Source: Candidatus Hydrogenedentota bacterium | GTDB taxonomy: Bacteria; Hydrogenedentota; Hydrogenedentia; Hydrogenedentales; JAJRTN01 | Length of the DNA stretch: 49,196 bases | Assembly: GCA_024278275.1 (NCBI GenBank) | Contig: JAJRTN010000125.1 | Coordinates: 1 to 49,196 of the forward strand | Reading direction: 5' to 3' | Part shown: piece by piece, positions 1 to 49,196 of the stretch | How positions within the stretch are numbered: the stretch's first letter is position 1 | Layout of the letters: the number at the start of each line of letters is the position of its first letter | Made by a program: the position numbers and the translations under genes | Notes under the pieces: generated by a model | Told to the model about the DNA's origin: nothing | The model's input: the letters and a program-made list of their open reading frames with translations, nothing else | The model's database searches: none

Positions 1-305
1 ACCTGGCACCAACGCTGGCGGATGATACTCACCGAGATTTTCGCCAAAATCCTCGGCGGAGAACCCCTGGCGAACCCCGATCCGCTGCCGGCGCCGACGT
101 AGCACGCGGTGCCGACCGGTTATTTCTTGACAGGTGCGACGCCCAAGAGGCCGCCGCACGGGCCGCTACTGCCTTTTCTAGGTTCAATTTTGCAAATGCC
201 TCTTCCCTATCCGTGCGGTTCCTCCTTCTCCAGCACCATTCCGTAATGGTAAGGCGGCAAGGCCACCAGGGCCGGGGGGAGCAGGCGAAACCCCGCGTTC
301 TCGGC

Positions 306-791
306 CTAGTTTCGGCATTGATCAGGGCGAGGCCGTATCGCCATCGACGGGCCGCGGGGTGTATTGGCATCATAATTCCAGTGCATGATCGCCACTTTTC
401 CTTCCGGTCGAAGCACGCGATACGCTTCCGCCAGAAGCGTGCCGGGCCGTTCGGCATGGAGGATATTGAAGAGCATGGCGTAATCGACACTGCCATCGGG
501 CAAGCCCGTTCCCTCGGCGACGAAGTCCCGCGGACATGTATTCACGTTCGAGAGGGATGCCGCTTTCGCCTTCGCCCGGACCGCGTCAATCATCTTGGGA
601 TCTATGTCCAGTGCATGAACGGAGCCCGCCACGATGCGTGCCGCAGGGATGGTGAATGTACCGTACCCGCAGCCAAAGTCGACCACATCCCTACAATCCG
701 GCGTCAGACCGAGTGCGGAAAGCACGGCCGGCGGATCAAAGAAACGGTTCCATGTGGCTTCGACGGGCATGCCGCTTTCCCGTGTTTTCAT
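306..791 (-). CDS. class I SAM-dependent methyltransferase
   Basis: The ORF contains the glycine-rich SAM-binding motif VVDFGCGYGTFT and a downstream acidic loop (ALDIDP). The start was moved to the internal ATG (MKTRESG) because the upstream part of the ORF is low-complexity. The stop codon is TAG. Confidence 0.6.
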   Translation of the reverse strand: MKTRESGMPVEATWNRFFDPPAVLSALGLTPDCRDVVDFGCGYGTFTIPAARIVAGSVHALDIDPKMIDAVRAKAKAASLSNVNTCPRDFVAEGTGLPDGSVDYAMLFNILHAERPGTLLAEAYRVLRPEGKVAIMHWNYDANTPRGPSMAIRPRPDQCRN

Positions 792-972
792 GGGCCATGT
801 TCCTTCCTCGTTCCGGCACCTTGTTGTATCGAACGTGGCCGAGAGAGATGCCTGATGTCGCCCAAGCCACTGTTCCTGTTTTCGTTCCCACGGAAGCCCC
901 GTGGGAAAGCATGCCGCGGGCGTCCTGTCCCCCGGAGCACCGCCCGTAGTCAGCCTTAGTCCGGCCAAAACC

Positions 973-1386
973 TCACCGCTCCAGGAAAGCCCGTCCTGCC
1001 TCGTTTGGTTCCTCAAGCCGCCCGCGCATCCAGCGGCAGCAATTCTCCGCCCCGCAATGGCAGGGGAATTGAAATTCGATCACGTCCTCCGTGGCCCGGT
1101 AATCGATGGTGAGATAGTCGCCCGGACGAATGTCCCGTGTCGCCATGGCTTCCATGACGGTCACGTCAATGGCGAGATTCGGGTTGCAGCCGTGGAGCAG
1201 GAACCGGCAGAACCACGGGTCGTGGAGGTGCAGTGTCGGTATTATCTGAATCGTGTCGATGGTGGTGTGGTTCGTAAGAACCCCCGAAAGCCGGGCGACA
1301 CGCTCCCCCTTGCGGAAGGGCACTTTACTTCGGAGTCCCCGGCCCCGCGCATCCCCCGTGTCCACAATCTCGAATTGATCGGACAT
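973..1386 (-). CDS. SET-domain protein (putative protein-lysine methyltransferase)
   Basis: The protein carries a SET-domain C-terminal signature (FLLHGCNPN, Y..TIDY) and a Cys-rich post-SET motif (CHCGAENCC). The start was chosen at MSDQFEIVDTGDARGRGL, which resembles the SET N-terminus (GRG motif). The long upstream extension of the ORF is unlikely to be coding. Confidence 0.55.
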   Translation of the reverse strand: MSDQFEIVDTGDARGRGLRSKVPFRKGERVARLSGVLTNHTTIDTIQIIPTLHLHDPWFCRFLLHGCNPNLAIDVTVMEAMATRDIRPGDYLTIDYRATEDVIEFQFPCHCGAENCCRWMRGRLEEPNEAGRAFLER

Positions 1387-1848
1387 GGGGTGGCCTTCTT
1401 CCCGGGGTATGAGGCGATCATACAACGGGACGGCCTCTTCGCTTCCCCGTTGGCACGATTCGCTCTCGGGCATTCTGCTCATCCTGTGATCCTTTCGGGT
1501 TTTTCGTGGGCGTTCGCCGGCTTGTTCACATGGGCCGGCAGCCCGCGCACTGAACAAACGCTGGATCGCGACGAGTACGTTCGAGATGACAATGCAGCGG
1601 CAGGCCACCCCGTTGTTATCATCGAACATACTCGGAGGAATATGTGAAATCAAGGGCGGCATCCCCGAATTGGGGGATTGATTACGTGCCATCCGCAGAA
1701 TGTCGCTTTACGCCGGCGGCAGGTAATGTTGTGCGCTCCGTGAAGGGCTGGGTGGGCAAGCATATATTGGACGATTTGTACAGAACGTCACGGGTAAGGG
1801 ACTTTCCCGGCCAGGCAGGGTTCGGTAAAGCGCTGATCTCCGCTTCAA

Positions 1849-1875
1849 TGAATAGCCACCCCTACCCTTTCGTCT
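1849..1875 (+). promoter_or_regulatory. candidate ECF-type promoter (GAAT-N17-CGTCT) upstream of the ECF sigma gene
   Basis: tGAATa at 1849-1854 is separated by 17 nt from CGTCT at 1871-1875, about 30 nt before the ATG at 1905. This resembles an autoregulated ECF promoter (GGAAC...GTCT class), but the match is only partial. Confidence 0.25.
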
Positions 1876-1904
1876 GGTTTAACATACGGAAGGGACGGAT
1901 AAAC

Positions 1905-2546
1905 ATGAGTCTGGCACTGGAGATAGGCGTGCGGTATGATAGCCTTCTTGTGAGCAGCCCCTATGAGGACCATCCGCCCCAGGTGAGAACGCTTGAAGAC
2001 AGTGAGCTGGTTTCCCGTGCGCAGCAGGGTGATGTACAGGCTTTCGAGGTGCTGGTCAATCGGTACCGGAATGATGTGTTTGCCCTGAGCACGCGCTTTG
2101 TGCGGAACCGGGAAGAGGCGTGGGACATCTCCCAGGAGGTCTTTGTCAAGGCTTATCGTTCGTTGAAACGTTTTCGGGGTGATGCCGGGTTCAAGACCTG
2201 GCTGCTTCGGATTACGGCGAATCACAGTAAGGACTGGCTTAAAAAGCGGCGGCTGGATACCGTCGCCTTCGACGACCGCATTGAATCCGGGGCGACCAGT
2301 TCGCGGCCTGACCCCGGGCAGTCCGCCGTGGCGCGGGAACTGGGCGAGACCATCCAGAAGGCCATCGACCAGTTACCCCACAAACACAAGCTGGCTTTCG
2401 TCCTGCGGGAGTTCGAAGGACTCTCCTACCAGGAAATGGCCGAAGTGATGCAATGCAGCCAGGGCACCGTCATGAGCCGTTTGCATCACGCGCGAAAGAA
2501 ACTGCAAAATGCCCTCACCGAAATGGGTGTAAGAGGGGGCGGATGA
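1905..2546 (+). CDS. RNA polymerase sigma-70 factor, ECF subfamily
   Basis: Region 2 is recognisable (DVFALSTRFVRNREEAWDISQEVFVKAYRSLKRF), as is the region 4 HTH (LSYQEMAEVMQCSQGTVMSRLHHARKKL). The start is set at the ATG of MSLALE at 1905, which gives 213 aa. The 5' part of the ORF upstream of that ATG was judged non-coding. Confidence 0.8.
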   Translation: MSLALEIGVRYDSLLVSSPYEDHPPQVRTLEDSELVSRAQQGDVQAFEVLVNRYRNDVFALSTRFVRNREEAWDISQEVFVKAYRSLKRFRGDAGFKTWLLRITANHSKDWLKKRRLDTVAFDDRIESGATSSRPDPGQSAVARELGETIQKAIDQLPHKHKLAFVLREFEGLSYQEMAEVMQCSQGTVMSRLHHARKKLQNALTEMGVRGGG

Positions 2547-2995
2547 TCATGAAACAGTGCCGCTATACCAGCCAGATTGAAGCCGTTTTTGATGGCGAGC
2601 AAAAGGGAACGCCCGAGTTGGAGCGTCACCTGGAAACCTGCCCCGTCTGCTCCGCTACGCTGGCTTTCCTGAAGCAGTTGCGCGAAGGCGTGAAGCACAT
2701 TCCCCACCCCGAGCCCGTCGCGGATCCCCAGTTCCCGGCTTTCATGGCCGGTGTCCGCGAAGCGCTTGACACCCCGGATCGTCGTCCCCGGGGCTTTCTG
2801 GCCGTGGCCTCCCTGATGACGGCGGCCATGGTGGTGGCTCTCGCCACGTTCGTCATGATCAAGGGAGGTCCCGACCCCGTGCGTGCCACGGAGGTGGAAG
2901 TAAGCACCGATATCGAGGGTGCCGAGGTGGGTTGGTACGACTCCGAGGATGACAGCATCACCATCTGGATCAACATGGCGGAGGACGATCTTTGA
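2543..2995 (+). CDS. anti-sigma factor (zinc-finger, single-pass membrane)
   Basis: The start overlaps the sigma-factor stop by 4 nt (ATGA). An H-x3-C-x2-C motif (HLETCPVCS) typical of ZAS-type anti-sigma N-domains is present. A hydrophobic transmembrane helix follows (FLAVASLMTAAMVVALATFVMI). Confidence 0.6.
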   Translation: MIMKQCRYTSQIEAVFDGEQKGTPELERHLETCPVCSATLAFLKQLREGVKHIPHPEPVADPQFPAFMAGVREALDTPDRRPRGFLAVASLMTAAMVVALATFVMIKGGPDPVRATEVEVSTDIEGAEVGWYDSEDDSITIWINMAEDDL

Positions 2996-3456
2996 GTCTT
3001 GCGGGCATGGTAATCCTGGTGGCTGTATGCACGGCGTCTCCGGGGGAGGAGGTACCCATCTCCCTGTGGGCCATGGACGCCAGCGTGGAAGGCCGGGGAG
3101 ACGTGAAGTACTTCGACCACGACCTGGCGCCTATTCGATCCACGGTGCGGGGCCTTCCATTCGATACCTACCGGAGCGTTAAGGTGGCCCGGATCCGGGC
3201 GATAGAAGGCGCTGAAACCAAGATCGCCATCAACCGGCGCTATATCCTCTATCTCAAGCCTCTCGAAAAGACCCACAAGGATACGCTGCGTCTCTCCATC
3301 CGCGTGGAAAAACTTCCGGAAAAGCCCTACGGCAGAAACACCAAGCCCGTGAACGCCTTCTCCACCCGCGTCGAACTGAAGCCGGGGCAAAAGATCAAGT
3401 TCCAGGGGTTGAAAAACGGGGACAAGGAATTGATTATCATCCTGCAGGTGCGGTGA
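2992..3456 (+). CDS. hypothetical exported protein, third gene of the ECF sigma/anti-sigma operon
   Basis: A TTG start overlaps the anti-sigma stop (TTGA). The N-terminus is hydrophobic (MVILVAVCTASPG). No recognisable domain was found. Confidence 0.4.
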   Translation: MSLAGMVILVAVCTASPGEEVPISLWAMDASVEGRGDVKYFDHDLAPIRSTVRGLPFDTYRSVKVARIRAIEGAETKIAINRRYILYLKPLEKTHKDTLRLSIRVEKLPEKPYGRNTKPVNAFSTRVELKPGQKIKFQGLKNGDKELIIILQVR

Positions 3457-3682
3457 GCAGGTGTCTTGCCCCCGAAGAACGGTCCTTGGTTATGCTTTGA
3501 CTGGCTTACCGTTGGGGCGGTGTCGGTTTGCCCACCTGGCGCAGCTCGCCGTTTGTTGGTGTTTCCCCGCAAATGGGTATGCGACCTGGAATCTGCCGCC
3601 TTGCCGTCCTTTTTTCCGTTTCACCGCGCAGGGCTGCGTTCTTGGGTATTGCTCCCTCCCCTGAGCCACGTAAGCGATGGGG

Positions 3683-4888
3683 CTACTGCTTTCCCGCCTT
3701 CACCCACGCTTCATTGAAGGCCACGTGTTTGATGCTGCTTCCGTCGGTGTCACGTTTACGCCAGGAGTAGGTGCAGTGGACAAGGCCATCCCTCGACTCG
3801 GTCACCGATGGATAGGAAAAGGAGCCACCGTCCCCGGGTTCATCCTCCAGGGGGCGCGACCAGGGCCAGGTGGCGCCTTCGTCGGGCGAGAGGTAGGCCG
3901 ATAACCGATGTCGTCCATCGGCGAGGTCGTTGCAGACCAGCAGCCAGTTGCCGCTCTTCAGGGGTATGCATTCGACACTCGAACCCGGGTTGCGTATTTT
4001 CAGCCGGGCCAGCGGCGACCACGTAATCCCGCCGTCTTTCGAGGTTGCGGTGGGGAGGTAGTTCAACAGGCCATTGTCGCGCATGAAGGCCATGATATCC
4101 CCGTTTTTCTTCACCACGAAACTCGGCTGGATGTTGCCGATGTTTGCCGCGTCCGGGTCGAGAATGGGCTCGCTGAAGGTCCAGGTCTTCCCCCAGTCCC
4201 CGGTGAAAGCCGCGAGGGCACAATTGAAGACATCGGAGTACAGGCCCAGCATCATGCGAGAATCGGAGGTCATGATGGGATGGATACGCGTCATCCATCC
4301 CAGGCGGCGCGACAGTTTATCGTGGCTCGCGGCGCGGGCCGCGTCCACTTCCTTCCGAAGCGTTTCGTTGGTGTCGATGACGGTTTTCAAGTCGCCGGTG
4401 ATGGCGTCAAGCATCTCGTTGTACCGTTGCTCAAGGTTCAGGGGGCGTGTGTGGACAATATCCTGCCAATTCCAGCGGGGAGGCCCTTCGCCCTCGAAAT
4501 CCGTGCTTGTGCGGTATTTAAGCAAGGCTCCGCCCCACTGGTTGTCTTGTATGGCCACCCAGAAGAGCCATAGCGTGCCGCGGGGATCCACGAAGAGCAC
4601 CGGATTGCAGTCGGGCAGGTCCGGCGTGTCCGCCATGGGGAAGGGCTTCGACCATGCCGTATTGCCTTTGGCCCGCTGTTCCGCGGTCAGCCGCGCTCCC
4701 ATGAGCTGTACGTCATCATTCTGGCGTTCGCCCGTGCCGTGGAACCACACCGCCAGGAGCGCGCCGCCGGGCGTTTCGACCAGGCTGGAGCCATGATTGT
4801 GCAGGGGCTGGGGCGGGAAGATGAGTTCCCCCTGGTGGCAGGCCCCGGGTGCGCAGAAAAGCAGGGCAACAAGGCTTGCGGTGAGCAT
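3683..4888 (-). CDS. BNR/Asp-box repeat protein, sialidase-like (GH33-like) exported enzyme
   Basis: Three Asp-box motifs of S-x-D-x-G-x-T-W type are present (TGDWGKTW, SKDGGITW, SPDEGATW). An N-terminal signal peptide is visible (MLTASLVALLFCAPGA). The stop codon is TAG. Confidence 0.6.
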   Translation of the reverse strand: MLTASLVALLFCAPGACHQGELIFPPQPLHNHGSSLVETPGGALLAVWFHGTGERQNDDVQLMGARLTAEQRAKGNTAWSKPFPMADTPDLPDCNPVLFVDPRGTLWLFWVAIQDNQWGGALLKYRTSTDFEGEGPPRWNWQDIVHTRPLNLEQRYNEMLDAITGDLKTVIDTNETLRKEVDAARAASHDKLSRRLGWMTRIHPIMTSDSRMMLGLYSDVFNCALAAFTGDWGKTWTFSEPILDPDAANIGNIQPSFVVKKNGDIMAFMRDNGLLNYLPTATSKDGGITWSPLARLKIRNPGSSVECIPLKSGNWLLVCNDLADGRHRLSAYLSPDEGATWPWSRPLEDEPGDGGSFSYPSVTESRDGLVHCTYSWRKRDTDGSSIKHVAFNEAWVKAGKQ

Positions 4889-4903
4889 TGGGATATTCCT
4901 TTC

Positions 4904-5383
4904 TCAAGGGTTCGACTTGCGCCACCGGCCTTCGGTATCCAGGGGAATCCAGGCCTCGTCATGGGGATAACGCAGTTCGATCCATCCGGGCATGCGCTGC
5001 AGGGCTTCTCCGCGGAGTTGAAAATGGTACCGGCGCAGCCCGTCCACCCGTTCCGCGGTATGGTGGCGGCAGGTTGTTCCAAAGGAATCCCGGAGCAGAA
5101 TAGGCAAGGCCGCGTCATAGCCGGCCCAAGGTGCCTCAAGGGTGAAATCCACCGTGACCTCCCCCGCCTCGAGCACGACGGACACGGGATGCCCCGACCA
5201 GGCCGCCACGGGGCCCGCGCCGATCTGGCCCTTGATGTCTTCCTGGTAGCTCTCCCAGGTGGGTTTGCCGGCAGCGCAACGCCTGGCAATCTCCCCGGGC
5301 CCGACTTCAACATCTCCCTTCGAGGCGAGCCAGATAATTGACGCGGCAAATCCCATGATGAGCATGAAAATGGCGCGTTTCAC
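4904..5383 (-). CDS. hypothetical secreted protein
   Basis: The protein begins with a signal peptide (MKRAIFMLIMGFAASIIWLAS). It lies between the REC-GGDEF regulator and the BNR protein on the same strand, with 15-25 nt gaps. Confidence 0.45.
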   Translation of the reverse strand: MKRAIFMLIMGFAASIIWLASKGDVEVGPGEIARRCAAGKPTWESYQEDIKGQIGAGPVAAWSGHPVSVVLEAGEVTVDFTLEAPWAGYDAALPILLRDSFGTTCRHHTAERVDGLRRYHFQLRGEALQRMPGWIELRYPHDEAWIPLDTEGRWRKSNP

Positions 5384-5407
5384 GGGAGCGGCCTCCCGGT
5401 CGACACG

Positions 5408-6343
5408 TTAGCGATCACTGTGCCGGCGATCCACGAAGATGACACTCTTGGCCTTGGTGGGTTGGGCTTTCTGCCGTACTTGCGCCAGTACCTCGAAGAA
5501 CTTCTTGGCGCTCTTGAATTGACGGTACTGGGTGTGGGCCACGCCAATGGAGAGGGCCATGATGGGGCAGCGTACCTCGCGGCCCCGTTTATCCACGGCG
5601 GTGATGTAGCCCTGGTCGAGTTCTTCGCGTGTATAAAGGTTTCGTACCTCACGGTCGAAGGTCTCCGCGAGCCCTTCGGCGAACCGTTCGTGGTCCTCCA
5701 ATTTGAGGAGGGCGACGAAATGCTCCCCGCCCATGTGGGCGAGAAAGGACTCGTAAATCCCCATGCTTCGCGTAAACTGCACGAGCGTTTTGGACATGAA
5801 CTCCAGCGCCTGTTGCTGCCCCTCGGGGCCGCGGGCCGCGCAGAAGGGTTTGAAGCCCACCATGTCGATATACACGGTGGCGATGGCGTTGTCCCGGGCG
5901 AGCTGATGATTAATCTCCCGCTTGATGGCCTCCGTGCCCGGCAGGCCGGTAACCCGGTTCCGGTTGTTTACGGAGGCCAGGAGGGCGTTCACCGAGGCGA
6001 TTTTGTCCATCAGTCGTTCGAGCTTAAAGGGCTTCACCAGGTAATCATCCGCGCCCTGTTCCAGGCCGTGGAGGATTTCCGGCTCCTCGCCCAGGGCGGT
6101 CAGAATAAGTACGGCAATGCGGTATAACTCGGGGTCGCGGCGAAGCTTGCGGCAAATCTGATATCCGGTGATACCGGGGAGCATGATATCCAAAATGCAG
6201 ATATCGGGCTTTACCTGTTTGGCGTATTCAAAGGCCCCCTCCCCGGTGTTGATGACGAAGGTCTGGTGCCCTTCCGCGGTAAGCTTCGTTTTGATCAGTT
6301 CGGCGAGATCCACATCATCATCAACCAGTAGAATCTTGCTCAT
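5408..6343 (-). CDS. response regulator, REC domain fused to a degenerate GGDEF domain (GGEHF)
   Basis: The start is at MSKILLVDDD with the phospho-acceptor region (ICILDIMLPGITG). The C-terminal part shows GGDEF-fold motifs (RVTGLPGTEAIKREI ... YIDMVGFKPF ... HMGGEHFVALL). The signature reads GGEHF instead of GG(D/E)EF, and no RxxD I-site is present upstream. Confidence 0.7.
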   Translation of the reverse strand: MSKILLVDDDVDLAELIKTKLTAEGHQTFVINTGEGAFEYAKQVKPDICILDIMLPGITGYQICRKLRRDPELYRIAVLILTALGEEPEILHGLEQGADDYLVKPFKLERLMDKIASVNALLASVNNRNRVTGLPGTEAIKREINHQLARDNAIATVYIDMVGFKPFCAARGPEGQQQALEFMSKTLVQFTRSMGIYESFLAHMGGEHFVALLKLEDHERFAEGLAETFDREVRNLYTREELDQGYITAVDKRGREVRCPIMALSIGVAHTQYRQFKSAKKFFEVLAQVRQKAQPTKAKSVIFVDRRHSDR

Positions 6344-6980
6344 GCAACGCCCTCTCCGCCGAACATCCGGGGTGCTCGGCCTTAACCCCCTGCCCGCCCT
6401 GTCATGCAACGCGAACAGCCCGAAACACGGTATATGCCATCCATTGACTAACTCGATTCTACTACACGGACTTCCGAACCGTCAAAAGCGGGCGGAAGGC
6501 GGTTTTCCCCTGGTCCTGCCGGGTCCACGTACCCGTCATGCGGGGGCAGGAACAAGATCCCCCTTTTTCGTTGACCGAAGATGGACTTGCTTCATCATGG
6601 ATCACCCTGTTGGGGCGGGGCATTCGCGCCGCCAACGGTCATGGGGGCGCATGTCCCATGACCGTTTTTTTCGGGGACCCACACATAAAACGATGGCCCG
6701 TTCGGGGGGAGCCGGATTGCCACGACCACCCGGGGTTTCCCGCAATGACGGCCCTTGGGCTCCGGCTACGCCAGGTTGGTGAAATGGTTGCCCGGTTAGC
6801 GGGAAAGCAGGAGCCTGGCCCGACCGGTCCGTTATTGATTTGGTCGCCATGGGGATTCCTTCCGTCTCGCCAATAGTCCTCCGATTATGCGCGGGGGGTA
6901 TGAATAGCGTAAGATAGTGATGTTGTTGTGGATGGTGTTTGGGCCGGTCCAATCCGAAAAAAGGGGCCGGTCGATATATT

Positions 6981-7009
6981 GTTGACAACGCTCCGTGAAA
7001 ATGGCATGA
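6981..7009 (+). promoter_or_regulatory. candidate sigma70-like promoter for the PKD/beta-helix lipoprotein gene
   Basis: TTGACA at 6981-6986 is followed by a 17-nt spacer and CATGAT at 7004-7009. It sits in a locally AT-richer stretch about 80 nt upstream of the ATG at 7089. The -10 element is weak. Confidence 0.25.
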
Positions 7010-7088
7010 TGAAACCATGTAATTTCGTGTCACCGGGAGACAGTCTGCAAGCCCTGTAGCGGGGCCTTTCCAATTGGGGAGTGTTCGA

Positions 7089-10000
7089 ATGTTCCATTAC
7101 AAACGTTGTCTCGCATGGGTCCTGATTCCGGCACTGCTCGTGACTATTCTGTCGGGCTGTCCACGCCTGCGCGATATTGGTGCCGCCATCCTCGCCGAAC
7201 CCCAGTCGCTCACCTTCGGCACGGAGACGAACACGCTGGTACTCAGTTTGGCCAAGAACGCCTCGGCGACAGGTCAAGGCCCCATTGTAATTGTGCCTAC
7301 GGCATCGTGGCTTTTGATTGATGACTGTGCCACGGCGGCCGATAACTGCCTGAGCGCCAGCCCCTTCGACAACGTCACCGTCAATGTCTCGGTGGACCGT
7401 TCGCGCATGGAATTGGGGGAGAATGAAGCGACCCTTATCGTTTATGCCGGCAATTCCCCGGTTGTTGAGATCCCGGTGAAAGCGACGGATATCCTCAAGG
7501 CGAGCTTCACGGCGACGCCCCGTCGTGTCGAGATTGGCGAAGTAATTCACTTTACCAACAACAGCGCGTCCACCGAAGCGTCCGGTCCCATTCTCAGCCA
7601 GGAATGGAACTTCGGCGACGGCTCATCGAGCAGCCAGGCGACGCCGCCCAACAAGATCTACAGTGCCCCGGGGCATTATGATATTGCCCTCACGGTTCGC
7701 ACGGCGACGACGGAAGAAACCTTGACGCAAGTGGCCTATGTTTCCGTTGGCGATGTGCGTCCCCTGGTGGACTTCTCGGCCGACCGGACTGTCATCGCGG
7801 AACGGCAGGCCGTTACGTTCACGGATGAAACCACCTTGTCGGACCGTCCGGACGTGGACCTGGCCGATTTCGTGGATTCCTGGCGTTGGGACTTCGGTGA
7901 CGGGACCACCAGCACGGAGCGTTCCCCCGCGCACCAGTATGCGTCGGTGGGGAATTACACGGTGAAGCTGACGGTGGTAACGCCCTTCGGTGAATACTCG
8001 GGCACCAAGGAAAACTTCATCCACGTGCAGCGGCGTTTGGGTCCGACCGCGGATTTCTTTCTGCCCGAGAGTCCCCTGCCCATCCGCCAACCGGTGCAGT
8101 TCACCGATCTCTCCGATCCGGGTTCTGATCCCATTACCCAATGGCTCTGGGATTTCGGTGACGGCACTTCGGGTAACGTGCAGGATCCGCAGCACACCTA
8201 TACCGAGGCCGGTACGTTCGACGTGAAGCTGACCGTAACCACGGCCTACGGGGTCAGTTCGAAGACCCGGAGCATCACCCTCCAGTTCCAGCCGCCCACG
8301 GCGGACTTCGAGGCTGATGATTTGACCCCGGCCGTGGGACAGGCCGTGCAATTCACCGATTTGGCGGTGCCGGGATCCGACCCCATCGTCTCCTGGACGT
8401 GGGATTTCGGCGATGGCACGACCAGCACGGACCGCGAGCCCCTTCACACCTACACGGCGGCAACGACGGAGCCCCTGACGGTTACGCTAACGGTGCGATC
8501 CACGGCATCGGCACCATTGAACACGGCAACGGCCGTAAAGACGGGCTATATCATGGTCTTCACGCCGCCCGCGCCGGCCTTTGATCTTGCGCTTACGGAG
8601 GAATTCGGTCGCGCAACGGATGACAACGCCAGTGTGATCACGGATGATCCCGTGACTTTCGTGAACCAAACGGTAGCGGGTACGGAAGATCAGATCGGGT
8701 ATTTCTGGGAGTTCGGTGACGAAACCACGAGCACCGAGACTTCGCCCGAACATACTTACACCGAACCCGGCATCTACACGGTGCGCCTGACAGCTTCCAC
8801 GGAAACGCAGCTTCAGCGGACTCAGCGGCTTATCACGGTGGATGCCCCCCCCACGCCGGATTTCAGCGCCACGCCGCGCACGGTTATTTCGGGTGCGGAA
8901 ATCCAGTTCAATGACCTCTCGGTGCCGGGCCGCGTGCCCGTGGCGGGCCAGGCGGAACCGAACACCGGCACCATCTCCGCATGGCTGTGGGACTTTGGCG
9001 ACGGGGAAAGCGCCGACGTTCAGAATCCCACCCATACCTATCCGCTGCCGGAGCAGTATGGCGTAACCCTTAGCATTTTCTTCCAGCATTCGGGCAGTGG
9101 TGCCAATCTGCGCGCCAGCCTTTCGCGGGACAGGTACATTACCATTCTCCAGCCTACGGATCTCGTGGTGAATACCCTTTCCGATATCGTGGACGGTGAT
9201 ACCCGGTCCATCGCCCATCTCATTCTGGATCCGGGCGAGGACGGCCTGTTCTCCCTGCGCGAGGCCATCGAGGCAACCAACAGCCAAACCGGCGCTGAGA
9301 CCATCCGTTTCTCGGTCGAGGGTACCATCTCGCCCAACGGCGATCTGCCCGCCATTACGGATGAAGGCACGACCATACTGGCCGAAGATAAGATTGTCCT
9401 TGATGGTGCCAACGCCACGACGGCGGGACTCACGTTGCAGGGTGTGGGCGCCTACATTTCGGGGTTGACTATCGTGAACTTCCCCGTTGCGGGCGTACTT
9501 CTCCAGGGGCCGTCGTCCATGGAGAACACGATCCGGGGCTGCCGCATTGGTAATGATGGCCTGGTGGCCGTGCCCAACGCCATCGGCGTCTTGATTGCCG
9601 ACGGTGCTTCCGGCAATTTCATCGGCGGTGCCGCGGCGAACGACCGGAATATCATTTCCGGCAACTTCTTCCAGGGGGTGTACATTGATGAAAGCGGTGT
9701 TTCCGAGTCCGCCGGCGGCAATGTCATCGAGGGCAATTACATTGGCGTGGACGACACGGGCTTGGCCGCGTTGCCCAATGACATGGGCATCTATATCGAC
9801 GAGAGCAGCGCCAACCTTATTGGCGGGTCGTCCGAGGGGTCGCGTAACGTGATTTCCGGCAACACCAAGGATGGCATTGTCATCACGGGAACCCGTTCCC
9901 TGTCCAACGCCATATACGGCAACTACATCGGTACCGACGCGAACGGTACCCAGGCGCTGGGTAATGGAGGCAGTGGCGTAGGGTTGCAGGCGGGCGCGAG

Positions 10001-11069
10001 CCTGACCCGCCTGGGTGGCAGCGAAACGGGCCTGGGGAACATCATCGCGGCGAACGGCGGTTCGGGCGTGGCCGTAAGCGGCGCCGAAAGCAACCAGAAC
10101 CGCGTGGCTGGGAACAACATCGGCGTGGACGTCACCAGCAAGACGGCCTTGGGCAACATTGCCGCGGGTGTGATTCTCTACGGAGGCACCACGGGCAATC
10201 TCATCGGCTTCTCCGAGGTCAACGGCGGCAATATCATCGGCGGCAATGGTGACGCGGGGGTCGTGCTGGAGGGCGCGGGGGTTTCCGGCAACCAGGTCGC
10301 GAACAATGCCATCGGCACGGTTCCGGGCGAGGCCGCTGGTGGAGTACCCGGCGCGGTGTCCAACAAGCAGGTCACCTTGCTGGATGTGGGCAACCTGATG
10401 GAGGGCGTTCGTCTGGCCGACGGTGCCGCGGCGAATATCATCGGCGGCGACGGTGAGTCCGAAGGGAACCTCATCAGGTATAACGCCGGGGATGGTGTCC
10501 GAATCGCCAATGTGGATTCCGACGAAAACCTGATCCAGGGCAATGCCATCATCCTGAACGAGGGGAGCGGTGTTGATGTGCGCGATGGGGCCACCCGCGC
10601 CCGGATTGGCCGGGTTTTGGCTTCCTTCTCGGACGCCGCGGCGAACATCATCCGGGCGAATCAGATCTATGGCGTGGCCGTTTGGGGGCCGGACTCGCTG
10701 GCCGTGAGTATTCGCGCCAACCAGGTTACCCGGAACGTGGAAGGTCCCATTTTCCTTGGGGATGGGGCCAATATGGGGGTTGAGGCACCCTATATCCTCG
10801 GCTTCGATCCGCTGAACGGCATGGCGCCCCCCTTCGCGATAGTGGATGTGTTTGTGGACACGGATGATTCCGATTTGACTGTGCTGCCCCACTATCTCTA
10901 TGTGGGATCCACCAATGCCCGGCTGACGGGCGAGTTCCGCGATCCCGCGTTGGGCAACACCCTGACCACCATTCACGGGGGACGGAATGCTTATGTAACC
11001 GCGACAGACGCCTTTGGCAACACATCGCAGTACAGCGATCCCATTCCTATTCCCGTTCCCGCTCCCTAG
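7089..11069 (+). CDS. large surface lipoprotein with multiple PKD domains and right-handed parallel beta-helix repeats
   Basis: A GGGGAG Shine-Dalgarno sequence precedes the ATG. The signal peptide plus lipobox reads LLVTILSGC. At least five PKD-type repeats are present (W.FGDGT/S...P.H.Y). The C-terminal half carries more than 15 beta-helix PbH1-like repeats (N.I.GN.I..N...GV). The stop is TAG, followed by a strong terminator. Confidence 0.75.
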   Translation: MFHYKRCLAWVLIPALLVTILSGCPRLRDIGAAILAEPQSLTFGTETNTLVLSLAKNASATGQGPIVIVPTASWLLIDDCATAADNCLSASPFDNVTVNVSVDRSRMELGENEATLIVYAGNSPVVEIPVKATDILKASFTATPRRVEIGEVIHFTNNSASTEASGPILSQEWNFGDGSSSSQATPPNKIYSAPGHYDIALTVRTATTEETLTQVAYVSVGDVRPLVDFSADRTVIAERQAVTFTDETTLSDRPDVDLADFVDSWRWDFGDGTTSTERSPAHQYASVGNYTVKLTVVTPFGEYSGTKENFIHVQRRLGPTADFFLPESPLPIRQPVQFTDLSDPGSDPITQWLWDFGDGTSGNVQDPQHTYTEAGTFDVKLTVTTAYGVSSKTRSITLQFQPPTADFEADDLTPAVGQAVQFTDLAVPGSDPIVSWTWDFGDGTTSTDREPLHTYTAATTEPLTVTLTVRSTASAPLNTATAVKTGYIMVFTPPAPAFDLALTEEFGRATDDNASVITDDPVTFVNQTVAGTEDQIGYFWEFGDETTSTETSPEHTYTEPGIYTVRLTASTETQLQRTQRLITVDAPPTPDFSATPRTVISGAEIQFNDLSVPGRVPVAGQAEPNTGTISAWLWDFGDGESADVQNPTHTYPLPEQYGVTLSIFFQHSGSGANLRASLSRDRYITILQPTDLVVNTLSDIVDGDTRSIAHLILDPGEDGLFSLREAIEATNSQTGAETIRFSVEGTISPNGDLPAITDEGTTILAEDKIVLDGANATTAGLTLQGVGAYISGLTIVNFPVAGVLLQGPSSMENTIRGCRIGNDGLVAVPNAIGVLIADGASGNFIGGAAANDRNIISGNFFQGVYIDESGVSESAGGNVIEGNYIGVDDTGLAALPNDMGIYIDESSANLIGGSSEGSRNVISGNTKDGIVITGTRSLSNAIYGNYIGTDANGTQALGNGGSGVGLQAGASLTRLGGSETGLGNIIAANGGSGVAVSGAESNQNRVAGNNIGVDVTSKTALGNIAAGVILYGGTTGNLIGFSEVNGGNIIGGNGDAGVVLEGAGVSGNQVANNAIGTVPGEAAGGVPGAVSNKQVTLLDVGNLMEGVRLADGAAANIIGGDGESEGNLIRYNAGDGVRIANVDSDENLIQGNAIILNEGSGVDVRDGATRARIGRVLASFSDAAANIIRANQIYGVAVWGPDSLAVSIRANQVTRNVEGPIFLGDGANMGVEAPYILGFDPLNGMAPPFAIVDVFVDTDDSDLTVLPHYLYVGSTNARLTGEFRDPALGNTLTTIHGGRNAYVTATDAFGNTSQYSDPIPIPVPAP

Positions 11070-11091
11070 CAATCCCATGAGCAGGCGATGT

Positions 11092-11131
11092 GCCGCCACG
11101 AGTCGAGAGACTCGTGGCGGCGTTTGTTTTT
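11092..11131 (+). terminator. rho-independent terminator
   Basis: The left stem GCCGCCACGAGTC, loop gaga and right stem GACTCGTGGCGGC form a 13-bp perfect stem. It is followed by GTTTGTTTTT and lies 23 nt after the lipoprotein stop codon. Confidence 0.7.
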
Positions 11132-11471
11132 CGTCGCGATTTGCTTTCTTTCGTACAAAGGCCAAACACCGTGCGTGATTGGCGACTACCCAAGGTGGTT
11201 ACCCCTCCCCTCCCTCAGTCTCCCACGGGAAAGGCCGAGGTGACACCCTGTATCATGGAGCCTTTCGCGGGGATGACGGCGGGGCGTGGCATGGACGGCT
11301 GTAACGATGCTTGGTTCCGGCTACGCCGGGTTAGGCTGAAAGCAGTGTGAGCTTTCGGGGGGAAATCCTCAAGTTTCCTGGAAAAAGGAACTTCCTGTGG
11401 CGTAACTGCGGGAAATGGGCTGGAAGGGCCGTGAAGGGCCACGGACTTCATGGCACAAGGGCGTTAAGTTT

Positions 11472-13130
11472 TTATCCGAAAAGTGCCTTGCCGATGATAA
11501 TCAGCAACTGGGCAATGAGGATTTTGCCCACCATGGCGACGGGATAGGTGGTGGCATAGGCGACGTAGGTCTCTTCGGAGCGGGACATTTCGTAGGCGCG
11601 GGCGAGGGTGGCGGGCTGGGTTTGCATGCCGCTGGTGGCGCCGATGGCGCTCACGATGGTGGCCTTACCGTAGTGGCGAAGCAACAGGAGCGTCATCCCG
11701 GTGGTGAGGGTGGTGGTCAGGAAGCCCAGGGCGACTAACCGGATGCCATTGTTGGAGAGGGTATCGAAAAAACGTCCCCCCGCCATGACCCCCACACCGG
11801 CCAGGAAAAAGAGCAGGCCCATGTGACGCAGGGCATGGTTGGACTCCAGGGGGATGGACCAGACGAGGGGTCCCGTGCGGGAGAGACGGCCGAGAATGAG
11901 GCCCACGACCAGGGGGCCCCCGGCAAATCCCAATGACACGGACGCGCCGCCGGGAATGGGAATGGGAAACATGCCGACCAGCACGCCTAAAGCAATACCG
12001 AGGGTCAGGGCGGTGTAATCGAGTTCGGAGATGCCACGCTCGGAATCACCGAAGTACTGGCTGACCTCGGCTTGTTTTTCCGATGGCATGACGATGCGCA
12101 GCCGGTCTCCCAACTCCAGGGTCATATCCGGCGTGGCTACCACGTCGATGTCGGCGCGGCGAATCCGGGTAATCTGCGCATTGAAACGCCGGTCCAGGTT
12201 GAGCGATTCAATGGTTCGTCCCACGAGGTGCTTGCGCGAGACCAGGACGCGGCGCATGGTGATGTTTTCCGCGGCGTGCTCGATGTTATCGCTGGTGCGC
12301 TCGCCAAAATAGGTTTCTCCCTTGGCAATGCTGGGCGCGGCGCCGACGGCTACCACGAGGTCTCCCTCGTGAAACCGGGTATATTTGGTGGGAATGATGG
12401 TCTTGCCGTCGTGGTGAACGCGGGAAACAACGAGCCCCGTTTCCGTCTGCACACACAGTTCGCCGATGGCCCGGTCGAAGAGCGCCGGGTTGGTCACCCG
12501 GAAGTTGGCCACGCTCGGTTTGGCGTTTCGACCGGCTTTGGCCTCCGCTTCGGTTCGTTCGGTTTTTGCAGCCTTTCGGTAGAGCCGCGCAAAGAGTTCA
12601 AAGGCGAGCAATCCGCCGATGACGCCGTAGGGGTAGGCCATGGAATAGCCCACCGCCGCGTCGTTGGGATCGCCCAGGCCGGGGGTGTTGTGCATCATTT
12701 CGGTGATAGCCGCCAGGGCGGGCGTGTTGGTGAGCCCGCCACAATAGACGCCGGCGACCTGGCCCACTGGTATGCCCATGAACCGGCCCAGGAAAAGGGT
12801 GAGTACCGCGCCGGTCAAGAGGGATGCCACGAGGGCGATGTTGAAACGGATGCCGCGTTTTTTCAGCGAGGCGAAAAAGCCGGGACCGCTCGTGAGGCCC
12901 ACGGCGTAGACGAAAAGAATGAGCCCTACCTGGGTCACTTCATGGGCGATGGCAAAGGGGACGGTACCTTCGGGACGCCATCCACCGAAGAAGAGTCCCA
13001 CGAAGAGCACGCCTGCCACGCCAAGCTTGAAACCACGAAGGCGGATCTGGCCCACCAGGAAACCCACGCCAATGACCAGGAACAGCAACAGGGGTTCGCT
13101 GCTGGACAACACTTCGCGAAAAGATTGCAC
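11472..13130 (-). CDS. AAE (aspartate:alanine exchanger) / YidE-YbjL family transporter with two RCK_C (TrkA-C) domains
   Basis: The N-terminus (LLLFLVIGVGFLVGQIRLRGFKLGVAGVLFVGL) is typical of this family. Two hydrophobic transmembrane blocks are separated by a central soluble region (RVTNPALFDRAIGEL ... VGRTIESLNL). Confidence 0.8.
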   Translation of the reverse strand: MQSFREVLSSSEPLLLFLVIGVGFLVGQIRLRGFKLGVAGVLFVGLFFGGWRPEGTVPFAIAHEVTQVGLILFVYAVGLTSGPGFFASLKKRGIRFNIALVASLLTGAVLTLFLGRFMGIPVGQVAGVYCGGLTNTPALAAITEMMHNTPGLGDPNDAAVGYSMAYPYGVIGGLLAFELFARLYRKAAKTERTEAEAKAGRNAKPSVANFRVTNPALFDRAIGELCVQTETGLVVSRVHHDGKTIIPTKYTRFHEGDLVVAVGAAPSIAKGETYFGERTSDNIEHAAENITMRRVLVSRKHLVGRTIESLNLDRRFNAQITRIRRADIDVVATPDMTLELGDRLRIVMPSEKQAEVSQYFGDSERGISELDYTALTLGIALGVLVGMFPIPIPGGASVSLGFAGGPLVVGLILGRLSRTGPLVWSIPLESNHALRHMGLLFFLAGVGVMAGGRFFDTLSNNGIRLVALGFLTTTLTTGMTLLLLRHYGKATIVSAIGATSGMQTQPATLARAYEMSRSEETYVAYATTYPVAMVGKILIAQLLIIIGKALFG

Positions 13131-13214
13131 GACTCTGGCCTACTCCGGGGGGAAGAGGGACACCAAGAAAAACGCCCATGGGCGCCGGCTTTGAAGAACG
13201 GCAGTATAGCAAAG

Positions 13215-13239
13215 GGCCGGGGTGTGCCTCACCCCGGCC
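13215..13239 (-). terminator. GC-rich hairpin, possible terminator of the 13254-13925 gene
   Basis: GGCCGGGGTG, loop tgcct and CACCCCGGCC form a 10-bp stem. On the minus strand it is followed by a weak U-rich tract (CUUUGCUAUACUG). Confidence 0.3.
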
Positions 13240-13253
13240 GCAACGTTCACGGT

Positions 13254-13925
13254 TTACTGTAATTCAAGTACGATGTGGTCATCCTCGACGCGAAGGTCGC
13301 GCACCTTGGCGAAGAGTGCCAGGACCTTGGGGTCCTTTATGTTTTGGGCCAGGTTTTGGCCGCCCATTTGCTGCATGACTTCCGCGGGGATTTCCTTGCC
13401 CTTGATGGTTGCGTCGACGAGGAAAACCCGAAGAACCCCGTTCTTGATGGAAACATCGAAGGTGCCCATGCCGTTGAGATACCGCCCTTTTCCGAGGAAA
13501 GCGGCCGGGGTTTCGCTCAGGGGCAGGCTTACCTGGCCCGTTACCTTGCCATTCTCAATGCTGAGGTGTACCCAATCGCCAAAGGGAAGCTCCTTGTTGC
13601 TGTCCAAAAGCCCGTTCAGTTCATCGGCCGTCAGTTCAAAGGTCTTGTTCTCCGACGGACCTTCAAGGGCCGCGTTGAGGGCTGTCAGCTTGGCGTCCAG
13701 GTTCTTCTGCTCGGCGGGCGTCAGTTCGACCACGGGCAAGGCCACGGGCTCGGTGTCGGTCACCGCCTCGACCAGGTCGCCAAGTTTTCCATAGACAAAG
13801 TAACCTCCGATCCCGGCAGCCACGGCCAAAAGCACGCCCACCACCGCCAACCCAAGGCAACCGTATAGACAACAGCTTTTCTTGTGCCTCCCGCCGTCAC
13901 CTTGAGACATTACGTGTTCCGACAT
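13254..13925 (-). CDS. hypothetical membrane-anchored protein
   Basis: A strong Shine-Dalgarno sequence (GGGAGGAG) lies 7 nt before the ATG of MSEHVMSQ. One N-terminal transmembrane helix is present (CLGLAVVGVLLAVAAGIGGYFVY). The rest of the protein is soluble. Confidence 0.5.
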   Translation of the reverse strand: MSEHVMSQGDGGRHKKSCCLYGCLGLAVVGVLLAVAAGIGGYFVYGKLGDLVEAVTDTEPVALPVVELTPAEQKNLDAKLTALNAALEGPSENKTFELTADELNGLLDSNKELPFGDWVHLSIENGKVTGQVSLPLSETPAAFLGKGRYLNGMGTFDVSIKNGVLRVFLVDATIKGKEIPAEVMQQMGGQNLAQNIKDPKVLALFAKVRDLRVEDDHIVLELQ

Positions 13926-14015
13926 GTTCTTACTCCTCCCTTGGCGGCGTAAACCGCCCCCGTGCGGACGCATGATCCGCGTACTCTTCCGGTCGCCGAA
14001 CCCATCGCCCGGCGG

Positions 14016-14315
14016 CTATGACCGTTTTTCTTGAACACTCCGCACCTTATCCGCCATCGTCTGGGAACGGTCCGTCCGGGTCCCCAGCTTGATGGTCGTC
14101 GTGATGCGCGGCGCGCCCAATTCGTGGACACGCTCGTGACATTTTTTCACCGCCGCCATCACGGCGTCCCACTCGCCCTGTATGTTCGTACCGTAGGCGT
14201 GGAGCGCATGATCCAATCCCGCTTCCACGATCACCTCCTGGCAGGCGGCCACGTATTTCGACAGGGAAGTTCCCACGCCAATGGGAACAACGCATAAATC
14301 CACGATAACGTTCAT
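14016..14315 (-). CDS. MTH1187/YkoF family (UPF0045) thiamine-binding-like protein
   Basis: The 99-aa protein matches family-typical motifs: N-terminal DLCVVPIGVGTSLSKYVA and HAYGTNIEGEWD...VKKCHE. Confidence 0.65.
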   Translation of the reverse strand: MNVIVDLCVVPIGVGTSLSKYVAACQEVIVEAGLDHALHAYGTNIQGEWDAVMAAVKKCHERVHELGAPRITTTIKLGTRTDRSQTMADKVRSVQEKRS

Positions 14316-14364
14316 TTACCCGTTTCCTTTGGCGTTTATTCTTCGTGCGGGCTGCAGAAAACCA

Positions 14365-15357
14365 TCATACCATGGGGAAAGCACGCTCCACGGCCTGGCG
14401 AATCCGAGCCACTTCGGCGTCGCTCAGCCGAAGGCGGCCGGCCGCAGCGTTCTCCTTCACTTGGTTTTCGGTGCGGGCGCCGACCAGCGCCGATGTCAGA
14501 CCCGGCTGCGCCACGGTCCACGCGATGAAAAGCTGTCCCAGGGTGGCGTTGTGGCCCTCGGCGATGGGTTGCACCTCGGCCAGCATGTCGAGTACTTTCT
14601 GGCGGTATTCGACGGTGAACATGGGGTGATTCCGGCGCAGATCGCCCTCCTTGAAGGTGCGTTCGACACCGACCTTGCCGGTGAGCAGGCCCTGGGCAAT
14701 GGGGCTGTAGGCCAAGACCCCCACCTCGTGTTCCCGGCAGAAGGGCAGCACATCCTTCTCGATTTCCCGGCTGAGGGCGTTGTACTTGGGTTGATCGCTG
14801 GCGATGACGCCCTTGGCCAGGCATTGTTCCATCATGGCGGGGGTGAAGTTACTTACACCAATGGCGCGCACCTTGCCCGCGTCCTGAAGGGCAAGCAGGG
14901 CTTCCATGGTATCGTCGATGGGGGTGGTGGTGTCGGGCCAGTGACATTGGTAGAGGTCGATCACCTCGACCCCGAGACGCTGAAGGCTCAAATCGCACTC
15001 GTGCCGAATGGAGGCGGGCCGGAGATTGCGAAAGACCTTGCAGGCCACACCTTTGTTGTTTTTTGTGTCGAAATAGGGTTCTCCCTCTTCCAGGTCCCAC
15101 CGCAGACCGCACTTGGTGGCCACGACGACCTGGTCGCGCCGGCCCCGAATGGCCTCACCCACCACGGTCTCGCTGTGTCCCATGCCATACATGGGCGCCG
15201 TGTCGATACAGGTGATACCCTCGTCGATGGCGCACCGGATGGCACGCACGGCGTCGGCATCGTCGGTGCCGCCCCACATCCATCCGCCAATGGCCCAGGC
15301 ACCGAATGAGACCACCGGCACCTCCACGTCGCTCTTGCCCAGCTTCCGCTTTTGCAC
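14365..15357 (-). CDS. aldo/keto reductase
   Basis: AKR motifs are present (GAWAIGG, IDTAPMYG, the active-site region KCGLRW, and IGVSNF). Confidence 0.85.
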   Translation of the reverse strand: MQKRKLGKSDVEVPVVSFGAWAIGGWMWGGTDDADAVRAIRCAIDEGITCIDTAPMYGMGHSETVVGEAIRGRRDQVVVATKCGLRWDLEEGEPYFDTKNNKGVACKVFRNLRPASIRHECDLSLQRLGVEVIDLYQCHWPDTTTPIDDTMEALLALQDAGKVRAIGVSNFTPAMMEQCLAKGVIASDQPKYNALSREIEKDVLPFCREHEVGVLAYSPIAQGLLTGKVGVERTFKEGDLRRNHPMFTVEYRQKVLDMLAEVQPIAEGHNATLGQLFIAWTVAQPGLTSALVGARTENQVKENAAAGRLRLSDAEVARIRQAVERAFPMV

Positions 15358-15361
15358 GTTA

Positions 15362-17821
15362 CTACTCCTCCGCCCCGGCCGCGCCGTCCCCCTTCGGAAG
15401 GGCGGGCCTGGGGATTTTCAGTTTTTGCCCCACCCACACGTGGTTGGGGTCCTTTATTTTGTTCAATTCCATGATCCGTTGCGTGGTGGTGCCGAACTTC
15501 GCCGCAATGAGTTTGAGCCGATCCCCCCCCACCACGCGATAGGTTATGTACGTTTCTTCGGGGAGAACCTTGGGGGCGACCTTCCCGGGTACGGTTTCCG
15601 GCTGAACGGCGGCGGGTGGCGCCGCCCCTGGCAAGGATTCGGATGATTCGGTCACCTCCAACGACGCCGGTTTGGCTTCTTTCGCCGGCTCCCCTGCCAC
15701 GGGCAGGTAAACCTTGAGACGGAATCCGTACTTGATAGTGTCGGTTTCCATCTTGTTCCACCGCTTGAGGTCGCTCACGCGCACGCCGTACTGCCGCGCA
15801 ATGCCCAAGAGCGAGTCCCCCCGGTTGATGCGGTGGTAACGCAACACCGTGCCCGGTGGCGGGCCTTCAGCCTTGACCGGAGCGGGTGCTTCGGTGGAAT
15901 CCCCGGAGGCCTGGCCGCCCATGTTTTCGCCGGATTCCCCGGCCAGGCTTTCCGGCGGCACGACGGGCGTTTCGTTCCCTTTCGTTTCCGTCTCCGCCTC
16001 GGGATTGGGAATCGCCACGGCCGCACCGGCTTCGGATTCGGCGGCGGGCGTTTCGGACGCCTCGGTCAGGGGAGTGGCCTGGACGGTTTCTTCCTCGTCC
16101 GCGGGTTCCCTTACGGTTTTCCCCGGGGCCTCGACCGGCGCCGTGACCGCTGCGGGCGGGGGCTCCTCGACGGGTGCGGGCGTTTCCTCCGCCATGTCCG
16201 CGGAGGGCGTTTCCTCGACGGGGCCGGGCGCTTCCTCCGCCACGTCTGCGGGGGGCGTTTCCTCGACGGGGCCGGGCGCTTCCTCCGCCACGTCCACGGG
16301 GGGTGTCTCCTCGACGGGGCCGGGCGCTTCCTCCGCCACGTCCGCGGGGGGTGTTTCCTCGACGGGTGCGGGCGCTTCCTCCGCCATGTCCACGGGGGGT
16401 GTTTCCTCGACGGGTGCGGGCGCTTCCTCCGCCATGTCCACGAGGGGTGTTTCCTCGACGGGTGCGGGCGCTTCCTCCGCTACGTCCACGGGGGGTGTTT
16501 CCTCGACGGGGCCGGGCGCTTCCTCCGCCACGTCCACAGGGGATTTTTCCTCGGCGGGCACCACCGTTTTCCCGGGTGCTTTGGGCGGAGACGGGGTATC
16601 CACCGGGGATTCGGGAACCGATGGAGCGACGGGTTCCTCTGTCCCGGCTTCCACCGGGGCGAGACGCCATGCCTCAAGCCGTGCGCGGCTGGCGGCACGG
16701 TCGGCCTCGGGCAGGAGCTCCTGGTTCTCGGGACTGACCATGGCTTCACAGATACGATGCAGGATGCGGCGGTCGCTGTCCTCGATGATAACGGCGTCGC
16801 AGCCCGCGGACAGGGCCAATACGACCGCTTCCCCGGGGGCGAGACCGGACGTCATGGGGTGGGTAAGGATGCCATCGACGAGGATAACGCCATCATAATC
16901 CCATTTTCCGCGCACGAGCGTTTCCAGCAACACGTGGGACTGGGAGGCCGGGATGCCCGGGTCCAGTGCGGCCACTTCGGCATGGGTGACCATCATGCCG
17001 GGAATCCCGTCCGACACCGCCCTGTCGAAAGGAGAAATCAGGTCGGCAAGATCGTTTTTATCCGAAACAACAATCACGCTTCGCCGGGCATCATCCACCT
17101 CGACCAGGCCGAGGCCCGGGAAGTGTTTCACCACGGGAATGGCCCCCGCGTCCTTCACGCCTTCCGCGAAGGCCATCCCCAACGCCGTCACGCGGTCGGG
17201 ATCCCCGGAAAAGCATTCGGTGCGAAGTGCCTCCGATGAGAGGCCCGGTACGAAGACATCGAGCGGTGGCGCGAGGAGCACCTCGATCCCGGCGGCGCGG
17301 GCGGCATCGCCTCTCCGCCGGCCCGCCTCGCGAAGCGCGTCGGGACTGTTTAACAAGCCCAACTCCTCGAAGCGCATCACCATGTCCAGGCCCAAACGCC
17401 GGTAACCTTCCGGCGAGGCGTCCAGCGCGATGACGGGACGGTGCGCTTTCCCCGTTGCGAAGCCGATGGTCCGCACGAGGCCACGCACCTGCGCGGGGGA
17501 CGCGATGTTCTCGTCCCTGAGCACCACGCCGCCGGGGCGGAATTCACGCAGGGAGGCGACCGTGCGCTTGTCCAGATCCGTGCCCTGGATATATATGAAC
17601 AATTGACGCGCGGCCAAAGGGGGCGGATTCGTGGGAACAACCACTTTCTCCTCGACGGGCGCCGACGCTTCCACCTCGGGCGGGACCGGGGGCGGAGTGA
17701 CTTCCAGCGGTGTTACGGGGGGTGCCACCGGCCCGGGCGAAGGCGATCCAAAAAACGCGTAGCCCAAGGCGAGACCAATACACACCCCGACCACCAGCGT
17801 CGTTGCCTGGGTTCGTGCCAT
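15362..17821 (-). CDS. GH3 N-domain (NagZ-like beta-N-acetylhexosaminidase) with Pro/Glu-rich repeat linker and two C-terminal LysM domains
   Basis: The start is at MARTQATTLVVGVCIGLALGYAF, a signal anchor. GH3 motifs include KHFPGLG and the catalytic-region VILVDGIL. The linker is VDVAEEAPGPVEETPP in eight copies. Two LysM domains follow (YHRINRGDSLLGIARQYGV... and YRVVGGDRLKLIAAKFGTT...). Confidence 0.75.
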   Translation of the reverse strand: MARTQATTLVVGVCIGLALGYAFFGSPSPGPVAPPVTPLEVTPPPVPPEVEASAPVEEKVVVPTNPPPLAARQLFIYIQGTDLDKRTVASLREFRPGGVVLRDENIASPAQVRGLVRTIGFATGKAHRPVIALDASPEGYRRLGLDMVMRFEELGLLNSPDALREAGRRRGDAARAAGIEVLLAPPLDVFVPGLSSEALRTECFSGDPDRVTALGMAFAEGVKDAGAIPVVKHFPGLGLVEVDDARRSVIVVSDKNDLADLISPFDRAVSDGIPGMMVTHAEVAALDPGIPASQSHVLLETLVRGKWDYDGVILVDGILTHPMTSGLAPGEAVVLALSAGCDAVIIEDSDRRILHRICEAMVSPENQELLPEADRAASRARLEAWRLAPVEAGTEEPVAPSVPESPVDTPSPPKAPGKTVVPAEEKSPVDVAEEAPGPVEETPPVDVAEEAPAPVEETPLVDMAEEAPAPVEETPPVDMAEEAPAPVEETPPADVAEEAPGPVEETPPVDVAEEAPGPVEETPPADVAEEAPGPVEETPSADMAEETPAPVEEPPPAAVTAPVEAPGKTVREPADEEETVQATPLTEASETPAAESEAGAAVAIPNPEAETETKGNETPVVPPESLAGESGENMGGQASGDSTEAPAPVKAEGPPPGTVLRYHRINRGDSLLGIARQYGVRVSDLKRWNKMETDTIKYGFRLKVYLPVAGEPAKEAKPASLEVTESSESLPGAAPPAAVQPETVPGKVAPKVLPEETYITYRVVGGDRLKLIAAKFGTTTQRIMELNKIKDPNHVWVGQKLKIPRPALPKGDGAAGAEE
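16160..16560. repeat. eight near-perfect 48-bp tandem repeats inside the GH3-LysM gene
   Basis: The unit cgggcgcttcctccgccacgtccacggggggtgtttcctcgacgggg(c) is iterated with a few substitutions. On the minus strand it encodes VD(V/M)AEEAPGPVEETPP. The boundaries are approximate. Confidence 0.8.
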
Positions 17822-17850
17822 GCGTTTGTTCTGATGGACGTTCGTGGATG

Positions 17851-19557
17851 TCACCTTCCGCGTTCTCCTCGTGGCCGATGGGCCGGGTCGGGGCTTGTCA
17901 TCGCCGTACCGGGGGTGAATATACCATCCCGAAGGGCGATGCGCGAATCCGTTGCGCGGCGGGCGTACAGGGTTATCACCAGGCCGTCGAACCGTTTTTC
18001 CTTCACGCGCCGCCATTCCGTGTCGAACCAGGCCCGGATGGGCCGTGTTTTTTCCCGGTCCTCAAAAGTCAGTCCTTCCGAACGGATCAACCATACCCGG
18101 TGATACCCATCCGTGGCCTCGCGCATGGGCACGGGCATAAGCCCGTGATTGCGCAGCAATCCTTCGTGTCCAAATCCCTTGAGGAACTCGACGGCATCGT
18201 CGCGGGTTGCTCCCAGCCGCACTTGGGGCGCATCAAGATAGTGATGCAACGGGTAAACCGTGAAGTGGCTGGTCTCCCCCACCAGGTCGCCGGAACGAAT
18301 TTCCTCTTGCAGGTAGGCCGCCGCGGAACGGAAGTCCACCTTTTCCCACACGCCCAGCCGGTGCGTTACGAGGGGATGGAATCGCTGGGTGTAGTGGTCG
18401 CGCAACAGGGGCGCCGTAAACAGCACGAAAAGTCCCAGGGCGGCGGCCCGCGCCTTTCGTCCCGGCAGCACCGCCACCCCCTGTCCCACGGCGATAAGGC
18501 AGAGTGCGCCGGAGAGAATGAAGATGCGATGCTCGTAAAAAGAGAAATGGCTGCGCCCCCACCATGCCGCCAGAAAGGCCATGGGCACGAAGGGCAATAC
18601 CATCAACAGGGCGGTCGTGATCCAGCGCCGGAGGGAAAGCAGCCCCACGACCATGAACCCGGCGGCCAATAGAAAGAGCGGCCGGTAGGCCCAGGTAGTG
18701 GGGCCATAACCGGCGAAGAAGGTTTTGAATGTAATAAGCGGGGTTTTCCAGGTGGGGTTGGGGTACCAGGGATACTCGATCCCGGAGACCTCGTGCTGCA
18801 TGCGGAACATGAGAAAAAGGGCGGGCGCGATGAGGACCATGAGCAGCAGATTGGCGAAAAACCACGGGACAAGACGGCGGCGATGGGGCCATAAAGTAAC
18901 CACGAAGTAGACGTTCATGGCGAAAATGAGGAAGCAGGCTATGAAATGACTGTACATCAGCACGGCAAGACAGGCCACCATGCCCGCCCAATGCCGCAAC
19001 GCCCCCCCGTCGAGGGCGCGCACCATGCACCACACGGCCACCAGGCCCAAGGGGACGTAGAAGGCGTAGATGCGAAACTCCTGGGCGTAGAGAATATGGA
19101 AGGGCGACAAGGCGTAGAGAAAGGCCGCCACGAGCGCGCCCACGTCGTCCTCCAGCACCCACCGGGCAAGAGCGAAGAGGATGGGAATGGTGGCGATACC
19201 CAAGAGGCAGGGCAGCAGACGGATGAGAAAATCGTTACACTCGTCCGTCACCGGGCCGTGATTCACCGTGCGCACCAGCCCATTCCACGTCCGGGCAAGC
19301 ACGGCCATCATGGGCGGCTCGTCGGAGTTTTCGGCCACGAAAAGGGAACCCCGGCTGTCCACGAACCGTGCCCGGTAAAGACTGGCGCACTCGTCATACC
19401 AGAGGCTGTGTGCCGCGAGACCATACAGGCGCAGGGTCGCGCCCAGCACGATCACCACCAGGAGCAACCAAAGGATCCTGCGCCGTTCCGCCGCTATCGC
19501 GGGGATGTCATCTGCATGAGTAAATGCTTCCATGGGTCCAATTGTATGCGTCTCCAT
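17851..19557 (-). CDS. GT39-like membrane glycosyltransferase (PMT / ArnT family, dolichyl-phosphate-mannose-protein mannosyltransferase-like)
   Basis: The N-terminal half is polytopic with a conserved early loop (LWYDECASLYRA, a DE-like motif). The C-terminal domain is soluble. Start assignment (METHTIG) is uncertain; alternatives are the TTG at 19629 or the ATG at 19533. Confidence 0.6.
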   Translation of the reverse strand: METHTIGPMEAFTHADDIPAIAAERRRILWLLLVVIVLGATLRLYGLAAHSLWYDECASLYRARFVDSRGSLFVAENSDEPPMMAVLARTWNGLVRTVNHGPVTDECNDFLIRLLPCLLGIATIPILFALARWVLEDDVGALVAAFLYALSPFHILYAQEFRIYAFYVPLGLVAVWCMVRALDGGALRHWAGMVACLAVLMYSHFIACFLIFAMNVYFVVTLWPHRRRLVPWFFANLLLMVLIAPALFLMFRMQHEVSGIEYPWYPNPTWKTPLITFKTFFAGYGPTTWAYRPLFLLAAGFMVVGLLSLRRWITTALLMVLPFVPMAFLAAWWGRSHFSFYEHRIFILSGALCLIAVGQGVAVLPGRKARAAALGLFVLFTAPLLRDHYTQRFHPLVTHRLGVWEKVDFRSAAAYLQEEIRSGDLVGETSHFTVYPLHHYLDAPQVRLGATRDDAVEFLKGFGHEGLLRNHGLMPVPMREATDGYHRVWLIRSEGLTFEDREKTRPIRAWFDTEWRRVKEKRFDGLVITLYARRATDSRIALRDGIFTPGTAMTSPDPAHRPRGERGR

Positions 19558-19646
19558 GGGTAGTGTTCCATATCCGCGCCGCCATGTCGCGCCAGGCAGC
19601 AATGTGGTAGTATTGCCACCCGTATTCAACCCAGGGAGACATTGTG

Positions 19647-20528
19647 ATGATCAGGATACTCACCACCCTGACGCTGGGGGTCCTTTCGGCTACAAGCCAG
19701 GCGGAACCGGTACGCGACACCTTCACCCTCTGGCAACTTCCCCAGCAAAGCCCGACACAGATGATGTCCTATGTCATCCGCACGGTGCATGACAGGATCA
19801 TCGTGATCGACGGGGGCAATGACGCCGAGGCGCCCTACCTCAAGGGATTTCTGGGCGCGTTGGGCAACCACGTGACGCTCTGGATCATCAGCCACCCCCA
19901 TGTGGACCATATATCGGCGCTCAACCGCATCCTCGAAAAACCGGGCAATCTGCGCATTGACGCCATTGCGGCGGCCCTGCCCGACCCGGACTGGGTCAAG
20001 GAAAGCTGCCCAACCGAGATAAACGTGGTGGGCCACATGGAGCAACTCAAGGCGGGCGCGAAAGCGAACAATATTCCGCTGCGCGAACTCAAGCTGGGCG
20101 AAACCTTTGCGATTGACGGCATTCAAAGCAAGGTGATCGGCGTGTGCAACCCGGAGTTTCACGGCAACGGCATCAACAATTCCAGCCTCGTCTGGCGCAT
20201 GTGGGACGAACACAAGTCGGTACTCTTCACCGGCGACATGGGTGCGCAGGCAAGCGAAAAGGTGTTGAACGGTCCGTACCGCGATACGTTGAAGAGCGAC
20301 TACGTCCAGATGGCGCACCACGGCCAGGCGGGCGCCGTGGAAGCCTTTTACGTCGCCGTCGCCCCGAAGTACTGCCTGTGGCCCACGCCCGACTGGCTTT
20401 GGGACAACAACAACGGGGGCGGTAAAGGATCGGGGCCTTGGGTCACCCTGGAAGTGCGTGCTTGGATCGACAAACTCAACGTGCAACGCCACTACATCAT
20501 GAAGGACTGTTTGCAGCGGGTTGATTGA
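19647..20528 (+). CDS. MBL-fold metallo-hydrolase, secreted
   Basis: A signal peptide is present (LTTLTLGVLSATSQA). The protein has HxHxDH (ISHPHVDHISAL), a later His (MAHHGQ) and D/H ligands. It is divergently arranged from the GT39-like gene, with about 90 bp between them. Confidence 0.7.
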   Translation: MIRILTTLTLGVLSATSQAEPVRDTFTLWQLPQQSPTQMMSYVIRTVHDRIIVIDGGNDAEAPYLKGFLGALGNHVTLWIISHPHVDHISALNRILEKPGNLRIDAIAAALPDPDWVKESCPTEINVVGHMEQLKAGAKANNIPLRELKLGETFAIDGIQSKVIGVCNPEFHGNGINNSSLVWRMWDEHKSVLFTGDMGAQASEKVLNGPYRDTLKSDYVQMAHHGQAGAVEAFYVAVAPKYCLWPTPDWLWDNNNGGGKGSGPWVTLEVRAWIDKLNVQRHYIMKDCLQRVD

Positions 20529-20602
20529 TCGGGGGCAAGTGGTTTCTGATCGTCAAATCCCCGGCGTGTCGGGTCCGCGGAGAGGAAGCTGCCGTGAAGG
20601 CG

Positions 20603-22039
20603 TTATTCGTACAGCCGGACCCTTGCGTAGTGGATGCCTTTTCCTTCCGCATGGGTGCCGAGGAGATCAACCATTCTCGATGGCGGTGACCCGGCACGGA
20701 CCGTGGCCGTGAAGTAGTTGTTCATCGGGAAGCGTAGCGGCACGCGAAGTGGTGGACCGGGTGTTCCCTCCGAATCAAGCTCGAGTATCCGGTTCTCCGA
20801 AACCGGCCGGCCTGCGGTGTCCGTGCCGCCGACGTAATAGAAGACGAAAAGGCGATTGTCCGGCGTGGCTTGAAAACGGGGCCGCGCGGGGATCTCCGCC
20901 GACTTGCCTTCCTCGGCCAGCATCAGGGTGCGACGCGTTACCACGTTGCCTTCGCGGACCACGGCGTATTTCATGGCGTGACGCTGTACGGCATCCGGGA
21001 AGAAACGTTCGCGCAGCCGCTCGTCAATCGCGCGCTCGGTCCAGACGATATGCGCCGCGCCGTCGGGCGCCAGCCAAAGATCTCCCGGAGTAATCCGTCC
21101 GCCGGTCTTGTCGGTGCTGGCAATCTCGAGCCAGTCATTGAACCGTCCCGTCAGGATATCCGGTGACCACGTGTAAAACAGTCTGCGGAAATCGTAATCC
21201 CACTTGCGCCCCGTAAGCTCATGCTTAAACGCGCGCCACGCCTCGTAAGGTTCCATAATATCGCTCACCCCGCAGAAATACACCGCGCGGTTCTTCAACG
21301 CCACATTGGGGTAGCAGACTCGGATCGGCTGGGGCGTGTCGTATTCCGCGCCCCACGGCCACTTCAACTTTCCTTGACTCAGCCATTGGCCATCGCTGCT
21401 TCGAAAGGCCCATTCCGCGTGGGTATAACCGATGTTCTGGAAGAGGATGAGTTCGCGGGCAACGCCGTCGGCGGCGAAGCTGCGGTAGGAGTGTTCGGTG
21501 AATTCCGGCGTACCGTCCCAGACCGGCAGAATGATCGTGGGCGTTTTCCTTGGGTCCGCCGTGACGAATTCCAGGATTGCCGGGCGGGCGGGACCACCGT
21601 ACTGGCTTGGATCGCTCACCAGGGTCGGGTTGACCGACAAGAAGAGGCGTCCATCGGGAAACACGGCGAGTGGAGACGGTTCCCGCGTTCTATCCTTCGG
21701 ATCAGCGCCCACCTGTCGCCATCCGCTCTTGTCACGCTGGAACAGCGTCCAACGGCAGTTGTTAAGCGGTCTGGCGTTCTCGAGGAGCTCTATCCCGCTG
21801 GCGAAGAGATTGTCCCCGATGCGAACCAGGCACGTCGAACCGTGACACCACATGGGCCCGGCGCCGTTGTTGGCCGGCTCATACTGGTAGACCATCTCCT
21901 CCGCTTCCACCACCGGCTGGAGGGGGGAAGGTTCCGCGGCGGAACCCAATGGACTGAAAACGATGGTCAGAAACATGGCGCAGACCGAGCCGCGGCCTAT
22001 TCGAGGAGCCCCGTTCAATTTCGCGCAACTGTCTGACAT
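20603..22039 (-). CDS. hypothetical exported protein
   Basis: The start is at MSDSC..RIGRGSVCAMFLTIVFSPLGSA, a signal peptide. No domain was recognised by eye. It sits at the edge of the glycan-degradation cluster. Confidence 0.4.
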   Translation of the reverse strand: MSDSCAKLNGAPRIGRGSVCAMFLTIVFSPLGSAAEPSPLQPVVEAEEMVYQYEPANNGAGPMWCHGSTCLVRIGDNLFASGIELLENARPLNNCRWTLFQRDKSGWRQVGADPKDRTREPSPLAVFPDGRLFLSVNPTLVSDPSQYGGPARPAILEFVTADPRKTPTIILPVWDGTPEFTEHSYRSFAADGVARELILFQNIGYTHAEWAFRSSDGQWLSQGKLKWPWGAEYDTPQPIRVCYPNVALKNRAVYFCGVSDIMEPYEAWRAFKHELTGRKWDYDFRRLFYTWSPDILTGRFNDWLEIASTDKTGGRITPGDLWLAPDGAAHIVWTERAIDERLRERFFPDAVQRHAMKYAVVREGNVVTRRTLMLAEEGKSAEIPARPRFQATPDNRLFVFYYVGGTDTAGRPVSENRILELDSEGTPGPPLRVPLRFPMNNYFTATVRAGSPPSRMVDLLGTHAEGKGIHYARVRLYE

Positions 22040-22719
22040 GAAAAGAATCCTTTCCTGGATAGTCCTAAAAAAAGCGGGGAAGTTCAGGGCCATGACACAC
22101 GCTTCAGTCCCTTCCCCGTGAAGTCCTGTACAGATGGTCACGAAAACGTGTCGTTGCCTTCGCCATTCCCGCGAACGGGGGAATCACTGAAAAAGAGCGA
22201 AGTCACGCCGTCGCCCCACCGGCTTCTCCCCGATGCGTGGCATGACCCTATTCCCTGCCAGTTTACGGCACGCCCATGGCGTACTACCTTTTGAAGTATC
22301 CAGCCTATCACTGTTCGCCGGAATTTGGAAGGGCCCTTTTCCGGCGTGTTATTTGCGAAAAGGTGATTTTCAGCAGGACCACCGCATGATCCGGTATGTT
22401 GCGGCTCGACGAGCCGAAACATACGAAATACCGGGACCGAACGCGGTCCTACGGATGGCACGTAAAGCGAGCCTCCATTTCGCAAATGCCTCACCAAACC
22501 CAAACCTTGACAACGGGACCATCATGTCGTAAAACAGATCGATGGCGCGCCAAAGCCCACCCCACAAAACTTTCATCCCTCGCCCGCGAACAGGAATACT
22601 ATGAGAGGGGGGCTGTTTCTGGATGGCTTGCATATCAACCGACACGTTCCTTCGCGGGAATGGCGGCAGGGCGGTGCATGGGGCGCGCGGTCAAACACGG
22701 AGGAAAAACGGTGGGCAAG

Positions 22720-24216
22720 ATGGCACGACGCGAGTTCGTGGGCGGGTCGGTTTTCGCGGGGCTGACGGCGTCTTTGGTTATGGGCGGGGCTGACGGCCAA
22801 TCTTCGGTGAAATCCAGAGAAAGCCCCGTCATTTCCGCCGGGAGGCCCCGCCCCAATGTGTTATGGATCCAGACGGATGAGCAGCGGCCTGATTCCCTGG
22901 GGTGCTACGGATCCTCCTGGGCGCGCACGCCCAACCTGGACCGACTCGCCCAGCGAGGGACCACCTTTCATGAGTGCCACGTGCAGAGTCCCGTCTGCGT
23001 GCCCAGCCGCACGTCGATGCTCATGGGCAAGTACCCGATGGAGATGGGGATCCTGTGGAATGAGACGCAGTTCAAGGACGGGGTCTTGGACCCGGAGGAA
23101 AAGAGCTTTGTAAACCTGTTCGCCGACGCGGGGTACCGCACCGCAAGTATTGGAAAATGGCACACCCCCAACCACCCGACCTGGCAGGAGAACGAGGACT
23201 TCATCTTGTTCAACGTATCCGGTACGGGGAAGGGTACGGTGGAGGTGGCCGACTGTTTCTCCCTTATGGCGCCCTACTCGGAGTCCGAGCATCGCGTGAT
23301 CAAAAGAAAGGGTTCATCCCCCGTCATCATGAGCGGCATCTATCCCTACCATGACTGGGGAGCTACGCCCTCCGGCCATGTTACCGACCGGGCCATTGCC
23401 TGGCTGAAAGAAGCGGCCGGTCACGATCAGCCGTTTTTCTTGCGTGTTTCGCATCTGTGGCCTCACTCTCCGGTACTCGTCCCGCGGCCTTGGGACAAAT
23501 TGTACGCCCCCGCCGATATGCCGTACCGGCCTTTCAACCGGCAAGCCTATGAGAGCCGATCCGCCTACGACCGCGGTCTCTACAACACGCAGGAAACTTC
23601 AAAGATCCCGGAAAGTACCTGGCGAAGGATTCTGGCGGATTACTATGGGCTCTGTGCCTATTTGGACCACGAAGTAGGCCGGCTGATGCGAGCGCTGCAA
23701 GCGTTGGGGATCCATGAGAACACGGTGGTGGCCTTCAATGCCGACCATGGGAAAAGTCTGGGGGAAATTGGGTTGAGCGAGAAGGGAAACTTTGACCGCG
23801 AGGTATGGCGGGTTCCCTTCCTCCTGTCGTTTCCCGGGCACGTTCCCGAGAACAGCCACCGCCACGACCTGATGGAACTGATGGATTTCGGGCCTACCCT
23901 GTGTTCCCTGGCCGGGATCGATTTTCCCGCCGGCATGGGAGGACGCGATTTGTTCAATTCATCGGAACCGGAAGCGGTTTTTGGCGTCATTGAACTGATT
24001 GGACGAAGGCGCGCGGCCATTCGAACCCGGCAATTCCGGTATGACTACACGGTGCTTCGCGGGGGCAAGAAGGCCGGTCCCGATGAATATGACGCCAATC
24101 TCATCGATCTCGACAACGATCCCTTTGAAGAACACAACCTGGCGAATGTCCCCGAGTACGCGGCCACGGCGGCCTGTTTGCGGGAAAGAATCGAGCAATG
24201 GCTGGCGTCTTCCTGA
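22720..24216 (+). CDS. sulfatase (formylglycine-dependent, arylsulfatase family) with Tat-type signal
   Basis: The N-terminus reads MARREFVGGSVFAGLTASLV, a twin-arginine-like signal. The C-x-P-x-R formylglycine motif (SPVCVPSRTSMLMGKYP) is present, as are metal-ligand regions (WIQTDEQRPD, ADHGKS). Confidence 0.8.
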   Translation: MARREFVGGSVFAGLTASLVMGGADGQSSVKSRESPVISAGRPRPNVLWIQTDEQRPDSLGCYGSSWARTPNLDRLAQRGTTFHECHVQSPVCVPSRTSMLMGKYPMEMGILWNETQFKDGVLDPEEKSFVNLFADAGYRTASIGKWHTPNHPTWQENEDFILFNVSGTGKGTVEVADCFSLMAPYSESEHRVIKRKGSSPVIMSGIYPYHDWGATPSGHVTDRAIAWLKEAAGHDQPFFLRVSHLWPHSPVLVPRPWDKLYAPADMPYRPFNRQAYESRSAYDRGLYNTQETSKIPESTWRRILADYYGLCAYLDHEVGRLMRALQALGIHENTVVAFNADHGKSLGEIGLSEKGNFDREVWRVPFLLSFPGHVPENSHRHDLMELMDFGPTLCSLAGIDFPAGMGGRDLFNSSEPEAVFGVIELIGRRRAAIRTRQFRYDYTVLRGGKKAGPDEYDANLIDLDNDPFEEHNLANVPEYAATAACLRERIEQWLASS

Positions 24217-24474
24217 GCCCCGGGACATCCGCCGGCGCCCACGGAATCGGGAAGGTTTTCGGAAAGCACGATGATGCACCGGGATGTCTCGTCAGTCCTT
24301 CGCCCGGATACTTCACCAGTCTCCTGTTGCGCACGCGTATTCCGGGCCATCTCAAGAACTTGTCTTTCCCGGCGAACTCGACGTGCAGCTACACGCTGTC
24401 GTCCGTCTTGCTTCGCCAAGCCTTTGACCGGACCCCAATCTACACAGGCTCACGAAATGGGTGAAATGTCCGGG

Positions 24475-26370
24475 TTAGACGCCGTCGGAGAGGTCGTGGA
24501 ACCAGTCCTTGCAGTGAATTCCAAGCTCTTGACGTGGGTTTCGATGCGATTTGAGGCCCAGCGTGAACTTGAAGTCCACGCCTTCGCGAATGAGCTTCAG
24601 AAGAAGCGTGTTGTTCCCTTTTTTTAAGCCAACCTCGAAGAAGCTGTTCCATGGCGCCCACATGAGGTGTTCACGACGCTCGCCGACCAGTTCCCCGTTG
24701 AGGTAGATGCGAAATGGGTTGGTGTGCCCGATGGTCAGTGTGGCCGGCTGGTCCCTGTCACTGATGATGGTGCGTGCGCAGTAGGCGCACCAGGCGCCTT
24801 CCAGGCCGATTAGACGCTCGGGAGCGACTTCATAGGCATAGGAAGGAAGAAGGGCGGGGCGCCCGAGGAGCCGGGAGAACTCGGCGTGCAGGCGGTCTAT
24901 ATCCAGGTTCGGCTCGGGCAGATAATCCCGGTCCAATGAAGCATAGTGGTGGTTGATGCAGCGGAAAAAGCCGCGCTCCTTTGCCTCTTCCGTCCAAGCG
25001 TCAAAAAACACACCAAGCAAGCGGTACATGCCCGCGCCGGCGACGCCAAATTCCTTTTTGCCTTCGGGTCCCATTCCCGCGACGGACAGGGTGAAGCGGT
25101 GAGACATGGGCCACTCGGAGATGCCGTCGGGCGCGCGAAGGGAGAATCGTCTGTCGCGGCACCCCCCGCTTAAAGCGGTCTCACCGGGCGCGATGGCCCA
25201 ACCCGCCGGGCCTTTAAGCGTCAGCACGGCATCATCCGGGACCTTTCCCTTCACGGAGACGTCCACCTCAAGCGTATCGCCTGGCGCGGCACAGGGAGTC
25301 CCCCGGTAGCGTATCTGGTAAATCACTTCCGGTGCTCTCGCGCTTTCCGGCAGCGGATCAACAACGGGCGCCCCGGTGATTTCCACGCCGCTGGCGCACG
25401 CATGACCGAGAAGGATGCCCATCCGGGCGTTATCGCGCGCCAGCGCCGACAGGGTCATCTCCGGACGGTGGTAATCAATCCCCATGATGAGTTCATCGCC
25501 GACAGGTTCCCGCATCGCGGCGGGTATGTTCCTGGCACCGAGAATCTGGCCGAGGAAGGCGCCGGTAGTGGCGAGGGTGGAGTCAACATCGTAGGCGCAT
25601 GCGAGGCCGGCGCGCATGGTCGCTTCGAAATCGTTCTCCCCGTAGAGCAGAGCGAGAAAGATGATGGGGATGTTCGCGTAGGTATCGCAAGCCTCGGGTT
25701 TCGCGCCCAGAAGCAGGTAGCGATCCCGCGCTTCGCGCAGGGACAGACCTTGGTCATGAGCCTCCATGACGGCGTCGATGAGACGCCGAAGCGGGTATTT
25801 CCTTGGCATGAAGTGCAGGCAGATCTCGATCAGGCGTCGAATATCCGAGATCGTGAAAGCCATCGCCGACATGGCCGCGAACATCTGCTCCATCGCAATT
25901 GCTTCCGGCCCATGATCAAGCCCGCCGTCCAGTTCGGCGAAACGCGCGGCCAGGTCGGGGGCGCCGGGAAAACTGTAGCCCCAGATCTCGGAACGGATGA
26001 TGCAGCCCATGCCGGTGTCGTAGAACGCATTGTTGTATTTCCCGGACATGGGCGGCTGGATGCCCAGGCGCCAGTTTCGGCGGAAGTTCCCGTATTCGCA
26101 GAAGGGGTACCAACAGTATTCCAGCCAGGCATCTGCCAGGTCCTCGGGCTGAAGATGGGGGCCCTTCTCCTCCAGCACCTTCAGCCAAAGCACCGGGATA
26201 TCAAGATCATCGTTGGGCGGCACGGTGTCCGGAAAGAGTTCACCGGGGCCGACCTCAATCCAGTGTTTCCGGCCCTCAAAGCGCGCGCCGATGGTGCCGC
26301 CGATACATTTGCCCAGCCAGCCGCCATGGATCTTGTCCAGGTAGGTTTCGTATTCGATTAGCATGGTCAT
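24475..26370 (-). CDS. ADP-ribosylglycohydrolase-fold protein with C-terminal beta-rich extension
   Basis: The N-terminal motif IHGGWLGKCIGGTIGARFEG and the later D..S/T-rich metal-binding region (YDVDSTLATTGAFLGQ) are typical of the ARH/DraG fold. The protein is 631 aa, much longer than canonical ARH enzymes. Confidence 0.6.
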   Translation of the reverse strand: MTMLIEYETYLDKIHGGWLGKCIGGTIGARFEGRKHWIEVGPGELFPDTVPPNDDLDIPVLWLKVLEEKGPHLQPEDLADAWLEYCWYPFCEYGNFRRNWRLGIQPPMSGKYNNAFYDTGMGCIIRSEIWGYSFPGAPDLAARFAELDGGLDHGPEAIAMEQMFAAMSAMAFTISDIRRLIEICLHFMPRKYPLRRLIDAVMEAHDQGLSLREARDRYLLLGAKPEACDTYANIPIIFLALLYGENDFEATMRAGLACAYDVDSTLATTGAFLGQILGARNIPAAMREPVGDELIMGIDYHRPEMTLSALARDNARMGILLGHACASGVEITGAPVVDPLPESARAPEVIYQIRYRGTPCAAPGDTLEVDVSVKGKVPDDAVLTLKGPAGWAIAPGETALSGGCRDRRFSLRAPDGISEWPMSHRFTLSVAGMGPEGKKEFGVAGAGMYRLLGVFFDAWTEEAKERGFFRCINHHYASLDRDYLPEPNLDIDRLHAEFSRLLGRPALLPSYAYEVAPERLIGLEGAWCAYCARTIISDRDQPATLTIGHTNPFRIYLNGELVGERREHLMWAPWNSFFEVGLKKGNNTLLLKLIREGVDFKFTLGLKSHRNPRQELGIHCKDWFHDLSDGV

Positions 26371-26388
26371 CCCTCCGAGCGTGGTTCG

Positions 26389-28725
26389 TCATTCAGTTTT
26401 GTAACGGTAATTGAAGCGGCCAAAGGGGGCGCTGTCGCCGTTCAGGGTAAAGGCATCGATATCGTCCTCAAGCCGGAAGTTGTCGGCCCACTTGAATTCA
26501 ATGTCCAAGGCGTGATTTTCCGAAAGGCCAAGGGACTTCCGCCCAACGGCAAGCATGAGTTCATTAGCCTGTACGGCAAACCGTGCCGTGTCCCTGGGCT
26601 GCCAGTTCCAGCCGTTGGCCGTGTGTTCCACGACACTGGTCGCGCCATCCAACAGTCTGCGGTTGATGGCGATGTCGTAGCCTTCCCAGCCGGTCGCGGG
26701 ATCGCGGTCGGTGTTGATGAAAAGGACCATCCAGTCCGGGTCGCTATAGGGCGACATGGCTTCGCGTGTCTTGACATAAAAGTAGAGCTTCCCTGCGTCG
26801 CGTGCCACCTTCGACAGGATGATGTCGTTGCGCCCGGTGGCGTTTTGATAGCGGGTCACCGTGTTGAAGCCGGGATGGTCGCGGTGTACCGTGTCGCCCA
26901 TGTTGTCGCGGTATTCCGGGCTGACGGCGGACCACTGCGAGAAGGATCCCGTGATGTCGATGGATCTTGGCCGCGATGCAACGGGTAATGCCCTGGCCCC
27001 TTTGAAGCGGCGAATGTAGTTGACCATCTGATAATAGTAGTTGTCACTATATCCACCTTTCATGGGTTCCACGTCGCGGCTGCCGACCTGGTCATAGGCA
27101 TCGCAGAACATGACGGGCACGTTTGTCTCGCCAATGGGTTCCGACAGTCTCCCGGCGAACCACTCGTTCCAACCTGTAACGAAGATGAAAGCCGGGTCGG
27201 CCTGCAAGGCACGGTCCCATTGTTCCGCGAAATTGTAACCGTGGCGCACGGCGCCGGGGGACCTGTCGTTTTGGCCCTCGTGGTAGTTGCGACTGCGGGA
27301 ACGTGGGTCGCTGAAGAGACGCACGCCGTGAACGCCCAGTTTATGGCCCGCCGATGGCGGCAAAAACGTCCATGCGGGCGCGTTCTCATCCGCGCCCGCG
27401 CGACGCCGGTATTCCTCCACTTCCGCTTCGGTGATGGCATTCTGGGCGACGCCAACGGCCATCTCCTCGGGCTGGCCCTTTTCGTCCGGGAAAACGTTCT
27501 GCGGGTACGCCTGAAGCCAACCCCACACGTTGCCGCCCGTTGAGCCGGCGAACATGGAGGGCTGAGGCGTCCTGAAAGTAAAGAAATCGCGCATGGACGG
27601 TTGACCGGGGTTGACGGTGTCAATGCGGATGGTCCGGTCCCCGGCAATGGCGACACCATCGGCAAAGGCTGAGCCCGCCGCATAGACATCACCGGTATGG
27701 CTCCACCAGCCGATTTTCCCCCGTGCCCCGGAGGCCTCCAGGTAGTAGCTTCCGGCCGGCAGGGCTTCCCCGGACTTCAGCGACACCCACGCATTATCCT
27801 GGACGGCTTCAAAGGATTTACTGATAAGCCGTTTGCCCTCGGGACCATCCCTGAAAAGTGTCAGCGTCATGGCGGAATCGGTCTCCGCATAGGTGGGAAA
27901 GCACCCCCCCACGCCGTCAAAGGATTTGCCCACGGTGAAGGATTGCCCAAGCGTGTGGCCGGGCTTCAGCTCGTTGGGCGTGTTGCGTTCCATGTTTCCC
28001 TCGCCATCGGACACCATGTCCGGATTGGCGAGAATAAGCGGTTTTCCTTCCCAACGAAACCACAAGTCTTCATAACGTCCTTTCGAGTAGAGCTTATCGT
28101 AGAGTTCCCTGACCGTGCTCCCCGGGTCCCCGAATGGCGCCAGGAAAGCCACATAGGGCGTGGCGTTTCCTTCGGCGCGTACCGCCTCGAGCGTGTCGAA
28201 AAGGGCGGTGTAGTTCTCTTCGTAGATGAGTCTGTTGCTGACATCAAAGATGAGCGTATCCACGCCCGCATCCGCCAGCATCTGCGCATGCTTGCGCAGG
28301 ACCCACCGGTCATCCCCAAGGTAGTATCCAAAGAGGGGCTCTCCCCAGTGATGAGGCGCGCCTATCGGTCCCCAAAGCGGACTGTCCTTCTTTTGAGCCG
28401 CCTCCGGGTCCATGTTCAGGATGCGGGTAACATCCCAAGGCCCCCCGCGTACATGCGCGCCGTGCCACAGAAAGTAGAAGATGCCCACCCAGCGGTTGCT
28501 TCGGGGAGGGCCAACCTCCTCATGTGTTGCGACGCGCCTTCCCAAGGCGTCCGTCGCCGCCCACGTGTCGCTGTAGTTATCCCATGGTGCATGGAAGCGG
28601 CTGCCAAGCGTCGCCTCCTGCCCCGTGGCGTGGGCCGCCGCAAATGCGGAAATCAGCATGGTCAGCGTGAGAAAACGGGTTCGTCCCGTCAAGCAAAAGA
28701 CGCCGTTACCGGATTTCATCTCCAA
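26389..28725 (-). CDS. putative glycoside hydrolase (TIM-barrel GH-like), paralogue of 31791-33995
   Basis: A signal peptide is present (RFLTLTMLISAFAAAHA). The segment WVGIFYFLWHG...HAQMLADAGVDTLIFDV parallels WGSYFFKEMFYWH...HALWLMDMGVDFISADW in the 31791 gene. The family could not be named from sequence alone. Confidence 0.45.
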   Translation of the reverse strand: MEMKSGNGVFCLTGRTRFLTLTMLISAFAAAHATGQEATLGSRFHAPWDNYSDTWAATDALGRRVATHEEVGPPRSNRWVGIFYFLWHGAHVRGGPWDVTRILNMDPEAAQKKDSPLWGPIGAPHHWGEPLFGYYLGDDRWVLRKHAQMLADAGVDTLIFDVSNRLIYEENYTALFDTLEAVRAEGNATPYVAFLAPFGDPGSTVRELYDKLYSKGRYEDLWFRWEGKPLILANPDMVSDGEGNMERNTPNELKPGHTLGQSFTVGKSFDGVGGCFPTYAETDSAMTLTLFRDGPEGKRLISKSFEAVQDNAWVSLKSGEALPAGSYYLEASGARGKIGWWSHTGDVYAAGSAFADGVAIAGDRTIRIDTVNPGQPSMRDFFTFRTPQPSMFAGSTGGNVWGWLQAYPQNVFPDEKGQPEEMAVGVAQNAITEAEVEEYRRRAGADENAPAWTFLPPSAGHKLGVHGVRLFSDPRSRSRNYHEGQNDRSPGAVRHGYNFAEQWDRALQADPAFIFVTGWNEWFAGRLSEPIGETNVPVMFCDAYDQVGSRDVEPMKGGYSDNYYYQMVNYIRRFKGARALPVASRPRSIDITGSFSQWSAVSPEYRDNMGDTVHRDHPGFNTVTRYQNATGRNDIILSKVARDAGKLYFYVKTREAMSPYSDPDWMVLFINTDRDPATGWEGYDIAINRRLLDGATSVVEHTANGWNWQPRDTARFAVQANELMLAVGRKSLGLSENHALDIEFKWADNFRLEDDIDAFTLNGDSAPFGRFNYRYKTE

Positions 28726-28757
28726 CCTCCTCGTGGGTGCGGCACGACCGTGCTCCT

Positions 28758-31619
28758 TCAGTGTGGGACAAAATAGACCGAGTACTTGAACTGAATGTCC
28801 GATTCAACGCTTGCCGCAATGTCCAGTTCAAAAGACACCGGTCCCGGTGCCGGCGAAATGGTCATACGCCACGCTTGCCAGCAGACCGGATAGGTTTCCT
28901 GTCCAAGCACGGGCCGGGCGCTTAGCGACTGTTCACCCAATCGGCCCCGGACGGTGAAGTGCTCTCCAATGTCGTTCACCATGGATGCCTGCCCGTTCCG
29001 GGACATGGAGGCGGCAATAACCAGGGTTCCGCCGGAGGGCGCTTTGGACAGGCGACCCGAAATGCGTGTCTTGCCCGAAGTGTCTCCGTCGAGGTGCTGG
29101 ACAAGGATTTCTACCGGGCGGCTGGCCTCGGCGAAGCCCTTGGGTATGGGGCCCGCGTCAAACACGCGATCCAACGACGGCGGCTGCCCGGCGGGAACCA
29201 CTTCGAGCAGCACCACTTCAAAGGGTCTCAGGCTGATGGTGGCGCGGCTTCCAAAGTCCCTTTCTTCTCCCTTGAGCCGTGCCGGGGCGGGATACCACCG
29301 GTAGAGATCCCAGCGTTTACCGTCGGGAAGCCCCCATGCCGAATCCAGCTTAAGCGTTATCGCCGTGTCTCCCCAGACACAGTTGTTGATGGCGAGGAAG
29401 GCCCTTTTTCCGTCGGTGCAACGGTATCCATAGGGTTCGTCATTCCAGGGGTTACCCAGGATAAACCGCGGATTCCCGAAGCATTCGGGCCGTGCCTTGA
29501 GCAACCGGATGAAGACCGCGAGCTGTTTCCACTCCGGCTCGGACAACCGGTCGCGGCCGCTCCAGATCTGCGCGAGGAGGCTTCCCCGGCAGAGATCCAT
29601 GACGAAGCCTTCCTGCCATCGCTCCTTGCCGATAGAGCTGTTCCACCACCAGTCCGACAGCCAGATGCCCAGCGAGTCCTTGCCCAGTCTCGGTACCTCA
29701 TCGCAGTACCACTGGGCTTGATCCAGGCCAACGGTGACACTGTCGCGGGCATGGGGCGTGGGATACTCCGCTGGGGTAGAGGCTTCGATCATGACGCCCG
29801 GGTCAAAGAGCGTGTCCGCCCAGATCAGCCACCACGGCGACCGGGAACCCCAGTAAAGCATGATGAATACGTCCGGATTGGCCGCATCCCAGCGCTTGCA
29901 GGCATCCACCATGGCGCTAAACTGGGCTTCCGTCGAATATACTCCCGGAAGGTGTCCATGGCCAGGGCTGTCGCAGTTTCCGTACAGTCCATCCACTTTG
30001 ATCTGCCGGATGCCGTTCTTCCTGATCTGGTATTCGAGGCCCGAGGCAAAGACCGTGCGGTAAGGCTCCGCGGCGAGACAGTGGGCGTTCCCCGACGGCA
30101 TCTTGCAGGCGTTGAGGGCCGCATTCCGGCCCAGGCCCCAGCCGAGATAGGACGTGGAGACCCACAACCCCGGTGCAATGCCCAATTCATCCAGCGCGTT
30201 CTTGATCTTCGTAAAGCCATTGGGGAAGTAGCGCGGCTCGAACTGTCTGAAATTGCCCGCGTGGTCCAGCCAGAAATCGACACTGCACGTATCGAAGAGC
30301 CGCCCCGTTGCTTTCTGGCTTTCGGCCAGGCGAGCAAGGCTGTGCAGCACGTCCTCCTCGCTATTCTGGGAGAACCTTGGATTGTTGAAGTTATTCGGCT
30401 CCAGGGGCCAGGAACCGAAATTCGAGAAGATTGCGTAGGGCCGGTCGTGTCCCCGGACCACGCGTCGCATGTGCCGGCGCAGATAGGCGACAAAACCGGC
30501 CTTCCCCGAACCTGCTTTCGTCACGCCCATGATCACGTCGAAGGCGCGAAAGGGAACGCCCGGCTTCAGCACCGTCCCCGGGTATTGCCGGAGTAATGCA
30601 CGGCCATCGTGGCCCGTGGCCCATCCGGCGGGATGGGCCAGACTCAGGAAGAACTCGTTATCCAGGTACACGGGGAATCCCCGCTCACCGTCGGAAACCC
30701 GTGCGTCTGTGGGATAGTCTCCCAGGCGTGCGTGAAGCAGTCGCCGCGTTTCGGTTCCGGAATGGAGTATCTCCACGGATTTCCGCAACACGGGCGTTTC
30801 ATTGTTCCAGCGGTACGTCACCGTGGCCGAGATGGGCATGCCCCTGGCCGAAAAGCGGAAGACCGCCTCGTAACCATCTTCCTTCTGGTTGAACCTTCCC
30901 CGGGCGGCTTCCCATCGCGGCGTTTCCATGGGGACGCCAATGGTGAGGTACTTCTCGAAGGTTGCCGGCCATTGTATGGGGTCGGGGAGTCCCCGGGTGC
31001 CCCGTGGATCCAGTTCTTCCAGGCGGGGCGAACGGTCCGCAAGCCCTGAGAGTTCCGCAGCGATCTCGTTCTCCTCCCCAAAGCGCACATAGGAATGCAT
31101 GGGCGAGCCGGGCCCCAGGTCGATGACCAGGGGAGCGCGCCACCGTTCCGGCGCATCGCGCACGCCCACCTCGTGGCCGTTAAGCAGCACCCGCATGAAG
31201 CGGTAATCGTAGAGCCCGAATCCGCCCATCGTGAGTGAGAGCGGTTTGCCGCGGGCGTCGGCGGGGATAAGCACCGTGGCCGGGAGTCCGGGTAGCCAAA
31301 TCCGCGATTCGGCGGTGTCCAGATCGATCTCCACTTCACTTCCACCACCGAGGGATATGATCCGTCCCGTCAACCTGTTTTCCCACCGATCGGCGCGCAG
31401 CCCCGCGGACGTATCGAGGGAAAGCGTGAACAGGGGTGATCGTAACTCAACCTTCTGATCGTTTTTCATCACGTGAAATGCCTTCCCAACCGCCTGCGTG
31501 GCGGCGGGTCCCATCATGAGTACAAGGAAGAGCAAGCATATGCCGGGCCTGGAAAACCCGTTGACGCGCGGTCCGTTCTCTTCCCCGAAGATTTTGCCCG
31601 TTACACCCCGGCGCATCAT
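28758..31619 (-). CDS. putative large glycoside hydrolase (clan GH-D / alpha-galactosidase-like, uncertain)
   Basis: The start is at MMRRGVTGK.. with a signal peptide (ICLLFLVLMMGPAATQA). A central region (GIRQIKVDGLYGN) is reminiscent of a GH-D catalytic KxD motif. The family assignment is tentative. Confidence 0.45.
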   Translation of the reverse strand: MMRRGVTGKIFGEENGPRVNGFSRPGICLLFLVLMMGPAATQAVGKAFHVMKNDQKVELRSPLFTLSLDTSAGLRADRWENRLTGRIISLGGGSEVEIDLDTAESRIWLPGLPATVLIPADARGKPLSLTMGGFGLYDYRFMRVLLNGHEVGVRDAPERWRAPLVIDLGPGSPMHSYVRFGEENEIAAELSGLADRSPRLEELDPRGTRGLPDPIQWPATFEKYLTIGVPMETPRWEAARGRFNQKEDGYEAVFRFSARGMPISATVTYRWNNETPVLRKSVEILHSGTETRRLLHARLGDYPTDARVSDGERGFPVYLDNEFFLSLAHPAGWATGHDGRALLRQYPGTVLKPGVPFRAFDVIMGVTKAGSGKAGFVAYLRRHMRRVVRGHDRPYAIFSNFGSWPLEPNNFNNPRFSQNSEEDVLHSLARLAESQKATGRLFDTCSVDFWLDHAGNFRQFEPRYFPNGFTKIKNALDELGIAPGLWVSTSYLGWGLGRNAALNACKMPSGNAHCLAAEPYRTVFASGLEYQIRKNGIRQIKVDGLYGNCDSPGHGHLPGVYSTEAQFSAMVDACKRWDAANPDVFIMLYWGSRSPWWLIWADTLFDPGVMIEASTPAEYPTPHARDSVTVGLDQAQWYCDEVPRLGKDSLGIWLSDWWWNSSIGKERWQEGFVMDLCRGSLLAQIWSGRDRLSEPEWKQLAVFIRLLKARPECFGNPRFILGNPWNDEPYGYRCTDGKRAFLAINNCVWGDTAITLKLDSAWGLPDGKRWDLYRWYPAPARLKGEERDFGSRATISLRPFEVVLLEVVPAGQPPSLDRVFDAGPIPKGFAEASRPVEILVQHLDGDTSGKTRISGRLSKAPSGGTLVIAASMSRNGQASMVNDIGEHFTVRGRLGEQSLSARPVLGQETYPVCWQAWRMTISPAPGPVSFELDIAASVESDIQFKYSVYFVPH

Positions 31620-31790
31620 TTCACCTTGGCGGATCTGGCTTTCCCCGTTCATGCCCGGCCCCAGCGTGGCGGTATTCCAACATACCCATAGGGTTGTCGC
31701 GCCCTTCGATATCCGGTCCCGTCCGCGGAACTCGAAGCATTTCGAGTTCTCGGTGTGCATGCGTATCGGAACGGACATGACGGCAAATCC

Positions 31791-33995
31791 TCAGGGCTTC
31801 CGCAGGGTGAATGGCGTGTCCACGCGCAACGGGACCGGCGTATCCAGGGGTACGTCGGCGTGGTCTCGCGCGAGGGGAAACTTTGTTCGGGCGCCTTCCG
31901 CGATGATCGTCAGGATATGATCGCCCTCAACCACGCGGGAAAGGGCCAGGGAATAGCTGTTTTCTCGAATCCCATGGGCCAACAGGTTATTATCCAGCAG
32001 CAGCGTGAAGGAATCAGGCTTCTTTCCGGCCACTTCCCAACGCACCTCCAGGCTGTTCGCCGTCACTACCTGCCCGGGATTCGGCGGGTAAACAGCCAGT
32101 ACGGTGGTCTCCGGCTCCCGCTCCTTGTACAGGGCGATGAGTGCTTGAGCGACATTGAAGCTTTTATACCCCCATCCCCCGTCATCACCGCGATACCCGT
32201 CCGCGGTTAACGAGACGGGCTCGATGTCGTCGGAGAGTTCCACGCTGTAGGTGTCGCCGTAGAGGTTGCCGGGGTAGGGATAACCCTCAAGCTGGCCGGT
32301 GAACTCGTTCCACTGATGGAGCAGGACGAAGCGCGGTTTGTGCTTCAAAGCCGTTTTGAACGTGTGAATCAGCGTGGTACCGTTTCGGCGGCCCCATGCA
32401 TCATCGGCAAGCCACATACGTGAGCCAAAAAAGCCCGCGGAAGGTGTACAAACCTCCGCCACGCCATCGCGATAGGTGACCACCGGGTCCGGCGTCCCGT
32501 CCATCCAAGACCAGTAGCCGTGGCGGTCTACCTTCGTGAGCTGGAGTTGGGCGCCCATGTAGCGAATGGTGAAATGAGTATCGTCGATGGGGGTGTCGAA
32601 GGCTTCCCAGGCGGGAACGACGGTATTGTGCAGCAATACGATGAGCGGTTTCCCGTCCACCATCACCCACAGTCCTTTGAAGCGGGGATTTCGGATGAAG
32701 TGGTTGTGGAGCCATTCGAGCTCTTCGTTGACGGTCTCCGGGCTGTTAACGGGACCATTTCCGAGGAAGGGCATGATGACCAACTGGGGTGCGGGATAGC
32801 CTTCATCCCGGAGTTGCGCATACACCTCAAGCGTGACTTCGGTCGAATGAATCTGCAAGTTCGCCGCGTCCGAACGGTTCTCCCAATGCTGGCTGCCGTC
32901 TTCCGCGGGAGGGATATAGATGGGCCAGTCGGCGGAAATGAAGTCCACGCCCATGTCCATCAGCCAGAGGGCGTGCTGCCGGATAACGTCGGGGTTGTAG
33001 GATTCGTAGAGGCCCACCATGGGCACGGCCTGCGTGTTGTGCCAGTAGAACATCTCCTTGAAAAAGTAGCTGCCCCACTGCATGCCGACGAGATGGTCCG
33101 GGTCGCGCCGTGATGGGATCATTCGGCGGGTTACCTGCACGGTGATGGGTTCCGATACGGTGGCGTTCCCAGGAAGCGGTCTGCCTGCAAAGAGATCATC
33201 GCGCCGCACGCCCCCCGGCCAATCCTCGAAGTGAGCCGCTTTCCATACGGCATCCTGAAGCCTTCCCGGGACCCGAACGGGCTGTCCTTTTTCCACCGGT
33301 TCGGGCCAGGCGGCGGGTGGCGCCTCCCAGGCTTCCCAGCGGCGGTCGGTCACCAGGAGGCGTCGCCGGCCGTCGGTCATGTATTCCAGTTGGACCGCGA
33401 CACCCGCGATGCCGGTTCCCTTCTTCGCCTCCACGGCCAGCATATTGCCGCCGCGGCGGAAAAGCCCCGGCGCCACGGAAGTCGTCGTTGCCGAGTCGAT
33501 TCCTTTCGCCATGGCCAGAAGCGTTCCGTTCAGGTAAATACGCGCCGTGTGGTTTGCCGAAGCCCGGAGGCGCGCGGCATCGACCGGCGCTGTTTCCTGG
33601 AAGCGCGTGGCCAGGAAGGCATTTTCGCACGCGGCGTTCTTGGTCCAGACGATGCAGGTGTCCCTGAAACCGGGCAGGGCGCGCACCTGTACCGAGGCCG
33701 GGCCAACGTTTGGGAAGGGCAGGATGATTCGCCCGTGGCCCTCTTCGCCGGTAACCTCGTGCGCCCCCCAGCGACGCCCGTTTACATAAGCGAGAAGAAG
33801 ACAGGAGGCCAGCGGGGCGGCGGATCGGGCGTCGGAGACCTGAACGTCCAGCGACACGGAGCCGCCCATGGGCACGGTTGTTTTATCGGCGGCGACGTCA
33901 ATGCACACGGGCAACGTTTCCGAAAACGCCACGATAGTTCCTATCATCGCCAGACCGAGGGCGGCCGTGCATTGACGGACCATGGAGTATTGCAC
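31791..33995 (-). CDS. putative glycoside hydrolase (TIM-barrel GH-like), paralogue of 26389-28725
   Basis: A signal peptide is present (AALGLAMIGTIVAFS). Conserved blocks are shared with the 26389 gene (GLWVMVDGKPLIV vs WFRWEGKPLILA, and the YGDTYS region). Confidence 0.45.
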   Translation of the reverse strand: MQYSMVRQCTAALGLAMIGTIVAFSETLPVCIDVAADKTTVPMGGSVSLDVQVSDARSAAPLASCLLLAYVNGRRWGAHEVTGEEGHGRIILPFPNVGPASVQVRALPGFRDTCIVWTKNAACENAFLATRFQETAPVDAARLRASANHTARIYLNGTLLAMAKGIDSATTTSVAPGLFRRGGNMLAVEAKKGTGIAGVAVQLEYMTDGRRRLLVTDRRWEAWEAPPAAWPEPVEKGQPVRVPGRLQDAVWKAAHFEDWPGGVRRDDLFAGRPLPGNATVSEPITVQVTRRMIPSRRDPDHLVGMQWGSYFFKEMFYWHNTQAVPMVGLYESYNPDVIRQHALWLMDMGVDFISADWPIYIPPAEDGSQHWENRSDAANLQIHSTEVTLEVYAQLRDEGYPAPQLVIMPFLGNGPVNSPETVNEELEWLHNHFIRNPRFKGLWVMVDGKPLIVLLHNTVVPAWEAFDTPIDDTHFTIRYMGAQLQLTKVDRHGYWSWMDGTPDPVVTYRDGVAEVCTPSAGFFGSRMWLADDAWGRRNGTTLIHTFKTALKHKPRFVLLHQWNEFTGQLEGYPYPGNLYGDTYSVELSDDIEPVSLTADGYRGDDGGWGYKSFNVAQALIALYKEREPETTVLAVYPPNPGQVVTANSLEVRWEVAGKKPDSFTLLLDNNLLAHGIRENSYSLALSRVVEGDHILTIIAEGARTKFPLARDHADVPLDTPVPLRVDTPFTLRKP

Positions 33996-34106
33996 AGTGT
34001 TCTCCCGGCGCGTTCAAGGGATACCCATCCCGGGGTGTTTGCCTGACTGGAGCAAAATACACCGTCCCCTTCCCCCTCTCTTCGGGGATACCCGGCCCGT
34101 GACGGC

Positions 34107-34145
34107 AAGAAGACGAAAGGGGACCGGAACCGCGCATGCGGTCCC
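34107..34145 (-). terminator. candidate rho-independent terminator of the DUF1559 gene
   Basis: On the minus strand, GGGACCG, a 12-nt loop and CGGUCCC are followed by a U-rich tract (CUUUCGUCUUCUU). It lies about 30 nt after the gene end. Confidence 0.3.
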
Positions 34146-34176
34146 GGGTCCCATCCGGGAAAGTGACCGGGTCGAA

Positions 34177-35265
34177 TCAGCCGCCTCCGCCAAAGACCGC
34201 GGACCAAAAGCTGAAGGAGTTGCCCACCGTGCCCACGATGCCGCCAATGTCGGAAGCATTGGCAATGGGGAATTTGCTCTTGAACTTGATGAATTCCACA
34301 TGGCCATCCATCCAGAGCACGTTGCATCCGCCGGGGACATGGTTGAAACGCATGATGCCCGTGTCCGCGGCGTGGGTCTGATCAATGCCGGCGGTGGCCA
34401 ACCATTTGTAGATGCCTTCCTCGGAAAAAGCGTCCATCATGATGGGCAAGGTGCTTTGCGCGATGGCCCCGGCCGCCGGGTTGTTGATGTCCGTGATAAA
34501 GAAACGCTCAATGCCGTCTTTCAGGCGGGGAAGGGTTGACGGCCACGGACTGCCATCGTCATCGACCTGCGGGCCGAAGATGGCAAAGATATGGTCCTGC
34601 ACATTGATGTCACTGTTCCAGGGAGCATAATTTCTGAGGTCCACCACGAAGTTGTTGAATTGACTGAAGGCGGTCCCGTCACAGCCTTGGTTGATCATCT
34701 CCTGTCCCGATGTCTGCGGGTTGTCGTAAAAGCCCGGGCGGGCATAGGAGATATTATAGGCCGCGCTGACCCCCCATAAGGTGGCCTCGGTTCGGGCCGC
34801 GTTGGGCACATACCAATACGAAACCGGTTGCGAAAGCATGAAGTTCAAACATGCCCGGTTGTTGTTTTGGCCCTGCGCGATGGTCGCAATGTCCTGAATC
34901 TGCTGGGCGAAATCGTCTTTCACGCCAAAGCGCTCTCCCCAGAGGTCGCCCCGGGGATCCGAAGGACAGACGGCAATGTTTGGATCCGTCCAGTAGTCCG
35001 GGTAGAGCACCTCGCCCGCGTAGGCCAGGTGTGCCGTCGTCCACGATGGGATGTTCACCGTGGAATGACCGGGATAGAGTCCGCCCCGGTCTTCGCCGGA
35101 ATACATCTTGAAGATGATTCCCCACTGCTTGAGGTTGTTGGCGCATGATGCGCGTCGTGCCGCCTCCCGCGCCCGCGCCAGGGCGGGCAGCAAGATGGCG
35201 GCCAGGATGCCAATAATGGCGATGACGACCAAGAGCTCGATGAGTGTAAAGCCTCTCTTGTTCAT
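34177..35265 (-). CDS. DUF1559 / H-X9-DG protein with prepilin-type N-terminal cleavage-methylation domain (type II secretion pseudopilin-like)
   Basis: The N-terminus ([47 protein letters not shown]) is the hallmark of this PVC-superphylum family. A perfect Shine-Dalgarno sequence (AAGGAGA) lies 5 nt before the ATG. Confidence 0.85.
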
Positions 35266-35313
35266 TCTGACGGTCTCCTTTATTTTCCTCTTGTTAAATT
35301 ACTTACAAAAGTC

Positions 35314-35342
35314 TTGACAATATGGGAACTAATTTCTATTAT
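35314..35342 (+). promoter_or_regulatory. near-consensus sigma70 promoter (TTGACA-17-TATTAT) in an AT-rich island
   Basis: TTGACA at 35314-35319 is followed by an exact 17-nt spacer and TATTAT at 35337-35342. It sits in an AT-rich ~90 bp island that contrasts with the surrounding GC-rich sequence. It is oriented toward the AraC gene. Confidence 0.45.
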
Positions 35343-35498
35343 CGATTGTAACCCCGAAGGGATTTGCTGTCCTTAACAGAAGGGCCAAAAACTAGCACCA
35401 CGAGGTCAAGTGCTCCTGCGTCGGGCGGCAATAAACGGATCCGCCTGTTGGGCGAAGACGGAGCTCCCGGCGTGAGGGCGGTGGAGGAATGCGTAGCG

Positions 35499-36422
35499 AT
35501 GCGTGTTGATGCGACCCCCTTGTCCGGAGGGGGGCAGGCTTTTGTCCCGCACTCCGGCTTACGTCTTCATGGGGCGATGCGGTGTGTTGAAGCCGGAGAA
35601 ATCGGGGAACATGAGCACCCGTTTGGTGAACTGGTCCTGGTCCGCCAGGGGCGGGGAGTCCATCGTGTGCGGGGCTGGGAATACCCGCTTGGCCCGGGGG
35701 ATGTTTTCTACGTTCCCGTTGGTCACGCCCATGCGTACCCGGATGTGGACGAATTGCACGTGATGATTTTCGATTTTGATCCGGCCATCTACCTTCACCA
35801 GGTCCAGGAACTCACCCTGATGCCTGGCGCCCTCGGGCTGTTCGGGCCGGACTGGCCCCCCAATCTTTTGTATCATGGGCAAAAGTCTGTTTTTTGCGTC
35901 CATTTACAGGGTGAGGCGTGGGCGCAAGCGGAGAGCCTGGCCGAGTCGCTGTTAAGGTCCTGCGAGCATGATTCGCCGGAAAGACACACGGAGGTTCGTG
36001 CGTGGTTCGCCTTGCTGATCGTTTGTCTTTGCCGTTATTACCCGGAGCACGTATTGCCCACGGGCACCCGGAATGTACCGTTGGCGAAAGCATTGGCCTA
36101 CATCGAGGACCATTACGCCGACGCTCTGACCCTTGACGCGCTGTCCGGCGCGGCCTGTACGTCCCGAAGCTCGCTGCAGCGGGCCTTTCGGAAGCACCTG
36201 GCCTGCACGCCCATGGAATACGTCATGCGCCGCCGAATCGACCGCGCGCGGGAACTGCTTCTCTTTACGGACATGAGCATGACGGCCATTGGGGAAAGCA
36301 CGGGTTTTACCGACAGCAATCATTTTTCCCGGTGTTTTCGACGGTACGCCGGGGAGTCTCCCAGGATGTACCGGAACAAGAACCATGCCTTGGGTCCGGG
36401 TGTCCCCATTAACGATATGTAA
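35499..36422 (+). CDS. AraC-family transcriptional regulator (cupin N-domain plus HTH)
   Basis: Cupin motifs are present (HEHPFGELVLVRQGRG, YVPVGHAHAY). The two C-terminal HTH units read LTLDALSGAACTSRSSLQRAFRK and MTAIGESTGFTDSNHFSRCFRRYAGESP. The start is uncertain; the ORF opens at the TTG at 35364. Confidence 0.7.
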   Translation: MRVDATPLSGGGQAFVPHSGLRLHGAMRCVEAGEIGEHEHPFGELVLVRQGRGVHRVRGWEYPLGPGDVFYVPVGHAHAYPDVDELHVMIFDFDPAIYLHQVQELTLMPGALGLFGPDWPPNLLYHGQKSVFCVHLQGEAWAQAESLAESLLRSCEHDSPERHTEVRAWFALLIVCLCRYYPEHVLPTGTRNVPLAKALAYIEDHYADALTLDALSGAACTSRSSLQRAFRKHLACTPMEYVMRRRIDRARELLLFTDMSMTAIGESTGFTDSNHFSRCFRRYAGESPRMYRNKNHALGPGVPINDM

Positions 36423-36488
36423 AAAAATTCCAGGAGTATATTGCATAATGGTATTTCTTTATGCTACGCTGTCATCCATAAAGGGGCC

Positions 36489-37361
36489 CATATGAACGCT
36501 TCAGCCAACACGAAGGATTTGAACGGAAACTGCCTGGCCCGGCTTCGCGCCTGGACGAAACAGGGCAAGGGTTCCGTGCCGGCGATTGCCGCTTTTGTGC
36601 TGGAAAACCCCGAGCAGGCCCTGAACGTGACCATCAATGAATTCGCCTTGCGATCCAAGGCCGCCGTATCGTCGGTTTCCCGTTTTTGCACCACCATCGG
36701 CTATTCGGGTTACAAGGAGTTTCAACTGGATCTTGCCGCCTCGCTTGCCCAACAGCCGCCGTCCCTGGGGGTTTTCGATGCCCATGCCGCCCCCCATGAC
36801 ATCATGCACTATGTTTTTGAATGCAACCGGCGCAGCATCCGGGAAACGGAGAAGCTGATCAGCCGGGAAGTCTTTGTCGAAGTGGCCCGGTTGATCCATG
36901 AATCGCACCGGGTGTATGTGCTTGGCGTGGGCGCTTCGGGGCTGGTGGCCCGGCAGGCGGCCACGCGCTTCATGAGCCTGGGGCTCACGGCATCGGCGTT
37001 GACGGACCCCTATCTCCAGGTATTCGTGACGGAAAACCTGGGGAAAAGCGATGTCGTCATCGGCGTGAGTCACACCGGCTTGACCCGTTCGGTGGTGGAG
37101 AGCGTCGAGGCGGCGCGTACGTGCGCGGCGAGGGCGGTGGCTATTACGAACTACCCGCAATCATCCCTGGCCAAGGCCTGTGACTTTGTGCTGACGACCT
37201 CGTTCGAGTAGCGACGCGCCAACGCGGCGGTGTCCTCCTCGCATATTGCCCAACTGTGCCTGATCGATGCGCTGTACTTCGTCGTGGGAAGTTGGCGATC
37301 CCGTGGCGCCACCGCGTTGGCGGAGCTTGCCGAGAAGCGGGTGCAACGATTGCTTCGCTGA
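36489..37361 (+). pseudogene. RpiR/MurR-family regulator (HTH_6 + SIS domain) interrupted by an in-frame TAG at 37209-37211
   Basis: N-terminal HTH_6 reads INEFALRSKAAVSSVSRFCTTIGYSGYKEFQ. The SIS domain reads VYVLGVGASGLVARQAA...VVIGVSHTGLTRSVVESVEAARTCAARAVAITN. After TTSFE-TAG the same frame continues for 49 codons, encoding the expected SIS C-terminus (SSHIAQLCLIDALYFVV...). Read-through would give a 290-aa protein. Confidence 0.6.
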
Positions 37362-37396
37362 GCCATTCCGACAAAAACAAGGAAGGAAGAAGTTCC

Positions 37397-38746
37397 ATGT
37401 ACAAACGCTACTATGACCCCAACATTTTCCTCAACATGCTGGACGGAATAGATCTCGACAATCACGTGATCGCGTCCTATTACATGAAGGACCGCCTGGA
37501 GGGAATCAAGTTCCTCGACCACTTCTCGCTTGTTCAGGCCATGGGTCTGGAGGGCTCGACCGGCACCTGGGAAAAGGTGGCGGAGGATACGGATGAGTTG
37601 CGCGCCGCCATGTCCAGCCGCATGGTGGGGTATCACGAGATCCCCGGGGAAGATGAATACACGAAGGCGGCCGTGGTCCAACTGGCCTTCCCCATCCGCG
37701 CCTGGGGCGACAACCTGCCCATGATGCTCCTGGCCGTGGCGGGCAACTGCTTCGCCTACTCCAAGAACCTCATCATGACGGATATATTCATCGGTAAGAA
37801 CCTGCTGAAAAAGTTCCAGGGGCCGAAGTTCGGGGTGCCGGGCGTGCGGGAATTGACGGGGGTCAAGGAACGTCCGCTCTCGCTGCACATCATCAAGCCG
37901 AAGATGGGCATGACCCCCGAGCAGACGGCCAACCAGGTCTACCAGACCGCCCTGGGGGGCGCCGACATGTGCAAGGACGACGAGATGCTCGCCGACGCCT
38001 ACAACAGCACGGCGGAACAGCGCGTGCCCGTCATCATGGACGCCATCAACCGGGCGGCCGACAAGATGGGCAAGAAAATGATCTACCTGTGCAGCATCAC
38101 CGATGAAAGCGACAAGATGGTCGCCAAGGCGAAACGGGCCATCGAACTGGGCGCAAACGGCCTGCTGGTGGCCTATTCGGCCGGTCTGCCCGCGTTGCGG
38201 CGCCTCACGTCGGACCCCGATATCACGGTTCCGGTCATGCTGCACGCTTCCCACATGATCGCCATGATGAAGCAGATGGCCTGGCCCGTGCTGGCCAAGT
38301 TGTGTCGCCTCTGCGGGGCGGACCTGATGCTGACGCCCACCTACTGGTCCTCCATCCCCATGGTGTCCATGGAAGAGGGGTTGCGGACTTCTTTCATGCA
38401 GCTCGCCCCCTGGGGGTATATCAAGCCGACTTTCCCCATGCCCTGTGCGGGCGTCTATCCCGGCCTGGCGCCCATCATCATCGGCGAATACGGCACGGAC
38501 ATTGTCATCCCCGCGGGCGGCGGCATGTTGGGCCACCCCGACGGGTACACGGCGGGCGCGAAATCCTGGCAACAGGCCATTGCCGGCGCGCTGTCGGAAG
38601 ACGACTTCATCGAGTTTGCGAAGAAACCCGAAAATGGCGAGTTGCGCCGCGCCATCGAGCATTGGGGTTACATCGAGCGTCCCAAGGCGCCGTGGCTGCG
38701 GGTGGCTCCCGAGTTCCATCCCAAGCCCATGAAGTTTGATGATTGA
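37397..38746 (+). CDS. RuBisCO large-subunit-like protein (form IV RLP)
   Basis: A strong Shine-Dalgarno sequence (AGGAAGGAAG) precedes the start. RuBisCO large-chain motifs are present: IKPKMGMTPEQ (cf. IKPKLGLS, Lys175) and GGADMCKDDEML (cf. GGLDFTKDDE, the carbamylated Lys201 position). The protein is 449 aa and lies 35 nt downstream of RpiR. Confidence 0.85.
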   Translation: MYKRYYDPNIFLNMLDGIDLDNHVIASYYMKDRLEGIKFLDHFSLVQAMGLEGSTGTWEKVAEDTDELRAAMSSRMVGYHEIPGEDEYTKAAVVQLAFPIRAWGDNLPMMLLAVAGNCFAYSKNLIMTDIFIGKNLLKKFQGPKFGVPGVRELTGVKERPLSLHIIKPKMGMTPEQTANQVYQTALGGADMCKDDEMLADAYNSTAEQRVPVIMDAINRAADKMGKKMIYLCSITDESDKMVAKAKRAIELGANGLLVAYSAGLPALRRLTSDPDITVPVMLHASHMIAMMKQMAWPVLAKLCRLCGADLMLTPTYWSSIPMVSMEEGLRTSFMQLAPWGYIKPTFPMPCAGVYPGLAPIIIGEYGTDIVIPAGGGMLGHPDGYTAGAKSWQQAIAGALSEDDFIEFAKKPENGELRRAIEHWGYIERPKAPWLRVAPEFHPKPMKFDD

Positions 38747-39298
38747 ATCCGGCACGGCCGACCATCGTTTTTTTGACGACCCAAAAGTGCGGCAGGAAAA
38801 GCGGTAACCGTTTACGGCATCCCGCGCCCGCCCTTGGACAATGGGGCCGGTTGGGACCGATAGAGGGAGGATAGAGCTTTGTTTTCTTATGTGACGCTGT
38901 GGAGTCCGTAGGACTTCAATGGAAAAGCGCCGCGGCGCAGACCGCCGTATTATGCTGAAATGACGGTGTTCGCCGTGACATTGGATGGCTTGAGGCCTAC
39001 CGGCCTCACAGCCGAGGGCGGCTGTGCCACATTCAAGTGAAGACTGCGCCGTGAACAGTTACGCTTTCACGGGGATAACGATCCTGGTGATGTTGCCGGT
39101 AACGTTCTTGGCGCACGGCTTCGCGGGTCACGTGACAATTCAGGCGAGACGCCCGCGATAGTCTCTTACCAGTACATTTCTTTACAAATAGGCACGAAAA
39201 GGTGATTGCATCTTTTCCTTGGCCCCAGGGTTCTCCGTGGAGACAAAAACCTGGTTCCGGCTTGGCCGGGTTAGGCGTTCCCGCGGGGGACCGTGGGA

Positions 39299-40801
39299 AT
39301 GAGGAAGAAAAGGGCTGACGCAAAAGTGAAGCGGTATCTCGCATTTGACCTGGGCGCCGAAAGCGGGCGTTGCATGTTGGGCCAACTTGACGGCGGCACG
39401 TTGGAAATCACGGAATTGCTCCGTTTCCCCAACGGTCCGGTCAACGTGAACGGCACCCTCTATTGGGATATCCTCGGCATCTACAAGAATATGCTGGAGG
39501 GGTTGTCCCTCTTCGCGCGGCGGTACGGACCGGAAGCCGATGGCATCGGCGTGGATAGCTGGGCCCTGGACTTCGGCCTCCTGGACAAGCAGGACAACCT
39601 TTTACAGAATCCCGTTTGCTACCGGGACGGGCGCACCGAGGGCATGGTGGAGGCGGTGTCGGCCACGGTGGAGCCCGGGGAAATTTTTCGTCGCACGGGC
39701 CTCAACGTGAACGCCATTCACACGTTGTTCCAACTGAAGGCCGTCGCCGAACGCAGCCCGGAGGTGCTCGAACGGACGGCTTGCCTGCTCAACATCCCCA
39801 GTTTGCTGGCCTGCTTCCTGTGCGGGGCGAAGGTGGCGGAGCACACCCTCGCGGGGACCACGCAACTCTACGATCCCCGCACCCGCGCATGGGACGCCGA
39901 ACTGCTGGGAATGCTCGATCTGCCGGTGGAGATTCTTCCGGAGATCGTGGAACCCGGCACGCTCTTGGGTGAATTGAGCGAGGCGGCGAAGGCCGCCACC
40001 GGCCTGACGCATGCGCCCGTTTTTGCCACCTGCACACACGACACGGCGGCGGCCGTGGCCTCGGTGCCGGGGGAGGGCGAGGATTGGGCGTTTATCAGTT
40101 CTGGCACGTGGTCGGTCTTCGGCACGCTCTCGGCCGAAGTGATCACGTCGGACCGTGCCCGCGCGGCGGGCGTGTGCAACGAGCCGGCATTCGGCGGAAA
40201 CTTCGTCTGCAAGAACCTGATGGGCCTGTGGCTGCTTCAACAGGCGCGGGCCTCATGGCGGCGCCAGGGGAAGGAACTCTCCTACGGGGAACTCGCGGCG
40301 GCGGCGTGGGAAGCACCCAAAGGGGGGCCGCTGGTATCGGTGGCGCACCCCGGTTTCCTCGTCCCGTCCGACATGGTGGAAGAGATTCAGCGCTTCTGCC
40401 GGGCCACCGGACAGACCGCGCCGGATTCCGTGCCCGAGGTAACCCGCTGCATTCTTGAGAGCCTGGCGCTCTGCTATCGGCAAAGCCTGGAGGATTTGAG
40501 GGCTGTCACGGGAAAAAGTATCAACCGGATTCACGTGGTGGGTGGCGGTTCACTCAACCAACCCCTGTGCCGGTTTACCGCGGCGGCTTGTGGCGTACCC
40601 GTGGCCGCGGGCCCGAAGCAGGCCACCGCCGCGGGGAACCTGCTGACCCAGGCCGCCGCCGAACTGGGCGGTCCGGAGGGAATCCGGTCCGTCGTAAAAA
40701 ACTCATTCCCCCTGAAAACATACGGGCCGGTCGATGACGACGGGTACTGGAAGAAGCGTTACGAAACGTATCTGCGAATCGAAGCATCGGGGCTTTCCTG
40801 A
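39299..40801 (+). CDS. rhaB: FGGY-family sugar kinase, best match rhamnulokinase
   Basis: Conserved blocks resemble E. coli RhaB (comparison from memory): AFDLGAESGRCML, GVDSWALDFGLLD, YRDGRTEG, NLMGLWLLQ, CILESLALCY and IHVVGGGSLN. The start is at the internal ATG, not the GTG at 39293. Confidence 0.75.
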   Translation: MRKKRADAKVKRYLAFDLGAESGRCMLGQLDGGTLEITELLRFPNGPVNVNGTLYWDILGIYKNMLEGLSLFARRYGPEADGIGVDSWALDFGLLDKQDNLLQNPVCYRDGRTEGMVEAVSATVEPGEIFRRTGLNVNAIHTLFQLKAVAERSPEVLERTACLLNIPSLLACFLCGAKVAEHTLAGTTQLYDPRTRAWDAELLGMLDLPVEILPEIVEPGTLLGELSEAAKAATGLTHAPVFATCTHDTAAAVASVPGEGEDWAFISSGTWSVFGTLSAEVITSDRARAAGVCNEPAFGGNFVCKNLMGLWLLQQARASWRRQGKELSYGELAAAAWEAPKGGPLVSVAHPGFLVPSDMVEEIQRFCRATGQTAPDSVPEVTRCILESLALCYRQSLEDLRAVTGKSINRIHVVGGGSLNQPLCRFTAAACGVPVAAGPKQATAAGNLLTQAAAELGGPEGIRSVVKNSFPLKTYGPVDDDGYWKKRYETYLRIEASGLS

Positions 40802-40816
40802 ACGGAGGACCAAGCC

Positions 40817-41797
40817 ATGTTGAAGGACTACTACTTTGGCGCCTGTCTGCCGACCTTTGGCAACTGCGCGGACCGCTATTGCCAAGGCGGCTACAAGCGT
40901 GATTTCACGATGGACGAGATGCTGGACCGCTCGCTGGAAGTGGGCAGCATCGACGGGCTGGAGTTGGTGGGCAACTGGCATGTCAACGATGGGAATGTGC
41001 GCGAAGTGGCGCAAAAGTTCAGGGACAGAAACCTGAAGATCCCCATGCTGGTGCCCGATCTCTGGACACAGGCGAAATGGGGCAAGGGCAGCCTCGCGGC
41101 GTCGGACGCCGCGACCCGGCAGGCCGCCATCGACGAAGTGCGGAAGGTCATGGACTGGGCCGCCGAACTCGATTGTCCCTACGTGGATGTCTGGCCGGGG
41201 CAGGATGGCTTCGACTACCCCTTCCAGGCGGACTACGTTTCGGCCTGGTCGTGGCTGCGTGAGGGCATCGCCGCGTGCGCGGGCCACAACGACCAGGTGA
41301 AGGTGCTGGTGGAGTACAAGCTCAAGGAGCCCCGCCGTCACTGCTTTATCGACAGCGCGGCGCGGACGCTGATGCTCCTGGACGGCATCGATAACACGGG
41401 GGTGCTCCTGGACGTGGGTCATGCCATGGCGGCGGGAGAAAACATCGCGGAGGCCGTGGCATTTCTGAACGCCTACGGCAAGCTGGATTACCTGCACCTG
41501 AACGACAACTACCGCGCCTGGGACGACGACATGATTTTCGGTTCGGTGAATCTCATCGAGGATCTGGAATTGCTGTACTGGCTCAAGCGTGTCGGGTACC
41601 AGGGCTGGCTCACCCTCGACATCTTTCCCTTCCGCATCGACGGTGTCGATGCGGCGAAGGCGTGTCAAAGCTGGATAGACGGCCTGCTCAACGCGCTGGA
41701 GAAGGTTGGCCAGGCGTCTTTTGACGTGGCCGTGGCCTCGGGTGATCCCGTGCAGGCGGGCGTCATTATCCGGGAAGCGCTTGGACTGGGCCGGTAG
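40817..41797 (+). CDS. sugar (phosphate) isomerase/epimerase, xylose-isomerase-like TIM barrel
   Basis: The protein is 326 aa with a pattern of acidic and His metal ligands typical of AP-endonuclease-2 / xylose-isomerase-like TIM barrels (VLVEYKLKEP, LLDVGH, LHLNDN). The stop is TAG. Confidence 0.65.
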   Translation: MLKDYYFGACLPTFGNCADRYCQGGYKRDFTMDEMLDRSLEVGSIDGLELVGNWHVNDGNVREVAQKFRDRNLKIPMLVPDLWTQAKWGKGSLAASDAATRQAAIDEVRKVMDWAAELDCPYVDVWPGQDGFDYPFQADYVSAWSWLREGIAACAGHNDQVKVLVEYKLKEPRRHCFIDSAARTLMLLDGIDNTGVLLDVGHAMAAGENIAEAVAFLNAYGKLDYLHLNDNYRAWDDDMIFGSVNLIEDLELLYWLKRVGYQGWLTLDIFPFRIDGVDAAKACQSWIDGLLNALEKVGQASFDVAVASGDPVQAGVIIREALGLGR

Positions 41798-41818
41798 GCG
41801 GAAGGGGATTATCGAATC

Positions 41819-42076
41819 ATGGCGACAGCAATCAAGATCCCGGACATGGGAACCACCGTGGACACCATGGTCCTGGAGACCTGGCTTGTCGAGGAAGGTG
41901 AAACCATCGACCGCGGCGACGTGATCGCCGAGATCCAGACCGACAAGGCCCTCACGGACCTGGAGTCTTTCGCGCGCGGCACGTTACTGAAGAAAATGGT
42001 GACCGAAGGCGCCGAGGTTCAGGTGGGGGACGTGATCGCCTACCTGGGAGAACCCGGCGAGGAAATCCCCGGATGA
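41819..42076 (+). CDS. stand-alone lipoyl-attachment domain protein (E2-type lipoyl carrier, 85 aa)
   Basis: The lipoyl-lysine motif is AEIQTDKALTDLES, within a biotinyl/lipoyl hybrid-barrel pattern (IKIPDMG...GETIDRGDVIAEI). No E2 catalytic domain follows. It is in the same reading frame as the upstream isomerase, separated by TAG plus 7 codons. Confidence 0.75.
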   Translation: MATAIKIPDMGTTVDTMVLETWLVEEGETIDRGDVIAEIQTDKALTDLESFARGTLLKKMVTEGAEVQVGDVIAYLGEPGEEIPG

Positions 42077-42096
42077 CCCCGGGAAAGGAAGAATAC

Positions 42097-43062
42097 ATGC
42101 CGTCGAAGTATGAGCCGACTTTTCTGCTGGACCTGTACCGGAAGATGGTCCTCATCCGGCAGTTCGAGGACCGGGTGAAGTTCCTCTTTCTGGAGGGCAT
42201 CATGCCGGGCACCATCCACCAGTACCAGGGACAGGAGGCGATAGCCGCGGGGGTTTGCGCCGCGCTGAATACTGACGACATCATCACCAGCACCCACCGT
42301 CCCCATGGCCACGCGCTGGCGAAGGGCCTTAGCGCCGAATCGCTGCTGCACGAGCTTTTCGGGAAACCTTCCGGGTGTTGTTGTGGCAAGGGGGGCTCCA
42401 TGCACGTGGGCGACCTGGAAAAGGGGATGCTGCCCGCCATTGCCATCGTGGGCGGAGGCGTGCCCATCGCCACGGGCTGCGCCCTGGCCTTCAAGATGCG
42501 CGGCGAAAAACGGGTGGCGGTCAGCTTTTCGGGCGACGGCGCCGTGAACGAGGGCGCCTTCCACGAGGGCGTCAACATGGGCGCCATCTGGGATCTCCCC
42601 GTCATTTACGTCATCGAGAACAACCTGTATTCGGCCTCCACGCCCATCGCCGACACGGTGAAGCTTGAAAAGGTTTCCGACCGGGCCGCGGGCTACGGCA
42701 TACCGGGGGTCACGGTGGACGGCAACGATGTGGTCGCCATGTATGAAGCGGCGCGGGGCGCGGTGGAACGGGCACGCAACGGGGAGGGGCCCACCTTGAT
42801 CGAGGCTGTCACCTACCGCATCACGGGCCATTCCCGGCGAGACCCCTGCAACTATCAGCCCAAGGAGCAGCGCCGGGAGGCCAGGAAGCGGGAACCCATC
42901 AGGCGATTCGCCAGGTACCTGGTGGAGAAGGGGCTGGTCACCGAGGCCGAGCTGGACATGTTCCGCGAGGAGATTGACGCAGAGATCGAACGCGCCGTGG
43001 AATCCGCCCAGGCCGCGCCGGACCCGGCTCCCGAGTTCGCCCTGGAAGGGCTCTGGGCCTGA
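42097..43062 (+). CDS. TPP-dependent dehydrogenase E1 component, alpha subunit (AcoA/PdhA-like)
   Basis: The TPP-binding motif reads GDGAVNEGAFHEGVNMGAIWDLPVIYVIENN. The phosphorylation-loop-like region reads YRITGHSRRD. The start at 42097 has a strong Shine-Dalgarno sequence (GGAAAGGAAG). An alternative ATG at 42073 overlaps the upstream stop by 4 nt. Confidence 0.8.
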   Translation: MPSKYEPTFLLDLYRKMVLIRQFEDRVKFLFLEGIMPGTIHQYQGQEAIAAGVCAALNTDDIITSTHRPHGHALAKGLSAESLLHELFGKPSGCCCGKGGSMHVGDLEKGMLPAIAIVGGGVPIATGCALAFKMRGEKRVAVSFSGDGAVNEGAFHEGVNMGAIWDLPVIYVIENNLYSASTPIADTVKLEKVSDRAAGYGIPGVTVDGNDVVAMYEAARGAVERARNGEGPTLIEAVTYRITGHSRRDPCNYQPKEQRREARKREPIRRFARYLVEKGLVTEAELDMFREEIDAEIERAVESAQAAPDPAPEFALEGLWA

Positions 43063-43108
43063 GATCACCGGAACATTACGCGGATTACACGGGAAGAGAG
43101 GTACGGAA

Positions 43109-44125
43109 TTGGCACGATTGAGCATTGCCGAAGCGCTCCGACAGACGCTTCGTGAAGAAATGAACCGGGACGAGCGGGTTTTCTGCATCGGGGAAGACAT
43201 CGCCATTCCCGGCGGCTGGGGCGGCGCTTTCACGGTGACACTGGGCCTGGAGGAGGATTTCAAGGACCGCATGATCAACACGCCCATCTCCGAAGCGGGC
43301 TTCACGGGCGTGGCCCTCGGCGCGGCGCTCATGGGGCTGCGTCCCGTGGCGGACGTGCAGTACGGGGACTTTCTCCTGTGCGCCATGGACCAGATGGTGA
43401 ACCAGGTCGCGAAGATGCGCTACATGTCCGGCGGCAAGATCAAGGTGCCCTTCGTCATGCGCGCGCCCACGGGGGCGACGGGCCGCGGCACGCAGCACGC
43501 GCAAAACCTGGAAAGCATGTTCTTGCAGGCGCCCGGATTCAAGATCGCCTGTCCCGCCACGGCCTACGATGCGGTGGGGCTTTTGCGTGCCGCCATCCGC
43601 GACGACAACCCGGTACTCCTTTTCGAGCACAAGCTGCTCTACGGCTCCAAGGGCGCCCGGGCCGAAACGGGCGCCATGGATGCGTCGAGCGAGATTCCCG
43701 AAGAGGATTACGTCGTGCCGCTGGGCAAGGGCATCGTGCGCCGCGAAGGGAGCGACATCACGGTGATCGCCCCGCTGCTCATGATGCACCGGGCCCTGGA
43801 GGCCGCGGAGATCCTGGCGGATGAAGGCGTATCGGTCGAAGTCATCGACCCGCGCAGTCTCGTGCCCTTCGATTGGGAACTGGTGGAAACCTCGGTGCGG
43901 AAGACCGGGCGCCTCGTGGTGGCCCAGGAAGGTCCCTTGCGCGGAGGGCTGTGCGGCGACATTGCCGCCGAGATGGGCGAACGCTGCTTTGATGCGCTCA
44001 AGGCCCCCGTGCTCCGGGTGGCCTCGCCGGACATCCCCGCGCCCTTCGCCCCGGCGATGGAGGCCTTCTACCGCCCTGACGCGGCGCGGATCGTGGATGC
44101 GGTCCGGAAAACCGTAAAGGATTGA
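43109..44125 (+). CDS. TPP-dependent dehydrogenase E1 component, beta subunit (transketolase-like Pyr and C domains)
   Basis: A TTG start is inferred from the conserved N-terminus (ARLSIAEALRQTLREEMNRDERVFCIGEDI). Further motifs are GFTGVALGAALMGLRPV and MRAPTGATGRG. Confidence 0.75.
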   Translation: MARLSIAEALRQTLREEMNRDERVFCIGEDIAIPGGWGGAFTVTLGLEEDFKDRMINTPISEAGFTGVALGAALMGLRPVADVQYGDFLLCAMDQMVNQVAKMRYMSGGKIKVPFVMRAPTGATGRGTQHAQNLESMFLQAPGFKIACPATAYDAVGLLRAAIRDDNPVLLFEHKLLYGSKGARAETGAMDASSEIPEEDYVVPLGKGIVRREGSDITVIAPLLMMHRALEAAEILADEGVSVEVIDPRSLVPFDWELVETSVRKTGRLVVAQEGPLRGGLCGDIAAEMGERCFDALKAPVLRVASPDIPAPFAPAMEAFYRPDAARIVDAVRKTVKD

Positions 44126-44135
44126 GGGGACAAGC

Positions 44136-44741
44136 ATGGCGGAACTGCGCAGCTATATCGTGATCGACAGTTTGCAGGAGCAGTTGGCGGCGTTCATGGC
44201 CTCCACGGTGGTAGGCTACATGCCCGTGGCGGGCATGGCGGCCCTTTTCGTGGAGGTGGCGCCCGGCATGGAGATCGTGCGCCTCCTCGACGTGGCCGTG
44301 AAGGCCACCAACACGCGGCCCGCCATCCAGGTGGTCGAGCGCAGCTTCGGCACCCTCGAAGTTCACTCCGAAAACCAGGGCGACGTTCGGCAGGCGGGCC
44401 GGGCCGTGCTCGACGCCATGGGGCTTACCGAGGCCGACCGGGACGAACCCCGGGTGGCCTCGTCCACGGTCATTCGGCACATCGATCCCTACCAGGCCGC
44501 GCTGATCAACAAGAGCCGGCAGGGGAGCATGTTGCTTGCGGGGCAGACGGTGTTCATACTGGAGACCCAGCCGGCGTTGTACGCCGTGCTGGCGGCCAAC
44601 TAGGCGGAAAAGGCAAGCCGCGTCACGTTGGTGGATATCCGCCCCTTCGGCAATTTCGGCCGGCTATACCTGGCCGGGGAAGAAGCGGACGTGGTCGTGG
44701 GAAGCGAGGCCGCCATCGCGGCCCTGGAAACATGCCGCTAG
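44136..44741 (+). pseudogene. tandem BMC-domain shell protein (BMC-T-like), reading frame interrupted by in-frame TAG at 44601-44603
   Basis: A GAGGGGA Shine-Dalgarno sequence precedes the start. The first, divergent BMC-like domain reads AALFVEVAPGMEIVRLLDVAVKATNTRPAIQVVERSFGTLEVHSENQGDVRQAGRAVLDAMG. After ...ILETQPALYAVLAAN-TAG the same frame continues AEKASRVTLVDIRPFGNFGRLYLAGEEADVVVGSEAAIAALE. This completes a canonical BMC fold (cf. [27 protein letters not shown]...[13 protein letters not shown]). As annotated to the first TAG the product is 155 aa; read-through would give 201 aa. Confidence 0.5.
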
Positions 44742-44777
44742 CGGTTCATTACGGATGGAAAACCGGGAGATCAGGTC

Positions 44778-45071
44778 ATGGCTGATGCGTTGGGTATGAT
44801 TGAATGCAAGGGATTCGCGGCGATGGTTGAGGCATCGGACGCGATGGTGAAGGCCGCCAAGGTGGAACTGGTGGGCTACGAGAAGATCGGCGGCGGCTAC
44901 GTGACGGCCATCGTGCGCGGCGACGTGGCCGCGGTCAAGGCGGCCTGCGAGGCGGGCGAACGGGGCGCTCGTGCCGTGGGCGAGGTCGTTTCGGTGCATA
45001 TCATCCCGCGGCCCCACGACAACGTGGATTCCGCACTCCCCCTGGGCCGCCCCCAGGCCGTCAAGAAATAG
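44778..45071 (+). CDS. BMC-H hexameric shell protein (PduA/EutM-like)
   Basis: The sequence [64 protein letters not shown]...VHIIPRPH is a textbook Pfam00936 match. The stop is TAG. Confidence 0.9.
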
Positions 45072-45114
45072 CGCCCCGGGCGACACACGCACGATCCCAT
45101 GGAGATAAAGCCCC

Positions 45115-45426
45115 ATGCAAATTGGACGCGTTATCGGGACGGTCGTCTCGACCGCGAAGGAACCGGCGCTGGAAGGCCGTAGATTCCTGCTGGTCCAGTT
45201 CCTCGACCTCGACGCACGAACAACTTCCTCCTACGTGGTGGCGGTGGATGCCGTCGGCGCGGGCACGGGCGAGGTGGTTCTCGTCGCCACGGGCAGTTCC
45301 GCGCGCCAGACGGAGACCACGAGCAATCGGCCTTGCGACGCGGTTGTCATGGCCATTATCGACTCGTGGGACGTCCATGACGAGGTGAAGTGGCGCAAGG
45401 CCGATGATACGCCGGGAGACGGGTGA
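45115..45426 (+). CDS. BMC-P vertex protein (EutN/CcmL/PduN family), copy 1
   Basis: The N-terminus is MQIGRVIGTVVSTAK. Further motifs are FLLVQ and VAVDAVGAGTGEVVLVATGSSAR. Confidence 0.85.
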   Translation: MQIGRVIGTVVSTAKEPALEGRRFLLVQFLDLDARTTSSYVVAVDAVGAGTGEVVLVATGSSARQTETTSNRPCDAVVMAIIDSWDVHDEVKWRKADDTPGDG

Positions 45427-46823
45427 TGCCTGTTTCTCCCAACGACATAGAGCAGGCCGTTCGTGAAGTCCTCAAGCGAATCGAGGGCGAAGGTGAAACC
45501 CCCGGCCCGGTGTCGTCTCCGGCGGTGGATGACGCGGTGGAACGCGCGCGCCGCGCCTACGACGCCTACTGCGGCATGGGCCTCAACAAGCGCCATGAGA
45601 TGGTCGCCGCCATGCGGGAAGCGGCCAAGGCCCATGTGAAGACCTTCGCTGCGGATGCCGTGCGCGAAACCGGGCTCGGGCGGGTCGAGGACAAGATCCG
45701 CAAGAACCTGCTGGTCATCGTGAAAACGCCCGGCCCGGAAATACTCACCCCCGCCGCGCAAACAGGCGACCATGGCTTGATGCTGACGGAGCGCGCCCCA
45801 CACGGGGTTATCGGATCCATCACCCCGTGTACCAATCCCACCGAAACGGTGATCAACAACGCCATCAGCATGGTGAGCGGCGGAAACGGCGTGGTCTTCA
45901 ACGCCCATCCCGCCGCGGCCAAGTGCTCACAGGAGTGCATCCGGGTGCTGTCGGAGGCCATCGTCGCCGCGGGCGGACCGCCCGACCTGGTCGTGGGCGT
46001 GGAACAGCCCACCATAGAGACCGCCAGGGCCCTCATGGGGAGTCCCGGCGTGGCCCTCCTGTGTGTTACCGGCGGCGCGGCCGTGGTGAAGGCCGCCATG
46101 CTGTCCGGCAAGAAAGTGGTCGCGGCCGGCCCCGGCAATCCGCCGGTCGTCGTCGATGAGACGGCGGACCTGGCGAAGGCCGCGCGCGCCACGGTCCAGG
46201 GCGCGTCCCTGGACAACAACATCATCTGCGTTTCCGAGAAGGAGGCGGTCGTGGTCGATGCCGTGGCCGATGCCTTCAAACGGCATATGATGGAGGAGGG
46301 CTGTGTCGAGGTCTCCGGTCGCGACCGCGACCGGCTCTGCGACCTGATCTTCGCGTCCCGCGACGGCAACCGGGGCGTAATGAACAAGGATCTGATCGGC
46401 AAGGACGCCAGTGTCATACTGGACCGGATAGGCATCCGCGCCGCGCCGGAAACGCGCCTTGTCATTATGGACGTTCCGGCGGATCATCCGCTCCCCTGGA
46501 CCGAGCAACTCATGCCGGTCTTCCCCATCGTTCGCGTTTCCGACGTGGACGCGGCCATTGGCCTGGCCCTTCGCTACGAGGGCGGCCGACGGCATACCGC
46601 CGTCATGCACTCGCGCAATATCGACAAACTCAGCAAGATGGCCCGCCTGGCCAACTGTTCCATTTACGTGAAGAACGGTTCGTCCCTGGCGGGGCTCGGC
46701 ATGGGGGGCGAAGGCTACACCTCTTTCACGATTGCCAGCCCCACCGGCGAGGGGCTCACCACCGCGGTGAGTTTCACCCGCCTGCGGCGATGCACCCTCG
46801 TGGACGCCTTCAGGATCATATGA
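45426..46823 (+). CDS. CoA-acylating aldehyde dehydrogenase (PduP/EutE family) with N-terminal encapsulation-peptide-like helix
   Basis: The start overlaps the BMC-P stop (GTGATG). The N-terminal amphipathic segment DIEQAVREVLKRIEG is followed by a Gly/Pro-rich linker. The catalytic Cys region reads DNNIICVSEKE, and EGYTSFTIASPTGEG is also present. Confidence 0.85.
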   Translation: MPVSPNDIEQAVREVLKRIEGEGETPGPVSSPAVDDAVERARRAYDAYCGMGLNKRHEMVAAMREAAKAHVKTFAADAVRETGLGRVEDKIRKNLLVIVKTPGPEILTPAAQTGDHGLMLTERAPHGVIGSITPCTNPTETVINNAISMVSGGNGVVFNAHPAAAKCSQECIRVLSEAIVAAGGPPDLVVGVEQPTIETARALMGSPGVALLCVTGGAAVVKAAMLSGKKVVAAGPGNPPVVVDETADLAKAARATVQGASLDNNIICVSEKEAVVVDAVADAFKRHMMEEGCVEVSGRDRDRLCDLIFASRDGNRGVMNKDLIGKDASVILDRIGIRAAPETRLVIMDVPADHPLPWTEQLMPVFPIVRVSDVDAAIGLALRYEGGRRHTAVMHSRNIDKLSKMARLANCSIYVKNGSSLAGLGMGGEGYTSFTIASPTGEGLTTAVSFTRLRRCTLVDAFRII

Positions 46824-47386
46824 TGAGCATTCTCGGCCTCATGGAATTCGACGGCATCACGCCGGGCATGATCGCCACTGACGCCATGGTCAAGCGGGCG
46901 CCGGTGACCGTGTTGGAAACCGGCCCCATCGACCCGGGAAAGTACCTTACGGTCCTCACCGGCGACCTGGCCTGTGTCGAGGAGGCCGTCGCCGCGGGCG
47001 ATGAAAGCGGCGGCGCGCACGTGGTGCGTGGCGTCGTTCTCGCGAACCTGCACGACGGCGTGATCCCCGCGCTGAAGGGCGAGGCCCCCGACCCGGAACC
47101 GGGCGCCGTGGGCATCGTGGAGACCTCGGACACCGTGGCCGCCGTCCATGCCGCCGACGCCGCCTGCAAAGCCGCCCCGGTGGCGTTGATTACGTTGCAC
47201 CTCGCCCGTCACATCGGCGGCAAGGGCTACCTGGTGATGGTGGGCGTTCTCGCCGATGTCGAAGCGTCGGAACAGGCCGCGCGGGAGGCGGCCGCACGGT
47301 CCCTCGTGGATTCCACCGTCATCCCGCAGCCCGACGAAGCGTTCTTCGCGCGCTTGTTGCGGCCGGCGCCGTTCCGGAGGCTGTGA
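46820..47386 (+). CDS. BMC-T tandem-domain shell protein, PduT-like
   Basis: An ATGA overlap links it to the aldehyde dehydrogenase. Domain 1 reads ILGLMEFDGITPGMIATDAMVKRAPVTVLETGPIDPGKYLTVLTGDLACVEEAV. Domain 2 reads AVGIVETSDTVAAVHAADAACKAAPVALITLHLARHIGGKGYLVMVGVLADVEASEQAA. Confidence 0.75.
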   Translation: MMSILGLMEFDGITPGMIATDAMVKRAPVTVLETGPIDPGKYLTVLTGDLACVEEAVAAGDESGGAHVVRGVVLANLHDGVIPALKGEAPDPEPGAVGIVETSDTVAAVHAADAACKAAPVALITLHLARHIGGKGYLVMVGVLADVEASEQAAREAAARSLVDSTVIPQPDEAFFARLLRPAPFRRL

Positions 47387-47670
47387 AACCGGTGATTCCC
47401 GCGCGCGTCATAGGCAGACTCGTTCCGGCCGCCACGCTGGCGGCCTTCAAGGGCGTTCCCTTTCTCATCGTGCAACCGGTGGACGAACACCTCCAGGACC
47501 GCGGCGCTCCGAAAGTGGCCTGCGACGCCATCGGGGCCAACGTGGGCGAAGTGGTGTTCATGGCACAGGGCGGCGAGGCGACCTTTCCGCTTCCGGAGCC
47601 CTTCAACCCCTCGGACACCACCATCGTGGCCATCGTGGACGAAGTCACCCCGGCCGGAGAAACGTCATGA
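47383..47670 (+). CDS. BMC-P vertex protein (EutN/CcmL family), copy 2
   Basis: A GTG start overlaps the BMC-T stop (GTGA). Motifs are IPARVIGRLVPAAT, FLIVQPV and VACDAIGANVGEVVFMAQGGEA. Confidence 0.75.
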   Translation: MKPVIPARVIGRLVPAATLAAFKGVPFLIVQPVDEHLQDRGAPKVACDAIGANVGEVVFMAQGGEATFPLPEPFNPSDTTIVAIVDEVTPAGETS

Positions 47671-47939
47671 AACTGGCGCGCGTTCTCGCACAAGTTGTGG
47701 CCACCCGGAAGCACCCCTTCTATCACGGACGCAAGACCTTCATGGTGCGGACACTCGACCTGGAGGGAAAGGAGACCGGGCCCGCCTTTGTCGCCGTGGA
47801 CCGCGTCCAGGCGGGCGTGGGCGACCGCGTGTTGCTCATGCAGGACGGCGGGTCCGCACGTATCATGTTCGACGCGCCCGAGGGGCCGGTGCGGAGCACC
47901 ATCGTGGGCATCGTGGATGCCGTGGAGATGACAGAATGA
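47667..47939 (+). CDS. BMC-P vertex protein (EutN/CcmL family), copy 3
   Basis: An ATGA overlap links it to copy 2. Motifs are MKLARVLAQVVATRK, FMVRTLD and VAVDRVQAGVGDRVLLMQDGGSAR. Confidence 0.8.
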   Translation: MKLARVLAQVVATRKHPFYHGRKTFMVRTLDLEGKETGPAFVAVDRVQAGVGDRVLLMQDGGSARIMFDAPEGPVRSTIVGIVDAVEMTE

Positions 47940-48688
47940 CGGAACTGGAACAGCGAAAAGCGGTCTGCGATGTAGGCCGCCGACTCTATGAGAAAAACCT
48001 CGCCCTCGCGACGGACGGAAACATCAGCATCCGCCTCGGACCCGACCGCTATCTCTGCACGCCCAGCGGCGTGCCCAAGGGATTCATGAAACCGAATGAC
48101 CTGCTCGTCGCGGACGGCGCGGGCCGCAAATTGTCGGGCGCGGGCAAGGTCACGAGCGAGTTCAACACCCACCTCGTGTGTTACCGCGAACGGCCCGACA
48201 TTCATGCCGTGGTCCATGCCCATCCTCCCAAGGCCATCGGGCTCAGCATCGCGGAAATCGATCTGACCGAACTCGTCCTCCCCGAGGTGGTTTACACCAT
48301 CGGCGGAATCCCCACCTCCGGCTACGCCACGCCGGGCACCACGGAAGGGGGCGAAGCCATCGTGGACCTCATCCGGCAGTGCGACGCGGTCATGCTCGAC
48401 CGGCATGGCGCGGTCACCGTGGGACAGGATGTGTACGATGCCCTCTTCAAGATGGAGAAAGTGGAAACGGCGGCCGAGTCTCTGCTCATCGCACACCTCC
48501 TGGGCAATGTGCGAAGCCTGGACCGGCAACAGGTGGAAAAGCTCGAAGCCGTTCGCGAGGCCTACAACCCCCATGGCAGGGCCTACACCGAGGCCGGCGC
48601 CGAGGACGCCCTCGCTCCGGGCGCGGCGAACACCCCCGAGCTGGACCGCATCATCGCGGAAACATTGCAGACCCTGGGCTTGGCCTGA
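47936..48688 (+). CDS. class II aldolase/adducin-family protein (rhamnulose-1-P / fuculose-1-P aldolase-like)
   Basis: An ATGA overlap links it to BMC-P copy 3. The metal-binding His cluster reads HAVVHAHPP...HG. The phosphate-binding N-terminal region reads GNISIRL...TPSG. Confidence 0.8.
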   Translation: MTELEQRKAVCDVGRRLYEKNLALATDGNISIRLGPDRYLCTPSGVPKGFMKPNDLLVADGAGRKLSGAGKVTSEFNTHLVCYRERPDIHAVVHAHPPKAIGLSIAEIDLTELVLPEVVYTIGGIPTSGYATPGTTEGGEAIVDLIRQCDAVMLDRHGAVTVGQDVYDALFKMEKVETAAESLLIAHLLGNVRSLDRQQVEKLEAVREAYNPHGRAYTEAGAEDALAPGAANTPELDRIIAETLQTLGLA

Positions 48689-48758
48689 TGGCGTTACGAA
48701 ACCCTCGGGATGTCGATCCCCAAGGCAATCTTCAGCGAGGGGGCCGCACCGTCTCTTT

Positions 48759-48781
48759 GTTGCGGCCATCTCAGCCGCAAC
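48759..48781 (+). other. perfect 8-bp stem-loop downstream of the microcompartment operon
   Basis: GTTGCGGC, loop catctca and GCCGCAAC form the stem-loop about 70 nt after the aldolase stop. No U-tract follows on the plus strand, so its function (terminator or RNA element) is unclear. Confidence 0.25.
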
Positions 48782-48883
48782 ATGCGAAACAGCAGGGCCA
48801 AGCGCGGTCCTATGGATGGGACGCCCCAAGCCCCAATTAGCGCAAATGTCCCGGGGAACGCCATGGAGAAGGAGAGGACCAAC

Positions 48884-49196
48884 ATGAGCTTTCGGTTTTG
48901 GCGAAGGGTCAAACTCGCGCCCGGGGTGACCCTGAACCTCGGCAAATCGGGCGGGTCTTTTTCGTTTGGACCACGAGGAGCGAAGATCACCCTCGGGACC
49001 CGAGGTAAACGCGCCACGGTGGGACTCCCCGGAGCCTGACCTGACGTCTAGCCGCCTTAGACAACATGGACCCGAGGTAAACGCGCCACGGTGGGACTCC
49101 CCGGAACAGGCATCTTCTACACCACGACTTTTCCGGGCGGAAGCGGGGCGGGCCGGGGAAGCCGATCTTCCGCCGTCGCGCCGCCCCCTTCCATTC
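48884..49196 (+). pseudogene. DUF4236-family protein gene disrupted by a 72-bp repeat-flanked insertion (3' end beyond window)
   Basis: A strong Shine-Dalgarno sequence (GGAGAAGGAGAGG) precedes the start. The N-terminus MSFRFWRRVKLAPGVTLNLGKSGGSFSFGPRGAKITLGTRGKRATVGLPG is a DUF4236 hallmark. The ORF hits TGA at 49037-49039 inside the first repeat copy. The family-typical continuation (TGIFYTTTFPGG...) resumes in frame only after the second repeat copy. Confidence 0.5.
48996..49105. repeat. pair of perfect 38-bp direct repeats separated by a 34-bp unique spacer
   Basis: ggacccgaggtaaacgcgccacggtgggactccccgga occurs at 48996-49033 and again at 49068-49105. The intervening sequence gcctgacctgacgtctagccgccttagacaacat contains stops in all relevant frames. 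Confidence 0.85.

What the first reader, a model, noticed from the sequence alone, without database searches (positions are those of the whole stretch)
44601..44603. Second in-frame TAG splitting a tandem BMC-domain shell gene
The 155-aa ORF after E1 beta carries a divergent BMC-like domain. It ends at TAG in the middle of what aligns as helix alpha-1 of a second, canonical BMC domain (ILETQPALYAVLAAN | AEKASRVTLVDIRPFGNFGRLYLAGEEADVVVGSEAAIAALE). The second half is in the same frame and ends at another TAG at 44739-44741. Reading through would give a 201-aa BMC-T-like protein, and the truncated product would lack most of domain 2. This is the second amber-interrupted gene within 7.5 kb.
Basis: seen in the sequence. 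Interest (0 to 1): 0.65.

Follow-up and report, generated by a model that had tools for sequence, protein, structure and literature searches.

The report
Nonsense-interrupted BMC-T shell protein gene
An ordinary microcompartment shell gene (CcmP/CsoS1D type) in a Hydrogenedentes-like metagenome contig has one G-to-T change that turns an invariant glutamate codon into a TAG stop; this is most likely a recent knockout or a sequence error, not a recoded codon.

Summary
ORF 44136-44603 (155 aa) ends at TAG 44601-44603, and the same frame runs 45 more codons to TAG 44739-44741. The joined 201-aa product is a full-length double-stacking tandem BMC shell protein (BMC-Tdp): CcmP E=5e-70, H. ochraceum BMC-T 2e-63, CsoS1D 6e-51.

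The TAG replaces an invariant Glu (AAN-E-AEKA). The three nearest relatives (about 84-85% nt identity) carry GAG there. In 56 metagenome loci with this motif the base is G in 54, C in 2 and never T. None of the 120 listed homologues, apart from this contig's own product, stops there.

TAG is a normal terminator in this contig: 7 of 37 genes end with it, including this gene's own conserved end and the next gene. The window has no tRNA, no Rfam hit and no unusual RNA structure after the TAG.

The upstream RpiR/SIS regulator (TAG 37209-37211) carries the same GAG-to-TAG change at a conserved Glu. No other gene in the window is interrupted, and the locus shows no sign of long-term decay.

Best reading: two very recent loss-of-function mutations in one BMC regulon. 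A consensus G>T error is the main rival. Recoding or suppression is unlikely, at about 6%. Interest is low.

The parts
44136..44600 (+). 5' part of the BMC-Tdp shell gene, codons 1-155. It holds the complete CsoS1D_N-type domain 1 with the gating pair E68-R69, and the first half of domain 2.
   Evidence: (P0100 = this product, PF27545)
44601..44603 (+). In-frame TAG at codon 156. It replaces an invariant Glu codon, GAG in the three nearest relatives, so it is a single G>T change at 44601.
44604..44741 (+). 3' part of the same gene, codons 157-201, plus the natural TAG terminator at 44739-44741. The terminator is conserved as TAG at the same position in L001, L141 and L142.
36492..37361 (+). 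RpiR-family regulator (HTH_6 + SIS) with in-frame TAG at 37209-37211 (codon 240 counted from ATG 36492). The TAG replaces a conserved Glu (GAG in L001). The true end is TGA 37359-37361.
37397..44125 (+). Intact upstream enzyme genes of the same superlocus: RuBisCO-like protein 37397-38746, FGGY kinase 39293-40801, xylose-isomerase-like TIM barrel 40817-41797, lone lipoyl-domain protein 41819-42076, PDH-type E1 alpha 42073-43062, and E1 beta from about 43109 to 44125 (start not determined).
44778..48688 (+). Intact remainder of the BMC core: BMC-H 44778-45071 (ends TAG), BMC-P 45115-45426, AldDh 45423-46823, tandem BMC-T 46790/46814-47386, BMC-P 47383-47670, BMC-P 47667-47939, and class II aldolase 47936-48688.

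Best explanation
The gene is a standard CcmP/CsoS1D-type BMC-Tdp shell gene of an HO-type-II-like microcompartment locus in a Hydrogenedentes-like MAG. A single G>T transversion at 44601 changed the invariant Glu156 codon GAG to TAG.

TAG is read as stop in this organism. The product is therefore a 155-residue fragment that lacks two beta-strands and the last helix of domain 2, so it cannot form the pseudo-hexameric trimer (inferred).

The RpiR/SIS regulator at the head of the same superlocus carries the same kind of lesion (GAG>TAG at 37209). Together these look like very recent loss-of-function mutations that switch off one BMC regulon in the sampled population. The frames downstream of both stops are still perfectly conserved, so decay has not begun.

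Shown: gene identity, the ancestral codon, the uniqueness of the TAG, and normal use of TAG as a stop. Inferred: that the change is real in the DNA rather than a consensus error, and that the fragment is non-functional.
For: Identity:
- phmmer against the PDB gives CcmP 5e-70, HO-5816 BMC-T 2e-63 and CsoS1D 6e-51 over residues 2-199.
- 563 homologues were found; those listed are nearly all about 205 aa with PF27545+PF00936.

Ancestral state:
- Glu156 is invariant in a 29-sequence alignment and in every full-length relative of a 21-sequence alignment.
- L001, L141 and L142 carry GAG.
- In 56 metagenome loci the base is G in 54, C in 2 and T in 0.
- The only 155-aa product in the list of the best 120 homologues is P0100, from this 49196-bp contig.

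TAG is a stop here:
- The terminators of 37 genes are TGA 24, TAG 7 and TAA 6.
- Extensions beyond the other TAG terminators are either non-coding junk or simply the next gene in the same frame.
- This gene's own terminator is TAG in all four close relatives.

No decoding machinery or signal:
- No tRNA and no Rfam match.
- RNA downstream of both TAGs folds no better than shuffles, z = -0.61 and +0.83.

Favouring selection for loss over random error:
- Both hits are nonsense, and both fall in the 12-kb BMC superlocus, which is 25% of the window.
- Only about 3% of random substitutions are nonsense.
- The lineage shows no excess of amino-acid changes: 42 window-unique against 55 L001-unique over 8 genes.
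Against: There are no reads and no second assembly of this population, so a real mutation cannot be told from a consensus error. Exact look-ups found no other copy.

Two identical G>T changes also fit oxidative-damage artefacts. Under uniform mutation, two GAG>TAG hits have only about a 1% chance among pairs of nonsense changes, which hints at a specific process.

The perfectly intact downstream frames are equally expected if the TAGs are errors or are read through.
Confidence: 0.52

Rival explanations
1. Consensus or base-calling error. The true sequence has GAG at both sites, and the TAGs come from G>T artefacts (for example 8-oxoG damage at low coverage) or a mis-polished assembly. The gene would then be intact and ordinary.
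For: Both lesions are the same G>T change on the same strand. Everything downstream is perfectly conserved, 42/45 identical to P0001. The lineage shows no sign of relaxed selection. The TAG allele is seen only in this single MAG contig.
Against: No other gene in the window shows a frameshift or premature stop, so the assembly looks clean. Only about 3% of random substitutions, and by my estimate from the counts about 6% of G:C>T:A substitutions, give a stop. Two nonsense errors would therefore imply tens of errors in 49 kb. Both falling in one functional locus has a chance of about 6%.
Confidence: 0.35
2. Amber suppression or programmed readthrough. A suppressor tRNA or leaky termination yields some full-length 201-aa BMC-Tdp and full-length RpiR, so expression of the locus is tuned at the level of translation.
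For: Both TAGs sit at conserved Glu codons in one regulon, and the downstream frames are fully intact. Two identical events are somewhat unlikely by chance.
Against: The TAG is not conserved in any orthologue. TAG ends 7 of 37 genes, including this gene itself and its neighbour, and only one of the seven (15362-18016, TAG-TAA) has an adjacent back-up stop. There is no tRNA in the window and no stimulatory structure. To my knowledge no natural Glu-inserting amber suppressor is known.
Confidence: 0.06
3. TAG encodes pyrrolysine or is otherwise reassigned in this organism.
For: Only the presence of two in-frame TAGs.
Against: TAG is clearly used as a terminator. The sites are invariant Glu in families with no known Pyl members. 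The window has no pyl genes or tRNA. No paper held in the library links Hydrogenedentota with pyrrolysine.
Confidence: 0.01
4. A functional split gene: the 155-aa fragment and a separately initiated C-terminal peptide (TTG 44628 or GTG 44631) reassemble into a shell protein.
For: In-frame TTG and GTG codons lie 9-10 codons after the TAG.
Against: No homologue among the 120 listed is split this way. No convincing ribosome-binding site is visible. The break lies in the middle of a helix.
Confidence: 0.02

Closest known systems
CcmP (beta-carboxysome BMC-Tdp; PDB 4HT5, 5LSR)
   Same: Full-length homology over residues 2-199 at E=5e-70. Same tandem permuted BMC domains, the same AANEAEKA helix motif, and an aligned Glu-Arg pair (E68-R69 here against E69-R70 in CcmP).
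   Different: This gene sits in a catabolic aldehyde-dehydrogenase/aldolase BMC locus, not a carboxysome. It is interrupted by TAG at codon 156.
Haliangium ochraceum BMC-T2/T3 (Hoch_5816 and relatives; PDB 5V74, 6N07) and the HO BMC locus type
   Same: E=2e-63 to HO-5816. The locus content matches type II HO as described by Sutter et al. 2021 (PMC8217296): a BMC-P triplet, AldDh, a CcmP-like BMC-Tdp, and a class II aldolase with two BMC-P genes in the main locus.
   Different: Here the core is preceded by a RuBisCO-like protein, an FGGY kinase, a sugar isomerase and a lipoyl protein plus E1 alpha/beta, and the phylum is different. Assignment to the HO type was not tested by AldDh or shell-protein phylogeny.
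CsoS1D (alpha-carboxysome; PDB 3F56, 3FCH)
   Same: E=6e-51, and the N-terminal domain is annotated CsoS1D_N (PF27545).
   Different: It lacks the roughly 75-residue N-terminal extension of CsoS1D; the query aligns to chain residues 79-276.
Ordinary nonsense pseudogenes and amber mutations
   Same: A single-base change from a sense codon to TAG, seen in one lineage only, with the ancestral codon preserved in all relatives.
   Different: Two identical GAG>TAG events lie in one regulon, with no other decay.
Pyrrolysine-decoded TAG in methylamine methyltransferase genes
   Same: An in-frame TAG with the coding frame continuing beyond it.
   Different: In Pyl genes the TAG is conserved among orthologues and the genome carries pylTSBCD. 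Here the TAG is unique to one contig, replaces an invariant Glu, and TAG otherwise terminates genes.

Membership tests
BMC-Tdp shell proteins (CsoS1D/CcmP type) | Two tandem BMC-fold domains in about 200 aa, the first of CsoS1D_N type | tested here: met
   PF00936 is matched across the TAG at 27.9 bits, above the 24.5 cut-off. P0100, this contig's product, carries PF27545. The AlphaFold model of the 95%-identical P0001 shows two repeats of beta-alpha-beta-alpha-beta-beta-alpha, pLDDT 88.8.
BMC-Tdp shell proteins (CsoS1D/CcmP type) | Full-length sequence homology to solved BMC-Tdp structures | tested here: met
   CcmP 5e-70, HO-5816 2e-63, CsoS1D 6e-51 and RMM MSM0275 2e-46
BMC-Tdp shell proteins (CsoS1D/CcmP type) | Conserved Glu-Arg pore-gating pair | tested here: met
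   E68 and R69 are invariant in alignments A1 and A2 and align to the ER of CcmP. That these are the gating residues is from my own knowledge of the CcmP and CsoS1D structures.
BMC-Tdp shell proteins (CsoS1D/CcmP type) | An uninterrupted reading frame giving a complete second domain | tested here: not met
   TAG at codon 156, positions 44601-44603. As written, the gene is a disrupted member of the family.
BMC-Tdp shell proteins (CsoS1D/CcmP type) | Trimer formation and face-to-face stacking of two trimers | not testable with these tools
   This needs biochemistry or multimer modelling.
HO-type (type II) BMC locus, after Sutter et al. 2021 | A BMC-P triplet, AldDh, a CcmP-like BMC-Tdp, and an aldolase with two BMC-P genes in the main locus | tested here: met
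   Three EutN_CcmL genes, Aldedh, a tandem BMC gene and Aldolase_II. The description is in PMC8217296.
HO-type (type II) BMC locus, after Sutter et al. 2021 | AldDh and shell proteins fall in the HO clades of the published trees | not tested
   No phylogeny against the catalogue's reference sets was run.
Pyrrolysine or reassigned-TAG decoding | TAG conserved at the site in orthologues, TAG avoided as a terminator, and a tRNA-CUA or pyl genes present | tested here: not met
   No orthologue has TAG at the site. Seven of 37 genes end in TAG. No tRNA is in the window. The rest of the genome could not be examined.
Programmed stop-codon readthrough | A conserved leaky stop with a conserved downstream frame and a stimulatory context or structure | tested here: not met
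   The stop is not conserved. Downstream folding is no better than shuffles. Only the conserved downstream frame is present, and that is expected for any recent mutation.

The most novel reading that the evidence does not exclude
This Hydrogenedentes-like lineage carries an amber suppressor, or uses leaky TAG termination. GAG>TAG changes at invariant Glu codons in the BMC regulator and in the gated BMC-Tdp shell protein would then be tolerated, or used to keep both proteins at low, tunable levels. That would be translational control of microcompartment shell composition.
Probability: 0.05. Interest if true: 0.7.

Novelty: already known. Interest (0 to 1): 0.15.

Why it matters
It matters mainly as a clean negative: two in-frame ambers 7.4 kb apart look like recoding but are explained by ordinary single-base changes at GAG codons in a genome where TAG is a normal stop.

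If the mutations are real, they record a natural population that has just switched off its HO-like microcompartment by hitting both the regulator and the gated shell trimer. That is a small data point on how dispensable this functionally enigmatic BMC type is. For annotation, the gene should be flagged as a disrupted BMC-Tdp gene rather than a 155-aa hypothetical protein.

Tried and rejected
- Global TAG reassignment: rejected. Seven genuine TAG terminators were found, and the extensions beyond them are either junk or the next gene in frame.
- A second assembly of the same population, to check the base: none found. Exact look-ups of the 155-aa product, BMC-H and BMC-P were not on record. The cluster look-up shows these proteins only from this one NCBI contig.
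- Metagenome scan with the motif and N at the T: it returned only distant relatives, at most 72% nt identity, and none with T.
Neither the source genome nor its tRNA set could be reached.
- Long-term relaxed selection or a G>T mutator in this lineage: not seen. The power to detect recent events is low.
- Other interrupted genes in the window: none. Other coding-like segments after stops are simply the next gene in the same frame (Pfam).
- Readthrough-stimulating or PYLIS-like structure: none. Rfam gave no match.
- Literature link between Hydrogenedentota and pyrrolysine: none in the library.

Full report
**Observation.** ATG 44136 opens a 155-codon ORF that ends at TAG 44601-44603. The same frame continues for 45 sense codons to TAG 44739-44741. 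The joined 201-aa translation matches Pfam BMC (PF00936) across the stop codon: residues 141-197, profile positions 4-61 of 75, 27.9 bits against a curated cut-off of 24.5. The 155-aa part alone matches nothing, and the 45-aa tail alone scores only 14 bits. The two pieces are therefore one domain cut in two.

**What the gene is.** A search of 5.8 billion proteins returned 563 homologues. Those listed are nearly all 200-215 aa and uninterrupted, carry the annotations PF27545 (CsoS1D_N) plus PF00936, and where named are mostly from Candidatus Hydrogenedentes MAGs. The only 155-aa product in the list of the best 120 is P0100, which comes from a single NCBI contig of 49,196 bp, the length of this window.

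Against solved structures, the read-through protein matches over residues 2-199:
- CcmP, E=5e-70
- the Haliangium ochraceum shell protein HO-5816, E=2e-63
- CsoS1D, E=6e-51

It is thus a typical permuted, double-stacking BMC-Tdp. The Glu-Arg pair E68-R69 is invariant. An AlphaFold model of the 95%-identical orthologue P0001 (pLDDT 88.8) places residue 156 in the middle of helix 149-160. The truncated product would lose half of that helix, strands 164-171 and 174-181, and helix 183-200.

**Locus context.** The surrounding genes, in order, are:
- AraC regulator
- RpiR regulator
- RuBisCO-like protein
- FGGY kinase
- isomerase-type TIM barrel
- lipoyl protein
- E1 alpha
- E1 beta
- BMC-Tdp (this gene)
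- BMC-H
- BMC-P
- AldDh
- tandem BMC-T
- BMC-P
- BMC-P
- class II aldolase

The shell and core part matches the type II HO BMC described by Sutter et al. 2021 (PMC8217296). The whole arrangement from RpiR to the aldolase is syntenic with contig L001 from an ENA metagenome, at about 80% nt identity.

**What lies under the TAG.** In the two protein alignments the TAG column is Glu in every homologue, within the motif AAN-E-AEKA. The three nearest relatives at DNA level are L001, L141 and L142, at 84-85% identity within the gene. All three have GAG at this codon.

A scan of JGI metagenome contigs with the surrounding 22 bases, leaving the first base of the codon free, found 56 loci. The free base was G in 54, C in 2 and T in none. 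The lesion is therefore a single G>T change at 44601 that is private to this contig.

**The first amber is the same kind of event.** The RpiR regulator has TAG at 37209-37211, where L001 has GAG. Reading through extends its SIS-domain match from profile 2-104 to 2-129 of 131, and the score rises from 56.8 to 65.3 bits. More distant RpiR homologues (about 31% identity) that sit in BMC-Tdp-bearing loci from other phyla also have Glu there.

**Is TAG a sense codon here? No.**
- Of 37 genes in the window, 24 end in TGA, 7 in TAG and 6 in TAA. The only internal stops are these two TAGs.
- Reading beyond the other TAG terminators gives non-coding-looking sequence, an immediate TAA, or the next gene that happens to share the frame.
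- The BMC-Tdp gene's own terminator at 44739-44741 is TAG at the same position in all three close relatives. BMC-H, 330 bases downstream, also ends in TAG.
- The window has no tRNA and no Rfam family match.
- The 100 nt after each TAG fold no better than shuffled controls, z = -0.61 and +0.83.
- A stop used for programmed readthrough or for pyrrolysine would be conserved among orthologues. This one is not.

**Real mutation or error?** This cannot be settled without reads, and no second assembly of this population exists in the collections.

Points for a real mutation:
- Only about 3% of random substitutions create a stop. Two nonsense errors would imply many other errors, yet no other gene is broken.
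- Both hits fall in one functional unit, which makes up a quarter of the window. That fits selection for, or tolerance of, switching this BMC off.

Points for an error:
- Both changes are identical G>T transversions, the classic oxidative-damage signature.
- The downstream frames are untouched, 42/45 identical to P0001.
- The lineage shows no relaxed constraint: 42 window-unique against 55 L001-unique amino-acid changes over eight BMC genes, with L004 as outgroup.
- The lineage shows no long-term G>T bias.

Under uniform mutation, TAG is the commonest nonsense outcome in this GC3-rich genome (51%), and GAG>TAG is among the commonest single paths (10.8%). Two ambers need no special explanation, although two GAG>TAG events are mildly unusual at about 1%.

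I put a real recent knockout at about 0.5, a consensus error at about 0.35, and any form of readthrough or recoding at about 0.07 combined.

**Verdict.** The thing itself is ordinary: a disrupted, or mis-sequenced, member of a well-known shell-protein family.

Noticed in passing
window 36492-37361 (TAG at 37209-37211): The RpiR/SIS regulator at the head of the BMC superlocus is interrupted by the same GAG>TAG change at a conserved Glu. Its SIS domain continues in frame for 49 codons to TGA.
   Followed up: yes
window 37397-44125: An HO-like BMC core is preceded by a RuBisCO-like protein, an FGGY sugar kinase, a xylose-isomerase-like TIM barrel, a stand-alone 85-aa lipoyl-domain protein and PDH-type E1 alpha/beta, with no E2 catalytic or E3 gene in the window. 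The same arrangement occurs in L001. Sutter et al. 2021 call the function of HO-type BMCs enigmatic, so this enzyme set may hint at the substrate.
   Followed up: partly
window 38750-39290: A non-coding gap of about 540 bp lies between the RuBisCO-like gene and the FGGY kinase gene. No Rfam match falls in it, and the promoter/terminator scan reported no site there.
   Followed up: partly
window 15359-15364 (minus strand): The glycoside hydrolase family 3 / LysM gene 15362-18016 ends in a tandem TAG-TAA. This is the only TAG terminator in the window with an adjacent back-up stop.
   Followed up: yes
window 24475-33995 (minus strand): Four large consecutive genes of 734, 1006, 778 and 631 aa. 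The first three have no Pfam match. Two adjacent pairs (31791-33995 with 28758-31778, and 26389-28725 with 24475-26370) share a frame across a single TGA with gaps of only 4-6 codons. The 631-aa gene starts with a complete ADP-ribosylglycohydrolase domain, so that pair at least looks like two separate genes.
   Followed up: partly
window 44136-45071: The BMC-Tdp gene and the following BMC-H gene share one reading frame, separated only by TAG 44739-44741 and 12 codons. This is a coincidence of frame: about a third of adjacent same-strand gene pairs in the window share a frame.
   Followed up: yes
window 7074-11069: A 1331-aa protein with six PKD domains. Nearby are a DUF1559 / N-terminal-methylation (pilin-like) gene at 34177-35265 and a DUF4236 gene at 48710-49039. 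From my own knowledge, the DUF1559 pilin-like gene is typical of Planctomycetes-like and Hydrogenedentes genomes.
   Followed up: no

What the first reader, a model, noticed from the sequence alone, without database searches (positions are those of the whole stretch)
48996..49105. Perfect 38-bp direct repeat pair with 34-bp unique spacer disrupting a DUF4236 gene
Deleting one repeat plus the spacer (72 bp, a multiple of 3) restores an uninterrupted DUF4236 reading frame (…GAKITLGTRGKRATVGLPGTGIFYTTT…). The arrangement is therefore an insertion of spacer plus a second repeat copy into an otherwise intact gene. The geometry of a 38-bp repeat with a 34-bp spacer is CRISPR-like, but there are only two copies, no cas genes in view, and the repeat is coding sequence. 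Alternatives are a footprint of a mobile-element insertion/excision, a slipped duplication, or a misassembly near a contig edge.
Basis: seen in the sequence. Interest (0 to 1): 0.5.

Follow-up and report, generated by a model that had tools for sequence, protein, structure and literature searches.

The report
72-bp insertion truncating DUF4236 gene
A 34-bp piece of unknown DNA, flanked by a perfect 38-bp duplication of the target, has recently cut an accessory gene of unknown function at the end of a contig; its shape matches what the CRISPR spacer-integrating enzyme leaves at a wrong site, but this cannot be proven from the window, and an assembly error is not excluded.

Summary
GGACCCGAGGTAAACGCGCCACGGTGGGACTCCCCGGA occurs twice, perfectly (48996-49033 and 49068-49105), around a unique 34-nt segment. 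Removing 72 nt restores a complete DUF4236 domain.

All 81 homologous genes I recovered read straight through this site, so the insertion is private to this window. It stops the protein at codon 51. The repeat is ordinary coding DNA: homologues share at most 30 of its 38 bases. Two perfect copies therefore mean a recent duplication.

The 34-mer resembles nothing in the window, in the viral, genome or metagenome collections, in phage or plasmid records, or among common adapters. The structure is not a CRISPR array. There are only two copies, the repeat is coding sequence, it matches no Rfam CRISPR repeat family, and no cas genes lie in the 49 kb.

The gene encodes a solitary, horizontally spread protein of about 346 aa (DUF4236 plus TPR). 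It is absent at this position in the closest relatives of the Hydrogenedentota-like host.

The best mechanistic fit is a staggered-cut integration. The only characterised bacterial route to a repeat-sized duplication plus a spacer-sized insert is off-target Cas1-Cas2 spacer integration (about 0.35). Rivals are an assembly or library artefact 91 nt from the contig end (about 0.25) and a template-switch or end-joining event (about 0.25). Interest is modest.

The parts
48866..48878 (+). Shine-Dalgarno-like purine stretch (GGAGAAGGAGAGG) 5 nt before the start codon of the DUF4236-TPR gene
   Evidence: Read directly in the sequence. Supports ATG 48884 as the start, which aligns with residue 1 of all homologues.
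48884..49039 (+). Reading frame as it now stands: 51 codons of the DUF4236 domain ending at TGA 49037-49039, a stop contributed by the insert
   Evidence: Pfam DUF4236 match to profile positions 1-49 of 55.
48996..49033 (+). Repeat copy 1 (38 nt). It is native coding sequence for ...(G)TRGKRATVGLPG.
   Evidence: Homologues encode the same peptide with different codons (best 30 of 38 identical, median 26 of 38).
49034..49067 (+). 34-nt inserted segment of unknown origin (GCCTGACCTGACGTCTAGCCGCCTTAGACAACAT). It has 56% GC and three stop codons in the gene's frame.
   Evidence: Unique in the window. No significant similarity to the repeat, the flanks or the rest of the window. No match in viral, genome or metagenome collections as a 34-mer or as 22-mers. 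No match in phage or plasmid records or to recalled adapters.
49068..49105 (+). Repeat copy 2 (38 nt), identical to copy 1. The gene's frame resumes here.
49106..49196 (+). Continuation of the DUF4236-TPR gene (TGIFYTTTFPGGSGAGRGSRSSAVAPPPSI...), now untranslated. It runs off the end of the window.
   Evidence: Full-length homologues are about 346 aa with a C-terminal TPR region. No continuation or second copy lies elsewhere in the window.

Best explanation
A recent, private insertion has turned an accessory DUF4236-TPR gene into a pseudogene. A 34-bp segment of foreign DNA was joined into the chromosome at two nicks 38 bp apart on opposite strands. Gap filling then duplicated the 38 bp between the nicks, giving repeat-insert-repeat. 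Among characterised bacterial enzymes, only the CRISPR adaptation integrase Cas1-Cas2 inserts a fragment of about 30-40 bp while duplicating a target of about 28-38 bp. The most likely reading is therefore an off-target spacer integration outside a CRISPR array, a one-spacer 'neo-CRISPR' unit, by a system whose native repeats are about 37-38 bp and whose spacers are about 34 bp. Shown: the structure, its privacy, the recency of the duplication, the foreignness of the insert and the truncation of the product. Inferred: the staggered-cut mechanism and the enzyme. I put about 0.7 on the insertion existing in real DNA and about half of that on Cas1-Cas2, hence 0.35 overall.
For: 1. The insertion splits into a 38-bp perfect target duplication and a 34-bp unique insert. 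The 72-bp unit falls in the size range of CRISPR units with repeats of about 36-37 nt (my own knowledge of repeat and spacer length distributions).
2. The insert is not derived from the locus or from the 49-kb window, as expected for captured foreign DNA.
3. The two copies are identical, while homologues differ at 8 or more of the 38 positions. No homologue has the insertion. The event is therefore recent.
4. Off-target integration by Cas1-Cas2 into non-CRISPR genomic sites, able to seed new arrays, has been demonstrated in E. coli (Nivala et al. 2018, as described in 10.1101/148544, PMC7054753, PMC11788318 and PMC6546382). It has also been shown in vitro for P. furiosus Cas1-Cas2 at non-CRISPR sites sharing features with repeats (PMC6698737).
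5. No other such structure exists in 0.79 Mb of window and related loci, so this is not a common by-product of these genomes or assemblies.
Against: No CRISPR array and no cas gene are visible in the 49 kb, though only part of the ORFs were annotated. The rest of the genome is unavailable, so the key prediction cannot be checked: native repeats of about 38 bp and spacers of about 34 bp. No protospacer was found for the insert in any collection. The 38-mer has no significant hairpin (z = +0.95) and resembles no Rfam CRISPR repeat family. It lacks the pyrimidine-to-purine asymmetry proposed for repeats in a theoretical preprint (with my own count). Repeats of 38 bp are at the long edge of the usual range. 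The structure lies 91 nt from the contig end, where assembly errors concentrate, and in-gene contig breaks are not typical of this family.
Confidence: 0.35

Rival explanations
1. Assembly or library artefact. The repeat-insert-repeat path does not exist in the organism's chromosome, or exists only in a few chimeric molecules. It was retained because it sits at the very end of a contig, where graph tips and unresolved branches survive.
For: The structure ends 91 nt before the end of the window, which is probably the contig end given the odd length of 49,196 nt, the absence of terminal overlap and the gene running off. The distance from the start of repeat copy 2 to the contig end is 129 nt. This is close to the k = 127 maximum of several de Bruijn assemblers and hints that the contig stops at a graph junction created at the repeat. 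The repeat length of 38 equals k-1 for k = 39. The insert matches nothing anywhere. Breaks inside this gene are not enriched in the family (4 observed vs 8.4 expected), so biology does not obviously explain the break.
Against: A de Bruijn assembler cannot invent 34 nt. K-mers spanning the end of the repeat, the insert and the start of the repeat must exist in reads, so at least some sequenced molecules carried the structure. The insert does not resemble the adapter and linker sequences I could recall (P = 0.86 against shuffles). It is not a fold-back or a simple tandem duplication, the usual contig-end artefacts. The 129 vs 127 match is inexact and was found after looking at several landmarks.
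Confidence: 0.25
2. A real insertion made by replication or repair rather than an integrase. One route is a polymerase template switch to another DNA molecule for 34 nt, then a return 38 nt upstream of the departure point. The other is Ku/LigD-type end joining of a staggered break with capture of a filler fragment.
For: This gives the same end product: a duplication flanking non-local DNA. It needs no CRISPR system, which agrees with the absence of cas genes in the window. About 10% of family members are truncated or frameshifted, so the gene is dispensable and tolerates lesions of many kinds.
Against: There is no microhomology or similarity between the insert ends and the repeat or its flanks. 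No donor sequence was found in the window. A staggered break with 38-nt overhangs would normally re-anneal. Such events with a clean 38-bp duplication and a filler exactly the size of a spacer are not a documented common class in bacteria (my own knowledge).
Confidence: 0.25
3. Remnant of a mobile element. An integrative element carrying a 38-bp copy of its target (attL/attR direct repeats), or a transposon, inserted here. Nearly all of it was later deleted, leaving 34 bp.
For: The gene is an accessory, horizontally spread gene lying in variable regions near defence and restriction genes in other genomes. Direct repeats of tens of bp are typical of att cores of tyrosine-recombinase elements (my own knowledge).
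Against: The insert has no terminal inverted repeats and no similarity to anything. There is no integrase or transposase nearby. An internal deletion that leaves both 38-bp repeats perfect and only 34 bp between them is improbable. Known transposase target duplications are 2-15 bp (my own knowledge).
Confidence: 0.07
4. A functional unit rather than a lesion. Options are a working one-spacer mini-CRISPR, a reversible on/off switch that restores the gene by deletion between the 38-bp repeats, or a translational bypass (T4 gene 60-like) from the GGA at 49031 to the GGA at 49103.
For: Deletion between the perfect repeats would restore the gene exactly. Identical GGA codons lie at the ends of both repeats, and a stop codon follows one codon after the first.
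Against: It occurs once, in one genome, and no homologue shares it, so there is no sign of selection. The repeat is not CRISPR-like. No stable structure exists in the 72-110-nt unit (z between +0.6 and +1.1). The stop codon is not adjacent to the take-off codon as it is in gene 60. The insert creates no promoter or terminator signal.
Confidence: 0.05

Closest known systems
Off-target ('non-canonical') Cas1-Cas2 spacer integration generating neo-CRISPR units (Nivala, Shipman & Church 2018, Nat Microbiol 3:310; described in 10.1101/148544, PMC7054753, PMC11788318)
   Same: A spacer-sized foreign fragment inserted at a non-CRISPR chromosomal site and flanked by a repeat-sized perfect duplication of the target, yielding a repeat-spacer-repeat unit. 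It can fall in genes and be deleterious.
   Different: That work used over-expressed E. coli type I-E proteins, where my recollection (not checked, since the paper was not held) is a duplication of about 28 bp and spacers of 33 bp. Here the lengths are 38 and 34 bp, the host is an uncultivated Hydrogenedentota-like bacterium, and no Cas1-Cas2, native array or protospacer is in evidence.
In vitro off-target integration by Pyrococcus furiosus Cas1-Cas2 (PMC6698737)
   Same: Full-site integration into non-CRISPR DNA, with the two attacks separated by the repeat length.
   Different: Those off-target sites shared specific sequence features with the native repeat. Here the native repeat is unknown, so the similarity cannot be evaluated.
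Bona fide CRISPR arrays, and the single-spacer mini-arrays carried by viruses and plasmids
   Same: The period of 72 bp and the repeat and spacer lengths are within the CRISPR range.
   Different: There are only two repeats. The repeat is coding sequence of a conserved protein domain, is not palindromic and matches no Rfam CRISPR-DR family. There is no leader, no cas genes in 49 kb and no target for the spacer.
Target-site duplications of DDE transposons and casposons
   Same: A direct duplication of the target flanking inserted DNA, produced by staggered cleavage and gap repair.
   Different: Known duplications are 2-15 bp and the inserted DNA carries terminal inverted repeats and usually genes (my own knowledge). 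Here the duplication is 38 bp and the insert is 34 bp without inverted repeats.

Membership tests
CRISPR array | Three or more regularly spaced copies of the repeat | tested here: not met
   Exactly two copies exist in the window at up to 3 mismatches. After copy 2 the sequence returns to the DUF4236 coding sequence. Only 91 nt remain before the window end.
CRISPR array | Repeat is a dedicated non-coding element, often partly palindromic and similar to known repeat families | tested here: not met
   The repeat encodes the conserved TRGKRATVGLPG of the DUF4236 domain. Its fold is no better than shuffles (z = +0.95). No Rfam CRISPR-DR match at E <= 10.
CRISPR array | cas genes or a leader nearby | tested here: not met
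   No Cas family was found among the 18 window ORFs scanned against Pfam. No array was found by the repeat finders. Smaller ORFs were not scanned, and the sequence downstream of 49196 is unavailable.
CRISPR array | Spacer matches a virus or plasmid | tested here: not met
   No match as a 34-mer or as three overlapping 22-mers in viral contigs. None as a 34-mer in reference genomes. None as a 34-mer or the central 22-mer in metagenomes. None by blastn in phage or plasmid records.
Off-target Cas1-Cas2 integration product (neo-CRISPR unit) | Spacer-sized insert flanked by a perfect, repeat-sized duplication of the target | tested here: met
   A 34-nt insert and a 38-nt perfect duplication with sharp boundaries.
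Off-target Cas1-Cas2 integration product (neo-CRISPR unit) | Insert is foreign to the integration locus | tested here: met
   No significant similarity to the repeat, the flanks or the other 49 kb (P > 0.8 against shuffles).
Off-target Cas1-Cas2 integration product (neo-CRISPR unit) | Host encodes Cas1-Cas2, and its native arrays have the same repeat length (about 38) and spacer length (about 34) | not testable with these tools
   The window's genome is not retrievable. Exact products of window genes are not on record, the 34-mer finds not even the window's own contig in the collections, and the closest aldolase is only 88% identical.
Off-target Cas1-Cas2 integration product (neo-CRISPR unit) | Integration site shares sequence features with the native repeat or leader-repeat junction | not testable with these tools
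   The native repeat is unknown.
DUF4236 (Pfam PF14020) protein | Profile match above the gathering threshold | tested here: met
   The restored product scores 72.9 bits and the as-is product 65.2 bits, against a cut-off of 27.
Slipped-strand tandem duplication | The whole inserted unit is a copy of adjacent sequence | tested here: not met
   Only 38 of the 72 nt are a copy. The other 34 nt are unrelated to either flank. Tandem Repeats Finder reports nothing here.
Transposon or IS footprint | Terminal inverted repeats, a short (2-15 bp) target duplication, similarity to known elements | tested here: not met
   No inverted repeats lie at the insert ends. The duplication is 38 bp. No similarity to plasmid or phage records.
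Programmed translational bypass (T4 gene 60 type) | Matched take-off and landing codons, a stop codon immediately after take-off, a stable take-off hairpin | tested here: inconclusive
   Matched GGA codons exist trivially because of the repeat. The stop lies one codon after GGA rather than adjacent to it. No structure is more stable than shuffles. Function cannot be tested here.

The most novel reading that the evidence does not exclude
The structure is a naturally occurring ectopic integration of a short DNA fragment with a 38-bp staggered target cut, caught soon after it happened. It would be either the birth of a CRISPR-like unit inside a protein-coding gene of an uncultivated phylum or, more radically, the product of an unknown integrase that inserts oligonucleotide-sized DNA independently of any CRISPR array.
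Probability: 0.3. Interest if true: 0.55.

Novelty: new member of a known kind. Interest (0 to 1): 0.3.

Why it matters
Off-target spacer integration has been shown in the laboratory with over-expressed Cas1-Cas2. Natural examples are few and circumstantial. A clean natural case inside a conserved gene, with both perfect repeats and the pre-insertion sequence inferable from homologues, would document two things: the cost of CRISPR adaptation (gene inactivation) and the raw material from which new arrays might arise. If instead the structure is an assembly artefact, it is a useful example of a false two-repeat 'CRISPR' at a contig edge. In either case the biological consequence for this organism is small, namely the loss of one dispensable accessory gene of unknown function.

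Tried and rejected
**Source of the insert**
- Exact 34-mer scans of viral contigs, reference genomes and metagenomes all gave zero hits.
- Overlapping 22-mers in viral contigs and the central 22-mer in metagenomes gave zero.
- blastn against phage and plasmid records gave no match.
- Gapped alignment to the rest of the window, to the restored locus and to the repeat scored no better than shuffles.
- Comparison with about 25 adapter, linker and vector sequences recalled from memory scored no better than shuffles. This is a weak screen.

**Recovering the source genome or sequence beyond the window**
- The exact products of the aldolase and of the truncated gene are not on record.
- The nearest relatives are 88% and 85% identical in the aldolase and do not carry the gene at this position.
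- The exact 38-mer is absent from viral contigs.

**CRISPR features**
- No array or tandem structure.
- No Rfam CRISPR-DR similarity.
- No significant repeat hairpin.
- The purine/pyrimidine asymmetry criterion of a 2026 preprint is not met by my count.

**Similar events in the family**
- None of the 81 genes has an insertion at this site.
- No comparable repeat-spacer-repeat and no CRISPR array lies within about 6 kb of any family member.

**Other checks**
- Circular contig or second gene copy in the window: none.
- Conserved partner genes of the family: none. Neighbour clusters occur in at most 5 of 81 loci.
- PADLOC defence families: no hit for the full-length protein.
- The primary paper on neo-CRISPR (PMC5832444) is not held, so its details are cited second-hand.

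Full report
**The observation**

The window contains GGACCCGAGGTAAACGCGCCACGGTGGGACTCCCCGGA twice, without a mismatch, at 48996-49033 and 49068-49105. The copies are separated by the 34-nt segment GCCTGACCTGACGTCTAGCCGCCTTAGACAACAT. The bases just outside the copies differ on both sides, so the repeat is exactly 38 nt and the inserted unit exactly 72 nt. Neither sequence occurs elsewhere in the window with up to three mismatches, and shuffles give none. The chance expectation of such a repeat is about 1e-15.

**The gene**

The reading frame begins at ATG 48884, behind a GGAGAAGGAGAGG ribosome-binding stretch, and reads MSFRFWRRVKLAPGVTLNLGKSGGSFSFGPRGAKITLGTRGKRATVGLPGA. It stops at a TGA that belongs to the insert.

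Removing one repeat plus the insert gives ...TVGLPGTGIFYTTTFPGG.... This matches Pfam DUF4236 over the whole profile (72.9 bits, positions 1-55 of 55). The sequence as it stands reaches only position 49. The frame then runs off the end of the window.

Homologues show that the complete protein is about 346 aa: the DUF4236 domain, a variable linker and a TPR region. It has no hit in PADLOC. Only its N-terminal domain hits phage families of unknown function.

**Insertion or family feature?**

A protein search returned 31 relatives that are 49-83% identical. A genome scan returned 80 loci from more than ten phyla, including one archaeal bin. Every aligned protein and every one of the 81 aligned gene sequences is continuous across the site. 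The only private insertion there is the window's.

At the DNA level the nearest homologue is 74-79% identical. Within the 38-nt stretch the best homologue shares 30 of 38 bases and the median is 26. The 38-mer is therefore ordinary coding sequence that drifts at synonymous positions. Two perfect copies side by side mean a recent duplication.

**The insert**

- It is not a copy of either flank, of the repeat or of anything else in the 49 kb. Alignment scores are below the mean of shuffles. That rules out a simple slipped tandem duplication.
- It has no terminal inverted repeats.
- It has no exact match as a 34-mer in viral contigs, 185,579 reference genomes or JGI metagenomes.
- It has no match as overlapping 22-mers.
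- It has no blastn match in phage or plasmid records.
- It does not resemble the adapters and linkers I could list from memory.
- Its origin is unknown.

**Not a CRISPR array**

- There are two copies only.
- The repeat is coding sequence.
- The repeat folds no better than shuffles.
- It matches no Rfam family at E <= 10.
- The window has no array, tRNA or known RNA.
- The 18 window ORFs I scanned against Pfam contain no Cas protein, integrase or transposase. They comprise sulfatase, PKD, GH3-LysM and a Planctomycetes/Verrucomicrobia-type microcompartment operon.

**Context**

- The best hits of the adjacent class II aldolase are from Candidatus Hydrogenedentota.
- The closest relatives, with 88% and 85% identical aldolases, share the whole operon. 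After the aldolase they have a sulfatase or a MASE3 protein, not this gene. The DUF4236-TPR gene is therefore an accessory arrival here.
- Elsewhere the family sits in variable regions next to BREX, MmeI-like, Vsr and type I restriction genes. It has no conserved neighbour.
- About 10% of copies are truncated or frameshifted.
- Contigs break just upstream of the gene about 2.5 times more often than expected (14 vs 5.7 within 700 nt, P about 0.002). Breaks inside the gene, as in the window, are not enriched (4 vs 8.4).

**Mechanism**

A perfect duplication of the target flanking non-local DNA is the signature of joining at two nicks offset on opposite strands, followed by gap repair. Transposases make offsets of 2-15 bp (my own knowledge).

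The one characterised bacterial enzyme that inserts a fragment of about 30-40 bp and duplicates about 28-38 bp is Cas1-Cas2. It is known to integrate at non-CRISPR sites in vivo when over-expressed, seeding new arrays (Nivala 2018, as described in the papers read). It also does so in vitro (PMC6698737). The 38 + 34 bp geometry fits systems with repeats of about 37 nt.

I therefore favour an off-target spacer integration, at about 0.35. What is missing is everything outside the window: a cas1-cas2 locus, native repeat and spacer lengths, and a protospacer.

**Rivals**

- **Artefact (about 0.25).** The structure lies 91 nt from the contig end. The distance from the second repeat to the end (129 nt) is suspiciously close to a common maximum k of 127. 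Against this, an assembler cannot invent the 34 nt, so some sequenced molecules must have carried it. The pattern is also not one of the usual contig-end artefacts.
- **Template switch or end joining with filler DNA (about 0.25).** This gives the same product but lacks any microhomology or donor.
- **Remnant of an integrative element (about 0.07).**
- **A functional unit such as a mini-array, a reversible switch or translational bypass (about 0.05).** These last two have little support, because the structure is unique to one genome and shows no specialised features.

**Verdict**

The consequence is a pseudogene. The mechanism is unresolved, with off-target CRISPR adaptation as the leading candidate. 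Novelty is at most a new natural example of a known kind. Interest is modest (0.3) until reads and the rest of the genome are examined.

Noticed in passing
L034, L035, L052 (also L048, L054, L069); alignment columns 309-339, 689-719, 928-1126 of the gene alignment: Other DUF4236-TPR genes carry small private in-frame insertions of a different kind. A 30-nt perfect palindrome, CCTG(T/C)CTGCGTGC(G/C)GGCACGCACAGGCAGG, lies at the same site in L034 and L035 and at a different site in L052. L048 and L054 share a 75-nt in-frame insertion with two hairpins, and L069 has a 93-nt one. These look like REP/RPE-like palindromic mini-elements inserting in frame into coding sequence, mostly in hydrothermal-sediment Desulfobacterota bins.
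   Followed up: no
L001-L084: The ~346-aa DUF4236-TPR protein is 62-83% identical in its first 80 residues across more than ten phyla: Desulfobacterota, Gammaproteobacteria, Planctomycetota, Nitrospirota, Firmicutes, Spirochaetota, Fibrobacterota, Hydrogenedentota and a Syntrophoarchaeum bin. It travels without any conserved neighbour, often sits beside restriction, BREX or Vsr genes, and is truncated in about 10% of loci. It has no PADLOC hit, and the only paper mentioning DUF4236 concerns Salmonella isolates. This is an unusually conserved, solitary, horizontally spread gene of unknown function.
   Followed up: partly
L005-L084; L001, L002: Contigs end within 700 nt upstream of this gene 14 times against 5.7 expected (P about 0.002). 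In two Dissulfurirhabdus thermomarina isolate assemblies the gene, preceded by a DUF2188 gene, is cut by the contig end next to two different defence islands. This suggests multiple copies per genome or a boundary with hypervariable DNA.
   Followed up: partly
window 49068-49196: The distance from the first base of repeat copy 2 to the end of the window is 129 nt, close to k = 127, the maximum k of SPAdes-type assemblers. This may mean the contig stops at a graph junction where an uninterrupted allele or a paralogue joins. It cannot be tested without reads.
   Followed up: no
window 16093-16620 (- strand gene 15362-18016): About 8-11 copies of a 48-nt tandem repeat (92% matches) encode a 16-aa acidic, proline-rich unit (PVDVAEEAPGPVEETP). 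It forms a linker in a glycoside hydrolase family 3 protein with C-terminal LysM domains.
   Followed up: yes
window 39293-48688: A Planctomycetes/Verrucomicrobia-type bacterial microcompartment operon: FGGY sugar kinase, xylose-isomerase-like TIM barrel, transketolase-like E1 subunits, BMC shell proteins, EutN/CcmL vertex proteins, aldehyde dehydrogenase and class II aldolase. Its order is conserved in the nearest relatives (L085), which additionally have a RuBisCO-large-like gene upstream.
   Followed up: partly
window 20603-22141, 26389-28725, 28758-31778, 31791-33995 (- strand): Four large ORFs (511-1005 aa), three of them consecutive, have no Pfam match at E <= 1e-5. They were not examined further.
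   Followed up: no
window 11312-11336 and 39252-39276 (weaker copy at 6757-6781): A 25-nt sequence containing a small GC hairpin (TGGTTCCGGCTACGCCGGGTTAGGC) recurs at 92% identity 28 kb apart. It could be a short intergenic repeat or a terminator motif.
   Followed up: no
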